Source: Bacteroidales bacterium (GTDB lineage Bacteria; Bacteroidota; Bacteroidia; Bacteroidales; UBA4417). From it: a DNA stretch of 64,000 nucleotides. Positions 1 to 64,000 of this stretch are shown here, piece by piece (position 1 is the first letter of the stretch; the number at the start of each line of letters is the position of its first letter). The position numbers and the translations under genes are program-made. Where the stretch lies: NCBI GenBank assembly GCA_038212135.1, contig JBBQUX010000001.1, forward strand, positions 13,734 through 77,733, written 5' to 3'. The notes under the pieces are model-generated. The model was not told the origin of the DNA. It was given only the letters and a program-made list of their open reading frames with translations, and did not search any database.

Positions 1-248
1 ATTTCCTCAGGGTCGAGGTCGTAGCCGTGGGTAAGGAATTGCATGGCTTTTGCAACTCGTTCAGGTGTTTTTTCAAGACCTTCGCGGGAAGGATTTTCTC
101 CTATGAGTTTAAGAATTTCATGATAATGGAAAGCAAGATCTTTAATAGTTGACATGTTATAAATGTCGCGCTTTTCGTATCCGTCCTTTATTTCATAATC
201 GTCCATGTTGTTTTCGATCAACATGGGCTTTACTATCTGGCTGCTCAT
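1..248 (-). CDS. folE: GTP cyclohydrolase I (N-terminal part; 3' end lies outside the window)
   Basis: Reverse-strand translation from the ATG at comp(246-248) reads [82 protein letters not shown] and runs off the window edge. The [21 protein letters not shown] block is typical of type I GTP cyclohydrolase. It is absent from the ORF track because the window truncates it. Confidence 0.75.
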
Positions 249-319
249 ATGGTGAATTTTTTAAGTCTGGTTAAGAGTTTGAATTTCAGGCTATAATGGT
301 TGGTTTTATTCCATTTCTA

Positions 320-733
320 TTATTTGCCTAAATATTCAACAAAATTATTTTCGGTTTCATAAATCTTTATGCTGTGCAAAATTGCTCCGATTGAGGATAT
401 TGGTTCAGCAAGTTCATCCCAGATTCCAATGGCAAGATTTTCGGTTGAAGCAAGTTTCCCCGCCATAAAATCAACTTCCAGGTTAATATTCTTATGGTCA
501 AGTTTCTCAATTATGTACCGTTCAATAAGTGCACTCAGGTCTTTCAGATTCACCAGGAAGCCGGTATCCGGATTTATCTCACCTTTCACCGTAACAAAAA
601 GTGTGTAGTTGTGACCGTGCCAGTTCGGATTCGAACATTTTCCAAAAACCTGCAGATTCTGTTCATCGCTGTATTCCGGTTTAAAAAGCCGGTGTGCTGC
701 ATTAAAGCGTTCGCGACGAGTAATATATATCAT
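320..733 (-). CDS. queD: 6-pyruvoyl-tetrahydropterin / 6-carboxy-tetrahydropterin synthase (PTPS/QueD family)
   Basis: 137-aa ORF. RERFNAAHRL...CSNPNWHGHNY carries the Zn-binding His and catalytic Cys motifs of the PTPS family. It sits directly upstream of folE on the same strand. Confidence 0.8.
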   Translation of the reverse strand: MIYITRRERFNAAHRLFKPEYSDEQNLQVFGKCSNPNWHGHNYTLFVTVKGEINPDTGFLVNLKDLSALIERYIIEKLDHKNINLEVDFMAGKLASTENLAIGIWDELAEPISSIGAILHSIKIYETENNFVEYLGK

Positions 734-998
734 TATAATTTGGATTTAGGAGACAAAAGTACAATATTGAATTGATACAGATATAAAACACCCGAAAGAT
801 AAAAGTGTTTAATGAAATTAAAAATAAATTAGACAAACAATAGGATTGAAGATGTTCTCCTTTGAAATTGATTTAGATTTGCCAGGTCTGTTGAAAAACA
901 AAAATCAAACATCAATCTGTTTTCCCATAGGGAATCAACACAAACAGGATAATGAATATAGAATATAAGATTGTACGTAAAGCATTAACGTTCAATAC

Positions 999-1376
999 CT
1001 ACCCTCTTTGTAGCTTAAGAAGCCAGTAAATTTCCAGTCCAAGGTAGAGCATATAATAAATGAGTATAGTAACCGAGAAACGAATGGCATCTGCCTGGTT
1101 TGTGAAGGCATAGCCAGAAATGACAATCAATAGAAGGAGTATCTTGAGCATACTGGCTATCATAAATGTATTGGAAAAGCGGCTGAGCTTTTTCTCACTT
1201 GTGTTGAATAGCAATGCCACGATAATCAGAGTAATGCCGGCAACCAGCAATAAAACCAAAGGCCAGTATTTTGTTATAAAGCCCGCGGCAAAAAAGGATA
1301 CTGCAAACCCGGTTGCAGCCATTACAACTGTAAATATAGTGAGACTGCGGATAAACCGGTTAAGTAATTCCTTCAT
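999..1376 (-). CDS. hypothetical small integral membrane protein (about 4 TM segments)
   Basis: 125-aa ORF composed almost entirely of hydrophobic helices. It follows the AtpZ-like gene on the same strand. No recognisable motif. Confidence 0.55.
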   Translation of the reverse strand: MKELLNRFIRSLTIFTVVMAATGFAVSFFAAGFITKYWPLVLLLVAGITLIIVALLFNTSEKKLSRFSNTFMIASMLKILLLLIVISGYAFTNQADAIRFSVTILIYYMLYLGLEIYWLLKLQRG

Positions 1377-1405
1377 GTAGAAAGGGGAGTTCTGATTATT
1401 AATAG

Positions 1406-1654
1406 TTATTTCTTTCCGATAAGATCCTTCACTGCAGTGTAAATGGACGCAGCAACCGAAATAATAGAGAGTAATACTGTGAAAACAGGAAATCCTGTAT
1501 CAATCCATTGGTCGAGTTTCACGCCTCCGAAAATTCCCAGTCCTATAATGGCAAACATCTGAAATGCCAGGCCCGAATAACGGGCATAGCTTTCGAGAGG
1601 TGGCCGTTTTTCTCCGTCAGGCTTCGGTTTCGACTGGTTCTTCTGATTTTCCAT
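1406..1654 (-). CDS. AtpZ/AtpI-family small membrane protein
   Basis: The ORF track gives 1406-1711. I prefer the internal ATG (MENQKNQSKPK...). A basic N-terminus is followed by YSGLAFQMFAIIGLGIFGGVKLD and a second TM segment, the usual AtpZ/AtpI layout. Confidence 0.55.
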   Translation of the reverse strand: MENQKNQSKPKPDGEKRPPLESYARYSGLAFQMFAIIGLGIFGGVKLDQWIDTGFPVFTVLLSIISVAASIYTAVKDLIGKK

Positions 1655-2012
1655 CGAAGTTTTCCTGGTTTCCCATTTTGCAGGCACCTGTAAAAACGGC
1701 ACCTGGCTCAATGGCCAGTTTATTTGTAAGTATGTCGCCGCTCACAACCGCGTTTGCTTTTAGGCTAAGCAATTCTGTAACTTTTATGTGTGCTTTTACT
1801 TCGCCCGAAATATCAGCATTCTGGCAATTAATTTCACCTTCAACTCTTCCTGTTGAGCCAACCACGACTTTGCCTGATGCCTGTATGGTTCCTTTGATGA
1901 AGCCATCAATGCGCAGGTCGCCGTTCGATTTGATATTGCCTTTTATATCGGTTCCGTTTCCAATAATATTTACTGAAGGGGTTTCGGTGGTTACATTTTT
2001 CGACATAATCAT
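1617..2012 (-). CDS. bactofilin-family polymer-forming cytoskeletal protein
   Basis: Repetitive beta-helix pattern (IKGNIKSNGDLRIDGFIKGTIQASGKVVVGSTGRVEGEINCQNADISGEVKAHIK...) typical of bactofilin (DUF583). Start chosen at MIMSKN. The longer track ORF (to 2063) adds an unlikely leader. Confidence 0.7.
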   Translation of the reverse strand: MIMSKNVTTETPSVNIIGNGTDIKGNIKSNGDLRIDGFIKGTIQASGKVVVGSTGRVEGEINCQNADISGEVKAHIKVTELLSLKANAVVSGDILTNKLAIEPGAVFTGACKMGNQENFDGKSEEPVETEA

Positions 2013-2125
2013 ATAAGTTGTTTTTACCAAAAACAAAAATAGTGCATTAATTGAATTATGCACTATTTGTTAATTAAAAAGTAAATTTTGCAAACAACAA
2101 ATAAACTTTCCCGTTTTGGAAACAA

Positions 2126-4885
2126 CTACTTAAGGTAGTTCTTCCTGAAGAAATTCAGATATCCGTTATATTTTTTCTCGCGGTAAAAAACCGGGTAATT
2201 ATCTATCGAAATTACCATTTGCTTAAAGTCTCCTTTACTTATAGATGCTGTAACATATTCGCTTTTGCCAATGGCATAGTAAAAGTCCATAGCAGCCACG
2301 CTGTTACGGAAACTGCTGATTGATATCATCTGCCATCCGCCGTCGAGCACAATTGCATTTACCGAAAGGTTGGCATTGTTGAAATCTTTTGAAATGAAAT
2401 CGGAAACCCTGATCTTGGTTGCATTCACATTTACATTATTGCCATCAACCATAAGTATATAAAAATGAGTTTGACTGAGGTTAAGTTTGTAGATGTCGGG
2501 AACAACTGTGTCAGACAACTGTAAGAACGGATCGGGTGATGAAGATGATGGAGGAGCAGCTGGTTTGGTGTTCGGCGCATTTGTGTTGGCATTTGCCTGT
2601 GCTGTTGGCGGAGGGGCGTTTTTATCGTATTTCTGCAGTAACTCCTTTGCCAGGGGCGTAATCGGGTGGTTCGGACTCTTCAGTACAAGTTTATTGAGAG
2701 CCACTACCATGGTATCGGTACTTATTGTTTTTCCCAGCGATAATGCCCGCAGGTATTCGAAACGGGGTATGAGGTCCTTGTCTTTGTATTCGCTGATGGC
2801 CTGGTCGCTGTATAGCAATACCATGCGGTACTGGCCTCTTTTGAAGGCCGTATAGGTCTCTTCATAAAGCGTTAACGCACGGTTTTTTCGTGCAAGTACC
2901 TCCTTGTTGTATTCAGGGTCACTGATCATTTGGGCATACTCGGAATCACCGTATTGACCAAGAATAATTTCGCTGTACTTTTTAGCCAGCGCCTCGTCGG
3001 AAATTTCCTTGCCTATCAGATATAACTGGTAGTAAATACGAATAATCTCTTTATTGTCAGGGAAACGCTTTGTGAGTTCCTCGAAGGATTCAACAGAATG
3101 GGGAAAGTCAATCAGCCCGTCTTTATAAATGTAGCCCAGATTAACCAGCGCATTTGCAATAAGCTTGTTGGACGCAGCAATAGCTTCGGGGGTTTTAGGT
3201 ATCTGGGATAAGTATGTTTCGGGACTTTTAGGATCTGTTGAAGCCTTTTTACCACCTGTGGCAGGAGTTTTATTTAGCGAATCAGCAGGCAGTGAAGGAT
3301 CGGGAGGTATTTCATCAAGTTGCGCCACCATACGCTTATTGCTTAGTCTCCAGTTATCTTCCAGTTTGCGGCGTCCCCATTTGCGCATGAACTCCGAAAA
3401 TCCGAAACTGATAGCCGAAGGATTGTAGAAATACCATCCTCCGCCACCGACACCTGCAATATTTTCGTTACGCATGTTCGGTATGCTGCTGATCATAGCA
3501 GTTTCGTTGCGTTGTTGTTCTTCAAGTTCTTTCTGGGCTTCTTCTTCTTTGATCACTTCATCGATGATTTTCTGTATGATCGCTGCCAGCTCTGCTTCGG
3601 GCATCTGAGCCAGTTTCTGAAGGCTATCTTCGTACTGTAGTACACGAAGGTTATTTACCAGGTCGGTTAGTGTAAGTGTCTTTGAACTAATAGCCACGTA
3701 ATCAGGATGCTCAAGAGGAAGAGTTTGCATGGTGGTATCATAGTACATAGCAGCCATTTCATAATTCTGCTTCTTAAATGCCATATCAGCCAGTTGCAGT
3801 GACGATGTTGATTTCTGATAGTCATTCTTTACACTTGTAGCAACCGAAAGTGCCAGGTATTGCATAACAAGAGTATCGTTTTTGTCGAGTATGGCAAGTT
3901 CGGCAAGGGCATAGTATATCTGGTCGAAATACTCTTTGTTTTTTGTGTCCCTTAGCATTTTGTTAAGCTGCTTTTCGAGTTCTGCCTTATTGCCGGTATA
4001 GATATCGAACGACTTGGCCAGGTTGATCCTGGCATTAAAAATCATTTCGAAAGGAGCTGAACTTTTAATTACCTGGGTATAATATTCGGTAGCCTGAGCA
4101 AAATTCTTTTCTTTTTGTGCAATCTGGCCAAGAATAAAATTTATCCTTGCTTTTAGTTTTGGATCGGATGCAAGAGAAAGACCTTGTTTCAGGTTGGTCT
4201 TGGCAGATTCAAGTTTGCCGGTAAGTATATAGTAATCAGCGTACAGAAGTGGTATTTCGCGCTGGATTTTGTAGGGAGGCTTTTGTTTTAAAAACCGTGC
4301 TTCGAATTGCTCTATCTGTAAAGCGGCATCTTCGTATCTTTTTTGTTGAATGAAACTGCGCATGTACCACAAAGAAGCTTCGAGTTCAGTGGTTGTGCCT
4401 GCATATTGCTTCATCAGGTACTCCATGGTGCGGCGCGAATTGGCATATTCCTGCTTATAAAACTGGGCTTCCCCTATAAGCATATAACAATCATCAATCC
4501 ACTTATTGTACTCTTTGTTATCGAAAAACAGCGAATGACGTGGAATGGCTATTCCTGCTTTTTCAATAGCCCTGTCCATGCTGGAATAAATTTTACGTGC
4601 TTCGTCGGCAGTGCCAAAATTATATACTGTGAGAATAGTGTTGTAATTGTCGGCAGCATTTTCTTTCAATGAGGCCTTGCCGGTCTTAAAACTTTCGTTA
4701 CCGTTCCAATAAATGTTATAATGTGTGGTTAGTCCATGATAAGCCCTGCGGGTAAAAGTATTCTTTTTAGTAGAACATGAATACACCAAACCCGCAACAA
4801 GCACAGGTATAAATATAAATTTGAAAAGTACTTTCAATTTCAACGGGGAGAGTTGTGTTTGGTTATCGGATCGCGATTTCAACAA
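2126..4885 (-). CDS. sprE: TPR-repeat lipoprotein, SprE/PorW-like T9SS-associated protein
   Basis: 919-aa ORF with a lipoprotein signal (LVAGLVYSC). The following block CSTKKNTFTRRAYHGLTTHYNIYWNG matches, from memory, the N-terminus of SprE/PorW. The rest is long TPR-like helical repeats with a Pro/Ala-rich linker near the C-terminal domain. Confidence 0.55.
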   Translation of the reverse strand: MLKSRSDNQTQLSPLKLKVLFKFIFIPVLVAGLVYSCSTKKNTFTRRAYHGLTTHYNIYWNGNESFKTGKASLKENAADNYNTILTVYNFGTADEARKIYSSMDRAIEKAGIAIPRHSLFFDNKEYNKWIDDCYMLIGEAQFYKQEYANSRRTMEYLMKQYAGTTTELEASLWYMRSFIQQKRYEDAALQIEQFEARFLKQKPPYKIQREIPLLYADYYILTGKLESAKTNLKQGLSLASDPKLKARINFILGQIAQKEKNFAQATEYYTQVIKSSAPFEMIFNARINLAKSFDIYTGNKAELEKQLNKMLRDTKNKEYFDQIYYALAELAILDKNDTLVMQYLALSVATSVKNDYQKSTSSLQLADMAFKKQNYEMAAMYYDTTMQTLPLEHPDYVAISSKTLTLTDLVNNLRVLQYEDSLQKLAQMPEAELAAIIQKIIDEVIKEEEAQKELEEQQRNETAMISSIPNMRNENIAGVGGGGWYFYNPSAISFGFSEFMRKWGRRKLEDNWRLSNKRMVAQLDEIPPDPSLPADSLNKTPATGGKKASTDPKSPETYLSQIPKTPEAIAASNKLIANALVNLGYIYKDGLIDFPHSVESFEELTKRFPDNKEIIRIYYQLYLIGKEISDEALAKKYSEIILGQYGDSEYAQMISDPEYNKEVLARKNRALTLYEETYTAFKRGQYRMVLLYSDQAISEYKDKDLIPRFEYLRALSLGKTISTDTMVVALNKLVLKSPNHPITPLAKELLQKYDKNAPPPTAQANANTNAPNTKPAAPPSSSSPDPFLQLSDTVVPDIYKLNLSQTHFYILMVDGNNVNVNATKIRVSDFISKDFNNANLSVNAIVLDGGWQMISISSFRNSVAAMDFYYAIGKSEYVTASISKGDFKQMVISIDNYPVFYREKKYNGYLNFFRKNYLK

Positions 4886-5207
4886 TAGTATATTAACTCA
4901 AAGACTGCAAAAATATTTCATTTTTTTCAATTAACCGTTAAAAGACTTGTAATAAAAGCATTTGATGCAGTTGGAAGCTGCTGTTTTTAACTGATTCCGG
5001 TTTCCTGAAGTCATCAGCCTTCTTACGTTAAATATACTGTTATGAAGGATTGTGACTTTTAAACTTGTATTGACTTAAAATGCCAGTTTTTTATATTTCT
5101 TTTCAACTGATACATAATGCACAGATTTTCAGCATTCAATCATCTGTTTTAAGTACTTTTATGAAATTATATTTCAGTGGTTTGGTGCTGAATTTTCTTA
5201 TTTTCGG

Positions 5208-5215
5208 TAGGTTTG
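5208..5215 (+). promoter_or_regulatory. Bacteroidota -7 promoter box (TAnnTTTG)
   Basis: TAGGTTTG lies 32 nt upstream of the M23 peptidase ATG. Confidence 0.4.
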
Positions 5216-5246
5216 CAAAATATTGCAGTTTTTCTGTGAAATTCCT

Positions 5247-6137
5247 ATGGACATTAAATCCGAAAGAACAAAAATCTGGAAGCTGCTGGTCAGGCGTATT
5301 CGTGATCAGTACAGGCTTGTGCTTTTGAATGAGGAAACGCTCGAAGAGCGGATCTCGTTTAAACTGTCGAGGCTGAATGTATTTATTGCCGTCGGTTTGA
5401 TGTCGATTATCCTGGTTTTTATCACTACATACATTATTGCTTTTACCCCTTTGAAGGAATACATACCCGGCTATACCGACGTAACCCTGCAGAGGCGCAT
5501 TTATGAATTGCAACTGCGTTCCGATTCGGTGGCGTTTGCTATGCGTGCCCAGGAAAAATACCTGCAGAACCTTAAAATTGTACTTGGAGGCAATCTGCCA
5601 AATGAAAGGCAAATGGTGCCGGTTGATACTACCCAGGCTCATAAATACCAGAATATAAAAGACAAACGCTCGCCTGAGGATTCAATACTCAGGACTGAAT
5701 ACGACAACGCCAGTAAATACAACCTTTTCCGATCGGATAAATCGACAGGGAAAGGCTCATCCATGCGTAACCTGACTTTCTTTTCACCCGTGAAAGGTAT
5801 TGTAACAAGTGAATTTGAACCTTTGCGTAAGCATTTTGGAATTGATATTGTGGCCGCACGCGACGAAGTTATTAAAGCTGTACAGGATGGTACGGTTATT
5901 TTTTCGGGTTGGACAGTCGAAACCGGCTATGTGATTGCCATTCAACATCCAGATAACGTAATATCGATTTACAAACACAATTCAGTACTGCTGAAAAAGG
6001 AAGGTAATATTGTACATGCCGGCGAATCAGTAGCCATTATCGGTGAGTCCGGCGAACTTTCAACAGGTCCGCACCTGCACCTCGAGTTATGGATAAACGG
6101 TATGCCGGTTAATCCAAATGATTACATAGTTTTTTAG
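5247..6137 (+). CDS. M23-family metallopeptidase (membrane anchored)
   Basis: N-terminal TM segment, then the C-terminal LytM/M23 signature HFGIDIVA...IQHPDNVISIYKHNS...GESGELSTGPHLHLELW. Start taken at the MDIKSERT ATG. Confidence 0.85.
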   Translation: MDIKSERTKIWKLLVRRIRDQYRLVLLNEETLEERISFKLSRLNVFIAVGLMSIILVFITTYIIAFTPLKEYIPGYTDVTLQRRIYELQLRSDSVAFAMRAQEKYLQNLKIVLGGNLPNERQMVPVDTTQAHKYQNIKDKRSPEDSILRTEYDNASKYNLFRSDKSTGKGSSMRNLTFFSPVKGIVTSEFEPLRKHFGIDIVAARDEVIKAVQDGTVIFSGWTVETGYVIAIQHPDNVISIYKHNSVLLKKEGNIVHAGESVAIIGESGELSTGPHLHLELWINGMPVNPNDYIVF

Positions 6138-6170
6138 CAGAAGGACTTTTTAGTGAAAATATTTTTATTT

Positions 6171-6325
6171 AGTGTCAGTAAGAAAACTCATCATTTTGCG
6201 TAAACATGCTCATTTTCTTTAATTTCAGGTTTGGTATACTAAACTCAATCTTCTGTGCGCGAGGACTTTCCCCTACGGGGACTAAGGTGCGCGCGTGGGC
6301 AGAACTCATTTTTAACTCGTTTTCT
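6171..6325 (-). repeat. copy A of an approximately 155-bp dispersed repeat (inverted relative to copy B at 46121-46275)
   Basis: Hand alignment of 6171-6325 against the reverse complement of 46121-46275 gives an ungapped match. It includes a 33-nt identical core, aaactcaatcttctgtgcgcgaggactttcccc, and roughly 75-80% identity overall. Confidence 0.85.
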
Positions 6326-6385
6326 TTTTGACAGTATTTAAATGTTCTACCCTTTTTATGATCAAAATCAATTAATATACGGCAT

Positions 6386-7549
6386 TTGAAAAAACACATA
6401 GCCATTCTTGGATCAACAGGCTCAATAGGTACGCAGGCTCTCGAAGTTGTAAAACAGCATCCCGATAAGCTTGACGTCGAGGTGCTTACCGCTCATTCCA
6501 ATGCATCTTTGCTTATCAGGCAGGCACTGGAGTTTATGCCCAATGCGGTGGTTATTGCCAAAGAAAGCATGTACGAACGCGTTTATGAAGCTCTTGATCC
6601 ATACGATATTAAAGTTTACCGTGGCACTGCATCCATCGAGCAGATTGTTGAAATGGATACCATTGATATGGTGCTGGTTGCACTGGTCGGCTGGAGCGGA
6701 CTCAAGCCTACGCTGCGTGCCATCGAAGCCGGTAAACAGATTGCCCTTGCCAATAAGGAAACCCTTGTAGTTGCCGGGGAGCTTGTGACAAAACTGGCCC
6801 GCGAAAAAGGCGTGAATATATACCCTGTAGATTCGGAACATTCAGCTATTTTTCAATGCCTGGCAGGCGAATTTCATAATCCTGTCGAAAAGATAATTCT
6901 AACTGCATCCGGTGGCCCTTTCCGCGGAATGAAGCGTGATCAATTGCTTCATGTTACCAGGGAGCAAGCCTTAAAACATCCCAACTGGAACATGGGCTGT
7001 AAAGTCACCATCGATTCTGCAACTCTTATGAATAAGGGTCTTGAAGTGATCGAAGCAAAATGGTTGTTTAACCTTCCAGTCGAACAGATTGAAGTTGTGG
7101 TTCATCCGCAAAGTATAATTCACTCGATGGTGCAGTTTGCTGATGGTTCCATTAAAGCCCAGATGGGCATGCCCGATATGCGGCTTCCTATTCAGTATGC
7201 TCTCACTTATCCCCAGCGTTTACCTTCGAAATTTCCAAAATTCAGCTTTGATGAATGCCTGCAATTCACTTTCGAAAAACCGGACAAGGAAAATTTCCGC
7301 TGCCTCAACCTTGCTTACGAGGCCATGCGTTTAGGCGGTAATATACCTTGCATTATGAATGCGGCCGACGAGGTGGCGGTTCATGCTTTTCTGCGCGAAG
7401 AAATATCTTTTTTGCAGATACCCGAACTGATTGAGCAGAGTATGTCGAAAATCAGTTTTGTAAGAACCCCATCTCTCAGTGATTATGAAGAAACTGATGT
7501 TGAAGCACGTGCCGTTGCAAATGAACTTATTCGCAGCTTCAGGAGTTAA
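6386..7549 (+). CDS. dxr: 1-deoxy-D-xylulose-5-phosphate reductoisomerase
   Basis: 387 aa. MKKHIAILGSTGSIGTQAL NADPH-binding N-terminus, plus LANKE, DSEHSA and NKGLE motifs. The start codon appears to be TTG at 6386. Confidence 0.95.
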   Translation: MKKHIAILGSTGSIGTQALEVVKQHPDKLDVEVLTAHSNASLLIRQALEFMPNAVVIAKESMYERVYEALDPYDIKVYRGTASIEQIVEMDTIDMVLVALVGWSGLKPTLRAIEAGKQIALANKETLVVAGELVTKLAREKGVNIYPVDSEHSAIFQCLAGEFHNPVEKIILTASGGPFRGMKRDQLLHVTREQALKHPNWNMGCKVTIDSATLMNKGLEVIEAKWLFNLPVEQIEVVVHPQSIIHSMVQFADGSIKAQMGMPDMRLPIQYALTYPQRLPSKFPKFSFDECLQFTFEKPDKENFRCLNLAYEAMRLGGNIPCIMNAADEVAVHAFLREEISFLQIPELIEQSMSKISFVRTPSLSDYEETDVEARAVANELIRSFRS

Positions 7550-7612
7550 GCCAATAGTTAAGCCTTTAAGCAGGCTAATTTCATCTCACTTAAATCCGAT
7601 ACAAAAAAGCAC

Positions 7613-7620
7613 TAAATTTG
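7613..7620 (+). promoter_or_regulatory. Bacteroidota -7 promoter box (TAnnTTTG)
   Basis: TAAATTTG lies about 50 nt upstream of the rseP ATG. Confidence 0.4.
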
Positions 7621-7671
7621 CACTCCCGTTTTATTCGGGAAACTAGTAAATAATAATCAGGCAACACCCAT

Positions 7672-8994
7672 ATGGTCATTTTAATAAAAGTAGCTCAATT
7701 ACTTCTCAGTTTATCAATTCTCGTGATTTTTCACGAATTCGGGCATTATATTGCCGCACGTGTTTTTAAAATAAGGGTCGAGAAATTCTATCTCTTCTTC
7801 GATCCCTGGTTCTCTCTTTTCAAATTTAAAAAAGGAGATACCGAATATGGCGTAGGCTGGCTACCCTTGGGCGGATACGTGAAAATTTCGGGCATGATTG
7901 ACGAATCCATGGACAAGGAAGCCATGAAACTGCCGCCACAATCTTACGAATTCAGGTCGAAGCCATCGTGGCAGCGTCTTATTGTTATGTTAGGCGGTGT
8001 AACAGTTAATCTTCTGCTTGCAGTTGGAATTTATGTGGTAATGCTTGCGTGGTGGGGGGCAGAATATTTACCTAATTCCGAAGTAAAGTACGGTATCACG
8101 GTTGATACACTTGGTCAGAAGATGGGCCTGCGCAATGGCGATAAAATTCTTTCCATTGATAATAAACCTGTGGATGATTTCTTCAGGATACCGGCTACAA
8201 TTATCCTTGAGAATGCGAAAACCATTCAGATTGAAAGGGATGGCCAGCCATCGGAAATTACAATTGCTGGGGGAATGATTTCGCAGATCATCAATCATAA
8301 GTCGCCCGAATTCATCAGTGTGCGTATTCCTTTCGAAGTGGCTGATTTCGCTCCCGGATCTGGTGCAAAGAGTGCCGGAATGCAGGTAGGAGATAAAATT
8401 ATTGGAATAAACGGGCTTACAACACTGTATTTTGATGAATTCAAAACTGAAGTGCAGCAGCATAAAGGCGAAAGTGTTGATGTAAAAGTTTTGCGTGCTG
8501 CTGATACGGTTGCTATGGCTGTCAAAGTTTCTGACAGGGGACTGATAGGAGTTGCGCCCAAAGCCCCCAATAAATATTTTAATTTTAAGGAACATCACTA
8601 CAATATTATCCAGGCCATTCCGGCTGGAATTTCGATGGCTTACAACAAAACTGCCGATTACCTTAAATCATTAAAACTGCTTTTCAAGCCCGAAGTAAAA
8701 GCTTACGAATCAGTAGGCGGTTTTATTACTATAGGAAGTATTTTCCCTGCAGAATGGGATTGGCAATCCTTCTGGGGGCTAACAGCGTTCCTTTCGCTTA
8801 TGCTTGCTGTTCTGAATATTCTGCCTATCCCGGCACTCGATGGCGGACATGTAATGTTCCTGCTTTACGAGATCATAACAGGACGTAAACCCAGCGATAA
8901 ATTTATGGAATATGCACAAATTACAGGAATGGTATTGCTTTTTGCACTGCTTATTTTCGCCAACGGAAACGATATTGTGAAATTATTCAGGTAA
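7672..8994 (+). CDS. rseP: RIP site-2 metalloprotease RseP (M50 family)
   Basis: 440 aa. HEFGHY zinc motif in TM1, central PDZ-like region, C-terminal NILPIPALDGGH motif. The dxr-rseP adjacency is widely conserved. Confidence 0.9.
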   Translation: MVILIKVAQLLLSLSILVIFHEFGHYIAARVFKIRVEKFYLFFDPWFSLFKFKKGDTEYGVGWLPLGGYVKISGMIDESMDKEAMKLPPQSYEFRSKPSWQRLIVMLGGVTVNLLLAVGIYVVMLAWWGAEYLPNSEVKYGITVDTLGQKMGLRNGDKILSIDNKPVDDFFRIPATIILENAKTIQIERDGQPSEITIAGGMISQIINHKSPEFISVRIPFEVADFAPGSGAKSAGMQVGDKIIGINGLTTLYFDEFKTEVQQHKGESVDVKVLRAADTVAMAVKVSDRGLIGVAPKAPNKYFNFKEHHYNIIQAIPAGISMAYNKTADYLKSLKLLFKPEVKAYESVGGFITIGSIFPAEWDWQSFWGLTAFLSLMLAVLNILPIPALDGGHVMFLLYEIITGRKPSDKFMEYAQITGMVLLFALLIFANGNDIVKLFR

Positions 8995-9018
8995 CGAAAG
9001 TTTGGAATAAATCACAAT

Positions 9019-9060
9019 AAAAAAATCCCGGAATGCTTTCCAGCAGTCCCGGGATTTTTT
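9019..9060. terminator. bidirectional rho-independent terminator
   Basis: aaaaaaATCCCGG-N17-CCGGGATtttttt: a 7-bp GC-rich stem flanked by an A-run and a T-run, between convergent rseP and the adhesin gene. Confidence 0.6.
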
Positions 9061-9107
9061 GCGTAAAGCAGCGACTCTAAAGTATCTCCAAATTGTCAAA
9101 TTCTCTC

Positions 9108-9196
9108 ATCCCCCTTGTCCCTCGCCTCCTTTCTTTCTCCCTTCTCCCATTCCCCTTGTCCCCTTGTCCCCTTGTCTCCCTGTCTCCCACTCCCCC
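9108..9196 (-). repeat. C-rich (plus strand) / G-rich (minus strand) low-complexity tract with CCCCTTGT repeats
   Basis: Ten runs of C>=3 within 89 nt (..CCCCttgtCCCCttgtCCCCttgtctCCCtgtctCCCactCCCCC), ending at the adhesin stop codon. On the adhesin mRNA strand it is G-rich. Confidence 0.85.
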
Positions 9197-12100
9197 TACC
9201 TCACCAGTAAAACCGTTCCCCGAAGCAAAGTCTTACTGAAGCCATCCGGTTTCGATTGATCGGCTAACTTATAGCTAATCACATACGTGTACAATCCGGG
9301 CAAAACATATTGTCCTTTTTGGGTGCCATCCCAGCCACTCTGATAATTGTTGGATTCAAAGATTAACTGGCCCCAACGGTTGTATATAGAGATAGAATAT
9401 TCAAGTAGCACGGTGTTACCGGTTACCGGTCTGAAAACTTCGTTTGTGCCGTCACCATTAGGCGAAAAAGCTGTGGGAATAAAAATGTTTTCCTCGCAGC
9501 GGACAAGTGCAGTTGTATCACTCACCACACATCCGCTAGCATCTGTAACTTTTACCCAATACTGGCCTTCGTCAATAGCTGACAATGAAGAAAGCACACT
9601 GCCGTCGCTCCACAGATAGGAACTGAATCCTGCACCAGTCTGAAGATTTTGCTGAGTTCCGGCACAAAAGTCTTTATCGGATGAAATCTGTATCTCAGGC
9701 GGAGTGTTTACTGTTATTCTTATGCTGTCAGCATCTGTACAACCCACTATATTTGTCGATACCAATTGGTAGTAGCCACTATCCGAAAGGACAACACCCG
9801 TCAATGATAAATTTTGGTTAACTACTTTTACGCCTTTAGGTGTCGTCCATTCATACAAAATTGCATCTCCGTTTGCGATGAGCGATATCTCACCGCTGGT
9901 ACACACATTTTGCATTCCGCTTATTCCTGCAAAATCAGCCGGTGCCAAAACAATGGTAATGGTATTTCCAGGAGCAGATTCGCAGGAACTTTCAGTGCAG
10001 GTAGCGGAAAAATCCGAATTTACTATAAGGCTTGTTGCAAGTGTATTCCCTGTTGAACCATCGCTCCAGGTTATTACTCCACTGCAGCCGTGGGCTGTTA
10101 ACATCGCTGTTTGCCCCGGGCAAACCGTATCGGCCGAAGTTGTTATAACAGGTGGTAATGGATTATCCGAAGCATCCACAACCGCATCAAAGGGTTCTGA
10201 CCTACAGCCATCGAGCTCAACTGTAATATTGTGATAAGTGTCGGGCTGGCATCCGGATATATGATACCATCCATTGGCAAGAGTGTTCCCTGAATGTGTA
10301 ACAGGGGTGACGCCGTATGTAAAATATGCGATATATTCCGTATCAGGATGTAATCCCATAAGTGTAATGATCCCGTCAGGAATGCAAAAAGATGTTGGAG
10401 GTGTAACAAAGTATCCTGATATTTCCGGACGAGGCTTTACAATTACTTCAACCTGTTCGCTGGGAGCAGATGTACAACCATTGAAAGTGCAGGTAGCAGT
10501 ATAATAAGTTGTTGCTAAAGGAGATACAGAATTGTTAGCACCTGTCGCCCCGTCGCTCCAGGTTACTGTGCCATTGCATCCAGTTGCTGACATTCCTGCT
10601 GACTCACCTGGACAAATTGAAAATGAATTCGAGAGAATAGTCGGTGCCGCAGTTGCTCCCGGATCATTCAGATTAACATCAAAAGGAACCGAAGAACATC
10701 CGTTGAGCGTAATATTTATAGTGCTGAAATTACCTGCTGAAAGAGAATCAATAATCAGAACTCCTGATCCATCGGATAATTTTGAAGTGCTCACCGGCAA
10801 TCCGTTAAAATTATAATCAACCTGGTACAAAGCCGATGCCATAAGACCACTAATCGAAATGGAACCATCAATGCCTCCGCAGACTGAAGGATTTAAAGAG
10901 GATGTATCCGAAACAGAAGGTACTGGGTTAACTGTAAGCGTAATTGGGTTTCCCTGAACAGTGCCAGTGCTTATGCACGAAGCATTTGATGTAAGCGTAC
11001 AGTTAATTACATCATTGTTTGCCAGTAAGTTATCGGTGTATGTTTGACTGTTAGCCCCAACATTTGAGCCGTTTTTTCCCCATTGATAAACAGGCATATT
11101 GCCGCCATTGCTGATTGTAGCAGTAAAGGTTACCAAATTCCCGGTGCACGAAGGGTCAATATCAGCTGAAACAGTAATGGTAGGATCTGTAATCGGATTA
11201 ACTGTCATCTTTATTTCATTCGAAGTGCCTTGTGGAGGGCTGGCACAGGATTCATTCGATGTTAATGTGCAGGTTATCAAATCATTGTTAGCCAGAGTAT
11301 TATCCGAATAGGTGGGGCTGTTTGTGCCAATGGGCAATCCGTTTTTCTTCCATTCATATACTGGGCTGGAACCGCCGTTGCTGCTGGTTGTCACAGAAAA
11401 ATCAACTGTGCTTCCAAAACATGAAGGGTTATTGCTTGCAGAGATTGTGATTGTTGGAACAAGGGATGAATTAACTGACATTGTTATGACCTGCGAAGAA
11501 ACCGGATTTGGCAGGGCGCAAGGGGAACTTGAACTTAATTCGACATAAACCTGGTCACCATCATCAGGTATATACGTATAAGTTGGCAGATTCGGAGCAC
11601 CGGCCTGGATGTTGTTCTTATACCAGATGTAATCCGGCGAAGTTCCTTGATTTACAGGTAATGCTGTTATTGTTACCGGATTGCCGGTACAAACCGGGTT
11701 ACTACTGGCTGAAATGGAAACGCCGGCAATTGAAACGGAGCTAACTGTAATATTTAAGATTACCGGATTGCCTGTACAACCGTTGGATGCTGTTTCCATT
11801 ACAGAAAGAACATAGTTCCCGGTGGTAGTCCAGGTTATGTTTATCAGATTCGTACTGGCTGTGTTCGTTATAAACCCTCCGCCTGAAAGCGACCAGACGT
11901 AAACAGAACCGGCTGCCGGAGGTTCAATGGTATAGGGATACATGTATCCGACGCAAACATCCTGAACCCCGGTGGCAATATTATTGATCTGGGGCGTATT
12001 TGGTCTGTTGTTCACAATTATTGTTGTACTATTCGTCGAACCAGGACAACCACCCGGGACGTTACTCACCGTTACTGAATAAGAACCTGCATTTACAGAT

Positions 12101-13947
12101 TGGGCATTAGTGACAGGCAGAGGATTCTGCAAAGTTGAGCTAAATCCATTGGGTCCGCTCCACAAATAGGTAGCCCCTGCAATACTGGATGTTAAATTTA
12201 TATTTTCTCCGCTACAAACAGGTGAATTGCTTCCTGCAATTACTGTAATATTGTTACTGAATTCTATCGAAACCTCATCGCTGCTCTCAGTACAGATTGT
12301 ACCGTTGGTAATTGTCCATCGTAATATATAAATTCCTGTAATAGTAGCGGTAAATGAAGTATTATAGAGTGACTGATTACCAAACGTATATGTACCGGGC
12401 CCTGAGACGAAACTCCATATTCCGGTACCTGTTGCCGGGTTATTGGCAGTCAGGTTAGTTGTTAATACCCCGCATTTCGATTGATCGGGACCGGCATCGG
12501 CAGTGGTTGGAGCAGGAGTAACTGTAATAGTTACATCCACACAACTGCTTGGCGAACATCCGGGACTTGTCCAGCGAACAAAATATGTGGTGGTAACGGC
12601 GGGAGAGAGGATACTTAAAACGTTGCCCACACCAACAGTAGTTCCTGTACAACTGCCCTCCAGCCATTCGAGGGTTGTTCCGCTTCCTCCTATTGCTGTT
12701 AAAGTTATATTCCCCGGATCATTTTCGCATAAAGAAACTGGATTTACTGATGCTGAAGTTGGTGGTGAAGGCGCAGAAGGACCGGTAGTTGCAGCTTCGG
12801 CATAAACTAGTTGATTGTAAGCCCGGCCACGGGCGGCATCATAATTATTTCCATGAGTATTATCATCGTTGTAGCGGAATACATAAACCTGGTAGTACAG
12901 ATTCTCACCACATGAAAGTGATATATTGTCAGTAAAAGAGGTTATTGACGAGGGTGTGATATTTGCAACAACGGTTGCTGATCCTATGATACTGCCGGAA
13001 GCGTATGAGGTTCCATCCGAAGGTGCTGTAAATGAATTTATTGTATTTCGTAAAATAATATATCCCTGAGTTCCATCCGAAGCATATGGGTCAACACTGG
13101 TATTCCAGCTTAATGTAACCTGAGTGAAGCCTCCGTTGGGGGTGGCTGTAAGAGTTGGGGTTGACCATACTGGTTGTCGGGTCTGGTACCAGAAATCTTT
13201 ATTTTGAAAAGACCAGGCTGTGTTGCTGTTGGGCAAACCAAATGAAACCAGAGGTGAATTACTCAGTCCGGTGGCCATACTTGTCCAATTTGTGCCGGAT
13301 AAAGGAGTAAGTGTACCATAGGATGCAAGGTTAGTTCCAGGGACTATAAAAACTGCCGAATTTGCCGCAAGATTTGCCGTATGGTTCAGTTTTGGACCTG
13401 AAATTGAATTAAAAGACCCGGCCGCAGGCACTGCTATTATATGACCGAGGGCATGTACATGATTTCCACTCGCATTTTTCAGTTGTAATAAATCTCCTGC
13501 CCCCGCAATAACTAGTGTTTGATTTGAAGTAGTAAAGTCACCACCACTAAAATAGGTTAAATTATTGGCCGCCAATTCAATATATCCATCATTTGGATTG
13601 ATATCTTGTACATAATTATTGCCGATAGCATCTTTACTTCTATGCCAGATCAATATAATTGTTCCTGCGCGCATATGTTCCCAAAAAGGAATATTTTTAA
13701 ATATTATTGGTGTTTGCCACGACAATTGAACCGAATTATTATCTCCCAATGTCCAATTCCTCATATCAAGATTATCCTGAATGACCAATAGTTCTGTCCA
13801 TTCTTCACTTTGGGTGCTGGTAGTATTGAAAGAAGAATTAAAATAGCTGCTCACCACTGCCTCCTGCGCCTTTAAAGAAGTCAAAAAAACTAAGAATATG
13901 AAGAAAACTAATATCAATTGTCGGCTCAAGCCAAATCCTCTCCTCAT
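9196..13947 (-). CDS. giant cell-surface adhesin-like protein with T9SS type B (gliding-motility-associated) C-terminal sorting domain
   Basis: Start taken at MRRGFGLSRQLILVFFIFLVFLTSLKAQE (signal peptide). The body has many Cys-containing Ig-like modules, including three tandem repeats of about 85 aa and two copies of a CPG...GC.G.(V/I)TWSDG module. The C-terminus IFIPTAFSPNGDGTNEVFRPV...NRWGQLIFES...GWDGT matches the type B sorting domain. Confidence 0.85.
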   Translation of the reverse strand: MRRGFGLSRQLILVFFIFLVFLTSLKAQEAVVSSYFNSSFNTTSTQSEEWTELLVIQDNLDMRNWTLGDNNSVQLSWQTPIIFKNIPFWEHMRAGTIILIWHRSKDAIGNNYVQDINPNDGYIELAANNLTYFSGGDFTTSNQTLVIAGAGDLLQLKNASGNHVHALGHIIAVPAAGSFNSISGPKLNHTANLAANSAVFIVPGTNLASYGTLTPLSGTNWTSMATGLSNSPLVSFGLPNSNTAWSFQNKDFWYQTRQPVWSTPTLTATPNGGFTQVTLSWNTSVDPYASDGTQGYIILRNTINSFTAPSDGTSYASGSIIGSATVVANITPSSITSFTDNISLSCGENLYYQVYVFRYNDDNTHGNNYDAARGRAYNQLVYAEAATTGPSAPSPPTSASVNPVSLCENDPGNITLTAIGGSGTTLEWLEGSCTGTTVGVGNVLSILSPAVTTTYFVRWTSPGCSPSSCVDVTITVTPAPTTADAGPDQSKCGVLTTNLTANNPATGTGIWSFVSGPGTYTFGNQSLYNTSFTATITGIYILRWTITNGTICTESSDEVSIEFSNNITVIAGSNSPVCSGENINLTSSIAGATYLWSGPNGFSSTLQNPLPVTNAQSVNAGSYSVTVSNVPGGCPGSTNSTTIIVNNRPNTPQINNIATGVQDVCVGYMYPYTIEPPAAGSVYVWSLSGGGFITNTASTNLINITWTTTGNYVLSVMETASNGCTGNPVILNITVSSVSIAGVSISASSNPVCTGNPVTITALPVNQGTSPDYIWYKNNIQAGAPNLPTYTYIPDDGDQVYVELSSSSPCALPNPVSSQVITMSVNSSLVPTITISASNNPSCFGSTVDFSVTTSSNGGSSPVYEWKKNGLPIGTNSPTYSDNTLANNDLITCTLTSNESCASPPQGTSNEIKMTVNPITDPTITVSADIDPSCTGNLVTFTATISNGGNMPVYQWGKNGSNVGANSQTYTDNLLANNDVINCTLTSNASCISTGTVQGNPITLTVNPVPSVSDTSSLNPSVCGGIDGSISISGLMASALYQVDYNFNGLPVSTSKLSDGSGVLIIDSLSAGNFSTINITLNGCSSVPFDVNLNDPGATAAPTILSNSFSICPGESAGMSATGCNGTVTWSDGATGANNSVSPLATTYYTATCTFNGCTSAPSEQVEVIVKPRPEISGYFVTPPTSFCIPDGIITLMGLHPDTEYIAYFTYGVTPVTHSGNTLANGWYHISGCQPDTYHNITVELDGCRSEPFDAVVDASDNPLPPVITTSADTVCPGQTAMLTAHGCSGVITWSDGSTGNTLATSLIVNSDFSATCTESSCESAPGNTITIVLAPADFAGISGMQNVCTSGEISLIANGDAILYEWTTPKGVKVVNQNLSLTGVVLSDSGYYQLVSTNIVGCTDADSIRITVNTPPEIQISSDKDFCAGTQQNLQTGAGFSSYLWSDGSVLSSLSAIDEGQYWVKVTDASGCVVSDTTALVRCEENIFIPTAFSPNGDGTNEVFRPVTGNTVLLEYSISIYNRWGQLIFESNNYQSGWDGTQKGQYVLPGLYTYVISYKLADQSKPDGFSKTLLRGTVLLVR

Positions 13948-14422
13948 CGGAGCGAATTGTAAGCAAGAATGCACAAACCAACGCATAGTAATGATGATTT
14001 TTATCTTGTGAAAGAAAACTCTGATTAAGGTTATTTCATTTTCTGAAATTCAGCTGTTCACCTATGAAAACACCTTATTTAATATAGCAAAAATAGATAA
14101 ACTATCTTATTAATTTATAGCGTCACCTTTAATTCAGGATAAGTTGGTTTAGTGGGTTTTATATAATGCACTATAACAGGTATTTACGCCGATTTGGTAA
14201 TCTGGATTACTTCTATCTTTTTCTTATTTCTCATAATGTGTTGCGCTCAGGGCCTTTCCCTGCATTATCTGATGAAAAAACTCTGCCGTTCTGTTCATAG
14301 TAAATTCCGGGGTAAACTGGTTGGGCTGATGTTCTCCGTTTTCTTTCAGATAAATGAAGATAGTTGCATTTTAAGTGCAGAACGCTATGTTAAATGAATT
14401 TCGGATCAGATATTCTACGATG

Positions 14423-15328
14423 TTATTTTTCCTCCACTTTCTCGCTCAGCGATTTAAATCCTTTTCCAAGAATTTCATAAGCATCAAGCACAGCTATAAA
14501 AGCCTCCGGGTCAATCCGGTGCACATACTCCTCAAGCATATACAATTCGCGAGGGCTTACAACGGTGAAAATAATCTGCTTGCTTTTATGGTTATACATG
14601 CCTTCGCCATGCAGGAAAGTGCCACCGCGTTTCAGGTCACTTAAAATTGTATCGCGGATGTCATCGTGTTTATCCGAGATAATAAAAAGTGTTTTGTCGT
14701 ACGAAAAGCCATGCATGGCAGTATCAATCACACGGCCGATCACAAAAATGGTAATCCAGCTGAAAAGCGGGATGCGCCAGTCACCGAAAGCCAAATAGCT
14801 GAGCACAACAATGGATGAATCAACCATCATCATCAGTTGCCCCAATGGCATGCGGGTATATTTTTGCAGTATCATTGCTATTACATCCGAACCTCCGCTT
14901 GTAGCTTTGGCTTTAAAAGTGAATGCAACACCAACTCCAATAAGTAGTCCGCCGAATATGCATGAAACCAGCGGCTCACCCGGCACCAGTGGCAAAGAAC
15001 CATAGAAGTATGATAAGGTATCGACATACACCGATGTAAGTACAAATGCAACTACAGTTTTAACACCAAAGCGGGGGCCCAGTATCCGTGTTCCGATAAT
15101 TGTAAGAGGAATATTAAATGCCAGGGCTGTCAATCCGATGGGAGTTCCCAAAAGGTGATGCAGCATAATGGAGATGCCGTAAATGCCTCCGGGTACAATT
15201 TTATCGGGACTGATAAACAAAACATATCCAGCGGCAACCAGTAAGGTGCCAAAGGCAATAAGTGCATAGGATTTGAACCATCTGGCCGAAAACAGCTTTT
15301 CCTTTTGAAAAATCGATCGTTGAACCAT
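14423..15328 (-). CDS. YitT-family membrane protein (DUF2179 C-terminal domain)
   Basis: 301 aa with five or six TM helices. Contains PGGIYGISIMLHH and ATSGGSDVIAMIL motifs and the C-terminal RGGTFLHGEGMY...AFIAVLDAYEILGKGF domain. Confidence 0.8.
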   Translation of the reverse strand: MVQRSIFQKEKLFSARWFKSYALIAFGTLLVAAGYVLFISPDKIVPGGIYGISIMLHHLLGTPIGLTALAFNIPLTIIGTRILGPRFGVKTVVAFVLTSVYVDTLSYFYGSLPLVPGEPLVSCIFGGLLIGVGVAFTFKAKATSGGSDVIAMILQKYTRMPLGQLMMMVDSSIVVLSYLAFGDWRIPLFSWITIFVIGRVIDTAMHGFSYDKTLFIISDKHDDIRDTILSDLKRGGTFLHGEGMYNHKSKQIIFTVVSPRELYMLEEYVHRIDPEAFIAVLDAYEILGKGFKSLSEKVEEK

Positions 15329-15386
15329 TATTGCAATTTCATTTGTGCGAAGAAAACTTTGAAACTATTCATGCTCTTCAAACCAT

Positions 15387-16304
15387 TTACTCTGTCAGTT
15401 TTTCTCTCAGCGATTTAAATCCCTCTCCAAGTATCTCATTGGCTTCGAGAACGGTTAAAAAGGCAGTAGGATCAATTTCGTGGATATATTCTTCTAAAAG
15501 AGCCATTTCCCTTCGGTTAACAACGGTAAAGATAATGGTTTTGTCGGAGCCGTTATACATGCCTTTGCCCGGGATGTAAGTGCCTCCGCGGTTCAGGTCG
15601 TTAATAATACGGTCGCGTATCTGCTCGAATTTGTCGGATATTATAAACAGAGTTTTGTCAACACTCATACCTTGCAGCACAATATCAATTGTTTTTCCTG
15701 TGATATATATTACGATCCACGAATATAAAGGTATCTTCCAATCGGCAAACACAAGTAATCCGATCAATACAATTGCCGAGTCAACATAAATCATTAACTG
15801 TCCGAGTGGCATTTTTGTGTATCTTGCAATAATCATGGCCACAATATCCGATCCGCCCGAGGTAGCTTTTGATTTAAATATCAAACCAAGTCCGAGTCCG
15901 ATCAGTACACCGCCAAATACGGATGAAAGAAGCGCATCACCGGCAACAAGCGGGGCTTCTCCAAACAAATAAGTAATTGCATCCATAAAAACCGAAGTCA
16001 ACACAAAACCAACAACAGTTTTAACGCCAAACCGGGGACCAAGTATCCTGATACCTATTATAGTAAGCGGAATATTCATTATCAATCCCATCAGTCCGAT
16101 CGGAAGTCCGGTTGGTGCCCATTTAAAAACTCCTTCAGTAAGGTAATGTATCACAATGGCTATGCCATATACACCCCCCGGCACGATTTTATACGGGGAA
16201 ATAAAAAATACAAAACCCGCCGCCAGTATTATTGACCCGATTACAATAAGGCTGTAGCTTATAAACCATTTTTTTGAAAAGATTTTTTCCTGTCGAAAGT
16301 CCAT
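15387..16304 (-). CDS. YitT-family membrane protein (paralog of 14423-15328)
   Basis: 305 aa, colinear with its neighbour and very similar (ILGPRFGVKTVV.FVLTS, KATSGGSD..AMI, RGGT...G.GMY). Confidence 0.8.
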   Translation of the reverse strand: MDFRQEKIFSKKWFISYSLIVIGSIILAAGFVFFISPYKIVPGGVYGIAIVIHYLTEGVFKWAPTGLPIGLMGLIMNIPLTIIGIRILGPRFGVKTVVGFVLTSVFMDAITYLFGEAPLVAGDALLSSVFGGVLIGLGLGLIFKSKATSGGSDIVAMIIARYTKMPLGQLMIYVDSAIVLIGLLVFADWKIPLYSWIVIYITGKTIDIVLQGMSVDKTLFIISDKFEQIRDRIINDLNRGGTYIPGKGMYNGSDKTIIFTVVNRREMALLEEYIHEIDPTAFLTVLEANEILGEGFKSLREKLTE

Positions 16305-16805
16305 AAAATCAGTATTATAACAATATTTTTTAGTATTTTTTTTGGAGGGTGCGAATTTCGGGAGATATTTTGAGATACCACTATAAAACTGAATTAATTT
16401 ATAAGGATTATTTCATGCTTGCGATTTATATGCTATGCAATTTATTCGTTTTGCCATATGAAAGCCACAGAGCAAGCAGAAAGAGCAAAGGTTGAAAGGG
16501 ACTCAATAATCATCAATGCCGGGCACTGACAAAAAATATAGAGATATAGCATGTAAAGCAGGAGACTTTTCATCCTGAATTAGTTTAACAGGATTAATTT
16601 TACTATCACAAGTCTGATACTAAAATGCTACCCGGTAGCCCGGATATCTTCGCAATAAATTGAGAATGGCAACGTTATAGCCTTTATGATCATGTACTCA
16701 ACATGTTTCGGTTCAAAACTTATCAAAACTAATTGAATCATTTTATCAGAGAGTAGTTGCCTAAACCCATTTTTTATTACTTTAGCACGTTTTTTCAGCA
16801 CACTT

Positions 16806-17759
16806 ATGTATTTGGTATTTATGCGCGCAATCCTGTTGGTTTTTATATTTTCGGCCATTTCTATGGGGCTCAGGGCGCAGCAGGATCCACAGTTTACGCA
16901 TAATATGTTTAATAATGCTTTTGTAAATCCTGGTTCATACGGGTTAAGCGATGGTATTACCGTTACCGGCATATTCCGCGAGCAATGGCTTGGTTTTAAG
17001 GACTATAACAACGAAAAGGTTGCCCCGGAAACTCTATTGGTAACAGCTGATTCACCTCTGAAGTTTCTTCATGGCGGGGTAGGGTTGGGCATTGCACAGG
17101 ATAAAGAGGCACAAATAAAAAATATGCTGGTGAAATTGGGTTATGCCTATCACTTAAATCTGGGCAATGCAAAGCTTGGTATTGGTATTAACGCAAATTT
17201 TAATAATAAATCAATCAATAAGGAAAAACTTAACCCCATCGATGAAAGCGATCCGGTAATTGCCGGACTTTCGGCTGATGGAGTGATGATAACCGATATG
17301 TCGGTAGGTGTCTTTTTACAAAAACCACGTTACTACGTAGCATTTTCTTCAACCCAGATACTTGAAACTACCAAGTCATCAGGCGAAGGTGTGGGCTTTT
17401 ACCAGAACAAGCGTCATTATTATGTTACCGGGGGGCATGATATAACACTTCCGGCATTCCAGGGATATGTTTTTACTCCTTCTGTTTTTCTGAAATCTGA
17501 TATGAATACTATCCAGGCTGATATTAATTTAATGGCCCGGTACAATAATAAGATTTGGGGAGGGTTATCATACCGTATCAACGATGCAGTTTCACTTATG
17601 ATCGGGATGGCATACAAAGATCTGGAAATAGGCTATTCATACGACATCCCTACAAGCCAGATAGCGGCAACAGGAAGTCACGAGATTATGGCCCGCTACA
17701 GGTTTAAACTGGAGAGAGACAAAACACGGACAGGATATCGTAATACGCGCTATCTCTGA
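16806..17759 (+). CDS. porP: PorP/SprF-family T9SS outer-membrane protein
   Basis: Signal peptide followed by AQQDPQFTHNMFNNAFVNPGSYG, the characteristic PorP/SprF N-terminus. Beta-strand-rich. Lies immediately upstream of gldK. Confidence 0.8.
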   Translation: MYLVFMRAILLVFIFSAISMGLRAQQDPQFTHNMFNNAFVNPGSYGLSDGITVTGIFREQWLGFKDYNNEKVAPETLLVTADSPLKFLHGGVGLGIAQDKEAQIKNMLVKLGYAYHLNLGNAKLGIGINANFNNKSINKEKLNPIDESDPVIAGLSADGVMITDMSVGVFLQKPRYYVAFSSTQILETTKSSGEGVGFYQNKRHYYVTGGHDITLPAFQGYVFTPSVFLKSDMNTIQADINLMARYNNKIWGGLSYRINDAVSLMIGMAYKDLEIGYSYDIPTSQIAATGSHEIMARYRFKLERDKTRTGYRNTRYL

Positions 17760-17984
17760 TGAATAAGCTTAAGAAATTCAGGTTCTTAGTGAAAATATTT
17801 ACAAACCTGGATAATAAAGAACATAACTTGTCGTTAATTGCATACTGAAATGAGGTCAACAAGTGCCGGAAGGCTTGTTAATTATAGCGTTTGATTATTT
17901 AACCTATAACCGACAATTTTCTTAAGGAATGCCGGATTTAACATTTCAACGGGCTAAAATTGACTCACACCAAACAACACAGCA

Positions 17985-19343
17985 ATGAAAAAACTGCTTT
18001 GCATTTCTCTGATTGCAATACTTTTTGCCAGTTGCCGCAATAGCGGCAATGGAGAACTGATAGGGGTTCAAAACAGAGAGAAGTTCTATCAGCCCGATCC
18101 TTTCGGGATGGCATACGTGCCTATGGGAAGCTATACAATGGGTTCCGGGGACCAGGATGTGCCTTATGCGCATCTTAACAATCCCAGGACTATCACTGTT
18201 ACTGCATTCTATATGGACGAAACCGAAATCACCAATAACGAGTACCGACAGTTCGTTTATTGGGTAAAAGATTCGATCGCCCGCCGTATGCTTGGTGAAA
18301 TCAATGCTGAGCAGTTCCTTATTTCGGAAAATAAAAAAACCGGCGAAGTATATGATCCTCCTTATCTGAACTGGGATGCCGAAATAAAATGGGAAACCGA
18401 AGAAAACCGTGACGCGCTGGAACCCATGTTCCTGCCCGAAAATGAACGATACTACCGGAAGAAAGAAATTGATACCCGTAAATTATTTTACGAATACTAC
18501 TTCATTGATCTGCTTGCAGCTTCGAAGAAAGATTATTCACAGCCTGGTGATTCGAAGAATGCAAACTTTGCAAACCGCCCTCAGGGGATGAAAGATCGTT
18601 CAGTATATGTTCGCAAAGAGGTTATTAATGTTTACCCCGATACACTTGCATGGCTGCACGATTATGCCTATAGCTACAACGACCCCGTCGCACAGAGGTA
18701 TTTCTGGCACCCTGCTTACGATAACTATCCGGTAATTGGTGTCAACTGGAAACAGGCCACCGCCTTCTGTGTTTGGCGTACCCGTTTTCTCGAATCATTC
18801 CTGATGCGTAAAAAAACAGCTGTTCCCAATGAATTCAGGCTTCCTACCGAAGCTGAATGGGAATGGGCCGCCCGTGGCGGAAATTCTTTAAGCCCTTACC
18901 CCTGGGGTGGACCTTATACCCGAAACGATAAAGGATGTTTCCTGGCTAACTTCAAACCCTTACGTGGTAACTATATTGATGATGGAGGTGCCCGAACAGT
19001 TATTGTAGCTCATTATCCTGCCAACGATTTCGGACTATATGACATGTCGGGTAACGTTTCCGAATGGTGTGCCGATGCTTACGACGAATCAGCAAACCAG
19101 TTCACCTGGGACATGAACCCCACCTATTTATATAATGCCAAGGAAGATGATTCGCCCTTGCTGAAGCGTAAACTTGTTCGCGGCGGATCATGGAAAGATA
19201 TTGCCTATTATCTTCAGGTTTCAACACGTGCGTATGAATACCAGGACTCATCGAAATGTTATATAGGATTCCGTTGTGTTCAGGATTTTATGGGACGTCA
19301 GAAGGATGATAACCCTGCACGCGCCTCAAGAATTTATAACTAG
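17985..19343 (+). CDS. gldK: T9SS lipoprotein GldK/PorK (FGE-sulfatase/SUMF1 fold)
   Basis: Lipobox LFASC, then GELIGVQNREKFYQPDPFGMAYVPMGSYTMG and the FGE-type motifs RLPTEAEWEWAARGG and RGGSW. Confidence 0.9.
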   Translation: MKKLLCISLIAILFASCRNSGNGELIGVQNREKFYQPDPFGMAYVPMGSYTMGSGDQDVPYAHLNNPRTITVTAFYMDETEITNNEYRQFVYWVKDSIARRMLGEINAEQFLISENKKTGEVYDPPYLNWDAEIKWETEENRDALEPMFLPENERYYRKKEIDTRKLFYEYYFIDLLAASKKDYSQPGDSKNANFANRPQGMKDRSVYVRKEVINVYPDTLAWLHDYAYSYNDPVAQRYFWHPAYDNYPVIGVNWKQATAFCVWRTRFLESFLMRKKTAVPNEFRLPTEAEWEWAARGGNSLSPYPWGGPYTRNDKGCFLANFKPLRGNYIDDGGARTVIVAHYPANDFGLYDMSGNVSEWCADAYDESANQFTWDMNPTYLYNAKEDDSPLLKRKLVRGGSWKDIAYYLQVSTRAYEYQDSSKCYIGFRCVQDFMGRQKDDNPARASRIYN

Positions 19344-19434
19344 TCTGAATTAAAAAAAAGCAGTTACTTTTTAAAAAAAAGTTCATTAACTATTAAATCT
19401 AAATCATTAATCAATAATAAAATTAATTCACATC

Positions 19435-20478
19435 ATGGGATTTGCAAGTTTTGTCAGTAGTAAAGGTTACAAAAACTTTATGTCGAAGTTGTATGGTATA
19501 GGTGCTTCAGTCGTAATTGTAGGAGCTCTGTTTAAAATCGTACACATTCAGGGCGCTAATGAAATGCTTTTTGTCGGTTTGATCACTGAAGCAATTATTT
19601 TCCTTTTTTCAGCATTTGAACCACCTCATGTGGAGCCTGACTGGAGCCTGGTTTATCCCGAACTTGCAGGAATGTATCACGAAGGTCCGGGATCACCGGG
19701 ATCAGTAAAAAGAACTCCTGGCGGTAAAACGGTTACGCAGGAACTTGACGACATGCTCTCGAAAGCAAAGATAGGCCCTGAACTGATCGAGAGCCTTGGC
19801 GATGGAATGCGTAAAATGAGCGAAAACGTCAGCAAGATGTCGGATGTTACAAGTACTGCCGTTGCCACTGATAATTTTGTAAAAAATGTAAATGAGGCAG
19901 GCAAATCAGCCGGCGAGCTATCTTCATCCTATAAAAGAGTTAGTGATGTGCTGCAACAGGACGCTTCTACAGTTGGTGAGTTTTCGTCGAGCGTAAAATC
20001 CGCAGCGGTATCAGCAGGTACACTTGCTACTGTTTATAATGATGTTTCATCCGCCATCAAAAAGGAAATGTCGGCTACCGAAACTTTTGCCAACAGTATA
20101 TCAGCAGCTACAGATTCAGCTAACCGCTTAGCAGAAAAATATAACGTTTCAGCCGATATTCTAAGCAAATCAGCCGAAATGCTTAATTTCAGTACGCTCG
20201 ACAGCAAAGCCTATAATGATCAGTTGCAGAAAATTTCAACTAATCTGGCCGCTCTCAATACTATTTATGAAGTTCAGTTGAAATCATCCAATGAGCAGAT
20301 TGAAACTACAAACCAGCTCAGGTCAACAGTTGGATCGTTCCTCAGCAGCATGAATGAGTCTTCATCCAATATGACCAAATACCAGCAGGAAATTGACCAG
20401 CTTACAAAGCGGGTTAGTGCACTGAACCAGGTTTATGGTAATATGCTTACTGCTATGAACGTAAACATGAACAAATAA
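19435..20478 (+). CDS. gldL: T9SS motor protein GldL/PorL
   Basis: N-terminus KLYGIGASVVIVGALFKIVHIQGANEMLFVGLITEAIIFLFSAFEPPH, two TM helices with the conserved Glu. The cytoplasmic tail is long and Ser/Ala-rich. Confidence 0.85.
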   Translation: MGFASFVSSKGYKNFMSKLYGIGASVVIVGALFKIVHIQGANEMLFVGLITEAIIFLFSAFEPPHVEPDWSLVYPELAGMYHEGPGSPGSVKRTPGGKTVTQELDDMLSKAKIGPELIESLGDGMRKMSENVSKMSDVTSTAVATDNFVKNVNEAGKSAGELSSSYKRVSDVLQQDASTVGEFSSSVKSAAVSAGTLATVYNDVSSAIKKEMSATETFANSISAATDSANRLAEKYNVSADILSKSAEMLNFSTLDSKAYNDQLQKISTNLAALNTIYEVQLKSSNEQIETTNQLRSTVGSFLSSMNESSSNMTKYQQEIDQLTKRVSALNQVYGNMLTAMNVNMNK

Positions 20479-20529
20479 CCTGCAATCAACAACTTTATAA
20501 ATATTTTACAACACTGAAAACGCTTAATT

Positions 20530-22086
20530 ATGGCTGGATATAAAGAGACGCCGAGGCAAAAAATGATCGGGATGATGTACCTGGTGTTAACTGCCTTACT
20601 GGCACTCAATGTGTCTGTTGAAATTCTGAATGCCTTCCTGATCGTTAACGAAAGTATGGAAACCACCAACAGAACTTTTAGCAGCAAAACTTCTGAATAT
20701 TATGCCCGATTCGAAGATGCTTATAAAAATGATCCCGGTAAAGTTGGTCCTTATTGGGAAAAAGCTCAACAGGCCCGCAAGCTTTCTGACGAATTGAAAA
20801 TCTATTTGAACAACGTAAAGTATGAGGCAATAGCTGTATCCGAAAAAATACCTATCGATTCGGCAAAGGTTCGACCGCTCTACACCATCGGCACAAAAGA
20901 TAAATACGACGAAACTACCGTTTACTTTATTGGGAATTCAGTGGATGGATCCAAAGGGAAAGCAGGTGAAATGCAGACTAAAATTGCAAAGTTCAAACAG
21001 GATTTACTTAGCATTGTTGATGCTGAAGATCGTTCAAGTATCAAAATAGGTCTTGATCTTGACGGTCCGTTTTATGATGCTGACCACAACAAACAGAACT
21101 GGGCCATGCACAACTTTTACCATACCATTCTGGCTGCTGATGTTACCATCCTGAACAAGCTGGTTGCTGAAGTACAAAATGCTGAGCTCGACGTTATTAC
21201 ACACCTCAAAAGTAAGGTTGGAGCCGCTGACTTTAAAATTGACCAGGTTGGCGCAACTGTTGTTCCTAAAAGTCAGTATGTTTTCATGGGCGAGAACTAC
21301 GAAGCTGAAGTTTTTGTAACAGCAATGGATTCCAAGCAGGAATTTACTGCCAATATAGGCGGAATGAGGACCAGCGAGAACGGCGTAATAAAAGTTACTC
21401 TTCCTGCAACTTCACCGGGACCAAAAGTTGTTACCGGGCAGGTGATGTACAAATCTCCTACAGGCGAAGTTAAGCCCTACGAAGTAAAATTTGAATACAT
21501 AGTAGCACCTCCTTCTTTATCGGTCTCCGCTACCAAAATGAACGTGTTCTATGTTGGTGTCGATAATCCGGTCTCAATTTCTGCAGGTGGTGTTTCACCG
21601 GATCAGATAAATGCAAGTATTACCAATGGTTCAATTACCCGTAACGGTGCTATTTGGGTTGTTCGTCCGGGTTCTCCGGGCAAAGCTTCGGTAACAGTAA
21701 ATGCAAAACTTGGCGATCGCATGAAAAGTATGGGGAGTGTTGAGTACCGTGTAAAGAATGTTCCTTCTCCGACTGCTTTTATTGCAAATACTGATGGTGG
21801 TGCTGTGAGCAGAGATCTGGTACTTGCTTCTGGTGCAATAATTCCCCGCATGCCATCAGATTTCGAGTTTGACCTGAATTTTTTGGTTACATCATTCAAG
21901 TTTTCAGGTAACAGAAAAGGTGATCTTGTTGATTACTCAGGGAATGGAAATAGTCTGACAAGTCAAATGAAGGATTTTATCCGTCAGGCCAGGCGTGGTG
22001 ATAAAGTCATTCTGGAAGATATCATGGCCAAAGGTCCTGATGGTAAAACCCGTAAATTGAATTCGATTGTACTTACGCTTCAATAA
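20530..22086 (+). CDS. gldM: T9SS periplasmic motor/shaft protein GldM/PorM
   Basis: N-terminus ETPRQKMIGMMYLVLTALLALNVS, a single TM segment with the conserved Arg. 518 aa. Position between gldL and gldN. Confidence 0.85.
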   Translation: MAGYKETPRQKMIGMMYLVLTALLALNVSVEILNAFLIVNESMETTNRTFSSKTSEYYARFEDAYKNDPGKVGPYWEKAQQARKLSDELKIYLNNVKYEAIAVSEKIPIDSAKVRPLYTIGTKDKYDETTVYFIGNSVDGSKGKAGEMQTKIAKFKQDLLSIVDAEDRSSIKIGLDLDGPFYDADHNKQNWAMHNFYHTILAADVTILNKLVAEVQNAELDVITHLKSKVGAADFKIDQVGATVVPKSQYVFMGENYEAEVFVTAMDSKQEFTANIGGMRTSENGVIKVTLPATSPGPKVVTGQVMYKSPTGEVKPYEVKFEYIVAPPSLSVSATKMNVFYVGVDNPVSISAGGVSPDQINASITNGSITRNGAIWVVRPGSPGKASVTVNAKLGDRMKSMGSVEYRVKNVPSPTAFIANTDGGAVSRDLVLASGAIIPRMPSDFEFDLNFLVTSFKFSGNRKGDLVDYSGNGNSLTSQMKDFIRQARRGDKVILEDIMAKGPDGKTRKLNSIVLTLQ

Positions 22087-22201
22087 ATCTAACGATTTTA
22101 AGCTGATATGAAATAGCCATGATTGTACATCACCCATCAGGGATGATATTATGAAAAATCTGGCGTATTCCATCTGACCCGTAAAAAATAAATATTGACA
22201 G

Positions 22202-23056
22202 ATGAAAAAGAATATTCTGATCATAGCGATCCTGTTGCTTTTCATTGCTGCCAGCAGTAATGCGCAACAGATACTGAATACGCCTCCCCGCGATGGTGTG
22301 GTTGATAAAAGCGAGAAGATCGAGAAAAAACCAATTCCCTATCCCTGGATCAGAAATGCTGATTATGTATGGGAAAAACGCCTGTGGCGCGTTATTGACA
22401 TGCGTGAGAAAATGAATCAGCCCATGTATTATCCTGAAACTCCGCATAATAACTGGCGCAGCTTTATGACTATCATGATGGATGCTATTAAGGAAGGTAG
22501 CCTTACAGCTTATGATGCCAATTCACCTACTGATGAGTTTATTTCCCCGATGTCGTTCAAAGAACTGATGGCAAGTGTGGAGAAAGCTGACTCAATGCAG
22601 TTGCAACGTTCATACCCCCCTTACGATTTTTATGATACCGTTATTGTTAAAAAACTAAATACTACTGATATAAAGAAAATCAGGATTAAGGAAGATTGGT
22701 TTTTCGATAAACAGCGTTCCATGCTAGAAGTTCGCATCATAGGCATTTGCCCGGTAATTGATGTTTTTAATGATGATGGCACCTTTCGTGGTATGAAGCC
22801 TCTTTTCTGGATTTATTTTCCTGAGGCCAGGCCAATTATGGCTAAATCGGAAGTCTTCAACAGGTTTAACGGTGCAGCAAAGCTTACTTACGACGATTTC
22901 TTCTGGAAGAGGATGTTCAGCAGTTATATTTATAAAGTAGATAATCAGTATGATAGAAAAATCGCTGAGTACGCAACCGGTATTGATGCCATATTGGAAT
23001 CGGAACGTATAAAAGAAGATCTTTTTAACTTTGAACAGCAACTCTGGGAATACTAA
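22202..23056 (+). CDS. gldN: T9SS ring protein GldN/PorN
   Basis: 284 aa, signal peptide, WEKRLWRVIDMREKMNQPMYYP and IKEDWFFDKQRS motifs. Last gene of the porP-gldKLMN operon. Confidence 0.8.
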   Translation: MKKNILIIAILLLFIAASSNAQQILNTPPRDGVVDKSEKIEKKPIPYPWIRNADYVWEKRLWRVIDMREKMNQPMYYPETPHNNWRSFMTIMMDAIKEGSLTAYDANSPTDEFISPMSFKELMASVEKADSMQLQRSYPPYDFYDTVIVKKLNTTDIKKIRIKEDWFFDKQRSMLEVRIIGICPVIDVFNDDGTFRGMKPLFWIYFPEARPIMAKSEVFNRFNGAAKLTYDDFFWKRMFSSYIYKVDNQYDRKIAEYATGIDAILESERIKEDLFNFEQQLWEY

Positions 23057-23094
23057 GCTGGTTATATCCCAATTGTATTAGGATGATTTAACAG

Positions 23095-23130
23095 GCAACT
23101 CTTCACTCATGGAGAGTTGCTTTTGTTTTT
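23095..23130 (+). terminator. rho-independent terminator after gldN
   Basis: GCAACTCT-loop-AGAGTTGC (8-bp stem) followed by ttttgttttt. Confidence 0.7.
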
Positions 23131-23131
23131 A

Positions 23132-23139
23132 TACATTTG
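23132..23139 (+). promoter_or_regulatory. Bacteroidota -7 promoter box (TAnnTTTG)
   Basis: TACATTTG lies directly after the gldN terminator and about 65 nt upstream of the recG ATG. Confidence 0.4.
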
Positions 23140-23205
23140 TAGTTTGCCTGGCATCACTGCAAAAGGGTGAAGAAAAATTTCCATTTTTCAATTTTAATTC
23201 TTCTC

Positions 23206-25311
23206 ATGTCCGCTGATCTGCTTCAAACACCTATTGAATATCTCAAGGGAGTCGGCCCCAGGCGCGGCGAACTGCTTCGTAAGGATGCCGGTGTAAGCAC
23301 GTATTACGATATGTTGACATACTATCCCTTCAGGCATGTGGATCGTAGCAGATTTTCGCCTATTGGCGAAATAAACTCCGAAAATATCTACCTGCAGATA
23401 CGGGGCAAAGTTACTGATGTTCAACTGGTCGGTCAGGCCAGAGCATCGCGCCTGGTTGTTACATTACGCGATAATACCGGCTCCATTGACCTGATTTGGT
23501 TCCAGGGAATTAGCTGGGTAAAGGATAAATTCACTCCTGGCAGCGAATGGGTTGTGTTTGGCAAACCCTCCCTGTTTAATGGCCGTTATAATATCTCACA
23601 TCCCGAAACCGAATCGATTGCCGAATTTGTTGCTCAGCCGGCTGATCCGCTTCACCCTATTTACAATTCGTCGGAGAAAATGAAACTCAATGGGTTGAGT
23701 ACCCGTGCTATTTCGAAAATTACACGCACCCTGGTCAACCAGTTAAAAGGTGTAATTCCCGAAACACTGAGTATTACTATTCTCAATGAACTGAAACTTA
23801 TGGATCGTGAGACGGCCTTGGTAAATATTCATTTTCCAACGGATGGTGAAATATTGGAGAAAGCCCGTGCCCGTCTGAAATTCGATGAACTGTTTTTTAT
23901 TCAACTGCGCCTCTTACGTTATAAAATTAACCGTGCCGAGAAAATCAGGGGAAATGTTTTCAGTCATATTGGTGATTTGTTTAACGGATTTTACAAGGAA
24001 CACCTTCCTTTTGAACTTACCAATGCTCAGAAAAAGGTCATCCGCGAAATACGTGCCGATATGGGTTCCGGTAAGCAAATGAACCGATTGTTGCAGGGAG
24101 ATGTTGGCAGTGGAAAAACTTTGGTGGCACTGATGTGTATGCTGATTGCCCTCGACAATGGCTTCCAGGCTTGCCTGATGGCTCCTACCGAAATACTTGC
24201 AAATCAACATTATGCTACAATTACGAAGTTTCTTTCAGGAATGGATGTAAAGGTTGACCTCTTAACCGGAAGCACAAAAAAAGCCCGCCGTAAAGAAATC
24301 CATCCCATGCTGCAATCGGGTGAATTGCACATAATTATAGGTACCCATGCTTTAATAGAGGATACCGTTAAGTTTAGTAACCTCGGCCTGGTTGTGGTTG
24401 ATGAACAACATCGTTTCGGTGTTGCACAGAGGGCAAAAATGTGGAGTAAAAGCGAAGTGCCGCCGCATGTGTTGGTTATGACTGCTACGCCGATTCCCCG
24501 CACACTGGCCATGACTGTGTATGGGGACCTTGACCTTTCGGTGATTGATGAACTTCCGCCTGGACGCAAAGCCATTAAAACGTATCATTTCTATGAATCG
24601 GGTCATGAAAAAGTGTATAATTTCATGCGTCAGCAGATTGCATCAGGAAGACAGATTTATGTTGTGTACCCGCTTATTGAAGAATCAGAAATGCTTGATC
24701 TGAAAAACCTTCAGGATGGATTCGAGCATCTTAAACAAGTGTTTCGCTCACCTCAGTATAGTTTGAGCATGGTTCACGGTCGCAAGAAAGCGGACGAAAA
24801 GGATGCTGAAATGATGCGTTTTAAAAATGGTGAAACTCAGATTTTGGTTGCTACAACAGTTATTGAAGTGGGAGTGGATGTTCCAAATGCTTCGGTGATG
24901 GTGATCGAGAATGCTGAAAGGTTCGGACTTTCACAACTTCACCAGCTTCGTGGCAGGGTCGGGCGTGGGGCCGATCAATCGCATTGCATTCTGATGACCG
25001 GTTTTAATCTTTCAGCTGATGGACGGATACGGATTGATACCATGGTGAGGACAACAGACGGATTCGAAATTTCGGATGTTGACCTGAAACTACGCGGTCC
25101 CGGCGACCTCGAAGGAACCCGTCAAAGCGGAATTCTCGACCTTAAGCTGGCGGATATTGTCCGCGATGAGCAGTTACTCAGAGCATCGCGAAATATTGCG
25201 CAAAAACTTCTTGATGAGGATCCCCACCTTACAAATATTGATAACCAGAGAATGGTTCGTTATCTGAATTATCTGAACAGCAAAAAATCGGAATGGGCAC
25301 AAATAAGTTAG
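23206..25311 (+). CDS. recG: ATP-dependent DNA helicase RecG
   Basis: Wedge domain N-terminus (LQTPIEYLKGVGPRRGELL). Helicase motifs LLQGDVGSGKT, DEQHRFG, TATPIPRT and QLRGRVGRG. ATG at 23206 preferred over the GTG-initiated track ORF. Confidence 0.93.
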   Translation: MSADLLQTPIEYLKGVGPRRGELLRKDAGVSTYYDMLTYYPFRHVDRSRFSPIGEINSENIYLQIRGKVTDVQLVGQARASRLVVTLRDNTGSIDLIWFQGISWVKDKFTPGSEWVVFGKPSLFNGRYNISHPETESIAEFVAQPADPLHPIYNSSEKMKLNGLSTRAISKITRTLVNQLKGVIPETLSITILNELKLMDRETALVNIHFPTDGEILEKARARLKFDELFFIQLRLLRYKINRAEKIRGNVFSHIGDLFNGFYKEHLPFELTNAQKKVIREIRADMGSGKQMNRLLQGDVGSGKTLVALMCMLIALDNGFQACLMAPTEILANQHYATITKFLSGMDVKVDLLTGSTKKARRKEIHPMLQSGELHIIIGTHALIEDTVKFSNLGLVVVDEQHRFGVAQRAKMWSKSEVPPHVLVMTATPIPRTLAMTVYGDLDLSVIDELPPGRKAIKTYHFYESGHEKVYNFMRQQIASGRQIYVVYPLIEESEMLDLKNLQDGFEHLKQVFRSPQYSLSMVHGRKKADEKDAEMMRFKNGETQILVATTVIEVGVDVPNASVMVIENAERFGLSQLHQLRGRVGRGADQSHCILMTGFNLSADGRIRIDTMVRTTDGFEISDVDLKLRGPGDLEGTRQSGILDLKLADIVRDEQLLRASRNIAQKLLDEDPHLTNIDNQRMVRYLNYLNSKKSEWAQIS

Positions 25312-25434
25312 ATACGCAATGTTTGCTTCTCTGACTTATAAAGTGCACATAAAGTCATCTGCCTTGCCTTATGCAATGATATGATTTTGAAAATGCAAAG
25401 ATTTATCCTTCCAATATCAGATCATAGCAACAAT

Positions 25435-26556
25435 CTATAACCCTCCGGTAAAAACAACTTTTCTGATCTGAATATATTTTCCGGTGTTAAGTACCAGGTA
25501 ATAAACACCTGCGGGCACACCAACTGGTTCCCATTCGCATGTATGGCTTCCTGAATTCAAGGTTTCATCAATCAACGTAGTGACGGGCATACCGCTTATG
25601 TCACGCACCTGAAGGAGGACTTTTGTGTTTTCTTTAAGTGTATAACTTATATGCGTCGATGTAACAAACGGATTTGGCGTATTTTGCCCGAGAACAGCGT
25701 TGCTTATAGCAATGGGATCGCTGATGGCGGCAGCAGAAAGTAACGAAGGGCTTCCAGCCTGCACCCATGCGGTATAAATCAGATCAGCCATAGCATGTGA
25801 TGCTTGTTCGAAAAGCGGTGTTGTAAAACTCTTGCTCTTTTCCCAAAGTGCATTCTTGTAAGCTGATGATGATGTATTTGTCGAAAACGTTATGGCATAA
25901 TCATCAGCCATCAGAATGGAATCGCAATAAGTGTAGTTAGTGTACAGATAATCAAATATATACTGGTTAACATCACTTATTTCTACAGCATCAGTCCCTG
26001 AGTATACAATTTCCGAAATATGTGCATTTATCATTGTTGACTCGTAACGTGAATGTATTCCTGAGTTCCCGGTGAATTGTCCGTTGTAATTCCTGGTAAT
26101 GTGCAAGGGCATATGTCCGTCAGCAACATAATGTCCCAGGTCGGCAGCAAAAATCTTGGCTTTTGCGAAGTCAAGCCTTTGCATACAATTTCGAAGCGAA
26201 TCAAAAGTGCGCCCGGTAGCCCAGGGTAAAATACCGTTGTCAATTACAAAAGCATTCCCATACAGCGCAATTACTGAATCGTAGGTCTGCGGAATTCGTC
26301 CGGTGGAAACAAAGAGACTGTAATTATCTATATCAATATAATGCCTGGGGCCTTCAGTTGGATCAGTTGATTTACGGTAATCGGCATCCGATGCATGTTC
26401 AGTCAGAAAAGCTACCCAAGCTTGAAAATCCTGCATTTGCTGATTGTACGAAAGTGATGAAGATTCACTTATTTTACTATGACCGGTTCCTCCCCAACTT
26501 ATCAAAATGAATGATAATGAGAGGATCAGGATTGTTGACAAGAATGACTTTTTCAA
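25435..26556 (-). CDS. S1/P1-type nuclease (zinc-dependent phospholipase C/nuclease fold) with T9SS type A C-terminal sorting domain
   Basis: Signal peptide, then WGGTGH (mature N-terminal Trp/His Zn ligands) and HYVADGHMPLH. The C-terminal 80 aa, NTPNPFVTSTHISYTL...AGVYYLVLNTG...IRKVVF, matches the Por secretion tail pattern. Confidence 0.75.
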   Translation of the reverse strand: MKKSFLSTILILSLSFILISWGGTGHSKISESSSLSYNQQMQDFQAWVAFLTEHASDADYRKSTDPTEGPRHYIDIDNYSLFVSTGRIPQTYDSVIALYGNAFVIDNGILPWATGRTFDSLRNCMQRLDFAKAKIFAADLGHYVADGHMPLHITRNYNGQFTGNSGIHSRYESTMINAHISEIVYSGTDAVEISDVNQYIFDYLYTNYTYCDSILMADDYAITFSTNTSSSAYKNALWEKSKSFTTPLFEQASHAMADLIYTAWVQAGSPSLLSAAAISDPIAISNAVLGQNTPNPFVTSTHISYTLKENTKVLLQVRDISGMPVTTLIDETLNSGSHTCEWEPVGVPAGVYYLVLNTGKYIQIRKVVFTGGL

Positions 26557-26674
26557 ATTGAGAGGTTTAACAGGATGTTAGAAAAAGGTAAAATTACACA
26601 ATTATTGGTTAAGTGAATGAAAATGAATGAAATTGGGTTAAAGTATGACTTCTGGTTTATTGGCTATTATGTTT

Positions 26675-26800
26675 AAAGGTTCAAAAGTTCAAAGGTTCAA
26701 ATACCTTCGGTGTTCAAAGTTCACTAACACTGCAAGCCCGAAGTACAAGTGTTCAAATACCTTTCGGCGGTTAAGATCTCCCAGCACTGCCTAACCCTGA
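26675..26800. repeat. degenerate tandem repeats (GTTCAAA words; two units of about 45-47 bp at a 55-bp period)
   Basis: aggttcaaaagttcaaaggttcaaa, then gttcaaataccttcggtgttcaaagttcactaacactgcaagccc, and 55 nt later gttcaaatacctttcggcggttaagatctcccagcactgcctaaccc. Confidence 0.8.
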
Positions 26801-26901
26801 CTTAAAGATGTCAACTTTATTTTTTTATAGGATTATTTGCACATCCGACATTACCTATCCAACATCCAAGATTTTCCACACATAGAAAGCCAATTATTCC
26901 T

Positions 26902-26909
26902 TAAATTTG
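26902..26909 (+). promoter_or_regulatory. Bacteroidota -7 promoter box (TAnnTTTG)
   Basis: TAAATTTG lies 22 nt upstream of the pheT ATG. Confidence 0.45.
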
Positions 26910-26930
26910 CGCCTCCGAAAAGAATTTACT

Positions 26931-29399
26931 ATGAAAATTTCGTACAAATGGCTGAAAGAATACACCAATGTCAGTCTTCCCCCGGTTGAAGTAGCAAGAA
27001 TATTGACTGATTGTGGTTTAGAAGTTGAAGCTATCGAAGAATATGAATCCATAAAAGGAGGCCTGAAAGGAATTGTAATAGGCCATGTGCTTTCAACGCA
27101 ACGCCATCCAAATGCAGATAAACTTACCTGCTGCAAGGTTGATGTTGGTGAAGGCAAAGTACTGGATATTGTTTGTGGTGCTCCTAATGTAGCTGCAGGC
27201 CAGCGTGTGCCGGTAGCAACAATCGGCACGGTACTCTTCAGGGGGGATGAATCTTTTACCATTAAAGCCGGCAAACTACGCGGCGAACCCAGTGATGGGA
27301 TGATTTGTGCCGAGGATGAACTTGGCCTCGGTGATTCACATGCAGGCATAATGGTGTTGAATGAAAATGCTATTGTTGGCTCCGCTGCTGCTGAATATTT
27401 TGGAGTAGATTCGGATACAATTCTGGAAGTCGCAATAACGCCAAACCGTGCTGATGCTACCTCGCATATCGGTGTGGCCCGCGACCTGGTTTCGGCCATT
27501 ACTAACCGCGAAAAGCAGCATAACAGCATTTTTCTTTCCCGTCCTTCAGTTGATGAGTTCAAAATAGATAATAATTCACTGCCGATCACGGTAAGTATTG
27601 AAAATCCCGAAGCTTGCCGAAGATATACCGGAGTCACAGTAAGCGGGTTACAGGTTAAACCCTCGCCGACATGGCTACAGGATAGATTGAAAGCAGTCGG
27701 GCTGCGTCCGATCAATAACATAGTTGATATTACCAATTTTGTGCTGATGGAAACCGGTCAGCCTTTGCACGCATTTGATGCCGCTTATGTTACCGGAAAC
27801 CAGGTTATTGTAAAGAAAATGCCTGCTGGTACAAAGTTCGTTACGCTCGATGGTGTTGATCGCAGTCCTGGCACTAACGACCTGATGATTTGTAATGATA
27901 GAGAACCAATGTGTATTGCCGGAGTATTTGGCGGAGCTAAATCGGGGGTTACCGAAAAAACTACCGCCATATTTCTCGAAAGTGCATATTTCGATGGGAC
28001 TCATGTGCGTAAAACTTCTAAACTGCATGGTTTAAAAACGGATGCTTCATTCCGTTTCGAACGGGGAGCCGATCCGAATATGACTGTTTATGCACTCAAA
28101 CGTGCCGCTTTACTGATGAAAGAAATTGCCGGTGGAAATATCTCCTCGGAAATTGTAGATGTATACCCCGAAGTGATCAGGAATGCTGAAATTGAAGTTT
28201 CGTTCAAAAGAATTAATACACTGATTGGTAAACAGATTGACAAGGAGACAGTTAAAGGCATTCTTACTTCGCTTGAAATAGACATTTTATCAGAAACAGA
28301 AGATGTTTTACTGCTTTCCGTTCCTCCCTTTAAAGTTGACGTTACCCGTGAGGCTGATGTAGTTGAAGAAATACTACGTATTTACGGATACAATAACATT
28401 GATTTCAGCGATTCACTAAAATCATCACTTTCATACAGCCGCAAACCTGATCCTGAAAAGCTCCAGCAAAAACTGGCTGACTTCCTGAGCAACAATGGTT
28501 TCAACGAAATACTCACCAATTCGCTTACCAGTTCGGCATACTACGAGAAGTCCGGCGTTTTCAATTTTGATCAATGCGTAAAAATACTAAACCCACTGAG
28601 CAGTGAACTTGGAGTAATGCGCCAGACTTTACTTTACAGCGGGCTCGAAAGTATTTCGCACAACCTCAACCGTCGCATGGCCGATCTCAAATTCTATGAA
28701 TTCGGGAATGTGTACCAGTATAATACTGCTCAGGCTGATAGTAGTGATGTAACCAAAAAATATTCAGAACGCAAAAAACTTTCGATATTTGTAACGGGCA
28801 GTCAGCAAGACGAAAGTTGGTATATGGCTTCCCGAAAAACGGATTATCATTTCCTGAAATCGCTGGTGTTTGCAACACTCCGCAAAACCGGAATTGCCCT
28901 GCAAAAACTCAGTGCTGTGGAAATTGAAAAAAATGTATTCGCCGAAGGTGAAGCATTCTGCATCAATACTAAGCCACTTGTAAGTATTGGACGTCTAAGC
29001 ACTTCTATCCTGAAACAGTTTGATATTAAACAGGATGTTTTCTATGCCGAAATCCACTGGAGTGCTTTGCTCCGTGAGGTGAAGCCCGATAATATAAAGT
29101 TCAGCGAGATAAGCCGTTTCCCGGAAGTTCGCCGCGACCTTGCACTGCTTCTCGATAAGAGTGTTAAATTTATTGATATTGAAACACTTGCCTATAAAAA
29201 CGGGAAAGGAATTTTACGCGCAGTAAACCTGTTTGATGTGTATGAAGGTGAGAAAATTGAAGCAGGTAAAAAATCCTATGCCGTGAGTTTTACTATGCAG
29301 GACGACCAGAAAACGCTGACAGATAATGATATTGAAAAACTGATGAAACGCCTTACCGAAGTCTTTGAAAAAGAAATGGGTGTAGTGATCCGGAAATAG
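26931..29399 (+). CDS. pheT: phenylalanine--tRNA ligase beta subunit
   Basis: MKISYKWLKEY N-terminus, tRNA-binding OB domain (HPNADKLTCCKVDVGEG), B3/4 and B5 domains, C-terminal FDVYEG motif. Confidence 0.93.
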   Translation: MKISYKWLKEYTNVSLPPVEVARILTDCGLEVEAIEEYESIKGGLKGIVIGHVLSTQRHPNADKLTCCKVDVGEGKVLDIVCGAPNVAAGQRVPVATIGTVLFRGDESFTIKAGKLRGEPSDGMICAEDELGLGDSHAGIMVLNENAIVGSAAAEYFGVDSDTILEVAITPNRADATSHIGVARDLVSAITNREKQHNSIFLSRPSVDEFKIDNNSLPITVSIENPEACRRYTGVTVSGLQVKPSPTWLQDRLKAVGLRPINNIVDITNFVLMETGQPLHAFDAAYVTGNQVIVKKMPAGTKFVTLDGVDRSPGTNDLMICNDREPMCIAGVFGGAKSGVTEKTTAIFLESAYFDGTHVRKTSKLHGLKTDASFRFERGADPNMTVYALKRAALLMKEIAGGNISSEIVDVYPEVIRNAEIEVSFKRINTLIGKQIDKETVKGILTSLEIDILSETEDVLLLSVPPFKVDVTREADVVEEILRIYGYNNIDFSDSLKSSLSYSRKPDPEKLQQKLADFLSNNGFNEILTNSLTSSAYYEKSGVFNFDQCVKILNPLSSELGVMRQTLLYSGLESISHNLNRRMADLKFYEFGNVYQYNTAQADSSDVTKKYSERKKLSIFVTGSQQDESWYMASRKTDYHFLKSLVFATLRKTGIALQKLSAVEIEKNVFAEGEAFCINTKPLVSIGRLSTSILKQFDIKQDVFYAEIHWSALLREVKPDNIKFSEISRFPEVRRDLALLLDKSVKFIDIETLAYKNGKGILRAVNLFDVYEGEKIEAGKKSYAVSFTMQDDQKTLTDNDIEKLMKRLTEVFEKEMGVVIRK

Positions 29400-29566
29400 T
29401 TTCAATTCAATTGTTTTCTAAGAGAAAGCCGGGCTCAGTTCCGGTTTTTTCTTGTTAACATGTGAAATAATTTGGATCCCGATTCCCAAATACTCCATTT
29501 TTGTCATTTTGTCAGCAATACTGCCAAAAATAGTTAAACGAATAAAATATTTACCGGGAATAGCGT

Positions 29567-29574
29567 TAACTTTG
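29567..29574 (+). promoter_or_regulatory. Bacteroidota -7 promoter box (TAnnTTTG)
   Basis: TAACTTTG lies 33 nt upstream of the sigma54-activator ATG. Confidence 0.4.
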
Positions 29575-29606
29575 CAGAGTAATAGCCTTTGAGGCAAAGA
29601 AATACA

Positions 29607-30833
29607 ATGGATATAATTTCAATAAAACAGCGTTTTGGTATTATAGGCAATTCGGCGTTGCTCGAGAGAGCCATAGATATAGCCAGGCAGGTTGCCCCGA
29701 CTGATCTTAGTGTTCTGATTACCGGCGAAAGCGGGGTTGGGAAAGAAATCTTCCCGCAGATTATTCACCACCTTAGTGCCCGCAAACATGGGCCATATAT
29801 TGCTGTAAACTGTGGTGCAATTCCCGAAGGTACAATTGACTCGGAATTGTTCGGTCACGAAAAGGGCTCATTTACAGGTGCTCACGAAGCCCGGAAAGGA
29901 TATTTTGAAGTTGCAAACGGTGGTACCATTTTTTTGGATGAAGTGGCAGAACTTCCTTTGTCAACTCAAGTGAGATTGCTGCGGGTGCTTGAATCAGGAG
30001 AGTTTTTTAAAGTAGGTTCGTCAAAAAGCCAGAAAACAGATGTGCGCGTTGTAGCGGCAACTAATGTTGATGTGCAACTGGCAATTGATCATGACAAGTT
30101 CAGGCAGGATTTGTTCTACCGGCTGAATTCGGTGCCTATCGCAGTGCCTGCTTTGCGCGAGCGTAAAGACGATATTGTATTGTTGTTCCGTAAGTTTGCT
30201 TCCGATTTTGCCGAAAAATACCGCATGCCTGCCCTCGAACTCGATGAGGAATCAAAACAGATAATGATGAACTACCGTTGGACCGGTAATATCAGGCAGC
30301 TTAAAAATTTTACTGAGCAGATTTCGATTATCGAACGTAACAGGAATATTTCTGCGGCTATCCTTCAACGCTATCTGCCCGAAACAACCCGGCGTGATTT
30401 ACCGGTTCTTTTTAAGGACGCACACAAAGGTAATGAGATGTCCGAAAGGGAATTGCTTTATAAAGTACTGTTTGATATGCGCCGCGATATCACTGATCTC
30501 AAAAAATTGGTCGGTGAAATTATTGGTCACGATGAAGTTGACAACCATTTCACGAATTCAGCTACCCATATCCCGGAGCATTTTATAAAAGATCCTCAAC
30601 GAGCGGATGTAAGCAGGGTAGTAGTTCACGACAGGGCTCAGCCGGTTGATGATGAACCGTTTGTGCATGGGGAAGTCATGGAGGAATCGCTTTCGCTTCA
30701 GGATCGCGAACTCGAACTTATACGTCGCGCGCTCGATAAACACGAAGGCCGCCGCCGCAACGCCGCCAAGGAACTTGGGATTTCGGAACGAACATTGTAC
30801 CGTAAGATTAGAGAATATGGAATTAAAGGTTAA
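29607..30833 (+). CDS. sigma-54-dependent transcriptional activator (AAA+ plus Fis-type HTH, no N-terminal sensory/receiver domain)
   Basis: The AAA+ domain starts within the first ~15 residues (IIGNS..L..A). Walker A GESGVGKE, GAFTGA-like GSFTGA loop, Walker B IFLDE, C-terminal HTH AAKELGISERTLYRKI. Confidence 0.85.
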   Translation: MDIISIKQRFGIIGNSALLERAIDIARQVAPTDLSVLITGESGVGKEIFPQIIHHLSARKHGPYIAVNCGAIPEGTIDSELFGHEKGSFTGAHEARKGYFEVANGGTIFLDEVAELPLSTQVRLLRVLESGEFFKVGSSKSQKTDVRVVAATNVDVQLAIDHDKFRQDLFYRLNSVPIAVPALRERKDDIVLLFRKFASDFAEKYRMPALELDEESKQIMMNYRWTGNIRQLKNFTEQISIIERNRNISAAILQRYLPETTRRDLPVLFKDAHKGNEMSERELLYKVLFDMRRDITDLKKLVGEIIGHDEVDNHFTNSATHIPEHFIKDPQRADVSRVVVHDRAQPVDDEPFVHGEVMEESLSLQDRELELIRRALDKHEGRRRNAAKELGISERTLYRKIREYGIKG

Positions 30834-31371
30834 AAGTTGCCACCGGCCAAAACTTTCGCCATTACGTTTGATTGTGTCACTTTCACTTTTTATGGCACTT
30901 TTCACATTTCTGATGGTACAAGGCTGTAGCTATTCGTTTACAGGTGCCAGTATTTCACCCAGTGTTAAAACGCTCTCGGTAAGTTATCTGCCAAACAATG
31001 CGTCGCTTGTTCAGCCTACGCTGAGCCGGAAATTAACCGAAGCTATCAGGGATAAGTTTACCAGTCAATCAGGTTTAAATCTGGTAAGTGCAAACGGTGA
31101 CCTTAATATTGAGGGAGAAATAACCCGGTATTCTACTGAACCAGTTGCTATTACGGCTGATCAGCAAGGCGCTATGCAACGATTGACCATTACGGTAAAC
31201 ATTCGATATACAAATAAACAGGATCCCAAACAGGATTTTGAAACCAGCTTCTCCCGTTTCAGTCAATATGACGCGCAAAGACGGCTTTCCGAAGTTGAGG
31301 ATGACTTGATCGATCTTATTAATGATGAACTGGCTCAGGATATTTTTAATAAGGCACTTGCAAACTGGTAA
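30817..31371 (+). CDS. lptE: LptE-like LPS-assembly lipoprotein
   Basis: Start ATG overlaps the end of the activator gene. Lipobox MVQGC followed by SYSFTGASI, as in Bacteroidota LptE-like proteins. Conserved position between the sigma54 activator and secG. Confidence 0.55.
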   Translation: MELKVKSCHRPKLSPLRLIVSLSLFMALFTFLMVQGCSYSFTGASISPSVKTLSVSYLPNNASLVQPTLSRKLTEAIRDKFTSQSGLNLVSANGDLNIEGEITRYSTEPVAITADQQGAMQRLTITVNIRYTNKQDPKQDFETSFSRFSQYDAQRRLSEVEDDLIDLINDELAQDIFNKALANW

Positions 31372-31454
31372 TTAAAACAGAATTCTGCAATAGTTCCTCA
31401 ATATGAGCGAATTAGCCTCAAAAAATTAATTGCCTGGATTCTGAAAGGTTTATG

Positions 31455-31510
31455 TAGAGGTTAAGGCTGAGTGGTGAAACCTTAACCTTAACCTAAACCT
31501 TAACCTAAGT
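31455..31510. repeat. hairpin plus CCTTAAC tandem words
   Basis: gaGGTTAAGGctgagtggtgaaaCCTTAACCttaacctaaaccttaacctaag: an 8-bp inverted repeat followed by four or five degenerate CCTTAAC units. Confidence 0.8.
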
Positions 31511-31646
31511 TACAAAAGAGTAAAAAAGTGAGATACTGCCAAAAAGATTAATGATTGAATAAGTTTTTTAGTCCTCAGTTTTTATCTGAACTAAAATTTT
31601 TCAAAAAAAAGTACACTGTTCGAAATTAGATTTCCTGACCTGAAAA

Positions 31647-32612
31647 ATGACACCTGAAACATTTAACCGCTATCTTAAAGATCCTTCGCTGCTTGATAGC
31701 CATTCAGTAGATGAACTGTGGTTATTGGTAAAGGAATACCCTTATTTTCAGGTAGCACGTATGCTGTTGGCCAGGAACCTTTACAATACTGGGCACGAAG
31801 CATATCCTCTTTCGCTGCGACTGGCAGCCGCTTATGCAGGCGACCGAAGCAAACTCAAGGCTTTGATTGAAGGAATCCCGGTTGTAGGTAAAGAAAAAAT
31901 GAAAACTGAAGTACCTTCGTCAATAAGTACTGAGCAGGAATTCAATGATATCAATGAAATTGGCACTGTTCAATCAGAAGATATCCGGGTAGCATCATTT
32001 GAGAAACAAGCCGGATTAAGTTCAGATATTTTAGCGGAATCAGGCATCGAAAATACCAATGCTACATTTGCCGATTCATCTGAAATACTTTTAACCGGGA
32101 AAAAGCAGGAAAGTGAACCGGAATATGTAAAAACTGAAAATTATCCTGCGCAGGAAGATGCGGGAATGCATAAAGGCGGCATTCAGAGGTTGAAGGCAGG
32201 GTATGCCGAAAGTATATCTGATCCTTTAATAGACAGTATATTCGCAAGATTAAGCGAGGCGCAGATTACTGTAGACGCAGATACTGCAGGAAAAACTGAG
32301 GCTGAAAAACCTGAAGGCGCAGCTGCTAACGAAGAGATTTTAATTCCCCGCAATGAACTGGTTGATAAATTTATACGTGATGAGCCGCGGATCGGTTCGC
32401 CAAAGCGTGAATTCTTTAATGCCGAAGATATTGCCAGGCAAAGCGCAAGCCTGCCCGATGACCTTGTGAGTGAAACGCTGGCCCGGATTTATGAGCAACA
32501 AGGTTTCTATATTCTGGCAATAAAAATTTATGAAAAACTCATGTTGCTTATTCCCGAAAAAAGTAGTTACTTTGCAGGCCAAATTAAAGAAATTAATACT
32601 AAACGTAAGTAA
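31647..32612 (+). CDS. hypothetical protein (helical/TPR-like ends, acidic low-complexity centre)
   Basis: 321-aa ORF between lptE-like and secG, in the same orientation. No catalytic motif recognised. Confidence 0.6.
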   Translation: MTPETFNRYLKDPSLLDSHSVDELWLLVKEYPYFQVARMLLARNLYNTGHEAYPLSLRLAAAYAGDRSKLKALIEGIPVVGKEKMKTEVPSSISTEQEFNDINEIGTVQSEDIRVASFEKQAGLSSDILAESGIENTNATFADSSEILLTGKKQESEPEYVKTENYPAQEDAGMHKGGIQRLKAGYAESISDPLIDSIFARLSEAQITVDADTAGKTEAEKPEGAAANEEILIPRNELVDKFIRDEPRIGSPKREFFNAEDIARQSASLPDDLVSETLARIYEQQGFYILAIKIYEKLMLLIPEKSSYFAGQIKEINTKRK

Positions 32613-32643
32613 CACATTTATAAATACATAAAAACAATAGAGT

Positions 32644-32979
32644 ATGAATGCTTTTATTTTTGTTTCTGTCCTGATCCTTATCGCTTGTGTGCTCATGATA
32701 CTTGTTGTATTGGTTCAGAACTCAAAAGGTGGTGGACTGGCATCCAATTTTTCTTCATCCAATCAGTATATGGGAGTTCGCAAAACAGCCGATTTTCTTG
32801 AGAAATTTACCTGGGGATTAGCTGTTTCCTTACTCGTACTTAGCCTGTTATCAATTGCTGTTATCCCAAGAGGCGTCAGCAAACAGGGTGCTTCCGATAC
32901 AGAACTTCGTCAGAATATTGATGAAAATGCACAGCCGGTTCAGGATTTCCAGACCCCCCCTGCAGAAGAGAAAAAATAG
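32644..32979 (+). CDS. secG: preprotein translocase subunit SecG
   Basis: 111 aa. First TM segment followed by LVQNSKGGGLAS, the SecG signature, then a second TM segment. Confidence 0.85.
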   Translation: MNAFIFVSVLILIACVLMILVVLVQNSKGGGLASNFSSSNQYMGVRKTADFLEKFTWGLAVSLLVLSLLSIAVIPRGVSKQGASDTELRQNIDENAQPVQDFQTPPAEEKK

Positions 32980-33002
32980 TATTTCAAAACTTTACGACAT
33001 GG

Positions 33003-33041
33003 AATGTCAGAATGTCACGTGCATTCTGACATTTTTTTTTT
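33003..33041 (+). terminator. rho-independent terminator after secG
   Basis: Perfect 12-bp stem AATGTCAGAATG / CATTCTGACATT, 7-nt loop, then T10. Confidence 0.85.
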
Positions 33042-33239
33042 GTCCGGTTATATATTTTCTTTTAAGTATAGGTTAAAGCGCACTATTGAAGTGCTATAAT
33101 GTTACTATCCAATAAACTAGGTCTTCAGCTGAAATGTCTGCTCTCCATGTCATTTCCCTCTTTGGCACGAATTATGAGTACTCCATTATCATTCAGGATA
33201 AAATTATCTAATCATTAAACATAAAATTAATTTAAAAAC

Positions 33240-33518
33240 ATGGCACAGGTAAATGTAAAACCGTTGGCCGACCGAGTATTGGTTGAGCCGGCAGCAGCCG
33301 AACAAAAAACAGCGGGTGGAATTATAATCCCCGACACCGCAAAAGAAAAACCACAAAAAGGCAAGGTGGTAGCCATTGGAAATGGCAAAAAAGATGAACC
33401 CCTCACAGTAAAAGTCGGCGATCAGGTTTTGTACGGAAAATACTCCGGAACCGAAATCAACATCGAAGGCAAGGATTATCTTATCATGCGTGAAAGCGAT
33501 ATACTGGCTGTGATATAA
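33240..33518 (+). CDS. groES: co-chaperonin GroES
   Basis: 92 aa: [12 protein letters not shown]...[22 protein letters not shown]. Confidence 0.97.
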
Positions 33519-33542
33519 TTATTAACAAAAAAAACTTAAGAT

Positions 33543-35180
33543 ATGAAAGGTAAAGAAATAATTTTCGAAAGCGAAGCCCGCGATCGCATGAAAAAAGGCG
33601 TTGATGCTTTAGCGAATGCAGTAAAAGTAACACTCGGCCCTAAAGGACGCAATGTGATTCTCGAAAAAACCTACGGTGCTCCACAGATCACCAAGGACGG
33701 TGTGACTGTTGCTAAAGAGATAGAAATGAAAGACGCCGTCGAAAATATGGGTGCCCAGATGGTTAAAGAAGTAGCTTCAAAAACTGCCGATGTAGCCGGA
33801 GATGGAACCACTACTGCGACCGTACTTGCACAGTCAATTATTGCCACAGGTTTAAAAAATGTTACAGCAGGTGCAAACCCAATGGATTTGAAACGTGGTA
33901 TTGAAAAAGCAGTTGCAATAGTGGTTGCTGATTTGAAAAAACAATCAAAAGAAGTTGGCAACAGCATCGAAAAGATACAGCAGGTAGCTACGGTTTCGGC
34001 TAATAACGACCAAACCATTGGCAAACTGTTAGCTGAAGCTATGGAAAAAGTATCAAAAGAAGGTGTTATCACCATCGAAGAAGCTAAAGGTATCGAAACA
34101 ACTGTAAAAGTTGTTGAAGGTATGCAGTTCGACCGTGGCTATATTTCACCTTATTTTGTTACTGATGCTGAAAAAATGGAAGTGGTTTTCGAAAACCCGT
34201 ACATCCTGATCCACGACAAGAAAATCAGCAGCATGAAGGATTTCCTTCCTGTATTGGAAAAAGTGGTTCAAACCAGCCGTCCTCTGCTTATTATTGCTGA
34301 AGATGTTGATGGAGAGGCACTTGCAACATTAGTAGTAAATAAAATCCGTGGCTCACTCAAAATTGTAGCTGTAAAAGCTCCCGGTTTTGGTGATCGTCGC
34401 AAGGAAATGCTCCAGGATATCGCCATCCTTACCGGTGGAACTGTTATTTCGGAAGAACAGGGATACCGCCTCGAAGATGCCGACCTGAGTTACCTCGGAC
34501 AAGCTGAAAAAATTAATATTGATAAAGATAACACTACCATTGTAAGCGGAAAAGGCGCAAAAGAGGGTATTGTTGCCCGCGTTAGCCAGATCAAAGCACA
34601 GATCGAAACTACTACTTCGGATTACGATCGCGAAAAACTTCAGGAGCGCCTTGCTAAACTCAGTGGTGGTGTAGCGGTTATTTATGTTGGAGCAGCCAGC
34701 GAAATGGAAATGAAGGAAAAGAAAGACCGTTTCGACGATGCACTTCATGCAACCCGTGCCGCTATTGAAGAAGGAACTATTCCTGGTGGTGGTGTTGCTT
34801 ACATTCGTGCTATTGCTGCATTGGAAAATGTAAAAACTGAAAATGAAGACGAAGAATTGGGAATCAGGATCGTGAAGCGCGCTCTTGAAGAACCACTTCG
34901 CCAGATAGTTGCCAACGCAGGACTCGAAGGCTCTATTATCGTTCAGAAAGTGAAAGACGGTAAGGATGATTTCGGCTTTAATGCACGTACCGAGGTTTAC
35001 GAACATCTGTACAAAAGCGGTGTAATTGATCCTACAAAGGTTGCCCGCATAGCTCTTGAAAATGCAGCTTCCATTGCAGGAATGTTACTCACAACCGAAT
35101 GCGTTATTTCCGAAATAAAAGAAGACAAAGAACCATCTATGCCAAATCCTGGTATGGGCGGCATGGGTGGAATGTACTAG
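33543..35180 (+). CDS. groEL: chaperonin GroEL
   Basis: 545 aa: [25 protein letters not shown]-terminal GGMGGM tail. Confidence 0.98.
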
Positions 35181-35210
35181 AAGTAGATCCCGTTTTTGTT
35201 GAATACTTTT

Positions 35211-35241
35211 CAAAGCCCTGCTTCTGCGGGGCTTTGCTTTT
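35211..35241 (+). terminator. rho-independent terminator after groEL
   Basis: CAAAGCCC-loop-GGGCTTTG followed by cttttaaa. Confidence 0.6.
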
Positions 35242-35468
35242 AAAGCATGCAAAGCTCCTGGCAAATCTTTATCTATGAATACTTATTTTTCAGCAAACAG
35301 AAGAATAACAAATGGTGTTATATCCGATATTTCATCGGGTTGAATTCCGGTATGGTAAATACGGGCCTAAGATCAAGGAATAGGCCTTTTCACTACCGGA
35401 AATTACTCGCTTTAGGTCTGAAGCCTGACGTTTCCAGTAGTGAAAAACCGGGTTTAAAAAGTTTCTGA

Positions 35469-37862
35469 TCATTTTGACTTCAGCCATATGTCCTGATTGT
35501 TGTAGAACAATCTCCCGGAATCGGCATTCATCTGATAAAAATCAACGTCTTTTTGCCTCACAAGCAGATCGTCAGCATAAATGTTTCCTTTCGAATCATC
35601 TTTCCCTTTTAGAACGATATACATCCTGTTTTTAGGATTTTTTACTGTAAAAATGCACTCAACCAATGACCAATTGCCATTTATTACTTCACTCTGTTCG
35701 GGGAAACATGTTACCGATTCCCAGGTATCAGCGGCTTCGTCGTATTCTTCAATCATGAGCCGAAGCCAGTTGTTAAGGGCATCTTTTGATGCATTATACA
35801 TCCAGATACTTATTTCGTAACTTTCGCCAGCCGAAAAGGTACCCGGGGCAAACTCAGCAAATGTATGTTTGCCTTTCTTTTTACATTGAAACCCGCCTTT
35901 GCCACGAAACGGTTTATCTGATTTCAGGTTCTCAAATCCGGAATAAAAGAAACAAGAAGAATCATCGGAAACAGTAAATTGATTCCGCTTAAAAAGCTTC
36001 TTCTCATTCATTTTGTAAGTATCGAAAACAGATTGGGCGTTATTGCTGAAAAGATCGTCACTGCGCAAAGAAAATAGCGATATCCCTTCATCTTGATAAA
36101 GGAGCTGGCTTTTTCGAATTATTAGTTCTTCGTAAGCACTTATTGCATCAATGGTTCTGACCACAAGGAAGGGTTTACCTGAAGGCATATCGGTAAGTAT
36201 ATCTTTTGAATAAAAGTCGGGTGAAACGATTTGAACAATATTCTTGCTTTCACGTATGGATGTTCTGGTAAGATTAGCGCATACCAGCGGAATACCCGTG
36301 TGGTAGGAAAGAACAATTGAAGCTTTCATGATTTGTTCGTTCCTTGGCCTCGAAAAATTCTCTGAGCCCTGGTAAAAGAATGGTAATGATATAATGGCCT
36401 GGAATTCATCGGGATTCACTGCCTTTATTGCTTTTTGGAACGATGGAGTCAGAAGTTTGTCGTTAAAGATATTTTTCGACTTGTACAATGTATTAGTTGC
36501 TTCGGCGTGATAAGGCAGCCCTTCGGTGATGTTTAAAATTCCGGCAAAAAGACCAAGTGATATTATCAGGGTCTTCCGTATTCGGTTCAGGTGGTACACG
36601 ATATAAAGTTGCTGGATAGAAACAGCCCCAAAAACCATAGCGGCAAAATAAAACGGCCATGTAAATCTGCCAGTTGCCCTGAATTGTTTAACTATAGGGA
36701 CCATTTCGAGCAGAAAAGGAATCTGCTTGAACGGGAAAGCCAGGGCAAATAATAAAACGATACATGCTGCCACCAACGATATATTAAGAACCTTGTTGCC
36801 AAAGAATATTCCAGGGAAGGAGGTCAGTTTTTTCTTATTGAATATCCTGATAATAGATAAAACCAAAACAGCAAATATCAGTAATGTTGTCGAAAACCCA
36901 ACATAGCTCCACGCTTCCCACTGCTGCCTTATAATGTTGCCGGTTGCTGCATTAAGAACCGGTGCTAATGGCGGATGGTTGGGCAGGAATACATCGTCAA
37001 ATTCAGCGTTGTAAAGGAAAAATCCACTTGGGTTATCTGTTCTGCCGGTATGCGTATCAGATATTCTGGCAAAAACATAGAAGAGTAAAAGCGGAATGAT
37101 TAAAGCTGCAAAAAGCCGCATATAGTGCTGTATTGGCTCCCTTTGGTTAATATCGGAAATGAACTTACCGCCTGCAACCAATATAATGAAGAATATAACT
37201 ATAACGCCCAAATAGGCATGAATAACAAGCCAGAATAGCAAATTAAAAAAGAGAAGTATGGGGTAAATCAGTTTGCCCTTATGGGTAAAGCTTTTGAGTA
37301 TTAATAACCACGACAATGGGATCGCAAGGCTGTACGAAAGCGAAAGATGTCCTCCCAGGCGAAAAATTTGTGGTGATAGTAGCGTGATACCTATGCTGAA
37401 CAACAGGCTGAACCAGTTACTGACCCCTAGTTCTCTGAGAAGGAAATAACAGGTAATAAATGTAAGAAAAATTGAAAGTATTAAAATAAGGTTCAGTATG
37501 CCAATACTTTGGGTACTGAAAAAGGAGAATGACGATGAACAGAGTTTTATAAAAGTTGCTAGCACGGGATGGCAGTCCGTATAGAGAATGTTTTCTCCGT
37601 AAGGATAATTCATCCCTTCAAAATTCAGGTAAGTGCTGCCGTGTTTTATGTGGTAACTATAAGTAAAATAATTTTTCAGCGCATCTCCGCTGTCGTTGAA
37701 CAGATACTTGTCGGGATGTAAGAGAGCCTTCCCGTAAAAGGAAAAAGTGAAAATTATGCTGAAAGCAACAAGGATGAAAAACGGAAGGTTTTTCTTCACA
37801 ACAGTTTTATTAAATTGAGATAATGAACTCCTGTCGAACATTTTCGGCAGGTCGAAAAGCAT
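35469..37862 (-). CDS. large polytopic membrane protein with soluble C-terminal beta-rich domain (possible GT-C-type glycosyltransferase; function uncertain)
   Basis: 797-aa ORF with about 12 hydrophobic helices in the first ~430 aa, then a hydrophilic ~370-aa C-terminal region. No diagnostic motif recognised, so the functional guess rests on architecture only. Confidence 0.7.
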   Translation of the reverse strand: MLFDLPKMFDRSSLSQFNKTVVKKNLPFFILVAFSIIFTFSFYGKALLHPDKYLFNDSGDALKNYFTYSYHIKHGSTYLNFEGMNYPYGENILYTDCHPVLATFIKLCSSSFSFFSTQSIGILNLILILSIFLTFITCYFLLRELGVSNWFSLLFSIGITLLSPQIFRLGGHLSLSYSLAIPLSWLLILKSFTHKGKLIYPILLFFNLLFWLVIHAYLGVIVIFFIILVAGGKFISDINQREPIQHYMRLFAALIIPLLLFYVFARISDTHTGRTDNPSGFFLYNAEFDDVFLPNHPPLAPVLNAATGNIIRQQWEAWSYVGFSTTLLIFAVLVLSIIRIFNKKKLTSFPGIFFGNKVLNISLVAACIVLLFALAFPFKQIPFLLEMVPIVKQFRATGRFTWPFYFAAMVFGAVSIQQLYIVYHLNRIRKTLIISLGLFAGILNITEGLPYHAEATNTLYKSKNIFNDKLLTPSFQKAIKAVNPDEFQAIISLPFFYQGSENFSRPRNEQIMKASIVLSYHTGIPLVCANLTRTSIRESKNIVQIVSPDFYSKDILTDMPSGKPFLVVRTIDAISAYEELIIRKSQLLYQDEGISLFSLRSDDLFSNNAQSVFDTYKMNEKKLFKRNQFTVSDDSSCFFYSGFENLKSDKPFRGKGGFQCKKKGKHTFAEFAPGTFSAGESYEISIWMYNASKDALNNWLRLMIEEYDEAADTWESVTCFPEQSEVINGNWSLVECIFTVKNPKNRMYIVLKGKDDSKGNIYADDLLVRQKDVDFYQMNADSGRLFYNNQDIWLKSK

Positions 37863-37916
37863 TGTGGCAAAACTACAAAAAACAGTTCTGGATTGTACAC
37901 TTTAATCCGTTTAAAC

Positions 37917-38705
37917 TTAATTGACTTTTATTAATTTACCTTCACCGGTTGAAACTCCCGAAATTTCGGGTGGGTTACCTTTATAATAAATGTTACCCAA
38001 TGAGCTGATTTCGTATCCAAGCTGATAGTTCACATTTATATAGCAATCATTTGTGCTGCTGCTCCTGATGAAGAGAAACTCCGATTCCAGGTCATGGCAA
38101 TGAAATGGGCCATAGGCTCCTGAAAAAATAAAGCTCACTCCTGTTTTACCGCTGATTTTCATATCAACCGAACCATTAATTATACTGAGTTTTGCTGTAC
38201 CCGTTTCTATAATTAAGTCTATATATCCGGAACCTCCTGTGGATGAAACGGTTAATGAATCTTCGCGCAAGGTATCTGTATTGGTAACTGTGCTTGTTGC
38301 TTCATATTGCAGATCAAGTAAATGTGGCAGGGTGACATATGCAGTGATTTCTTTATCGTACGATCGTACCCAGTTAAATTTGTTTTTATTCCTGATGGTA
38401 AGCGTACTGTCGCTAAAAGTTGTTTCGATACCCGAAAGTATGTTTTCGCCTCCTTCGAGTTTAATGCTGTATGCGTTTCCCTGCGTTATGACAAGGTTTA
38501 CATCATCGTTCAGGTATATTTTCGTATAATTTTCATCTACTGTCCTGGTAATTGTCACAATTTTACCTGTGCTTTTCGCAAAATCAAAAAAATGATCTTT
38601 CTCACAGGAAGGGAAAAGTACTGCACTAACCGTCAGCATTGTCAGAAACAGGGTCTTGTTTGTCAACCCCATAAGAAAGGTAATAATATATGATGGTATC
38701 TTCAT
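37917..38705 (-). CDS. DUF2807 / head-GIN-domain lipoprotein
   Basis: Start chosen at MKIPSYI, where the ATG overlaps the upstream stop as ATGA. Lipobox FPSC. Repetitive beta-helix-like pattern ending in SSLGNIYYKGNP, typical of DUF2807. Confidence 0.6.
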   Translation of the reverse strand: MKIPSYIITFLMGLTNKTLFLTMLTVSAVLFPSCEKDHFFDFAKSTGKIVTITRTVDENYTKIYLNDDVNLVITQGNAYSIKLEGGENILSGIETTFSDSTLTIRNKNKFNWVRSYDKEITAYVTLPHLLDLQYEATSTVTNTDTLREDSLTVSSTGGSGYIDLIIETGTAKLSIINGSVDMKISGKTGVSFIFSGAYGPFHCHDLESEFLFIRSSSTNDCYINVNYQLGYEISSLGNIYYKGNPPEISGVSTGEGKLIKVN

Positions 38706-39850
38706 ATTCTTCCTCCGTAAACCCATGGAATTTTATATCCTAACCCGATTCCCACAAAATCAGCCTGTCCGAAGTGGGTGCGTAAGGTGAGGTTAGCAAA
38801 AAGGCCTTTAGTAATCTGGTATTGCAACCCAAGTTTAAAATATGAATGAGTTGGGGCAAGTTTTCCTTTTAAGTAAAATCCAAGACCAAAGCTGTACGAA
38901 AGTTTCGACATGCTGAGCTGGTAAACCGGTCCCACACCCAGGCGCATTAGCTCACTTTTGCTTTCGTAGGGGATTTTATAAAGATCGGCAAAATAGAAAT
39001 CGGATTCATTGTATGTGTAATCGAACCCGATGCCGGCACTGCTTTTGAACGAAAACTGTTTTATTACACTTCCTGAAAAATTGTAGATCATAAAGGTGCG
39101 GCCATATTCACTCCCCATATCTTTAACAGCAGCTGTGGCCCCAAATGAAAAATCAATCGATTTGGTCCCGGGAAATTCAAATGTATAAAGCGAAGGCATC
39201 ACTTTCCTGTTCATGTAGGTGTTTTCTTTACTCAGGCGGTACGCAAATGCCAGGTTTATGGATGGTGTGTTGATTCCGTAATTCGGTGTTTTTGTCGACC
39301 CGTTCGAGAAATGCATAAGTGCAAGACCAACAGCCGCATTCATGCGGGGATTGAACCGCCAGCGATATTCGGCCATCAGGTTAATGGCTGCATTTACATG
39401 CGAACCAATGGCGATATACTTGTAGTTTTCCAGCCTGTCGAAGCATTCGGTGAGGTACGCAAGTCCCAGACCAACCCGAAAATTCAATTCATGCTTATTG
39501 TTCCTGATAATTGGGTAGTTAACATACGGAAATACCGCATTGGCACTTCCCAGGAACTGCGAATTGCCCATTTGTGAATACCAGTAACTTATACCGATAA
39601 ATGGATATCCATACATGGACTGCCAGCGTTCGCGGCCGTATGTTTCTTTTCCCAGGTTTATCTCGAATGAAGGGAAGTGAGCATTGAAAATCTTCATTTC
39701 GAGGTGATGATTAATCATAAAACCATAGTTCACCCGTCCTTCGAGTAACAGGTTTGAACCCCAGAGTTTATGCTGAGCTGATGCCTGTACTTTCAGGAGT
39801 AAGAGCATAACTAACAGTAAAACAGGTATTTTTGCTTTCGTTTGGGGCAT
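38702..39850 (-). CDS. outer-membrane beta-barrel protein, PagL-like acyloxyacyl hydrolase family (tentative)
   Basis: 382 aa with a signal peptide (KVQASAQ). Alternating aromatic/Gly-rich beta-strand pattern. The N-terminal block EGRVNYGFMINHH resembles Bacteroidota proteins annotated as acyloxyacyl hydrolase (from memory). Confidence 0.45.
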   Translation of the reverse strand: MPQTKAKIPVLLLVMLLLLKVQASAQHKLWGSNLLLEGRVNYGFMINHHLEMKIFNAHFPSFEINLGKETYGRERWQSMYGYPFIGISYWYSQMGNSQFLGSANAVFPYVNYPIIRNNKHELNFRVGLGLAYLTECFDRLENYKYIAIGSHVNAAINLMAEYRWRFNPRMNAAVGLALMHFSNGSTKTPNYGINTPSINLAFAYRLSKENTYMNRKVMPSLYTFEFPGTKSIDFSFGATAAVKDMGSEYGRTFMIYNFSGSVIKQFSFKSSAGIGFDYTYNESDFYFADLYKIPYESKSELMRLGVGPVYQLSMSKLSYSFGLGFYLKGKLAPTHSYFKLGLQYQITKGLFANLTLRTHFGQADFVGIGLGYKIPWVYGGRI

Positions 39851-40053
39851 TTATTGTAGTAATAAAAATGGCCTGTCGAAGGCCATCAGGATAACGCAAA
39901 ATTACGGCCATTCGTGCATGTGACAAAGTTTTTATTTCGGGAAGGTTCTTTTTGATGAATTCGCTCAGCTGTGAATCAGTTAATTAGCTGGTTTTTGATC
40001 CTGCAAAGCTTCAAAATTCTCGAATTTTTCAGTGTTGCGAAAATTTCAATCTT

Positions 40054-40104
40054 TCGTCTCCCGACATCCGACATCCGCCTCCCGTCTTCCGCCTTCCGTC
40101 TTCC
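40054..40104. repeat. CT-rich mini tandem repeats (GACATCC x2; CCGTCTTCC words)
   Basis: tcgtctcccGACATCCGACATCCgcctcCCGTCTTCCgccttCCGTCTTCC, in the divergent region between the PagL-like gene and mazG. Confidence 0.8.
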
Positions 40105-40156
40105 AACCTTTTTCCATCTCCCCATTTTCTTCTTATTCCTACGAGTTATCAACCTC

Positions 40157-40978
40157 ATGCAACCGGATTTCCTGCATTACGTACCTTTGGAAAAAATTCC
40201 GGAAATGGATCAACGACTTGCAGAATTTGAGCGACTACTGAAAATAATGGATGAGCTCAGGGCTCAGTGCCCATGGGATAAAGAACAAACCTTCGACTCA
40301 CTGAGGCATCTTACCATCGAAGAAACCTATGAGCTTTCGGATGCTATCCTGAAAAAGAACCCCGACGAAATCCGTATGGAACTTGGTGATCTGATGCTGC
40401 ATATGGTTTTTTATGCCAAGTTAGGCGAAGAAGCAGGTTCATTCGGCATTGCTGATGTACTTAGTGGGATCAACGAAAAACTGATCAACCGGCATCCGCA
40501 TATTTACGGAGATGTGAAAGTGAGCAACGCAACCGATGTTAAAGACAATTGGGAAAAGATTAAACTCAAAGAAGGCCGTGAATCAGTTCTCGAAGGTGTA
40601 CCCATGTCACTTCCTGCCATGGTGAAGGCGTACCGCATACAGGATAAAGTGCGCGGCGTAGGGTTCGACTGGGATAATGTTACCCAGGTATGGGAAAAGG
40701 TAGAAGAAGAAATTGCCGAGTTAAAGTATGAACTGAACAACGGCCACGATAAAGACCGGACCGAAGATGAATTTGGTGATCTGTTATTTGCACTTATTAA
40801 CTATGCCCGCTTCATCGATGTAAATCCCGAAACAGCACTCGAACGCACCAACCGCAGATTTATCAGCCGTTTTAAACATCTTGAAAAAGCAGTGAATGCC
40901 GAAGGAAAGAACCTTCAGGAGATGAACCTGGCAGAAATGGACGTGTATTGGGGAAAGGCGAAAGCGGCGGAGGGCTGA
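40157..40978 (+). CDS. mazG: nucleoside triphosphate pyrophosphohydrolase MazG
   Basis: From MQPDFLHYVP. Two MazG EExxE-type repeats (LTIEETYELSDAI, WEKVEEEIAELK...EDEFGDLLFALIN). The track ORF start at 39971 is a spurious extension through the CT-rich repeat. Confidence 0.88.
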   Translation: MQPDFLHYVPLEKIPEMDQRLAEFERLLKIMDELRAQCPWDKEQTFDSLRHLTIEETYELSDAILKKNPDEIRMELGDLMLHMVFYAKLGEEAGSFGIADVLSGINEKLINRHPHIYGDVKVSNATDVKDNWEKIKLKEGRESVLEGVPMSLPAMVKAYRIQDKVRGVGFDWDNVTQVWEKVEEEIAELKYELNNGHDKDRTEDEFGDLLFALINYARFIDVNPETALERTNRRFISRFKHLEKAVNAEGKNLQEMNLAEMDVYWGKAKAAEG

Positions 40979-41129
40979 AACTATATTTGTGGCTTAAATT
41001 TCATAAGAAGCAGGAATTGAACAGCTTGAAGAGTGAAAAATAATTCTCTTACACGCTTTAAGAACAAAACTTACTATCATGTTGTCATTCGTTAGTCATT
41101 TGTAAAATGCAGATGGGAAACAGGCTTAA

Positions 41130-41235
41130 CAATTTACGATTTTGGATTTACGAGGTTCGATTGGGGAGACTTAAATTTCTTATTCGTAAATCATCCTGAG
41201 TATTCGTAAATTGTATTTCGTAAATCGTAAATTTC
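41130..41235. repeat. TCGTAAAT / ATTTACGA word repeats
   Basis: ATTTACGA occurs twice (41132-41153) and its complement TCGTAAAT four times (41183-41231), in the convergent region between mazG and the ZIP gene. Confidence 0.8.
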
Positions 41236-41287
41236 TATTTTCCAGCAGGGTGCATAAAAGTCATGAAGTTGATCGTTAGCTACTAAT

Positions 41288-42103
41288 TTATCCTAATGCA
41301 ACATCCAGAAGCATCATCGTAGCAAAACCTAACATGGCACCAATGGTTGATAAGTCTGTTTCATTGCCGGTTTGCGACTCCGGGATCAATTCTTCCACTA
41401 CCACGAAAATCATAGCACCTGCAGCAAACGAAAGCGCGTAAGGCAGTAAAGGAGTTACCGTTAAAACAAGGTAAGCACCCAATACGCCTGCAATAGGCTC
41501 AACTGCTCCCGAAAGCTGGCCATAGTTGAAGGCTTTTAGCCGGGAAAACCCTTCTCTCCGCAATGGAATTGAAACCGCAGCTCCTTCAGGAAAATTCTGT
41601 AGCCCGATACCTATAGCCAGGGCTATTGCACCGGCCAGTAAACCTGTATCCGGATTATGCGCCAGAGCACCAAAGGCAACTCCAACCGCCAGCCCTTCCG
41701 GAATATTGTGAAGCGTAATTGCTAAAACAAGGAGCACACTTCGTTGCCACTGCGTTTTTATACCTTCCGCTTTATCAACAGCTAGTCCCATATGTAAGTG
41801 AGGCAGAATCTTGTCAATCAATAATAGAAAAGCTCCTCCTGACAAAAAACCTACCAGAGCCGGAACCCACGGAATTGAACCACTCTCTTCCGCCATTTCT
41901 ATTGCAGGTTTCAGCAGCGACCAGAAACTGGCTGCAATCATTACTCCTGCTGCAAAACCCAGCATCGAATTAAGTATTTTTTTGTTAATGGTTTTAAAGA
42001 AAAAAACCATTGAAGAACCTAAGGCTGTTACAAACCAGGTAAACAGCGTTGCCCCGAGAGCCAGCAACATCGGATTGTATTCGAGTAACCAATCAAAGTT
42101 CAT
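41288..42103 (-). CDS. zupT: ZIP-family divalent metal (Zn/Fe/Mn) transporter
   Basis: 271 aa, about 8 TM helices, ZIP signature HNIPEGLAVG and QNFPEGAAV. Confidence 0.88.
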   Translation of the reverse strand: MNFDWLLEYNPMLLALGATLFTWFVTALGSSMVFFFKTINKKILNSMLGFAAGVMIAASFWSLLKPAIEMAEESGSIPWVPALVGFLSGGAFLLLIDKILPHLHMGLAVDKAEGIKTQWQRSVLLVLAITLHNIPEGLAVGVAFGALAHNPDTGLLAGAIALAIGIGLQNFPEGAAVSIPLRREGFSRLKAFNYGQLSGAVEPIAGVLGAYLVLTVTPLLPYALSFAAGAMIFVVVEELIPESQTGNETDLSTIGAMLGFATMMLLDVALG

Positions 42104-42947
42104 AGTTGTGTCCGTTTCGTTTTTGTTTTTTTGGAATATTCCAACTGAATCCTACCGAAAAATAATTCATTTTTTGATTCAAGCCCACGCCAAATGAAAA
42201 ATCAAGTTGCAAATTTTCTCTTACAAGATATGTTATTCCCGAATCAAAGTTGGATATCCAATCTGTAAATTCAACAAATTCATCATAGGTTTCAATATAT
42301 GCGCCTATTCGTTTTGTTATACCTGTTCCCAGAACAACTGAGTAGGTTAAATATCCTGTTTCCGTATTAAAGTAATTGTACCCTACATTGTAACCAAGGT
42401 CTAAAAATTTAGTCAGGCTATGCGAAATGGCAAGCTTATTCACGATACCTGCATTTCCATTTGTTATACTTACCGCTCCGGTTGGCAAAACAAGGTGCGA
42501 AATAAAAGCAATCTCGGTATTGATATCCGGATTCTTTAAAATTTGAATCTTGACCCCTAGTTCCAGATCGCTTAATCCAAAGTTTTCTTCGGAAGTTTGT
42601 TCATTTTTAAAAGAAATCAATTGCTCAACCAGTCTCAGTTCGATATTTTTAGTAAGACCGTATCTGAATAAAGTGTTTGGTATCAGAAGCAACTTCTGCG
42701 AACTGTTGTTAAAATTATAATTTCCACTCATTACACCACACTCAATCTGGAAGCCTTTTAAAGGAATAATTGTAGACGATTCGGTTTGGTCTGGCCTGTC
42801 GGTAACAATTTCCGGTAAAACTAATTCTGTAATTTGCTGAAATTCAGGAATTTTTTTGTCTGTAACAGCAGTTGTTTGTGCTACTGAACAGTGCACAAAA
42901 AAAGTTAGAAAAAGGGAAGTTAGTATTTTAAGTAAGATTGATTTCAT
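42093..42947 (-). CDS. outer-membrane beta-barrel transporter-like protein (MetA-pathway/phenol-degradation-like family, tentative)
   Basis: Signal peptide MKSILLKILTSLFLTFFVHCSVAQ, alternating beta-strand pattern, C-terminal ...SVGFSWNI. Overlaps the ZIP gene by 11 nt, suggesting an operon. Confidence 0.55.
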   Translation of the reverse strand: MKSILLKILTSLFLTFFVHCSVAQTTAVTDKKIPEFQQITELVLPEIVTDRPDQTESSTIIPLKGFQIECGVMSGNYNFNNSSQKLLLIPNTLFRYGLTKNIELRLVEQLISFKNEQTSEENFGLSDLELGVKIQILKNPDINTEIAFISHLVLPTGAVSITNGNAGIVNKLAISHSLTKFLDLGYNVGYNYFNTETGYLTYSVVLGTGITKRIGAYIETYDEFVEFTDWISNFDSGITYLVRENLQLDFSFGVGLNQKMNYFSVGFSWNIPKKQKRNGHNYEL

Positions 42948-42980
42948 GCTTTTTGGAAAATAGAAGTGCAAAACTAATAA

Positions 42981-42998
42981 TGTTAGACGAACCTAACA
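42981..42998. promoter_or_regulatory. candidate DtxR/MntR operator (TGTTAG-N6-CTAACA palindrome)
   Basis: Perfect 6-bp arms in the 106-bp divergent region between the DtxR-family gene and the OMP-ZIP operon. The half-site resembles the GTTAG/CTAAC core of the classical DtxR box, but the spacing differs. Confidence 0.35.
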
Positions 42999-43020
42999 AA
43001 TAAAGTTTTAAAAATATTTG

Positions 43021-43028
43021 TATTTTTG
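43021..43028 (+). promoter_or_regulatory. Bacteroidota -7 promoter box (TAnnTTTG)
   Basis: TATTTTTG lies 26 nt upstream of the DtxR-family ATG. Confidence 0.35.
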
Positions 43029-43053
43029 TTGTCAAATACCCGATCAACCCAAA

Positions 43054-43707
43054 ATGGTAAGCTCAACGGAAGAAAACTACTTAAAGGCTTTATTGAAACT
43101 CACTTTCGAAAGTGAAACAAATGAAGCAGGGACGAATGAATTAGCCGGACTTCTGGCATTGAAGCCTGCTACTGTTAACGACATGCTTAAGAAGCTTAAA
43201 GAGAAGCAGTTGGTTGACTATAGAAAGTATGGAAAAATCACACTGTCGCCGAAAGGGAAGAAAATTGCAATAGAAGTATTAAGAAAGCATCGTTTATGGG
43301 AGACCTTTTTATATAAAAAATTTAAATTTACCTGGGACGAAGTTCACGAAGTGGCTGAACAACTGGAACATATACAATCAGTAAAGTTGGTTGATAAACT
43401 CGACGATTTTTTAGGATACCCGAAGTTTGACCCTCACGGTGAGCCAATCCCTGATTCGAGAGGGGAAATGAAGCAAAATTTTAAAAATAACCTTGCGGAG
43501 GTTAAGGTAGGAAATAGTTGCAAAATGGTTTCTGTAAAGGATAATTCAAGCTCATTTTTACAATATGTTGATAAAGTTGGGTTGGCGATTAACAGCCAGA
43601 TTCGGGTTATATCAAAACAGGAATATGATGCTTTGATAGTGATCGAAGTCAATGAAAAAACTTCGACAGTAAGCCAGAAATTTGCTGAAAATATCTTCGT
43701 TGCCTGA
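43054..43707 (+). CDS. DtxR/MntR-family metal-dependent transcriptional repressor (with C-terminal FeoA/SH3-like domain)
   Basis: STEENYLKALLKL N-terminus, wHTH (ELAGLLALKPATVNDMLKKL), metal-site helix HRLWETFL...EVHEVAEQLEH, C-terminal SH3-like domain. Confidence 0.85.
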   Translation: MVSSTEENYLKALLKLTFESETNEAGTNELAGLLALKPATVNDMLKKLKEKQLVDYRKYGKITLSPKGKKIAIEVLRKHRLWETFLYKKFKFTWDEVHEVAEQLEHIQSVKLVDKLDDFLGYPKFDPHGEPIPDSRGEMKQNFKNNLAEVKVGNSCKMVSVKDNSSSFLQYVDKVGLAINSQIRVISKQEYDALIVIEVNEKTSTVSQKFAENIFVA

Positions 43708-43741
43708 TCAGTTCCATTAACCGGAATCATAGATTTTGAAG

Positions 43742-44332
43742 CTAATCCGTATACGAATCGATTGATATTATTTTATTCGAGATTGCGTAAATTGTAAGTC
43801 CTGCCTGGCTTTTAATTCCTGTTTTCTGAATTATATTTTTGCGGTGGCTTACAACGGTATGAATACTGATATTAAGTTTCTCGCCAATTTCCTTGTCCGA
43901 TAATCCGTGTACCAATTGTATCAGAACCTCCATTTCGCGTTCGGTAATTTGTTCGCTTACTGTATTTTCAGACACATGAGCTGCATTATGAACCTGTTTG
44001 TAAATAGTGCTGATAATGGTTTCAGGAGTATCGGTAATATGTAACAGGCTGCCGGAAACTGAAAGTATTTCTTTATCAAAATAGGAATAAATAAGCCCGA
44101 TCCATTTGAATTGCGTAATTGTGCGTTTAAGTTGTACAAAATGCCTGGTATTGTTTTGTATCTGCGCAGGGTTTAGTATTACAATAGCAATTTTTTCTTT
44201 TAGTCCCGTATGTTCGGGTTCTTCCATATTTTCGAGCCGGTAAACCTGAAAATGATAGTGCGACCGGAGCAAAACATTGGCCAATCCCTAGTAAATAATA
44301 TATGAAGGTTCTATTATAGCTATATGAATCAT
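43742..44332 (-). pseudogene. LuxR-family regulator (receiver-like N-domain plus LuxR HTH) interrupted by an in-frame TAG at codon 15
   Basis: Reading the reverse strand from the ATG at comp(44330-44332) gives MIHIAIIEPSYIIY-TAG-GLANVLLRSHY..., continuing in frame into the 180-aa track ORF. That ORF otherwise needs a TTG start. C-terminal LuxR HTH: TEREMEVLIQLVHGLSDKEIGEKLNISIHTVVSHRKNI. Confidence 0.6.
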
Positions 44333-44475
44333 ATGTTTAACCAATTTTTTCCTTGTTTTCAAAGTTTTATCACGAGTGGGATCAGGATAGTTTCTTCGAT
44401 CAGGGAATGAATATTAAGCACATACTCGAGTTCAATCAGGCTGAAAAGTGATTTCCGGCGGTTTACCGGATTGCT

Positions 44476-45018
44476 TTATAGTGAGACATGATGTAGCAGC
44501 AGGTTTTTCAGATCGGTAAGTTTCGATTCAATATCGGTATGATGTTCAAGGTATTCCGTTCCCGAAAATTTGGTGACTTCATTTTTGTGGTTTGGTGCTT
44601 TGCTGTGAAGAAGGCTTCGGAAATAGGGGAAAGCAATACCCTCTTCATAATCCAGGTGCTCTGATACTTCCAGGAAATAGTCGTTAAAAAATTTCTCGAT
44701 CATCCGGATTTCAGCAGTGGGATTTTTCTCAAACAATTTCTTAATATGTTCCTGTATCTCCGGGTATTTGTCGTATTTAAAATAGTAGTGGCTGTTTCTT
44801 AAAAAACCGATAATCGTTTCAATATGCTCGAAATCAAAAACGTCGGAAACGGATGGTGAAAATCCATTATAGAGGTTGGCAAACGTAATAAACACCTTTT
44901 CATTAATTCCATTTTCGGAGCAAAGTTGCTTTACAGTTTTTTCATGCATAACCAGATCGAGCCCGAAATGTTCCAGTAACAGTAACAGGTAGGGATTCTC
45001 AAAGATGAGATCCGCCAT
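44476..45018 (-). CDS. hemerythrin-like (HHE cation-binding) domain protein (tentative)
   Basis: 180 aa, all-helical. His/Glu-rich helices (EVSEHLDYEE, EYLEHHTDIESKL). This kind of protein often sits next to LuxR-type regulators in Bacteroidota (from memory). Confidence 0.45.
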   Translation of the reverse strand: MADLIFENPYLLLLLEHFGLDLVMHEKTVKQLCSENGINEKVFITFANLYNGFSPSVSDVFDFEHIETIIGFLRNSHYYFKYDKYPEIQEHIKKLFEKNPTAEIRMIEKFFNDYFLEVSEHLDYEEGIAFPYFRSLLHSKAPNHKNEVTKFSGTEYLEHHTDIESKLTDLKNLLLHHVSL

Positions 45019-45129
45019 TGTAATGTCCGGGTTTAATATAGGTTTTGGTGGTTTGATACATCTGGGTTAGCTATTTCATTAGGGTAAAATTAATTAAAAT
45101 AATTCACTGTCATAAGTAAATTAATATTG

Positions 45130-45137
45130 TAAATTTG
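45130..45137 (+). promoter_or_regulatory. Bacteroidota -7 promoter box (TAnnTTTG)
   Basis: TAAATTTG lies 27 nt upstream of the CDF ATG. Confidence 0.4.
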
Positions 45138-45163
45138 GTTCATAAACTGTCGGAGATATCCTG

Positions 45164-46081
45164 ATGCAACCCAAATCCCTGAAAAAATTTATTTACCTGG
45201 CGATTGCAGCTGCTGTTACTACAATCTCTTTAAAGCTTTTGGCCTACTACCTGACGGGCTCGGTAGGATTGTTTTCCGATGCACTCGAGTCGTTCGTTAA
45301 CCTGATTGCTGCTGTCATTGCTCTTTTTATGATTACCCTGGCCGAGAAACCTGCTGACGAGGAACATGCATTTGGACATTACAAAGCAGAGTACTTTTCA
45401 AGTGCTATCGAAGGTGGTTTGATTGTACTCGCAGCATTCAGTATTATATGGTCGGCTATTCCAAGACTTATACATCCGCAGCCACTCGAAAATGTAGGAA
45501 TCGGGTTGCTTGTTGCTGTGGGAGCTACAGCTATTAACCTTGTGGTAGGATTGATTCTGATTAAGAATGGGCGAAAAAATCACTCCATCGCTCTCGAAGC
45601 CGATGGCAGGCATCTAATGACTGATGTTTATACTTCAGTTGGTGTTTTGATAGGTATTGGCCTTGTGAAACTTTCGGGTTGGCTGGTACTCGACGCGATA
45701 GTCGCTATAGGTGTTGCGTTGAATATATTATGGGCGGGATATCAGCTGATGCGCCGTTCGGCAATGGGTTTGCTCGATACAGGGATACCTGCCGAAGAGC
45801 GTGCCAAAATAATTAAAGCTTTGGAGCCATTAAAATCAGAGAATCTTGATTATCATTCGCTTATGACCAGGCAGGCCGGCCAACGCAAGTTCATAGCGGT
45901 TCATGTGCTGATGCCGGGCCAATGGACCATACAGGAAGGTCACAACAAAGTTGAAAAGATTGAAAAAGACATACGTAATCTTTTTGATTCACCTGTAACC
46001 GTTTTCACGCACCAGGAGCCTATTGATGATGCTATTTCATTCAGTGATATCGGGCTGGACAGGAACGAACCTGCAATCTGA
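45164..46081 (+). CDS. cation diffusion facilitator (CDF) family metal efflux transporter
   Basis: 305 aa, six TM helices. CDF metal-site motifs (SDALESFVN in TM2, HLMTDVYTS in TM5) and a C-terminal cytoplasmic domain. Confidence 0.88.
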
Positions 46082-46120
46082 AAAATACAGCTGATTATTA
46101 TTGGTTATTTAGTGTGTATT

Positions 46121-46275
46121 AGAAAACGAGTTTAAAATGAGTTTTGCCAACGCTCACCCCTTAGTCCCCGAAGGGGAAAGTCCTCGCGCACAGAAGATTG
46201 AGTTTTGTACACCGAATCTAAGATTGATGGAAATGAACATTTTTACATAAAACGATGTATTTTCTTAGTAACACT
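46121..46275 (+). repeat. copy B of the approximately 155-bp dispersed repeat (inverted relative to 6171-6325)
   Basis: See copy A. Begins 40 nt after the CDF stop codon. Confidence 0.85.
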
Positions 46276-46553
46276 ATTTATGTATTTGATTATTCAATTT
46301 TTAAGAATGGCAATTGTGCTTCTGATAATTATTGTCTTTGAATTGTCCAATTCCAGGCAATTTTCCGGATAGTTTTGTATTACAAAAATCACATATGAAA
46401 ACTTATAAATATAAGAAAATATTTAATAATGAAAAACATTATACTATTAAATTAGTAACAGGCATTAATAAGCGTAACTTTACTCAACTTTAAATTATGC
46501 CATATAGCCATTATTTAGAGTCAAACTATATTCTTGTATCTAAAACATCGGTG

Positions 46554-47843
46554 ATGAAAAAAAAATTCTTTTTATTTGTGCTTGTACCAAGTTTTTTTTT
46601 GTGTTTCTCATGTAAAAAAGAGACCACTACAATTCCTGCAACAGGCGGCGCATATGTTGTATTTGCGTGGAATGACCTCGGAATGCATTGTCTTAATCCA
46701 TCGTACGACGAAATGGTAATCCTGCCTCCTTTTAACACAGTAAATGTACAGGTTGTAAAAAGGGGAGATCCTCCACAAATTATTACCACAGGAATAACTG
46801 TTGAATACAACCTTATTAATAATACTTCGTCTTACGGTAAAAGGTTTTATGGTGGATTCTGGACAAATTTTACCGCTTTGTTCGGAGGTACGCCTCCTGC
46901 AAACAATATTGGGCTTACAGGCACTGCTCTTTCGGGAACAATGACTGCCAAAACCGACCACTTTTCAGCGGAAGGAATGCCTGTTGTTCCGGTGAATGAT
47001 GCCGGAATATGGGACCCTTTCCAGGTTATTGAGGTTAGGGTTAAAGATGCATCAGGTAATTTACTTGCAATAACGCAGGCAACTGTTCCTACTTCCGACG
47101 AAATAAATTGTGCAAAGTGTCATACTGAAGCTACAGGCAGTGTATTTACAAACATATTAAATGCCCACGACGCAGCCCATGGTACCACATTGGTGAACCA
47201 GAAACCGGTTTTATGTGCTAAATGCCATGGCAGTCCTGCCTTGGGTACTACCGGTCCGGGAACATCAGGCAAATATTTTTCACAGGCAATTCATGGATTT
47301 CATGCAACCAAAAGTGCAACCTGCTATGATTGCCACCCCGGAACATCAACCAAATGCAACAGGAGTATTGCCCATGGAGGGAACAATAGCGACGGCTATT
47401 GTACAACCTGTCATGGCGATATGGCAAATGTGGCATCAACTATTGAAAATGGAAGAGTACCATGGGTAACAGAGCCAAAATGCATAAAGTGCCATACTGG
47501 TGTTAGCGGTGTAGAAACAAACACATTGCTTTACCGCAATTCAGTCGGACATGGTAATGTTTACTGTACTGCTTGCCATGGAAGTCCACACGCTATGTAT
47601 CCTTCACGCGAAGCGAAAGACAATTATCAACCCAATCAATACCAGGGTAGCAAAATTAAAACGATCGGGAGTTGTGGCGTTTGCCACGACAGTTCCAAAG
47701 GTGAAGGCTCGGGAGGTGAATTTTCCAGCACACATGGTGGTACAAATCCGGAACATCAGAATACATGTCATGTCTGCCACACGGCCATTTCTTCAAATAC
47801 GGCCAACTGGCCTCATGGTTATTCATGGAAAAATTCAAATTAG
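46554..47843 (+). CDS. octaheme c-type cytochrome lipoprotein (8 x CXXCH), unknown family
   Basis: Start at MKKKFFLFVLVPSFFLCFSC (lipobox). A heme-free N-terminal domain of about 170 aa (WNDLGMHC...) is followed by CAKCH, CAKCH, CYDCH, CTTCH, CIKCH, CTACH, CGVCH and CHVCH. Confidence 0.85.
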   Translation: MKKKFFLFVLVPSFFLCFSCKKETTTIPATGGAYVVFAWNDLGMHCLNPSYDEMVILPPFNTVNVQVVKRGDPPQIITTGITVEYNLINNTSSYGKRFYGGFWTNFTALFGGTPPANNIGLTGTALSGTMTAKTDHFSAEGMPVVPVNDAGIWDPFQVIEVRVKDASGNLLAITQATVPTSDEINCAKCHTEATGSVFTNILNAHDAAHGTTLVNQKPVLCAKCHGSPALGTTGPGTSGKYFSQAIHGFHATKSATCYDCHPGTSTKCNRSIAHGGNNSDGYCTTCHGDMANVASTIENGRVPWVTEPKCIKCHTGVSGVETNTLLYRNSVGHGNVYCTACHGSPHAMYPSREAKDNYQPNQYQGSKIKTIGSCGVCHDSSKGEGSGGEFSSTHGGTNPEHQNTCHVCHTAISSNTANWPHGYSWKNSN

Positions 47844-48067
47844 GGTCATTTGCAAACGTCAAAACATATGATTGATCCAGATGGGGTATAAATTTCTTAT
47901 TGTACGATCAGTAAGTGTAAACCTGAATTAGATCTAATATGGATGCTTAATAATCTGGCTTTACTTAAAATCCTTTTAGAGTGTAAATGCATCTAAAACT
48001 GATTAGTATCATAAAAATAAATGCCGGATTAATGGGTATAAAAATCCATAAACGTATTTAAATCAAT

Positions 48068-48075
48068 TAACTTTG
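48068..48075 (+). promoter_or_regulatory. Bacteroidota -7 promoter box (TAnnTTTG)
   Basis: TAACTTTG lies 56 nt upstream of the ATG at 48131. Confidence 0.4.
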
Positions 48076-48130
48076 TAAATGCTATAGCCAATATAGCTCC
48101 TGTAAAAAATAGTCCTTCAAATCAAACAAT

Positions 48131-49561
48131 ATGAAAAAGCACAGACCCAAATTCATTTTGCTGATGATAGTTCTTTTGCCGGTACTGATGGCATCAGTTA
48201 CATCAGATGAGTATGTAGTATTAAGTTGGAATGATTTAGGCATGCATTGTGCCAATAAAGATTTTTCAACTATGGTAATACTACCACCTTACAACAACCT
48301 GAAAGCGCAGGTAATTAAACGAGGCAATGCAACCACTATGCCGCAGTTAATAACAACCGGTCTCACTGTTACTTATGAAATTCCTGGTAATACATATTCG
48401 GTTGGTAAAACAAATTTCTGGACATATTCGCTAGGTTTGTTTGGCGTTTCTATACCCAATACCGGACTTACCGGTGCCGGATTAACCGGGACGATGGCAA
48501 TGAATACGAATGAATATTTTCAGGATGGTATACCACTTACCCCTTATCAGGATAATAATCTGGTTACAGAATCGCCTTTTCAACTTGCGATGATCAAGGT
48601 GAAAGACGGAGGTGGGAATTTACTCGCACAAACCCAACCAGTAATTCCGGTTTCGAATGAAATTAATTGTGTAAGTGCCGGATGCCATAATAGCGAACAG
48701 GCAATTTTAAATGAACATGAACTGGAAGGTGGTTTTAATCCCAATAACAAACCAGTGAAATGTTCGAGCTGTCACTCCGATAATGCTTTAGGTGCTCCGG
48801 GCGTTCCGGGCTTACCCTCTTTTTCTGAGGTAATCCACAAGAAACACGGCAGCATCACAAATGATTGTTATAAATGCCATCCGGGGCCAAACACTCAATG
48901 CTTTAGGGATATAATGCATACAGGAGGCATGGTTTGCCAGGATTGCCATGGAAATGTTTCACATGTTGGCCAAACTATTCAAAATGGAAGGCAACCTTGG
49001 CTGCAGGAGCCTTCGTGTGGCGAAGCTGCTTGTCATGGTGCTAATTATTCGCCAGAACCAAACAAGTTATACCGTAATTCGAGGGGGCATGCTAATTTGT
49101 ATTGTTCGGCATGTCACGGATCGCCTCATGCTATTGTTCCAACCGAACAGGCAAATGATAACGTTCAGAGCATTGCCGTTCAAGGTTGGGCCGGAACACT
49201 ATCGAAATGCTCGGTATGTCATGGTATTACCCCCAATTTGCCTGGTCCTCACGGGATTATGGGAACCGGTATCATAGAAATAAGCGGGACTGTTCCAAAA
49301 ACCACTCATCTGGATCCTGTTTTTCCTAATCCTGTTAATTCTCAGACCCATATAGGATTAAAGGTAAAAGAAGCCGGAAACATTAAAGTTGAAGTATTTT
49401 CATCAACCGGGAAATACATTGAAACAATTTTCAGCGCTCAGATTACACCCGGTGAATATATAATTGACTTTAATACCGGAAACCTGGCAAACGGAGTTTA
49501 TACCTGCATTATGCTGGCCGGAAAAGCAAAAGACACTAAAAGTTTTATTATCAGCCGATAG
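48131..49561 (+). CDS. multiheme c-type cytochrome (5 x CXXCH plus 2 x CX4CH) with T9SS type A C-terminal sorting domain; paralog of 46554-47843
   Basis: Signal peptide. N-domain colinear with the paralog (WNDLGMHCANKDF..MVILPPYNN). Heme motifs CVSAGCH, CSSCH, CYKCH, CQDCH, CGEAACH, CSACH, CSVCH. The last ~85 aa, FPNPVNSQTHIGLKV...GNIKVEVFSSTGKYIET...ANGVYTCIM...KSFIISR, fit the Por secretion tail pattern. Confidence 0.85.
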   Translation: MKKHRPKFILLMIVLLPVLMASVTSDEYVVLSWNDLGMHCANKDFSTMVILPPYNNLKAQVIKRGNATTMPQLITTGLTVTYEIPGNTYSVGKTNFWTYSLGLFGVSIPNTGLTGAGLTGTMAMNTNEYFQDGIPLTPYQDNNLVTESPFQLAMIKVKDGGGNLLAQTQPVIPVSNEINCVSAGCHNSEQAILNEHELEGGFNPNNKPVKCSSCHSDNALGAPGVPGLPSFSEVIHKKHGSITNDCYKCHPGPNTQCFRDIMHTGGMVCQDCHGNVSHVGQTIQNGRQPWLQEPSCGEAACHGANYSPEPNKLYRNSRGHANLYCSACHGSPHAIVPTEQANDNVQSIAVQGWAGTLSKCSVCHGITPNLPGPHGIMGTGIIEISGTVPKTTHLDPVFPNPVNSQTHIGLKVKEAGNIKVEVFSSTGKYIETIFSAQITPGEYIIDFNTGNLANGVYTCIMLAGKAKDTKSFIISR

Positions 49562-49582
49562 AAATACTAACAGAGATATAAT

Positions 49583-49617
49583 AAAAAAGTCCCTGGAGAG
49601 CATTCAGGGACTTTTTT
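49583..49617 (+). terminator. rho-independent terminator after the T9SS cytochrome gene
   Basis: aaaaaaGTCCCTG-loop-CAGGGACtttttt. Confidence 0.7.
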
Positions 49618-49710
49618 GATGTTGAAAATGTAAGACTCTGAATAAGGATTTTGTAATACATAAACGGGGTAAGATATACTGCTTGCTTGCAAGATTTATT
49701 CCGGGCAAAT

Positions 49711-49756
49711 AAAAAAAGCCTCACTTCGGTTTTATACGGATGAGGCTTTTAAAAAA
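49711..49756 (-). terminator. rho-independent terminator after the cytochrome c peroxidase gene
   Basis: AAGCCTCA-N17-TGAGGCTT flanked by A/T runs. On the minus strand the stem is followed by a T-run. Confidence 0.6.
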
Positions 49757-49767
49757 TTAATAAATAC

Positions 49768-50811
49768 TTATGGCATAACAGGAACCACTTTGGCATCAGC
49801 CGGAACTTCACCTGTCAGTGCTTTCATGAATGCTGTTATTTCACTTGTTTGTTCAGGTGTTAATTCCTTATTTAATTGTCCTTTGGCCATTATCTGAATA
49901 GTTTTGTCCATTTCTTTTATACTTCCATCGTGCAGGTATGGCCAGGTTTCGGCTATGTTGCGCAACGAAGGCACTTTAAAGAAGTATTTGTCAGCTTCAG
50001 TTTTAGTTGCAGCCATTTTCCCAAAATCATCTACGGTGCTCCCTGTGAGCTCTTTATGAGTTCCAAATAAGGGGTATTTCTGGAACATGTTTCCACCTAA
50101 CAACGGACCCATATGACATGCCGTGCAGCCTGTTTCTATAAAGGCTTTGCAGCCTTTCAACTCCTGATCGTTAAGAACGCTAAGGTCGCCGCCAAGGAAT
50201 TTGTCGAATTTACTGGGTGTAAGCAATGTGCGTTCAAAAGCAGCAATGGAATTTCTCATGTTTGTGAACGAAACGGGCTGTTTGTCATCCGGGAAGGCGG
50301 CTTCGAACATTTTCTTATACCCTTCATTTTTGGTCAGCCTTGCCATTACTTCTTTTTCATCGGGCATGCTCATTTCAACTGGATTCATAACAGGTCCGCC
50401 AGCCTGTTCTTCCACATCTTTCATCCTTCCATCCCAGAACTGCACGAAATGTAAAGCAGCATTTAGTACGGTTGGCGAATTTCTGCTTCCTAATTTCCCG
50501 TTATCGCCCGGGCTGGTCGGTTTGTTATCAACGCCAAACGTAGCCAGATTGTGACAAGTGTTACAGCTTTCAGTATTGTTTAATGAAAGCCTGTTGTCGT
50601 AATACAAAGTTTTACCAAGCAACACTTTTTCGGTAGTTACTGCATTGCCAGGATTAACGGCTTCGTCAGGTAAAGGCTGAAACAGGTTTTTAGCCAGCAT
50701 AAGCACTGAGTCAGCATTGAGCCCTGAAACCTGATCTTTGCTCTGTTTGTTGTTACATGCAAATGTGAGAACCACAATTGCGGTAATGACCGGAATAAAT
50801 AGATTTTTCAT
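49768..50811 (-). CDS. ccpA: di-heme cytochrome c peroxidase (CCP/MauG family)
   Basis: Start at MKNLFIPV (signal/lipobox-like TFAC). CNTCHNL and CTACHMG heme motifs, FWDGR, and VPSLRNIAETWPYLHDGS, characteristic of bacterial CCP. Confidence 0.9.
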   Translation of the reverse strand: MKNLFIPVITAIVVLTFACNNKQSKDQVSGLNADSVLMLAKNLFQPLPDEAVNPGNAVTTEKVLLGKTLYYDNRLSLNNTESCNTCHNLATFGVDNKPTSPGDNGKLGSRNSPTVLNAALHFVQFWDGRMKDVEEQAGGPVMNPVEMSMPDEKEVMARLTKNEGYKKMFEAAFPDDKQPVSFTNMRNSIAAFERTLLTPSKFDKFLGGDLSVLNDQELKGCKAFIETGCTACHMGPLLGGNMFQKYPLFGTHKELTGSTVDDFGKMAATKTEADKYFFKVPSLRNIAETWPYLHDGSIKEMDKTIQIMAKGQLNKELTPEQTSEITAFMKALTGEVPADAKVVPVMP

Positions 50812-50885
50812 GATGATTTTTAATTGGTTTAAATTAAGTGATATTATTATTTTTTTGAATTGGATATGACAGTTTATCAAAGTTA

Positions 50886-51608
50886 TTAATCATCGTCTTC
50901 ATCCTTCTCTTTACTATTTATCTGGTTTTTCTGTTCCGGATTTTCTGCTTCAGGAGAGATTTTTTGAGTAGTAATTGAGTATGGGACTATTGCCAAAGCA
51001 GCCAGTATGCCTGTCGCAGCAACAATTTTCTGAAATGAATTCAGCTTGATACCTTCTGCATCAATGTTTTTGTAGCCCGTAAAAATAGATAATAATGTTC
51101 CCGCTTTTTTGTTAAAAATAAAATCAACAATGTTACCGAGCAAATGCGCAATCACAAGCCCGATAAGGATATTCACAGCAATCTCGTGGATTTCTTTTAG
51201 TGAATCTTCTGACAAACCGGTTTGAACGAAAGCAAACAGACCTTGTCCTTCCGATGCCAGCAATAAAATTCCTGATACAACGATTATCAGGCTGAAAATT
51301 ATGATCCCCAACATTACGACCGATGCCGCAGGATTATGACCAGGTGACTGACTCTTACTTTCCTTCATATTGGCAGCAAATTTTTTGAGAGAATTCACCC
51401 CGATAGGGAAATCGCTGAACCTTGAGTATTTTGGGCCGACAAAGCCCCATATTATCCTGAAAATGATCAGTATCCCAACCATATATCCAACGGATGAATG
51501 AAAATTCAGCAATTCTTCTTCGCCTGATAAAATGTAAGCGGCAACCATTCCGATTACCAGAAGCCAATGGAAAATCCGTGTTGGCAAACTCCAGATGTAT
51601 GTTTTCAT
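50886..51608 (-). CDS. cytochrome b561 / Ni-Fe-hydrogenase b-type cytochrome family membrane protein
   Basis: 240 aa. PTRIFHWLLVIGMVAAY, SVGYMVGILIIFRIIWGF and HEIAVNILIGLVIAHLLG provide the conserved His pairs in 4 TM helices. Acidic C-terminal tail. Confidence 0.8.
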   Translation of the reverse strand: MKTYIWSLPTRIFHWLLVIGMVAAYILSGEEELLNFHSSVGYMVGILIIFRIIWGFVGPKYSRFSDFPIGVNSLKKFAANMKESKSQSPGHNPAASVVMLGIIIFSLIIVVSGILLLASEGQGLFAFVQTGLSEDSLKEIHEIAVNILIGLVIAHLLGNIVDFIFNKKAGTLLSIFTGYKNIDAEGIKLNSFQKIVAATGILAALAIVPYSITTQKISPEAENPEQKNQINSKEKDEDDD

Positions 51609-51653
51609 AGTTTTTAGAATTAAAGTTTGAGTGTTAATTTTTGATTATATGTT

Positions 51654-52514
51654 TTATTCTTTCCCGGATGGTTCATAATGAATGTGAACCTCACAGCGTT
51701 CAATCCGGCCGCAAATTATTTTTTCGACCTTGTGCGAAATGGCGTGAGCCTCGCTTATGTTCAATTCCGGATCAACATGTATGGTTATATTTACAAATGT
51801 GTCGGCTCCGGCTACCCTTACTTTTAAATCGTGGTAATAACTCACTTCAGGAATGAGTTGAATCATGGAGGAAATTTCATCGCTGAGTGTAAGCGGGCTG
51901 CGGTCGAGAAGTACATCTATCGCTTTTTTACCAAGCCTGTATGATACTGTGAGAACGATTAATGCTACTCCAAGAGCGGCAACCGAATCGGCTGCAAAAA
52001 GGCCGAAATTCGCACAAATCAATCCGATCAGAACAACTACTGAACTCCATATATCAGTGGAAAAATGAAGCGCATCAGCCTCCAGTGCCTGGCTATTGTA
52101 CTTTCGCGCTACTTTATATAAAGCTCTCGAACGTGACACATCAACAATGATTGAAGATATGACTACAATATAACTCCAGATTGTTACTTCAATGTGGATA
52201 TTGCCTGTTAACAAACGGTTTACAGCTTCGTTTACGATCCATACACAGGTAATGATAAGCAATATTGTTTCAAGAAGAGCTGAGAAATTTTCGGTTTTTC
52301 CATGACCAAAGTGATGATGCTTATCAGCCGGCTTGTCAGAAACTCTAACTGTAAAATATGTGATTACAGCAGCAACAAGGTCCAGAGCCGAATGTAGTGC
52401 TTCCGATAAGATACCGAGACTTCCGGTGAGTAAACCGACTATGAGTTTAAACCCGGTTAAAAAGATGGCCGCAAATACTGATATTCCGGCTACTCTCTTT
52501 TTCTCTTTTTCCAT
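51654..52514 (-). CDS. cation diffusion facilitator (CDF) family metal efflux transporter
   Basis: 286 aa. SEALHSALDLVA (TM2) and ALHFSTDIWSS (TM5) CDF motifs, plus a C-terminal cytoplasmic domain. Confidence 0.88.
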   Translation of the reverse strand: MEKEKKRVAGISVFAAIFLTGFKLIVGLLTGSLGILSEALHSALDLVAAVITYFTVRVSDKPADKHHHFGHGKTENFSALLETILLIITCVWIVNEAVNRLLTGNIHIEVTIWSYIVVISSIIVDVSRSRALYKVARKYNSQALEADALHFSTDIWSSVVVLIGLICANFGLFAADSVAALGVALIVLTVSYRLGKKAIDVLLDRSPLTLSDEISSMIQLIPEVSYYHDLKVRVAGADTFVNITIHVDPELNISEAHAISHKVEKIICGRIERCEVHIHYEPSGKE

Positions 52515-52632
52515 GAAAAAGGTAATAATAATGTTACTTCTAACGTGCTGCTTGTTATTGCTTACACCAGAATTGTCAGTATAACCAGGGAAATAAAGCT
52601 GGAAAGAGACAACTGGAGTAAAACGGAATTTA

Positions 52633-52932
52633 TTAGCAGGATTGTTTGGGTGGTTGCCAGATGGAAGAGAGGAAATAGCTGAATTCAGGCTGAGCTTTCA
52701 TAAATAAATGCAGGTGGTTAGAAAGGTCAGAGCCAGAAAATATAATAGAACTCTTCTGGAAAAAATGATCGCCAAACGAAATAGTATGGTGATGCGGTCC
52801 GTCAGTATTGCCGGTATGAAAAGGGATATGTGTTGTGTTAATATTTGCATACAAAGAAATACTTTCATCCACACTCATCAGCAGAGCGATCATAACAGCT
52901 AAAACAGCAGCTATATATCTTAATTTCTTCAT
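52633..52932 (-). CDS. small secreted/anchored His-rich hypothetical protein
   Basis: Start at MKKLRYIAAVLAVMIALLM (signal or anchor). His-rich mature part (THIPFHTGNTDGPHHHTISFGDH..NHLHL). First ORF of the reverse-strand CDF/cyt b/CCP gene string. Coding status is not certain. Confidence 0.45.
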   Translation of the reverse strand: MKKLRYIAAVLAVMIALLMSVDESISLYANINTTHIPFHTGNTDGPHHHTISFGDHFFQKSSIIFSGSDLSNHLHLFMKAQPEFSYFLSSIWQPPKQSC

Positions 52933-53216
52933 ATCAGCAGCAAAAATACAAAAACAATCTGGTTTGATCATTCTCCCAACTTTATTCAAAGTCGCAAGCT
53001 TTGGATGAGTGAGCCTGAAAATTGCAATATAGTTATACATATTTACGTTCTTAAATACGTGAATAGGTTTAATGTTTTCTGATGATTAAGTTTGAATCTA
53101 AAGCATTGCTAAATAGTTGATTAAATAAAATTATGATTAAAGCAGCAAGCGACCGATTTCTACAAATCTAGTATCCCTTTTATGGTTTTCCTGCTGCTCT
53201 ATGTGCAAAAAAATAA

Positions 53217-53237
53217 AATTTAGAATGTTTCTAAATT
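53217..53237. promoter_or_regulatory. perfect 21-bp palindrome AATTTAGAA-TGT-TTCTAAATT (candidate operator)
   Basis: 9-bp perfect arms, 35 nt upstream of the TACCTTTG -7 box of the multiheme operon, in the 403-bp divergent intergenic region. Confidence 0.35.
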
Positions 53238-53271
53238 AGAACAGGTCAGTGACGAGGTCTTCCAAATCCGT

Positions 53272-53279
53272 TACCTTTG
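53272..53279 (+). promoter_or_regulatory. Bacteroidota -7 promoter box (TAnnTTTG)
   Basis: TACCTTTG lies 57 nt upstream of the ATG at 53336. Confidence 0.4.
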
Positions 53280-53335
53280 ATTTCTTGTATTACCCGATTT
53301 TCAGCTGTATAACTGAATAAAAAAGCTAGAAGAAC

Positions 53336-54205
53336 ATGAATAAAGCAGTTCACAGAATTTACCTGGCAGGATTATCACTTATAGTATTAATTGCATTTGC
53401 TGCAATTACATTAAAAGGATACCAATATTATAAAATCAGTCTCGAAGAACGTTTTTTTCATCCGGATCATACCATCCTTAAACCAAGTGGTTTTTGGGGT
53501 CATGGAATGGGAATAGTTGGCTCCATTTTTATGATCCTTGGTGTAACCCTGTATATGGCCCGTAAGAGGTACAGAGTATTCTCGCGGTTGGGCTTTTTAA
53601 AACACTGGCTCGAATTTCATATTTTTTTGTGTACGTTGGGTCCTATCCTTGTACTTTTTCATACCGCCTTTAAATTCGGTGGCATAGTTGCAATCAGTTT
53701 CTGGAGCATGGTAGCTGTTTTCCTGAGTGGAATTATCGGAAGGTTTATCTATATTCAGATTCCGCGAACAATCGAAGGACGCGAATTAAGTCTTTCTGAA
53801 GTTAGAGGTATGAAAGGTGATATCGGTAACACATTAAGCCATTCGATTCAATTGGATGAAGGAAGCCGGAATGTAATTGCGGATTCAATAAAGGTAAAAC
53901 CAGAACTTTATCATAGTAATTTCTTTGTACGCACTTTTAGGAAATATGTTGACGACAGAAAGTCACTTGGTAGTGTAAAGACTGTTTTGAAAAAAAATAA
54001 TCTTTCCAAATCGCAACGGATTGAAGTGTTGAACCTTGTAGAAAATGAAATTTCACTCAACAGGAGGATTGAACGGCTTGTATTAATGCAGAATTTATTT
54101 AAATACTGGCACGTGGCACATTTGCCATTTGCCCTGGTGATGCTTGTAATTATGGTAATACATGTTGCAGTTACCATTGTATTTGGTTATAAATGGATAT
54201 TCTAG
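53336..54205 (+). CDS. polytopic membrane protein with paired conserved-looking His residues (unknown family)
   Basis: 289 aa. Four N-terminal TM helices ([23 protein letters not shown]), a soluble loop of about 110 aa, and a final TM segment [23 protein letters not shown]. First gene of the operon. Confidence 0.75.
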
Positions 54206-55542
54206 TTATGGATGAGATGCTTTTAGAGAAGGTGGTTATTTATTCCCTGGTAATTCTGTTTTGCCTGGTTATTGTATTTATTTATTTGCGCAAGCAGAAA
54301 CGGGAATCGAAAAAAGTGGAGGAAAAAATTGTTATTGCAAAACGGGATGGAATGTACGAGCCTGTATCGTTGCACCCGGTAATTGACGAAGGCAGTTGTA
54401 TACGAACTGGTGCATGCATTGCTGCCTGTCCGGAAAAGGATATTCTGGGTATAAAAGATGGTAAAGCAACAACGATAAATGCTTCTAAATGTATCGGACA
54501 TGGGGCTTGTTTCCATGCCTGTCCAACAGAAGCTATAACACTGGTAATAGGTACCGAAAAGCGTGGCGTTGAACTGCCTCATATTAATCAGAACTTCGAA
54601 ACCAATGTTGACGGAATTTATATTGCAGGTGAGTTAGGAGGAATGGGTCTGATAAAAAATGCCGTTGAACAGGGCAGGCAAGCCGTCGAAAATCTGGCAA
54701 AAACCCTTCGCAAAGCGCACCAGGCAACTTACGACCTCGTAATTATAGGTGCTGGTCCTGCAGGAATTTCTGCTTCGCTCACTGCAAAAAAACATAACCT
54801 CAACTTTCTGACTCTTGAACAGGATACCCTGGGAGGAACTGTTTTTACTTTCCCCAGGCAAAAAATTGTAATGACTTCAGCCATGGATCTCCCTCTGTAT
54901 GGCAAAGTGAAATTATTCGAAACCAGTAAACCGGCACTACTTGATTTATGGAATTCAGCACTTACAAAGAATGGCATTAGTATTCAAGAAAACACAAAAG
55001 TAGAATCGATAACAGCCGAAAACGGGCATTTTAATATCGAAACACTTACGGGACAGCATATTACAGCAAAAACCGTTTTGCTGGCCATCGGGCGAAGAGG
55101 TACGCCGCGTAAACTTGGTGTTGAAGGAGAAATGCAGGAAAAAGTAGCTTACCGGCTCCTGGAACCGGAAGATATAAGCGGGAAAAACATTATGGTTGTT
55201 GGCGGAGGTGATTCGGCCATTGAGTCCGCTTTGCTGCTGGCTGATCATAATAATGTTACTCTTTCCTACCGCAGTGAAGCTTTTAACCGAATAAAGCAGA
55301 AAAATAGCGAAAAGATAAAAGATGCCATAATTTCGGGCAAGGTGAAAGTGCTTTTCAACACAAATCCGGTTCGCATTAACAAGGATTCAGTTGTGCTTAC
55401 AACCAGCATGGAAGAGGAGGAACTTTATATTGAAAATGACCTGGTTTATATTTTTGCCGGCGGTGAACTCCCGATTCAATTCCTGGAAAAGGCTGGTATC
55501 CATATCACTAAAAAGTTCGGGGAAGCAATAATGAAACATTGA
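54193..55542 (+). CDS. membrane-anchored 2x[4Fe-4S] ferredoxin-domain / FAD-NAD(P)-binding (thioredoxin-reductase-like) oxidoreductase
   Basis: N-terminal TM segment ([19 protein letters not shown]). Cluster motifs [12 protein letters not shown] and [12 protein letters not shown]. Dinucleotide folds [13 protein letters not shown] and [13 protein letters not shown]. Its start overlaps the upstream gene by 13 nt. Confidence 0.85.
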
Positions 55543-55568
55543 AATTGATATTTTAGGCAAAACTGCAC

Positions 55569-57170
55569 ATGACATTCAGAATTAAACATATTGTAAGTTT
55601 ATTTGCACTGGCAGCTTTTCTCTGCTTTTCAGCAAAAGCTCAGATATCGCCGGGTGAACTTGCCAAAGTGCATTCGCATCTCGAAGGCATTTCGAACTGC
55701 ACAAAATGTCATACGCTGGGCGATAAGGTATCTAATGACAAATGCCTGGCCTGCCATACCGAAATAAAAACCCGCATTGATCAAAAAAGAGGCTACCACT
55801 CATCCCCACAGGTTAAAGGCAAACAATGCGCCAGCTGCCATAATGATCACCATGGGCTGACTTTTCAGATCATACGATTCGACAAGGATAAATTTATTCA
55901 CGATCTGGCAGGATACAAGTTAACTGGTGCTCACAGCAGGAAAAAATGTGAGGATTGTCACAAGGCTGCTTTTATTTCCGATGTAAAAATCAAAGCAAAA
56001 AAGTTTACTTACCTCGGGCTAAAAACTGAATGTCTGGCCTGTCACGCTGATTATCACCAAAAAACACTTTCGACTAATTGCGCCGAATGCCACACGGATG
56101 AAAAGTTTAAGCCGGCATCAAAATTCGATCATAACAAGTCTAAATTTAAATTGGCAGGTAAGCACCAGGATATTGCCTGCGCCGAATGCCACAAGACTTC
56201 GGTAAGGAATGGACAGAAATTCCAGGAATTCAAAGGGGTAAAAGCCACCAACTGTACTAACTGCCACAAAGATGTTCATGACAATAAGTTTGGGCAGAAT
56301 TGTGCTGAATGTCATAATAATGAGTCGTTTACTGTTGTAGGAGGCGTGAAGAATTTCGATCACAGCAAGGCTGATTTTAAACTGGAAGGCAAACATGTGA
56401 ATGTAGCCTGTAAAAAATGTCATAAAGTAAAACTAACAACACCTTTATTCTTTAAACGCTGCACCGAATGTCACACTGATTATCATGGCAAAGAATTCGC
56501 GAAAAACGGCGTTTCTCCCGATTGTTCTGCCTGCCACAATGAGAAGGGTTTTACTGAATTTTCATATACCATCGAGCAGCACAACGCCGGTGTTTTCCCA
56601 TTAAAAGGAGCTCATGTTGCAACTCCATGTTTCGCATGTCACAAAAAAGAGGAGAAATGGAAATTTAAAGAAATAGGTAAAAACTGCAAAGATTGCCACC
56701 TCGACATTCACAATACATTTATCAGCAGCAAGTATTATCCTGAAGCAAATTGTGAATCATGCCACAATCTGAACCGCTGGAGTGCAGTGGAGTTTGACCA
56801 TAAAAAAACACAGTTTGAACTTGAAGGTGCTCATACGAAGCAAACCTGCCGCGATTGTCATTTCAATAAAGAAAAGACGGGACACGCAAATCAAAAATTT
56901 TCAGGATTAGCTACCAACTGCACCAATTGTCATACAGATGTGCATTTCAAACAGTTTGAAGACAATGGAGTCACGGATTGTAAAAAATGCCATAATTCCG
57001 ATTCATTTAAACCCGCTTCAAAATTCGATCACGGCAAAGCGCGATTTTTGCTGGATGGAAAACACGTGAATGTGGCTTGCATAAAGTGCCACAAAGAAGT
57101 AACAGAACAAGGCGTAACTTTTGTATTGTACAAAACAAATAAAACGAAATGCGAAGACTGTCATCTATAA
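55569..57170 (+). CDS. 20-heme c-type cytochrome (cytochrome c3/c7-like, doubled-CXXCH architecture)
   Basis: Signal peptide (..CFSAKAQ). 20 CXXCH motifs in 533 aa, counted by hand. Six copies of the F(D/I)Hx(K)xxFxLxG(K/A)Hx4-5CxxCH module. Confidence 0.9.
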   Translation: MTFRIKHIVSLFALAAFLCFSAKAQISPGELAKVHSHLEGISNCTKCHTLGDKVSNDKCLACHTEIKTRIDQKRGYHSSPQVKGKQCASCHNDHHGLTFQIIRFDKDKFIHDLAGYKLTGAHSRKKCEDCHKAAFISDVKIKAKKFTYLGLKTECLACHADYHQKTLSTNCAECHTDEKFKPASKFDHNKSKFKLAGKHQDIACAECHKTSVRNGQKFQEFKGVKATNCTNCHKDVHDNKFGQNCAECHNNESFTVVGGVKNFDHSKADFKLEGKHVNVACKKCHKVKLTTPLFFKRCTECHTDYHGKEFAKNGVSPDCSACHNEKGFTEFSYTIEQHNAGVFPLKGAHVATPCFACHKKEEKWKFKEIGKNCKDCHLDIHNTFISSKYYPEANCESCHNLNRWSAVEFDHKKTQFELEGAHTKQTCRDCHFNKEKTGHANQKFSGLATNCTNCHTDVHFKQFEDNGVTDCKKCHNSDSFKPASKFDHGKARFLLDGKHVNVACIKCHKEVTEQGVTFVLYKTNKTKCEDCHL

Positions 57171-60010
57171 TCCTGTCGTTGGTACTTTCATTAAGTCTGG
57201 TGGCCCAGAAATCGCCTCATGGTGATACTTTCAAAGCCAATTGCGACGATTGCCATAAAACCGATGGCTGGAAGGTTGATTTTAAAACAGTTTCCTTTGA
57301 TCATAATGGAACAAAATTCCCTCTTGTTGGTCAGCACCAGGCTGTGAATTGTAAGCAATGCCATACTTCACCCGAATTTGCCAAAGCACAAACGGAATGC
57401 AATTCGTGCCATACAGATATTCACGAACAAACGGTTGGTAATGAATGTGCCAGGTGTCATACTCCAAATTCCTGGATGGTAACTAATATAACCCAACTTC
57501 ATCAACAGAGCCGTTTCCCGCTTATTGGCCCTCATACGGTTGCTGATTGCCGGGATTGTCATAAAAATCTTTTATCGGCTACAACTCCGGCATCCCCATC
57601 AGCTTCACTTCTCCGGTTCGATCCTTTAGGTGTCGAATGTTATGATTGTCATAAAGAGGATTATACTACTGCAAAAGAACCTGATCATGTAGCAGGAGAT
57701 TATCCGACAAACTGTATCGAATGTCATACTATTAATTCATTTGAATGGAAAGGAGCAGGCATCAACCATAATTTCTTTCCGCTTGAGGGAGGGCATAACA
57801 ATATTGATTGTAAAAAATGTCATACTTCCGGAACCTATGCAACTATACCTGCTGAGTGTAATTCCTGTCACCAGCCTGATTATACGTCAACTCAAAATCC
57901 CAATCATACTTCACTCAATTTTTCGAATGACTGCAGCAAATGTCATTCCCTAAATCCCGGTTGGAAACCAGCGGAATATTTAGACCATGATGCGCAGTCA
58001 TTTCCAATATATTCGGGAAAACACAAAGGAGAATGGGAAAATTGTTCCGATTGCCATACAAATCCGTCAAATTATGCTCAGTTCACATGTACTGATTGCC
58101 ACGAGCATAACAAAGGTGATACGGACGAACAACATGGAGATGTTAGTGGTTACGAATACAACAGCATGGCCTGCTTTGCCTGTCACCCGACAGGCGATAG
58201 AGAAGGAAGTTTCGATCATAATAAATCAAGCTTCCCCTTAACCGGGGCTCACACCACAACGGCTTGTGCCGATTGTCATACAACGGGATACGCAGGCACT
58301 CCGAACGTGTGTGCAAGCTGCCACATAAATAATTATAATCAATCTACTAATCCAAATCACAAAGCACCCGGCAGTAAGTTTACCGAGGATTGTGCCGCCT
58401 GCCATACTACCAACACCGGATGGAAACCTGCTACTTACCCTGTGCATTCGAACCTTGAGGGAGCTCACGTTCCTATCGCCAACGATTGTGCAGCCTGCCA
58501 TAACGGAAGTTATACAACCTTGCCCTCAACTTGCTACGATTGCCACACTACAGATTATACGCAATCAAATAATCCTTCTCATGCTAGTGCTCAGTTCCCG
58601 ACAACCTGCGCTGATTGCCACACTCAGGCAGCATGGAAACCCGCAACTTTCAATCATGATGGTCAGTACTTCCCAATTTATTCAGGGAAACATAACGGGG
58701 AATGGGATAATTGTTCTGATTGTCATACAAATCCAGCGGATTATAAAGTTTATACCTGTACTTCTGCCTGTCACCTGAAACCAAAAATGGATAGTGAACA
58801 TCAGGGCGTTGGTGGTTATCTATACAACAGCCCCTCCTGCCTGGGATGCCATCCGGATGGAACAGCACAAGGTTTTGACCATAATGCTGCCGGGTTCCCT
58901 TTAACCGGCGGGCATGCGACAGTATTATGCATAAATTGTCATACCAGTGGATATGCCGGAACCTCGCCTGTTTGTGCGGGCTGTCATACTCCTGCTTTTA
59001 ACCAATCTGTTAATCCAAATCATACTTCGCTTGGAATACCTACCGATTGTGCAGCCTGTCATACAACCAATCCGGGCTGGAGTCCGGCAACTTTTGCAAC
59101 GCACAACAATTATTATGTTATTGCCGGTGCTCATGTGCCTATTGCAAATGAATGTGCCACCTGCCATAATGGAAATTATATTAATTCGCCTAATACTTGC
59201 TTTGGTTGTCATGCTTCATCCTACAACCAGACCACTAATCCAAATCATGCTGCAGCGCAATATGCTACTACCTGTGAAGATTGTCACACGCAAAGTGCCT
59301 GGTCGCCATCAACTTTTAACCATAATACCACATATCCGCTAACAGGAGCACATTCAGCAATCGCCAGTAATTGTTCGCAGTGTCATCCGAACGGATATTC
59401 CAATACTCCTAATACATGTGCAGGATGCCACCAAAACAATTATAACCAGGCAACGAATCCGAATCATATTTCTCTTGGAGTGTCCAACGATTGTGCTGTT
59501 TGCCATACAACAAACCCTGGCTGGCAACCTGCTGCCTTTCCGGTTCATAACAATTACTATGTTTTAGCCGGGGCTCACGTATCTGCTGATTGTGCCGATT
59601 GCCACAATGGTAATTATAACACCACACCCAATACATGTGCAGGGTGCCATATGAATGACTATAACCAGACTAATGATCCGAACCATGCTTCGGCACAGTT
59701 CCCGACAAGTTGTGAAGATTGTCATACGCAGACTGCATGGCAACCTTCAACTTTCAATCATGACGGACAATATTTCCCGATTTATTCAGGTAAACATAAT
59801 GGTGTGTGGAATACCTGTTCGGATTGCCATCCTAACTCAGCAAACTATGCAGTATATACCTGCACTACCTCGTGCCATCCGCAGAATTCCACTAACAATG
59901 CGCATAACGGGGTAAGTGGGTACCAGTATCTGAGTAGTGCCTGCCTGAATTGTCACCCTAATGGAAATGGGGATAAGAAGATCTTTATTAATGATATAAG
60001 GAATAATTAA
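57149..60010 (+). CDS. giant multiheme c-type cytochrome (35 x CXXCH plus 2 x CX3CH in 953 aa)
   Basis: Signal peptide MRRLSSIILSLVLSLSLVAQ. Heme motifs counted by hand. Three-fold repeated module (..FPIYSGKH.G.W..CSDCH.N...Y...TCT..CH......H.GV.GY.Y.S..C..CHP.G). Eight copies of CxxCH-x3-[YF]-x5-P-x-H. The start overlaps the 20-heme gene by 22 nt. Confidence 0.9.
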   Translation: MRRLSSIILSLVLSLSLVAQKSPHGDTFKANCDDCHKTDGWKVDFKTVSFDHNGTKFPLVGQHQAVNCKQCHTSPEFAKAQTECNSCHTDIHEQTVGNECARCHTPNSWMVTNITQLHQQSRFPLIGPHTVADCRDCHKNLLSATTPASPSASLLRFDPLGVECYDCHKEDYTTAKEPDHVAGDYPTNCIECHTINSFEWKGAGINHNFFPLEGGHNNIDCKKCHTSGTYATIPAECNSCHQPDYTSTQNPNHTSLNFSNDCSKCHSLNPGWKPAEYLDHDAQSFPIYSGKHKGEWENCSDCHTNPSNYAQFTCTDCHEHNKGDTDEQHGDVSGYEYNSMACFACHPTGDREGSFDHNKSSFPLTGAHTTTACADCHTTGYAGTPNVCASCHINNYNQSTNPNHKAPGSKFTEDCAACHTTNTGWKPATYPVHSNLEGAHVPIANDCAACHNGSYTTLPSTCYDCHTTDYTQSNNPSHASAQFPTTCADCHTQAAWKPATFNHDGQYFPIYSGKHNGEWDNCSDCHTNPADYKVYTCTSACHLKPKMDSEHQGVGGYLYNSPSCLGCHPDGTAQGFDHNAAGFPLTGGHATVLCINCHTSGYAGTSPVCAGCHTPAFNQSVNPNHTSLGIPTDCAACHTTNPGWSPATFATHNNYYVIAGAHVPIANECATCHNGNYINSPNTCFGCHASSYNQTTNPNHAAAQYATTCEDCHTQSAWSPSTFNHNTTYPLTGAHSAIASNCSQCHPNGYSNTPNTCAGCHQNNYNQATNPNHISLGVSNDCAVCHTTNPGWQPAAFPVHNNYYVLAGAHVSADCADCHNGNYNTTPNTCAGCHMNDYNQTNDPNHASAQFPTSCEDCHTQTAWQPSTFNHDGQYFPIYSGKHNGVWNTCSDCHPNSANYAVYTCTTSCHPQNSTNNAHNGVSGYQYLSSACLNCHPNGNGDKKIFINDIRNN

Positions 60011-60020
60011 AGTCTTGATT

Positions 60021-61643
60021 ATGAAACTTATACTTCCTGTATTTTTATTATTGTTAGTTGGTTCTGGCCTGAAAGGACAAACAACCGGCGGAACTAAAGA
60101 AGGGACTGTATCGTATATCACTTCGCTGAGTGTTTATGTGAAATTTGAAACAACTGAAAGTATCTCAGTAGGGGATACCCTGTTTACTTTTAAGGATTCA
60201 AAAATGGTTCCTGCCCTCATAGTAAAGGAACTGTCTTCTATTTCATGCGTTTGTACCCCATTGGTATCAATAAAATTATCATTGAATGATAAAATACAAT
60301 CCCGGCCAAAAATTATAAAACCTGTCGAAAATCAGAATGTTGTGGTTGTGCCTGTCGTGAAGCCAGTGGAGGTGATAACAGATACAGTGGCGTCAAAAAA
60401 AGTAACTCCTGCTGAACCAAAGCAAAGTATCAGCGGACGAATTTCAGTTTCTTCGTATTCGAATTTTTCGAATGTCTCGGATTTTTCCCAACGCATGAGA
60501 TACACTTTTTCGATGAATGCGCAAAATATCAGTGATTCGAAGTTCTCGGCCGAAACTTACATTTCATTTGTGCACAAAATGAACGAATGGAGCGAAGTAC
60601 AGGAAGATATTTTCAATGGATTAAAGATTTACAGCCTGTCGGTCAATTATGCTTTTAACAAGAATAACACTATCTGGTTTGGCCGGAAGATAAATCCACG
60701 TCTTTCGAATGTTGGAGCAATTGACGGGCTTCAGTACGAAACCAAATTCAAATCCTTTACAGCTGGAGCCTTTTTCGGGTCAAGGCCTGATTATATGAAC
60801 TATAGTTTTAATGCCAGTTTGTTGCAATACGGCGGATATTTTAGCCACGATTATTTGAATAAAAAGGGTGGAAGTGCGCAAACTTCTTTGGCTTTTGTTG
60901 AGCAAAAAAATAACGGCAATACCGACCGGAGATTTGCTTATTTACATCATTCCAATTCGCTGCTGCCTAAGCTTTATTTCTTCGGATCTATCGAATTTGA
61001 CCTTTACAACAAAGTACTGAATTCACAGGATAGTTCTTACACCCGGGACTATACGCCCAATCTTTCGAACATATATTTTTCGCTCCGGTACAAAGTGATT
61101 AAGCAATTATCAATATCTGTATCATACAGTGAAAGGCAGAATATCATTTATTATGAAACCTACAAAAGCATCGTTGATCAGTTGCTCGAAGAAGCCACAA
61201 TGAGGGGTTTCATGTTCCAGGTAAACTACCGCCCGATAAAAAACATGACTATCGGTGCAAATGCCGGCTACCGTGTTAGCAAAAAAGATCCTGGGCCATC
61301 AAAAAACCTATATACTTACCTCACATACAGCAATGTGCCCTGGATTAATGCTTCCGCAACTATTTCGGCCACCTTGTTGCAAACAAGCTATCTTTCGGGA
61401 AACATATATAGTTTCGGCCTTTCACGTGACCTGGTGCCGGGCAAGTTATACGGCGGAGTTAGTTACAGACACGTAAACTATAAATTCCAGAGCGCAGAGA
61501 CTCCCTTAATTCAGAATATGGGTGAGATGAACCTGACCTGGCGAATTATGAAGAAACTTTCGCTTTCAGCTAATTATGAAGGCACCTTTGAAAAGGGAAG
61601 AAACTACGATCGTATCTATATTAATCTTACGCAACGTTTCTAA
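60021..61643 (+). CDS. predicted outer-membrane beta-barrel protein (unknown family)
   Basis: Signal peptide MKLILPVFLLLLVGSGLKGQ. N-terminal soluble domain of about 130 aa, then a long alternating hydrophobic/aromatic strand pattern with frequent Y/F/G/N/S. The terminal residue is Phe (...YINLTQRF), the classic OMP C-terminal signature. Starts 10 nt after the giant cytochrome gene. Confidence 0.65.
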   Translation: MKLILPVFLLLLVGSGLKGQTTGGTKEGTVSYITSLSVYVKFETTESISVGDTLFTFKDSKMVPALIVKELSSISCVCTPLVSIKLSLNDKIQSRPKIIKPVENQNVVVVPVVKPVEVITDTVASKKVTPAEPKQSISGRISVSSYSNFSNVSDFSQRMRYTFSMNAQNISDSKFSAETYISFVHKMNEWSEVQEDIFNGLKIYSLSVNYAFNKNNTIWFGRKINPRLSNVGAIDGLQYETKFKSFTAGAFFGSRPDYMNYSFNASLLQYGGYFSHDYLNKKGGSAQTSLAFVEQKNNGNTDRRFAYLHHSNSLLPKLYFFGSIEFDLYNKVLNSQDSSYTRDYTPNLSNIYFSLRYKVIKQLSISVSYSERQNIIYYETYKSIVDQLLEEATMRGFMFQVNYRPIKNMTIGANAGYRVSKKDPGPSKNLYTYLTYSNVPWINASATISATLLQTSYLSGNIYSFGLSRDLVPGKLYGGVSYRHVNYKFQSAETPLIQNMGEMNLTWRIMKKLSLSANYEGTFEKGRNYDRIYINLTQRF

Positions 61644-61700
61644 AGACTGCTAATTACCTGAAAAGAGTCAATTTTAGTTTAAATCTCAAAATACATTTTT

Positions 61701-62435
61701 ATGAAACCCAAAACAGTGGTCATTGCCATTGCTATTATGGTAGGTGTAATCCTGATAGCAGTTCCTTTTATCAACAGTAAGAAGGATAGAAAGGCTCTTG
61801 ATTTGCCTCCGGGTACTCATGAAGTAACCATTGCAGAAGTGATTCAAACTAATAAATATACCTATTTTCTTGTAGAAGAAAACGACAGTGAATACTGGAT
61901 TGCTGTAACCAAACGCGAAGCTAGCAAAGGTGATGTGATTTATTATTCCAATCCGTTGGAAATGAATAATTTCGTGAGTAAAGAGTTGGGCCGCACATTC
62001 CCCACCATATTCTTTGTGCAGGATGTAAGTGAAAAGCCATTTCCTGATGAAAATACTGCATCGCCGCAGATGGCACAAAAGAAACCGGAAATCGTAAAAA
62101 TGGATAATGTAAAAATAGATCCGGTTAAGGGAGGTATATCCATTTCAGACTTGTACGATGGGCAGGCTAAATATGCTGGTAAAACAGTTATTATTCGCGG
62201 GGTCGTTGTGCGGTATAACCATATGGTAATGGGGAAAAACTGGGTACATATTCAGGATGGTACTGAATCCTCCGGTCAGTTCGATCTTGCAATTACAACG
62301 AAGGACAGCCTTGCCGTAGGGAATACAGTTACTTTCACCGGAGCAATCAGCCTTAACAAAGATTTTGGCTCAGGATATTTCTATAAGGTAATTATGGAGG
62401 ATGCGAAAGCTTCTGATATAATTTCAATTGAATAA
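61701..62435 (+). CDS. membrane-anchored hypothetical protein with two similar halves (possible OB-fold-like domains)
   Basis: N-terminal TM segment (VVIAIAIMVGVILIAVPF). Two segments share a layout (..TIAEVIQTNKYTYFLVEENDSEYWIAV..KGDVI vs ..SISDLYDGQAKYAGKTVIIRGVVV..NWVHIQDGT...AITT...VGNTVTFTG). Last gene of the operon. Confidence 0.7.
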   Translation: MKPKTVVIAIAIMVGVILIAVPFINSKKDRKALDLPPGTHEVTIAEVIQTNKYTYFLVEENDSEYWIAVTKREASKGDVIYYSNPLEMNNFVSKELGRTFPTIFFVQDVSEKPFPDENTASPQMAQKKPEIVKMDNVKIDPVKGGISISDLYDGQAKYAGKTVIIRGVVVRYNHMVMGKNWVHIQDGTESSGQFDLAITTKDSLAVGNTVTFTGAISLNKDFGSGYFYKVIMEDAKASDIISIE

Positions 62436-62773
62436 ATAATCCGAATGTAGTTTTCCTAAGTGTTTTCAGACTTTTGAATATGTATATTTTTGTTGACGGT
62501 TCTGATATGCCAATAATTCCGGATACTGATATGTTGTTTGTTGAAACACAAAAAGAATGTGACCCGGCTTTCTGTAAATGTTTTTTGGACATTGACTTTT
62601 ATGTTGAAAGCCTTGTTATGCGTTCGTTGTTTATTTTTTTCGTGTCTGAGTCGCGATTATTTTTTTAATGAAGGCTGGAAGTTCAATTTTGTTTTGGTCT
62701 GCAATTATTCGTATAGCATCATAATATTTTACCTTGTCTGCTTTCCAATGTAAGTCGAGCCGCCTAATTTCTT

Positions 62774-63142
62774 TCATGGCAATTGCATACATAGCATTTT
62801 CCTTGACCAAGGTTCATAAAGCTTGTTTTTGAAAACTTTAGGGACAGAAATTCTCCCTTCAACTCTGTTAAGACGGAGTTTTGTTGTGTCGCCGGATTTA
62901 TATGCAGCAATTGATTTTCCTCCGTTTGATTTTACTTTGAAAGTTTCTAAAGGCATTCCCGCATCACGTACATCTCGCACAACTCGTGGAGGATGGTTGT
63001 ATCCGTATCTGTTTTCAAGGTCTTCGGTTGTAATAAAACCGTGTTTAAGAATGTGATCAACTACTATTTTCGCCCTTTTGTTTGTGATCGAAGTTATATA
63101 GGCTAAAAATTCTTTCGGATAAGTAGCTTTGTTTTTACTCAT
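62774..63142 (-). CDS. hypothetical protein with wHTH-like N-terminus; possible truncated restriction endonuclease partner of the adjacent methyltransferase remnant
   Basis: Start at MSKNKATYPKEF, where the ATG overlaps the methyltransferase stop (ATGAGTAA). The block HGFITTEDLENRYGYNHPPRVVRDVRDAGMPLETFKVKS..GKSIAAYK resembles N-termini of HNH-type endonucleases linked to methyltransferases (from memory). The ORF stops where the catalytic Cys/His region would be expected. Confidence 0.45.
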   Translation of the reverse strand: MSKNKATYPKEFLAYITSITNKRAKIVVDHILKHGFITTEDLENRYGYNHPPRVVRDVRDAGMPLETFKVKSNGGKSIAAYKSGDTTKLRLNRVEGRISVPKVFKNKLYEPWSRKMLCMQLP

Positions 63143-63949
63143 AGTTTGCAAAGAGTTCCGTTTGGTATGTCTGTTTTTCTGGTTCTATATTCGTTGCAAC
63201 TTTAGCAACCAAAGCTGGTGAAAGATATATTACTTCATATGTAATTTCATTTCTGCTAAGGAGTGTGGCCTGTGAAGAGCGGCCTGCATTTATTTCTATT
63301 TTCTTCAAATTCAGATTTTCGGGTAACGGATTACCATAAGTCTTGTCGCCTGTTCTGCCATCAAAGCTTAAAATGTAAGGGACATTTTTGTGATTTAGTT
63401 CAAAAAGTGAAACTACAAAACTTTCAAATTCGATATTGCCAGAGTAATTAAACCCGCCATTTAAGCCTGTTCCTTTGATAGGGTGGATCCATATAAACCA
63501 GATCATTTGGTGTAGCTAATTCAAGAATATTCAAATAATCTGCCGAATAAACTTCGGTTTTACTTTTTAGCAATTGTGAACTCTCAAAATATCGTCTCTC
63601 ATCATTTGTGGACTTCGGCCAAGTCTTCTTTTGTCTGGGCTTTGATTAAAGCCGCCTTTTGAATTATAACGAACCGCTGCCTTTACGCACTTTGCTATCA
63701 GAAATAATAAATACTCGGGATTTTTTCATCCCAAAGTTGTGTCAATGGTTCATTGATGTCATTTATTATGAAGTGATTTGCTTTAAAATAATAGGCAGAC
63801 GAAATAGTAATTGCTGCTGAACCTGCAAATGGTTCTATCAGGCGGTCAAAGTTGACTGGAAAGTAACGCAAAATCTGGTCTGCCAGGTTCCGCTTGCTAC
63901 CTTGATATGGAATAGGATGTGGTAATTTCATCAAGTCAGTTTTAAACAA
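63135..63949 (-). pseudogene. Dam-type (D12 class) N6-adenine DNA methyltransferase, disrupted by at least three frameshifts
   Basis: Four reverse-strand segments lie in different frames. (1) MKLPHPIPYQGSKRNLA...IEPFAGSAA (SAM motif), ending at a stop. (2) VRYNSKGGFNQSPDKRR..., ending at a stop. (3) LLKSKTEVYSADYLNILELATPNDLVYMDPPYQ (DPPY motif), ending at a stop. (4) KGTGLNGGFNYSG...PYILSFDGRTG...YEVIYLSP. Confidence 0.7.
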
Positions 63950-64000
63950 AAATAGTCTAAATTTTCAAATTTCGGAAGTCTTTTTACAATGACGCATAAC

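Follow-up and report, generated by a model that had tools for sequence, protein, structure and literature searches.

We consider the 953-aa cytochrome c encoded on the forward strand at 57149–60010 (ATG start) of the analyzed stretch of 64,000 nucleotides (the window) to be, with a somewhat better than even chance, the outward heme wire of a conserved extracellular electron-transfer conduit, a wire that varies in length and may possibly be fed with electrons from NAD(P)H. We infer the location of this conduit, the direction of electron flow and the electron donor. The host is a Lentimicrobiaceae-like member of the Bacteroidales from freshwater or sediment.

A cytochrome tiled by triheme modules

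A regular-expression count returned 35 CxxCH and 2 Cx3CH motifs (CTSACH at aa 537 and CTTSCH at aa 905), 37 in all and identical to the count in the initial annotation; neither Cx4CH nor CxxCK was found in the protein by the same means. All 74 Cys, exactly twice 37, are paired within motifs. The protein has 75 His, and 37 of the 38 that lie outside the motifs are retained in 90% or more of 40 homologues, among which there is no conserved Met. Since 37 conserved non-motif His are available for 37 hemes, all hemes are probably bis-His coordinated. A type-I signal peptide ends in VAQ, directly before KSPHG, and after its cleavage the protein would carry 37 covalently bound c-type hemes, an occupancy predicted from the motifs. 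The last CxxCH lies 17 residues before the C-terminal end. The protein is without a lipobox (5 of 120 homologues have one) and without a T9SS C-terminal domain, although T9SS parts are encoded in the genome. We found no RNA-seq run containing the gene.

From heme 2 on, 12 triheme modules of ~73–75 aa, which can be aligned with one another, make up the whole protein; the heme spacings are 15, 25–28 and 30–37 residues. Eight are of type 'A' (with the PxH motif), three of type 'B' and one is the N-terminal 'n'; heme 1 is followed by the order n-AQB-AQB-AAAQB (Table 1). The two repeats first described for this protein are both real, yet they are not separate features: they are two module types of one tiling. 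The motif CxxCH-x3-[YF]-x5-P-x-H, claimed to be eight-fold, occurs in exactly 8 copies (aa 164, 237, 388, 462, 609, 684, 757 and 830). The three-fold block of ~65 aa consists of the tail of the preceding module (FPIYSGKH) plus a B module, and is found at all three of these (aa 278-372, 503-593 and 871-953); the Cx3CH variant that had been noticed in two of its copies is the middle heme in two of the three B modules. The n module has CNSCHTDIH as its middle heme, a type shared with the 20-heme protein encoded upstream. Each module would provide three proximal His (CxxCH or Cx3CH) and three distal His, one of them after the middle heme (PxH in A, TDIH in n, E/A-H in B) and the other two in the F-x-H...G-x-H tail. 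A module profile gave weak matches in the PDB to HmcA, MtrA, MtrC, NrfB, nine-heme c, c3 and c7, and in sequence the modules are c7/c3-like.

Table 1. Coordinates in the window of the cytochrome blocks and of the neighboring genes.
Feature	Position	Strand	Basis or remark
Inner-membrane protein (IMP), 289 aa, ~5 TM helices	53336..54205	+	motifs read from translation
Fe-S flavoprotein, 449 aa, membrane-anchored	54193..55542	+	Pfam, synteny
20-heme cytochrome c, 533 aa, signal peptide, Lys-rich, pI 8.9	55569..57170	+	20 CxxCH
37-heme cytochrome: signal peptide, heme 1 (F-x-H / G-x-H tail), 'n' module (hemes 2-4)	57149..57547	+	
37-heme cytochrome: first A-Q-B block, hemes 5-13	57548..58264	+	
37-heme cytochrome: second A-Q-B block, hemes 14-22	58265..58927	+	B module CTSACH at nt 58757-58774
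37-heme cytochrome: terminal A-A-A-Q-B block, hemes 23-37	58928..60007	+	B module CTTSCH at nt 59861-59878
Outer-membrane beta-barrel, 542 aa	60015..61643	+	AlphaFold2, Foldseek, synteny
244-aa protein, N-terminal membrane anchor or signal	61701..62435	+	Pfam GW 2.6e-4 (weak)

Integrity of the gene

A repetitive gene of metagenomic origin invites the suspicion that repeats were mis-joined, collapsed or expanded during assembly (collapse and expansion are already considered in the initial annotation), or else that the reading frame is a decaying pseudogene. We give this next to no probability. The repeats are only 60-78% identical in DNA, and two assemblies from other studies are collinear with the window without gaps: in an independent freshwater metagenome, a contig of 14,134 bp spans 55569-61643 and departs from the window by 11 substitutions, and in a sediment metagenome a contig of 4,490 bp agrees with it letter for letter across 57445-61643. 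Moreover, orthologues at 72-79% identity agree with it in length (951-954 aa) and in the 35+2 motifs, and the complete pairing of Cys within motifs also argues against decay or misassembly. The open reading frame is real, and an artefact is effectively already refuted.

Variation in length and the PxH family

Syntenic orthologues have 13, 16, 19, 22, 25, 28, 31, 34, 37, 40, 46, 49 or 55 hemes. Nearly all heme counts among more than 60 syntenic orthologues and the 120 best database homologues follow 1+3n, and the orthologues share the grammar heme1 + n + (A*QB)+, in which the N-terminal part plus the first A-Q-B block corresponds to the 13-heme minimal core (nAQB) of the shortest ones. The closest relatives are exactly one AQB block apart from the protein described here (46 vs 37 hemes). 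Because orthologues differ in whole modules, the triheme module appears to be the unit of duplication, and the growth by tandem duplication proposed earlier is well supported by these sequence comparisons. The accompanying suggestion that the protein is comparable in heme count to the largest known multiheme proteins does not hold: the 120 best homologues reach 67 hemes, 37 hemes is the small end of its own family, and cytochromes with >100 motifs have been published (PMC11495043).

The spacing CxxCH-x3-[YF]-x5-P-x-H marks a very large family with members in several phyla. That it was at first not recognized from characterized cytochromes stands insofar as the protein has only generic Pfam matches (Cytochrome_C7, c3, class III), no NCBIfam match above cut-off and no PDB sequence match; members of the family have, however, already been mentioned in print as undescribed (PMC13013709, PMC11495043). 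Giant cytochromes of like type have been noted as undescribed in Lentimicrobium and Saprospiraceae, and a Lentimicrobium MAG that was enriched only with conductive carbon has a '61 + 20 heme' porin-MHC cluster (PMC13013709). The PxH family is widespread, with no characterized member and no curated family or solved structure that matches it.

The surrounding gene cluster

The IMP carries two Wx3Hx13H motifs (HWLEFH-x13-H and YWHVAH-x13-H) and an SGxxG motif (LSGIIG), found at equivalent positions, also in the alignment, in nearly all of 102 full-length representatives. No Pfam family matches it above threshold; below threshold, DUF4405 was matched by 15 of 16 members, Ferric_reduct by 8 of 16 and Ni_hydr_CYTB by 3 of 16. 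Its homologues in a library clustered at 50% identity number 2,716 representatives at E<=1e-3. From its motifs, the IMP is probably a diheme cytochrome b. In the flavoprotein, a TM helix at the N-terminus precedes the stretch RKQKRESKK, two motifs for ferredoxin-type clusters and an FAD/NAD(P)-binding domain (Pfam Pyr_redox_3 at 1.6e-40, Pyr_redox_2, Fer4_10 and further Fer4 families; the NCBIfam match, YpdA-like, scores 153 bits and stays under the cut-off). Its pyridine-nucleotide oxidoreductase domain has no CxxC disulfide, and the His of its second Fe-S motif is conserved in 125 of 126 orthologues. The upstream cytochrome, presumed to be the periplasmic or barrel-inserted subunit, is made of six triheme modules plus two hemes, with CxxCH-x-D-[IVY]-H as the middle heme (Pfam Cytochrome_C7, 92.7 bits). 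Its heme number is 20 in 53 of the 62 syntenic loci, and 20 or 23 across phyla, while the second cytochrome varies from 13 to 55.

Downstream, the 542-aa protein, whose true start is probably the ATG two codons further on, carries a signal peptide, then a small beta domain (aa 29-95) and a disordered linker rich in Pro, Val and Lys (aa 100-133); its C-terminus reads LTQRF. The AlphaFold2 model (pLDDT 72, pTM 0.54) shows ~22 strands between aa 138 and 541, and Foldseek searches with it returned large outer-membrane barrels only (FimD, OprD/Occ, AlgE, PfeA). Model and Foldseek matches point to a large outer-membrane barrel, and its gene is syntenic with the other cluster genes. It matches nothing in Pfam or NCBIfam, and its >1,700 homologues are all annotated 'hypothetical'. 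The gene for the 244-aa protein is linked to the cluster in many syntenic loci, either downstream or divergently upstream, and its counterpart in the Emticicia cluster is annotated 'GW dipeptide domain-containing protein'.

The genes form a tight operon, with overlaps of 13 bp (IMP and flavoprotein) and 22 bp (20-heme and 37-heme cytochrome) and remaining gaps of 4-57 bp. The order IMP, flavoprotein, 20-heme cytochrome, variable MHC, barrel is kept in 80 of 80 Bacteroidales loci wherever the contig allows, flavoprotein and IMP being syntenic in all 80. The cluster, in which the flavoprotein is again present, also occurs in other phyla and groups (Ignavibacteriales, Melioribacteraceae, Calditrichota, Rhodothermales, Acidobacteriota, Gemmatimonadota, Fibrobacterota and Chlorobiota), and cultured Emticicia oligotrophica DSM 17448 carries a full copy on a plasmid, where it adjoins ccsA. 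In Myxococcota, pairs of IMP and cytochrome are found without the PxH motif and, in 8-kb loci, without the flavoprotein. On proteobacterial plasmids, distant homologues of the IMP have as neighbors a 7-heme cytochrome and an NAD(P)H flavoprotein of another kind (FAD_binding_6 + NAD_binding_1 + Fer2), which indicates that the combination of an NAD(P)H/Fe-S protein with an IMP and a periplasmic MHC is recurrent.

A proposed path for electrons

Electrons from cytoplasmic NAD(P)H would probably pass through the flavoprotein at the membrane, by way of its FAD and its two Fe-S clusters, to the two b hemes of the ferric-reductase-like IMP, and from there to the invariant 20-heme cytochrome, which would cross the periplasm and enter the ~22-strand barrel. 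On the outer face, the 37-heme protein would take them over and deliver them to insoluble or high-molecular-weight acceptors such as Fe/Mn oxides, humics, conductive particles or partner cells. Its hemes probably form one continuous chain of some tens of nanometers, and evolution has probably tuned the length of this outer wire by gain and loss of whole triheme modules. Given 25.8 residues per heme, apparent bis-His ligation and c7/c3-like modules, the long heme wire suggested in the initial annotation is plausible from sequence; the AlphaFold2 model is of low confidence (pLDDT 55, pTM 0.24), unusable for heme geometry, and gave no Foldseek match. The flavoprotein could equally have another task, for example the reduction of a cytoplasmic substrate, and quinones, proposed by He et al., could be the partners with which the IMP exchanges electrons.

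A Sec-type signal, with neither lipobox nor T9SS C-terminal domain, offers no evident route to the surface of a Bacteroidota cell and counts against the outward wire. The same features would suit an electron store or a wire filling the periplasm, with the barrel acting as anchor or as exit for the 20-heme cytochrome only. Both cytochromes would then stay periplasmic and buffer electrons under fluctuating acceptors, a role suggested for GSU1996 and GSU2210, the 'nanowires of hemes' of Geobacter; GSU1996 is likewise a polymer of triheme modules, and capacitor roles for such proteins have been speculated upon in the literature. We regard this as unlikely, because a heme number free to range from 13 to 67 fits poorly with a fixed periplasm width, and the invariant cytochrome is the other one, with 20 hemes. 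Furthermore, the gene strictly adjoins the barrel gene and is probably coupled in translation to the 20-heme gene, and both PCC3 and Mtr offer precedents for a second, outer cytochrome.

The same conduit might also be run inward, with Fe(II), reduced humics, cathodes or syntrophic partners as sources of the electrons that it passes to the inner membrane. PCC3 was found in Fe(II)-oxidizing bacteria and modeled as an uptake conduit (He et al.), Mtr/Mto conduits are reversible, and bis-His heme chains have no intrinsic direction. Nonetheless, inward flow seems to us quite doubtful here: reducing NAD(P)+ through the NAD(P)-type flavoprotein of the cluster with donors at the level of Fe(II) would be uphill without energy input, and most of the hosts (Lentimicrobiaceae, other Bacteroidales, Ignavibacteria) are organotrophic anaerobes or fermenters. 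Enzymes are numerous among multiheme cytochromes, and NrfA-type nitrite reductases are also among the weak PDB profile matches of the modules; a catalytic protein acting on nitrite, sulfite, hydroxylamine or a metal ion in solution, rather than a wire, is however very improbable, since each heme has a conserved candidate sixth-ligand His (37 for 37), no CxxCK motif and, by Pfam, no non-heme domain are present, and the dense packing of hemes leaves no space for an active-site pocket.

Comparison with porin-cytochrome systems

The outward conduit that we favor resembles in architecture and motifs the predicted porin-cytochrome system PCC3, to which the flavoprotein is an addition here. He et al. 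(2017) describe for the IMP of PCC3 and PCC4 the same motif set as in the IMP of this cluster. The heme numbers run parallel as well: PCC3 has a periplasmic cytochrome with 21-27 hemes and an extracellular one with 10-35, comparable to the near-fixed 20-heme cytochrome and its variable partner with 13-55 hemes.

Results

The cytochrome gene and its surroundings

The gene of the 953-aa cytochrome is the fourth in a tightly packed operon, whose members and neighbors are collected in the table. In the AlphaFold2 model of the barrel protein (pLDDT 72), a small beta domain at the N-terminus and a disordered linker precede a barrel of about 22 strands, and Foldseek matched it to large outer-membrane barrels only. 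A scan of positions 52900-62900 for promoters and terminators returned counts equal to those of shuffled sequence, using a sigma-70 consensus that is ill-suited to Bacteroidota, and no RNA runs holding the 953-aa gene were found. In many Bacteroidales, and also in Emticicia, the GW-like protein is encoded near the cluster, either downstream of it or divergently upstream. The CCP/MauG, b561 and cation-diffusion-facilitator (CDF) trio adjoins the cluster in part or in full in several close relatives, with all three genes present at the loci L004, L007, L009 and L036.

Features of the putative conduit operon and of other genes discussed, in window coordinates
Feature	Position	Strand	Remarks
Ig/PKD-repeat protein, 1,596 aa	9196-13986	-	CHU_C T9SS sorting domain
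GldM gene	20530-22086	+	probably part of a gldKLMN-type block
CDF gene	45164-46081	+	flanks the 448-aa cytochrome gene
Multiheme cytochrome, 448 aa	46497-47843	+	8 CxxCH; possible lipoprotein-like N-terminus (...FFLCFSCK)
Gene for T9SS C-terminal sorting-domain protein	48131-49561	+	flanks the 448-aa cytochrome gene
Di-heme CCP/MauG peroxidase, cytochrome b561 (Ni_hydr_CYTB), second CDF gene	49768-52514	-	divergently upstream of the conduit operon
Inner-membrane protein (IMP), 289 aa	53336-54205	+	membrane protein with motif set
Flavoprotein	54193-55542	+	N-terminal TM helix, two ferredoxin-type motifs, FAD/NAD(P) pyridine-nucleotide oxidoreductase domain
20-heme cytochrome	55569-57170	+	20 CxxCH
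37-heme cytochrome, 953 aa	57149-60010	+	35 CxxCH and 2 Cx3CH
Barrel protein, 542 aa	60015-61643	+	no family match; ends ...LTQRF
Small membrane-anchored protein, 244 aa	61701-62435	+	weak GW/SH3b-like match
Three short ORFs	62774-63949	-	after the operon; resemble restriction-modification gene fragments (by eye)
ORF among these	63698-63949	-	start like a DNA adenine methyltransferase (by eye)

The 953-aa cytochrome is a tiling of triheme modules

The initial annotation, made from the sequence alone, had described an ORF of 953 aa with about 37 heme-binding motifs, a block of about 65 residues repeated three times and a motif, CxxCH-x3-[YF]-x5-P-x-H (hereafter PxH motif), repeated eight times. 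All of these were recovered: translation from an ATG start gives 953 residues, a regular-expression search finds 37 heme sites and exactly eight PxH motifs, and the three-fold block stands out both in a heme-by-heme listing and in an alignment of modules. The two Cx3CH sites are CTSACH (aa 537) and CTTSCH (aa 905), and the same search found neither Cx4CH nor CxxCK. The protein holds 74 cysteines, exactly two per motif, and 75 histidines.

The explicit alignment shows that both repeats are module types of a single triheme tiling. From heme 2 onward the spacing of the hemes is regular (15, 25-28 and 30-37 residues), and cutting at each third heme yields 12 modules, all alignable, of 64-89 aa and typically 72-75 aa. 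Eight of the twelve are of type A, with the PxH motif after the middle heme; this number includes the modules here called Q, which are A-type modules with an FPIYSGKH tail and always directly precede a B module. Three are of type B, in which the middle heme is followed by H-x-GV-x-GY-x-Y and is of the Cx3CH kind in two of the three. The first module, n, carries CNSCHTDIH, a form used throughout the neighboring 20-heme protein. The order along the chain is heme 1, n, AQB, AQB, AAAQB. Across homologues, 43 of 44 Cx3CH occurrences fall on the middle heme of a B module, affecting about 8% of B modules.

Conservation also points to the axial ligands. In an alignment of 40 homologues, 37 of the 38 histidines outside heme motifs are kept in at least 90% of the sequences, the variable one being H320, and none of the five methionines is conserved. 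Each module supplies three candidate sixth ligands and H24, at the mature N-terminus (SPHG), supplies one more; a conserved candidate for every heme argues that all 37 hemes are bis-His, as they appear to be. The protein has 25.8 residues per heme and consists mainly of N, T, A, S, G and P in addition to C and H.

Sequence reality and duplication

An array of this kind could be an assembly artefact of collapsed or expanded repeats, and the sequence was checked for this. At the DNA level the repeat copies are only 60-78% identical, a divergence that points to ancient duplications. In an unrelated freshwater metagenome, a contig of 14,134 bp (depth 44.5) is collinear with positions 55569-61643, with 11 substitutions and no gaps, and one of 4,490 bp from a sediment metagenome matches 57445-61643 without a single difference. 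Diverged repeats and two independent, gap-free contigs together rule out an artefact. The idea that the protein grew by tandem duplication of modules is supported by the 12 aligned modules and by whole-module differences among its relatives.

A large family with a quantized heme number

A database search (E ≤ 1e-5) returned more than 5,400 homologues of the 953-aa protein, a lower bound. The best 120 of these belong to Saprospiraceae, Bacteroidales, Lewinellaceae, Chitinophagales, Ignavibacteriales and Melioribacteraceae. Almost all of the 120 are labeled hypothetical; a few bear generic cytochrome names or evidently wrong ones. Their heme counts are mostly 37, 46, 49, 52, 55, 58, 61, 64 and 67, that is 1+3n, at 25.0 ± 0.3 residues per heme and with 8-17 PxH and 1-7 FPIYSGKH motifs. 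The window protein is among the shortest of them, and the exceptional heme count initially suggested is not supported. Relatives have already been noticed, without analysis, in two papers: one mentions "undescribed cytochromes" of Saprospiraceae that have a very large number of hemes (PMC11495043), and in the other a Lentimicrobium version was reported to lack synteny to any characterized porin-cytochrome cluster (PMC13013709).

Matches to species-representative genomes include at least 566 relatives of the IMP. Of these, the best 80 (62-81% identity) all lie in Bacteroidales-type MAGs (Lentimicrobiaceae, Marinilabiliales, Prolixibacteraceae and others), which places the window in this group. 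In these loci the order and strand of the five genes (IMP, flavoprotein, 20-heme cytochrome, variable cytochrome and barrel) are kept wherever the contig is long enough. Of 62 syntenic loci, 53 encode a first cytochrome with 20 hemes; the second cytochrome has 13, 16, 19, 22, 25, 28, 31, 34, 37, 40, 46, 49 or 55, with few counts off the series. The module grammar of the second cytochrome is heme 1 + n + (A*QB)+, always terminated by B, with nAQB (13 hemes) as the minimum. The loci of the closest relatives, L007 and L009, encode one AQB block more than the window protein.

The cluster also occurs in Ignavibacteriales, Melioribacteraceae, Calditrichota, Rhodothermales, Balneolaceae, Acidobacteriota, Gemmatimonadota, Fibrobacterota and Chlorobiota; outside Bacteroidales the flavoprotein gene sometimes sits at the other end. 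Within the cluster the PxH motif is confined to the second cytochrome and is found in most of these phyla; it is absent from Rhodothermales-type versions and from Myxococcota loci, the latter holding only the IMP and an adjacent cytochrome, with no flavoprotein gene within the 8-kb loci. In the Rhodothermales and Balneolaceae loci L082-L093 the second cytochrome has 13-25 hemes and lacks the motif, and the flavoprotein gene lies at the far end. Given this absence, the A-module form, with its ligand loop longer by nine residues, appears from the sequences to be a derived feature of part of the family.

A complete cluster is present in a cultured strain, Emticicia oligotrophica DSM 17448, on the 100-kb plasmid pEMTOL02 (locus L104; NC_018749.1, 78197-90781). 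A fused ResB/CcsA gene for cytochrome c maturation (ccsA) lies immediately upstream. Besides the IMP, the plasmid encodes a protein that binds NAD(P), two cytochromes named "cytochrome c3 family protein" (23 and 40 hemes), a hypothetical barrel and a protein with a GW domain. Being on a plasmid, the conduit may be horizontally mobile, and the cultured strain is an experimental host.

Identity of the 953-aa protein

Several identities were weighed for this protein. Pfam gives generic families only (Cytochrome_C7 at 111.6 bits, c3_2, class III and MtrC/F domain II/IV). No NCBIfam model reaches its cut-off: TIGR03508 (DmsE/MtrA, cut-off 192 bits) scores 27.4 bits, TIGR03507 (OmcA/MtrC, cut-off 209 bits) is listed for the 20-heme neighbor only, at 24.3 bits, and TIGR04257 (nanowire_3heme, cut-off 40 bits) gives no match at E ≤ 0.01 to the 953-aa protein and 21.1 bits to the neighbor. 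Membership in these families was rejected on these scores. Searching the PDB with the whole protein gave no match at E ≤ 0.01, and a profile of the 12 modules retrieved HmcA (E 2e-12), MtrA, MtrC, NrfB, nine-heme cytochrome c, c3 and, weakly, c7. These matches are overall weak and generically class III, which puts the modules in the class III (c3/c7) superfamily, where no solved structure is close to them. Hence the PxH spacing that the initial annotation did not recognize indeed matches nothing curated or solved, but it belongs to a large family that spans phyla. A catalytic enzyme was rejected on the analysis of conserved histidines and heme ligands. The continuous heme wire first proposed is plausible but unproven: AlphaFold2 with a 40-sequence alignment gave a model of pLDDT 55 and pTM 0.24, too poor to read the geometry of the chain, and Foldseek against the PDB returned zero matches to it. 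As this low-confidence model gave no chain geometry, length or ligands, the ligands were taken from conservation instead.

A lipoprotein or a cargo of type IX secretion was likewise considered and rejected. The signal peptide is of type I only (...AQ|SPHG), a lipobox occurs in just 5 of the best 120 homologues, and the 953-aa protein has no T9SS domain. The genome itself has a type IX secretion system, as the CHU_C sorting-domain protein and the GldM gene indicate, yet the 37-heme protein bears no sorting signal. Judged by its sequence, the 953-aa protein is a member of a large, phylum-spanning family within a putative PCC3-like conduit (PCC3 being a predicted porin-cytochrome cluster) that carries an extra flavoprotein.

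The inner-membrane protein and the flavoprotein

The IMP has no Pfam match above the gathering threshold. Its motifs are W91-x3-H95-x13-H109, S131-G-I-I-G135 and W258-x3-H262-x13-H276 (numbering of the equal-length homologue P0121), and the two Wx3Hx13H motifs and SGxxG are near-universal in a family of 2,716 representatives clustered at 50%. The four putative heme-ligand histidines thus form two Hx13H pairs on two TM helices, kept across the family. Among 16 family members, PF01794 (8 members, best E 3.6e-4) and DUF4405 (15 members, best E 1.6e-5) match below their cut-offs, and Ni_hydr_CYTB is a further sub-threshold match in some.

In the flavoprotein a positively charged stretch (RKQKRESKK) comes after the TM helix and assigns the protein to the cytoplasm, with its ferredoxin domain adjoining the membrane. 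The sequence holds FAD and NAD(P) glycine motifs and lacks a redox-active CxxC. Its ferredoxin motifs read CxxTxxCxxxCP (aa 69-80) and CxxHxxCxxxCP (aa 100-111), the second Cys being replaced in both. The His of the second motif is present in 125 of 126 orthologues across phyla; the replaced position of the first is T or S in Bacteroidota-type clusters and C in most Acidobacteriota and Gemmatimonadota versions. This pattern suggests that the exit cluster is either a His-ligated [4Fe-4S] or a [3Fe-4S] cluster.

Distant IMP homologues (21-27% identity) are found on plasmids of Qipengyuania citrea, Alteromonas macleodii, Methylophaga pinxianii and Legionella sp. (loci L105-L108). There the IMP homologue is the middle member of a recurrent trio, between an NAD(P)H flavoprotein of about 640 aa that is unrelated to that of the window (FAD_binding_6, NAD_binding_1 and a 2Fe-2S Fer2 domain) and a 7-heme cytochrome c3-like protein, with no barrel, inside copper/heavy-metal resistance or hydrogenase islands.

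Discussion

By analogy with MtrCAB and PCC3, the 20-heme protein would span the periplasm and enter the barrel, and the variable cytochrome would extend the heme chain outside the cell. The invariance of the former and the variability of the latter fit this assignment, since the periplasmic part should be constrained in length and the outer part need not be. A quinol dehydrogenase like CymA, ImcH or CbcL is an unlikely input to the conduit: the Fe-S/NAD(P) flavoprotein is obligatory in the cluster, pointing to an input route other than those of Shewanella and Geobacter. Given that two different NAD(P)H/Fe-S proteins are coupled to the same IMP family, flavoprotein and IMP may together constitute a split, NOX-like transmembrane electron exporter, a reading to which we give just short of even credence. 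Our confidence drops further for the wider proposal that the five-gene cluster encodes a complete and self-contained wire, running from NAD(P)H in the cytoplasm to the outside of the cell without involving the quinone pool, which is possible but which we rather doubt. In such a wire, the flavoprotein, its Fe-S cluster with a His ligand and a membrane protein with two b hemes would act as a split NOX through which electrons enter, to travel along 20 + (1+3n) bis-His c hemes through the barrel of about 22 strands; modules gained or lost under the grammar n(A*QB)+ would determine how long its outer part is.

If the NAD(P)H wire were real, it would be a widespread, non-respiratory extracellular electron sink in fermentative and organotrophic Bacteroidota, Ignavibacteriota, Acidobacteriota and Gemmatimonadota, and a Gram-negative counterpart of flavin-based extracellular electron transfer (EET) in Firmicutes. 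A conduit working as proposed would mean that EET is encoded in hundreds of Bacteroidales species and in many Acidobacteriota and Gemmatimonadota of lakes, sediments, soils and wastewater, with related parts in Myxococcota. Electroactivity is not usually attributed to these groups, and estimates of which organisms reduce iron, manganese and humic substances, or pass electrons to methanogens via conductive particles, would change. The cultured E. oligotrophica strain with its plasmid makes the question testable. Moreover, the strict triheme grammar and the natural series from 13 to 67 hemes offer a ready set for studies of length versus conductance, and possibly for protein wires of defined length.

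Comparison with known systems

The closest likeness is to PCC3, itself only predicted, in Proteobacteria, by He et al. (2017; PMC5566968). They describe a porin, a periplasmic cytochrome (median 21 hemes) with repeats of about 66 aa for 21-24 hemes, i.e. of triheme size, an extracellular cytochrome (median 34 hemes) rich in repeats and in T, S, A and G, and, in the inner membrane, a protein of about 300 aa that has five TM helices, carries SGxxG on TM4 and a Wx3Hx13H motif on each of TM3 and TM5, and was likened by the authors to a ferric-reductase domain. A later study gives 21-27 hemes for the fixed periplasmic subunit and 10-35 for the outer one (Hoover et al., 2023; PMC10734462). The window cluster has the same parts, namely a barrel, a cytochrome of about 20 hemes, one of variable heme number and an IMP. 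About 22 modeled strands compare with 22 predicted for the Leptothrix PCC3, and 20 CxxCH with about 21 (21-27) hemes; the second cytochrome shares variable heme number, few residues per heme, small-residue composition and repeats, and the IMP, likened here by motifs and description, has the PCC3 motifs. There are also differences. The flavoprotein, always present in the window-type cluster, is not among the PCC3 components listed in the passages of He et al. consulted here. Heme counts here are quantized as 1+3n, and those of Gallionellaceae (10-18, 26-35) are not. Finally, PCC3 was described from Alpha-, Beta- and Gammaproteobacteria, whereas the window cluster is found in Bacteroidota and in further phyla outside the Proteobacteria. 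Our samples of the IMP family contain hardly any Proteobacteria: 80 loci with true homologues, found with a degenerate DNA pattern biased to high GC, included one Bordetella, one Deltaproteobacteria label and no other proteobacterial label, and a single high-GC homologue as query led to Rhodothermales and Ignavibacteria, not to Proteobacteria.

With MtrCAB/MtoAB of Shewanella and Sideroxydans and the OmaB-OmbB-OmcB/ExtABCD-type conduits of Geobacter, the cluster would share the logic of a barrel-inserted periplasmic cytochrome meeting an outer one, and MtrA and MtrC chains are weak matches of the module profile. MtrC, however, is a lipoprotein with Greek-key domains, neither of which the window protein has; heme numbers here are 2-6 times larger than in Mtr/Oma-type conduits, and the inner-membrane partner is a putative b-type, ferric-reductase-domain-like protein with a flavoprotein instead of CymA, ImcH or CbcL.

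The "nanowires of hemes" of Geobacter, GSU1996 and GSU0592 (12 hemes) and GSU2210 (27 hemes), are polymers of c7-type triheme domains (PMC10138318). Like the window protein they are single polypeptides of tandem triheme domains of about 70-80 aa, arranged in the Geobacter proteins as a linear heme array, and Pfam Cytochrome_C7 is common ground. The F-x-H...G-x-H...CxxCH tail of the window protein resembles the N-terminal His pair of c7 (PpcA). Matches of the module profile to c7 and to chains 3ouq/3oue are weak (E 0.003-0.14). GSU1996 has one His-Met heme per domain, in contrast to the apparently all bis-His window protein without a conserved Met, and the Geobacter polymers are periplasmic and not encoded with a barrel, whereas the window gene adjoins one.

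On the inner-membrane side, the likeness to NOX/FRE ferric-reductase domains comprises two His pairs of 13-residue spacing on two TM helices, sub-threshold PF01794 matches in 8 of 16 members, the genetic coupling of an NAD(P)H flavoprotein to the IMP, and the FAD_binding_6/NAD_binding_1 domains in the partner of the distant proteobacterial plasmid relatives. Unlike NOX/FRE, the window system is split over separate polypeptides, and the flavoprotein of its clade is TrxR/YpdA-like with two ferredoxin-type clusters rather than FNR-like. The acceptor of NOX/FRE is O2 or chelated Fe(III), whereas that of the window system would presumably be the cytochrome chain.
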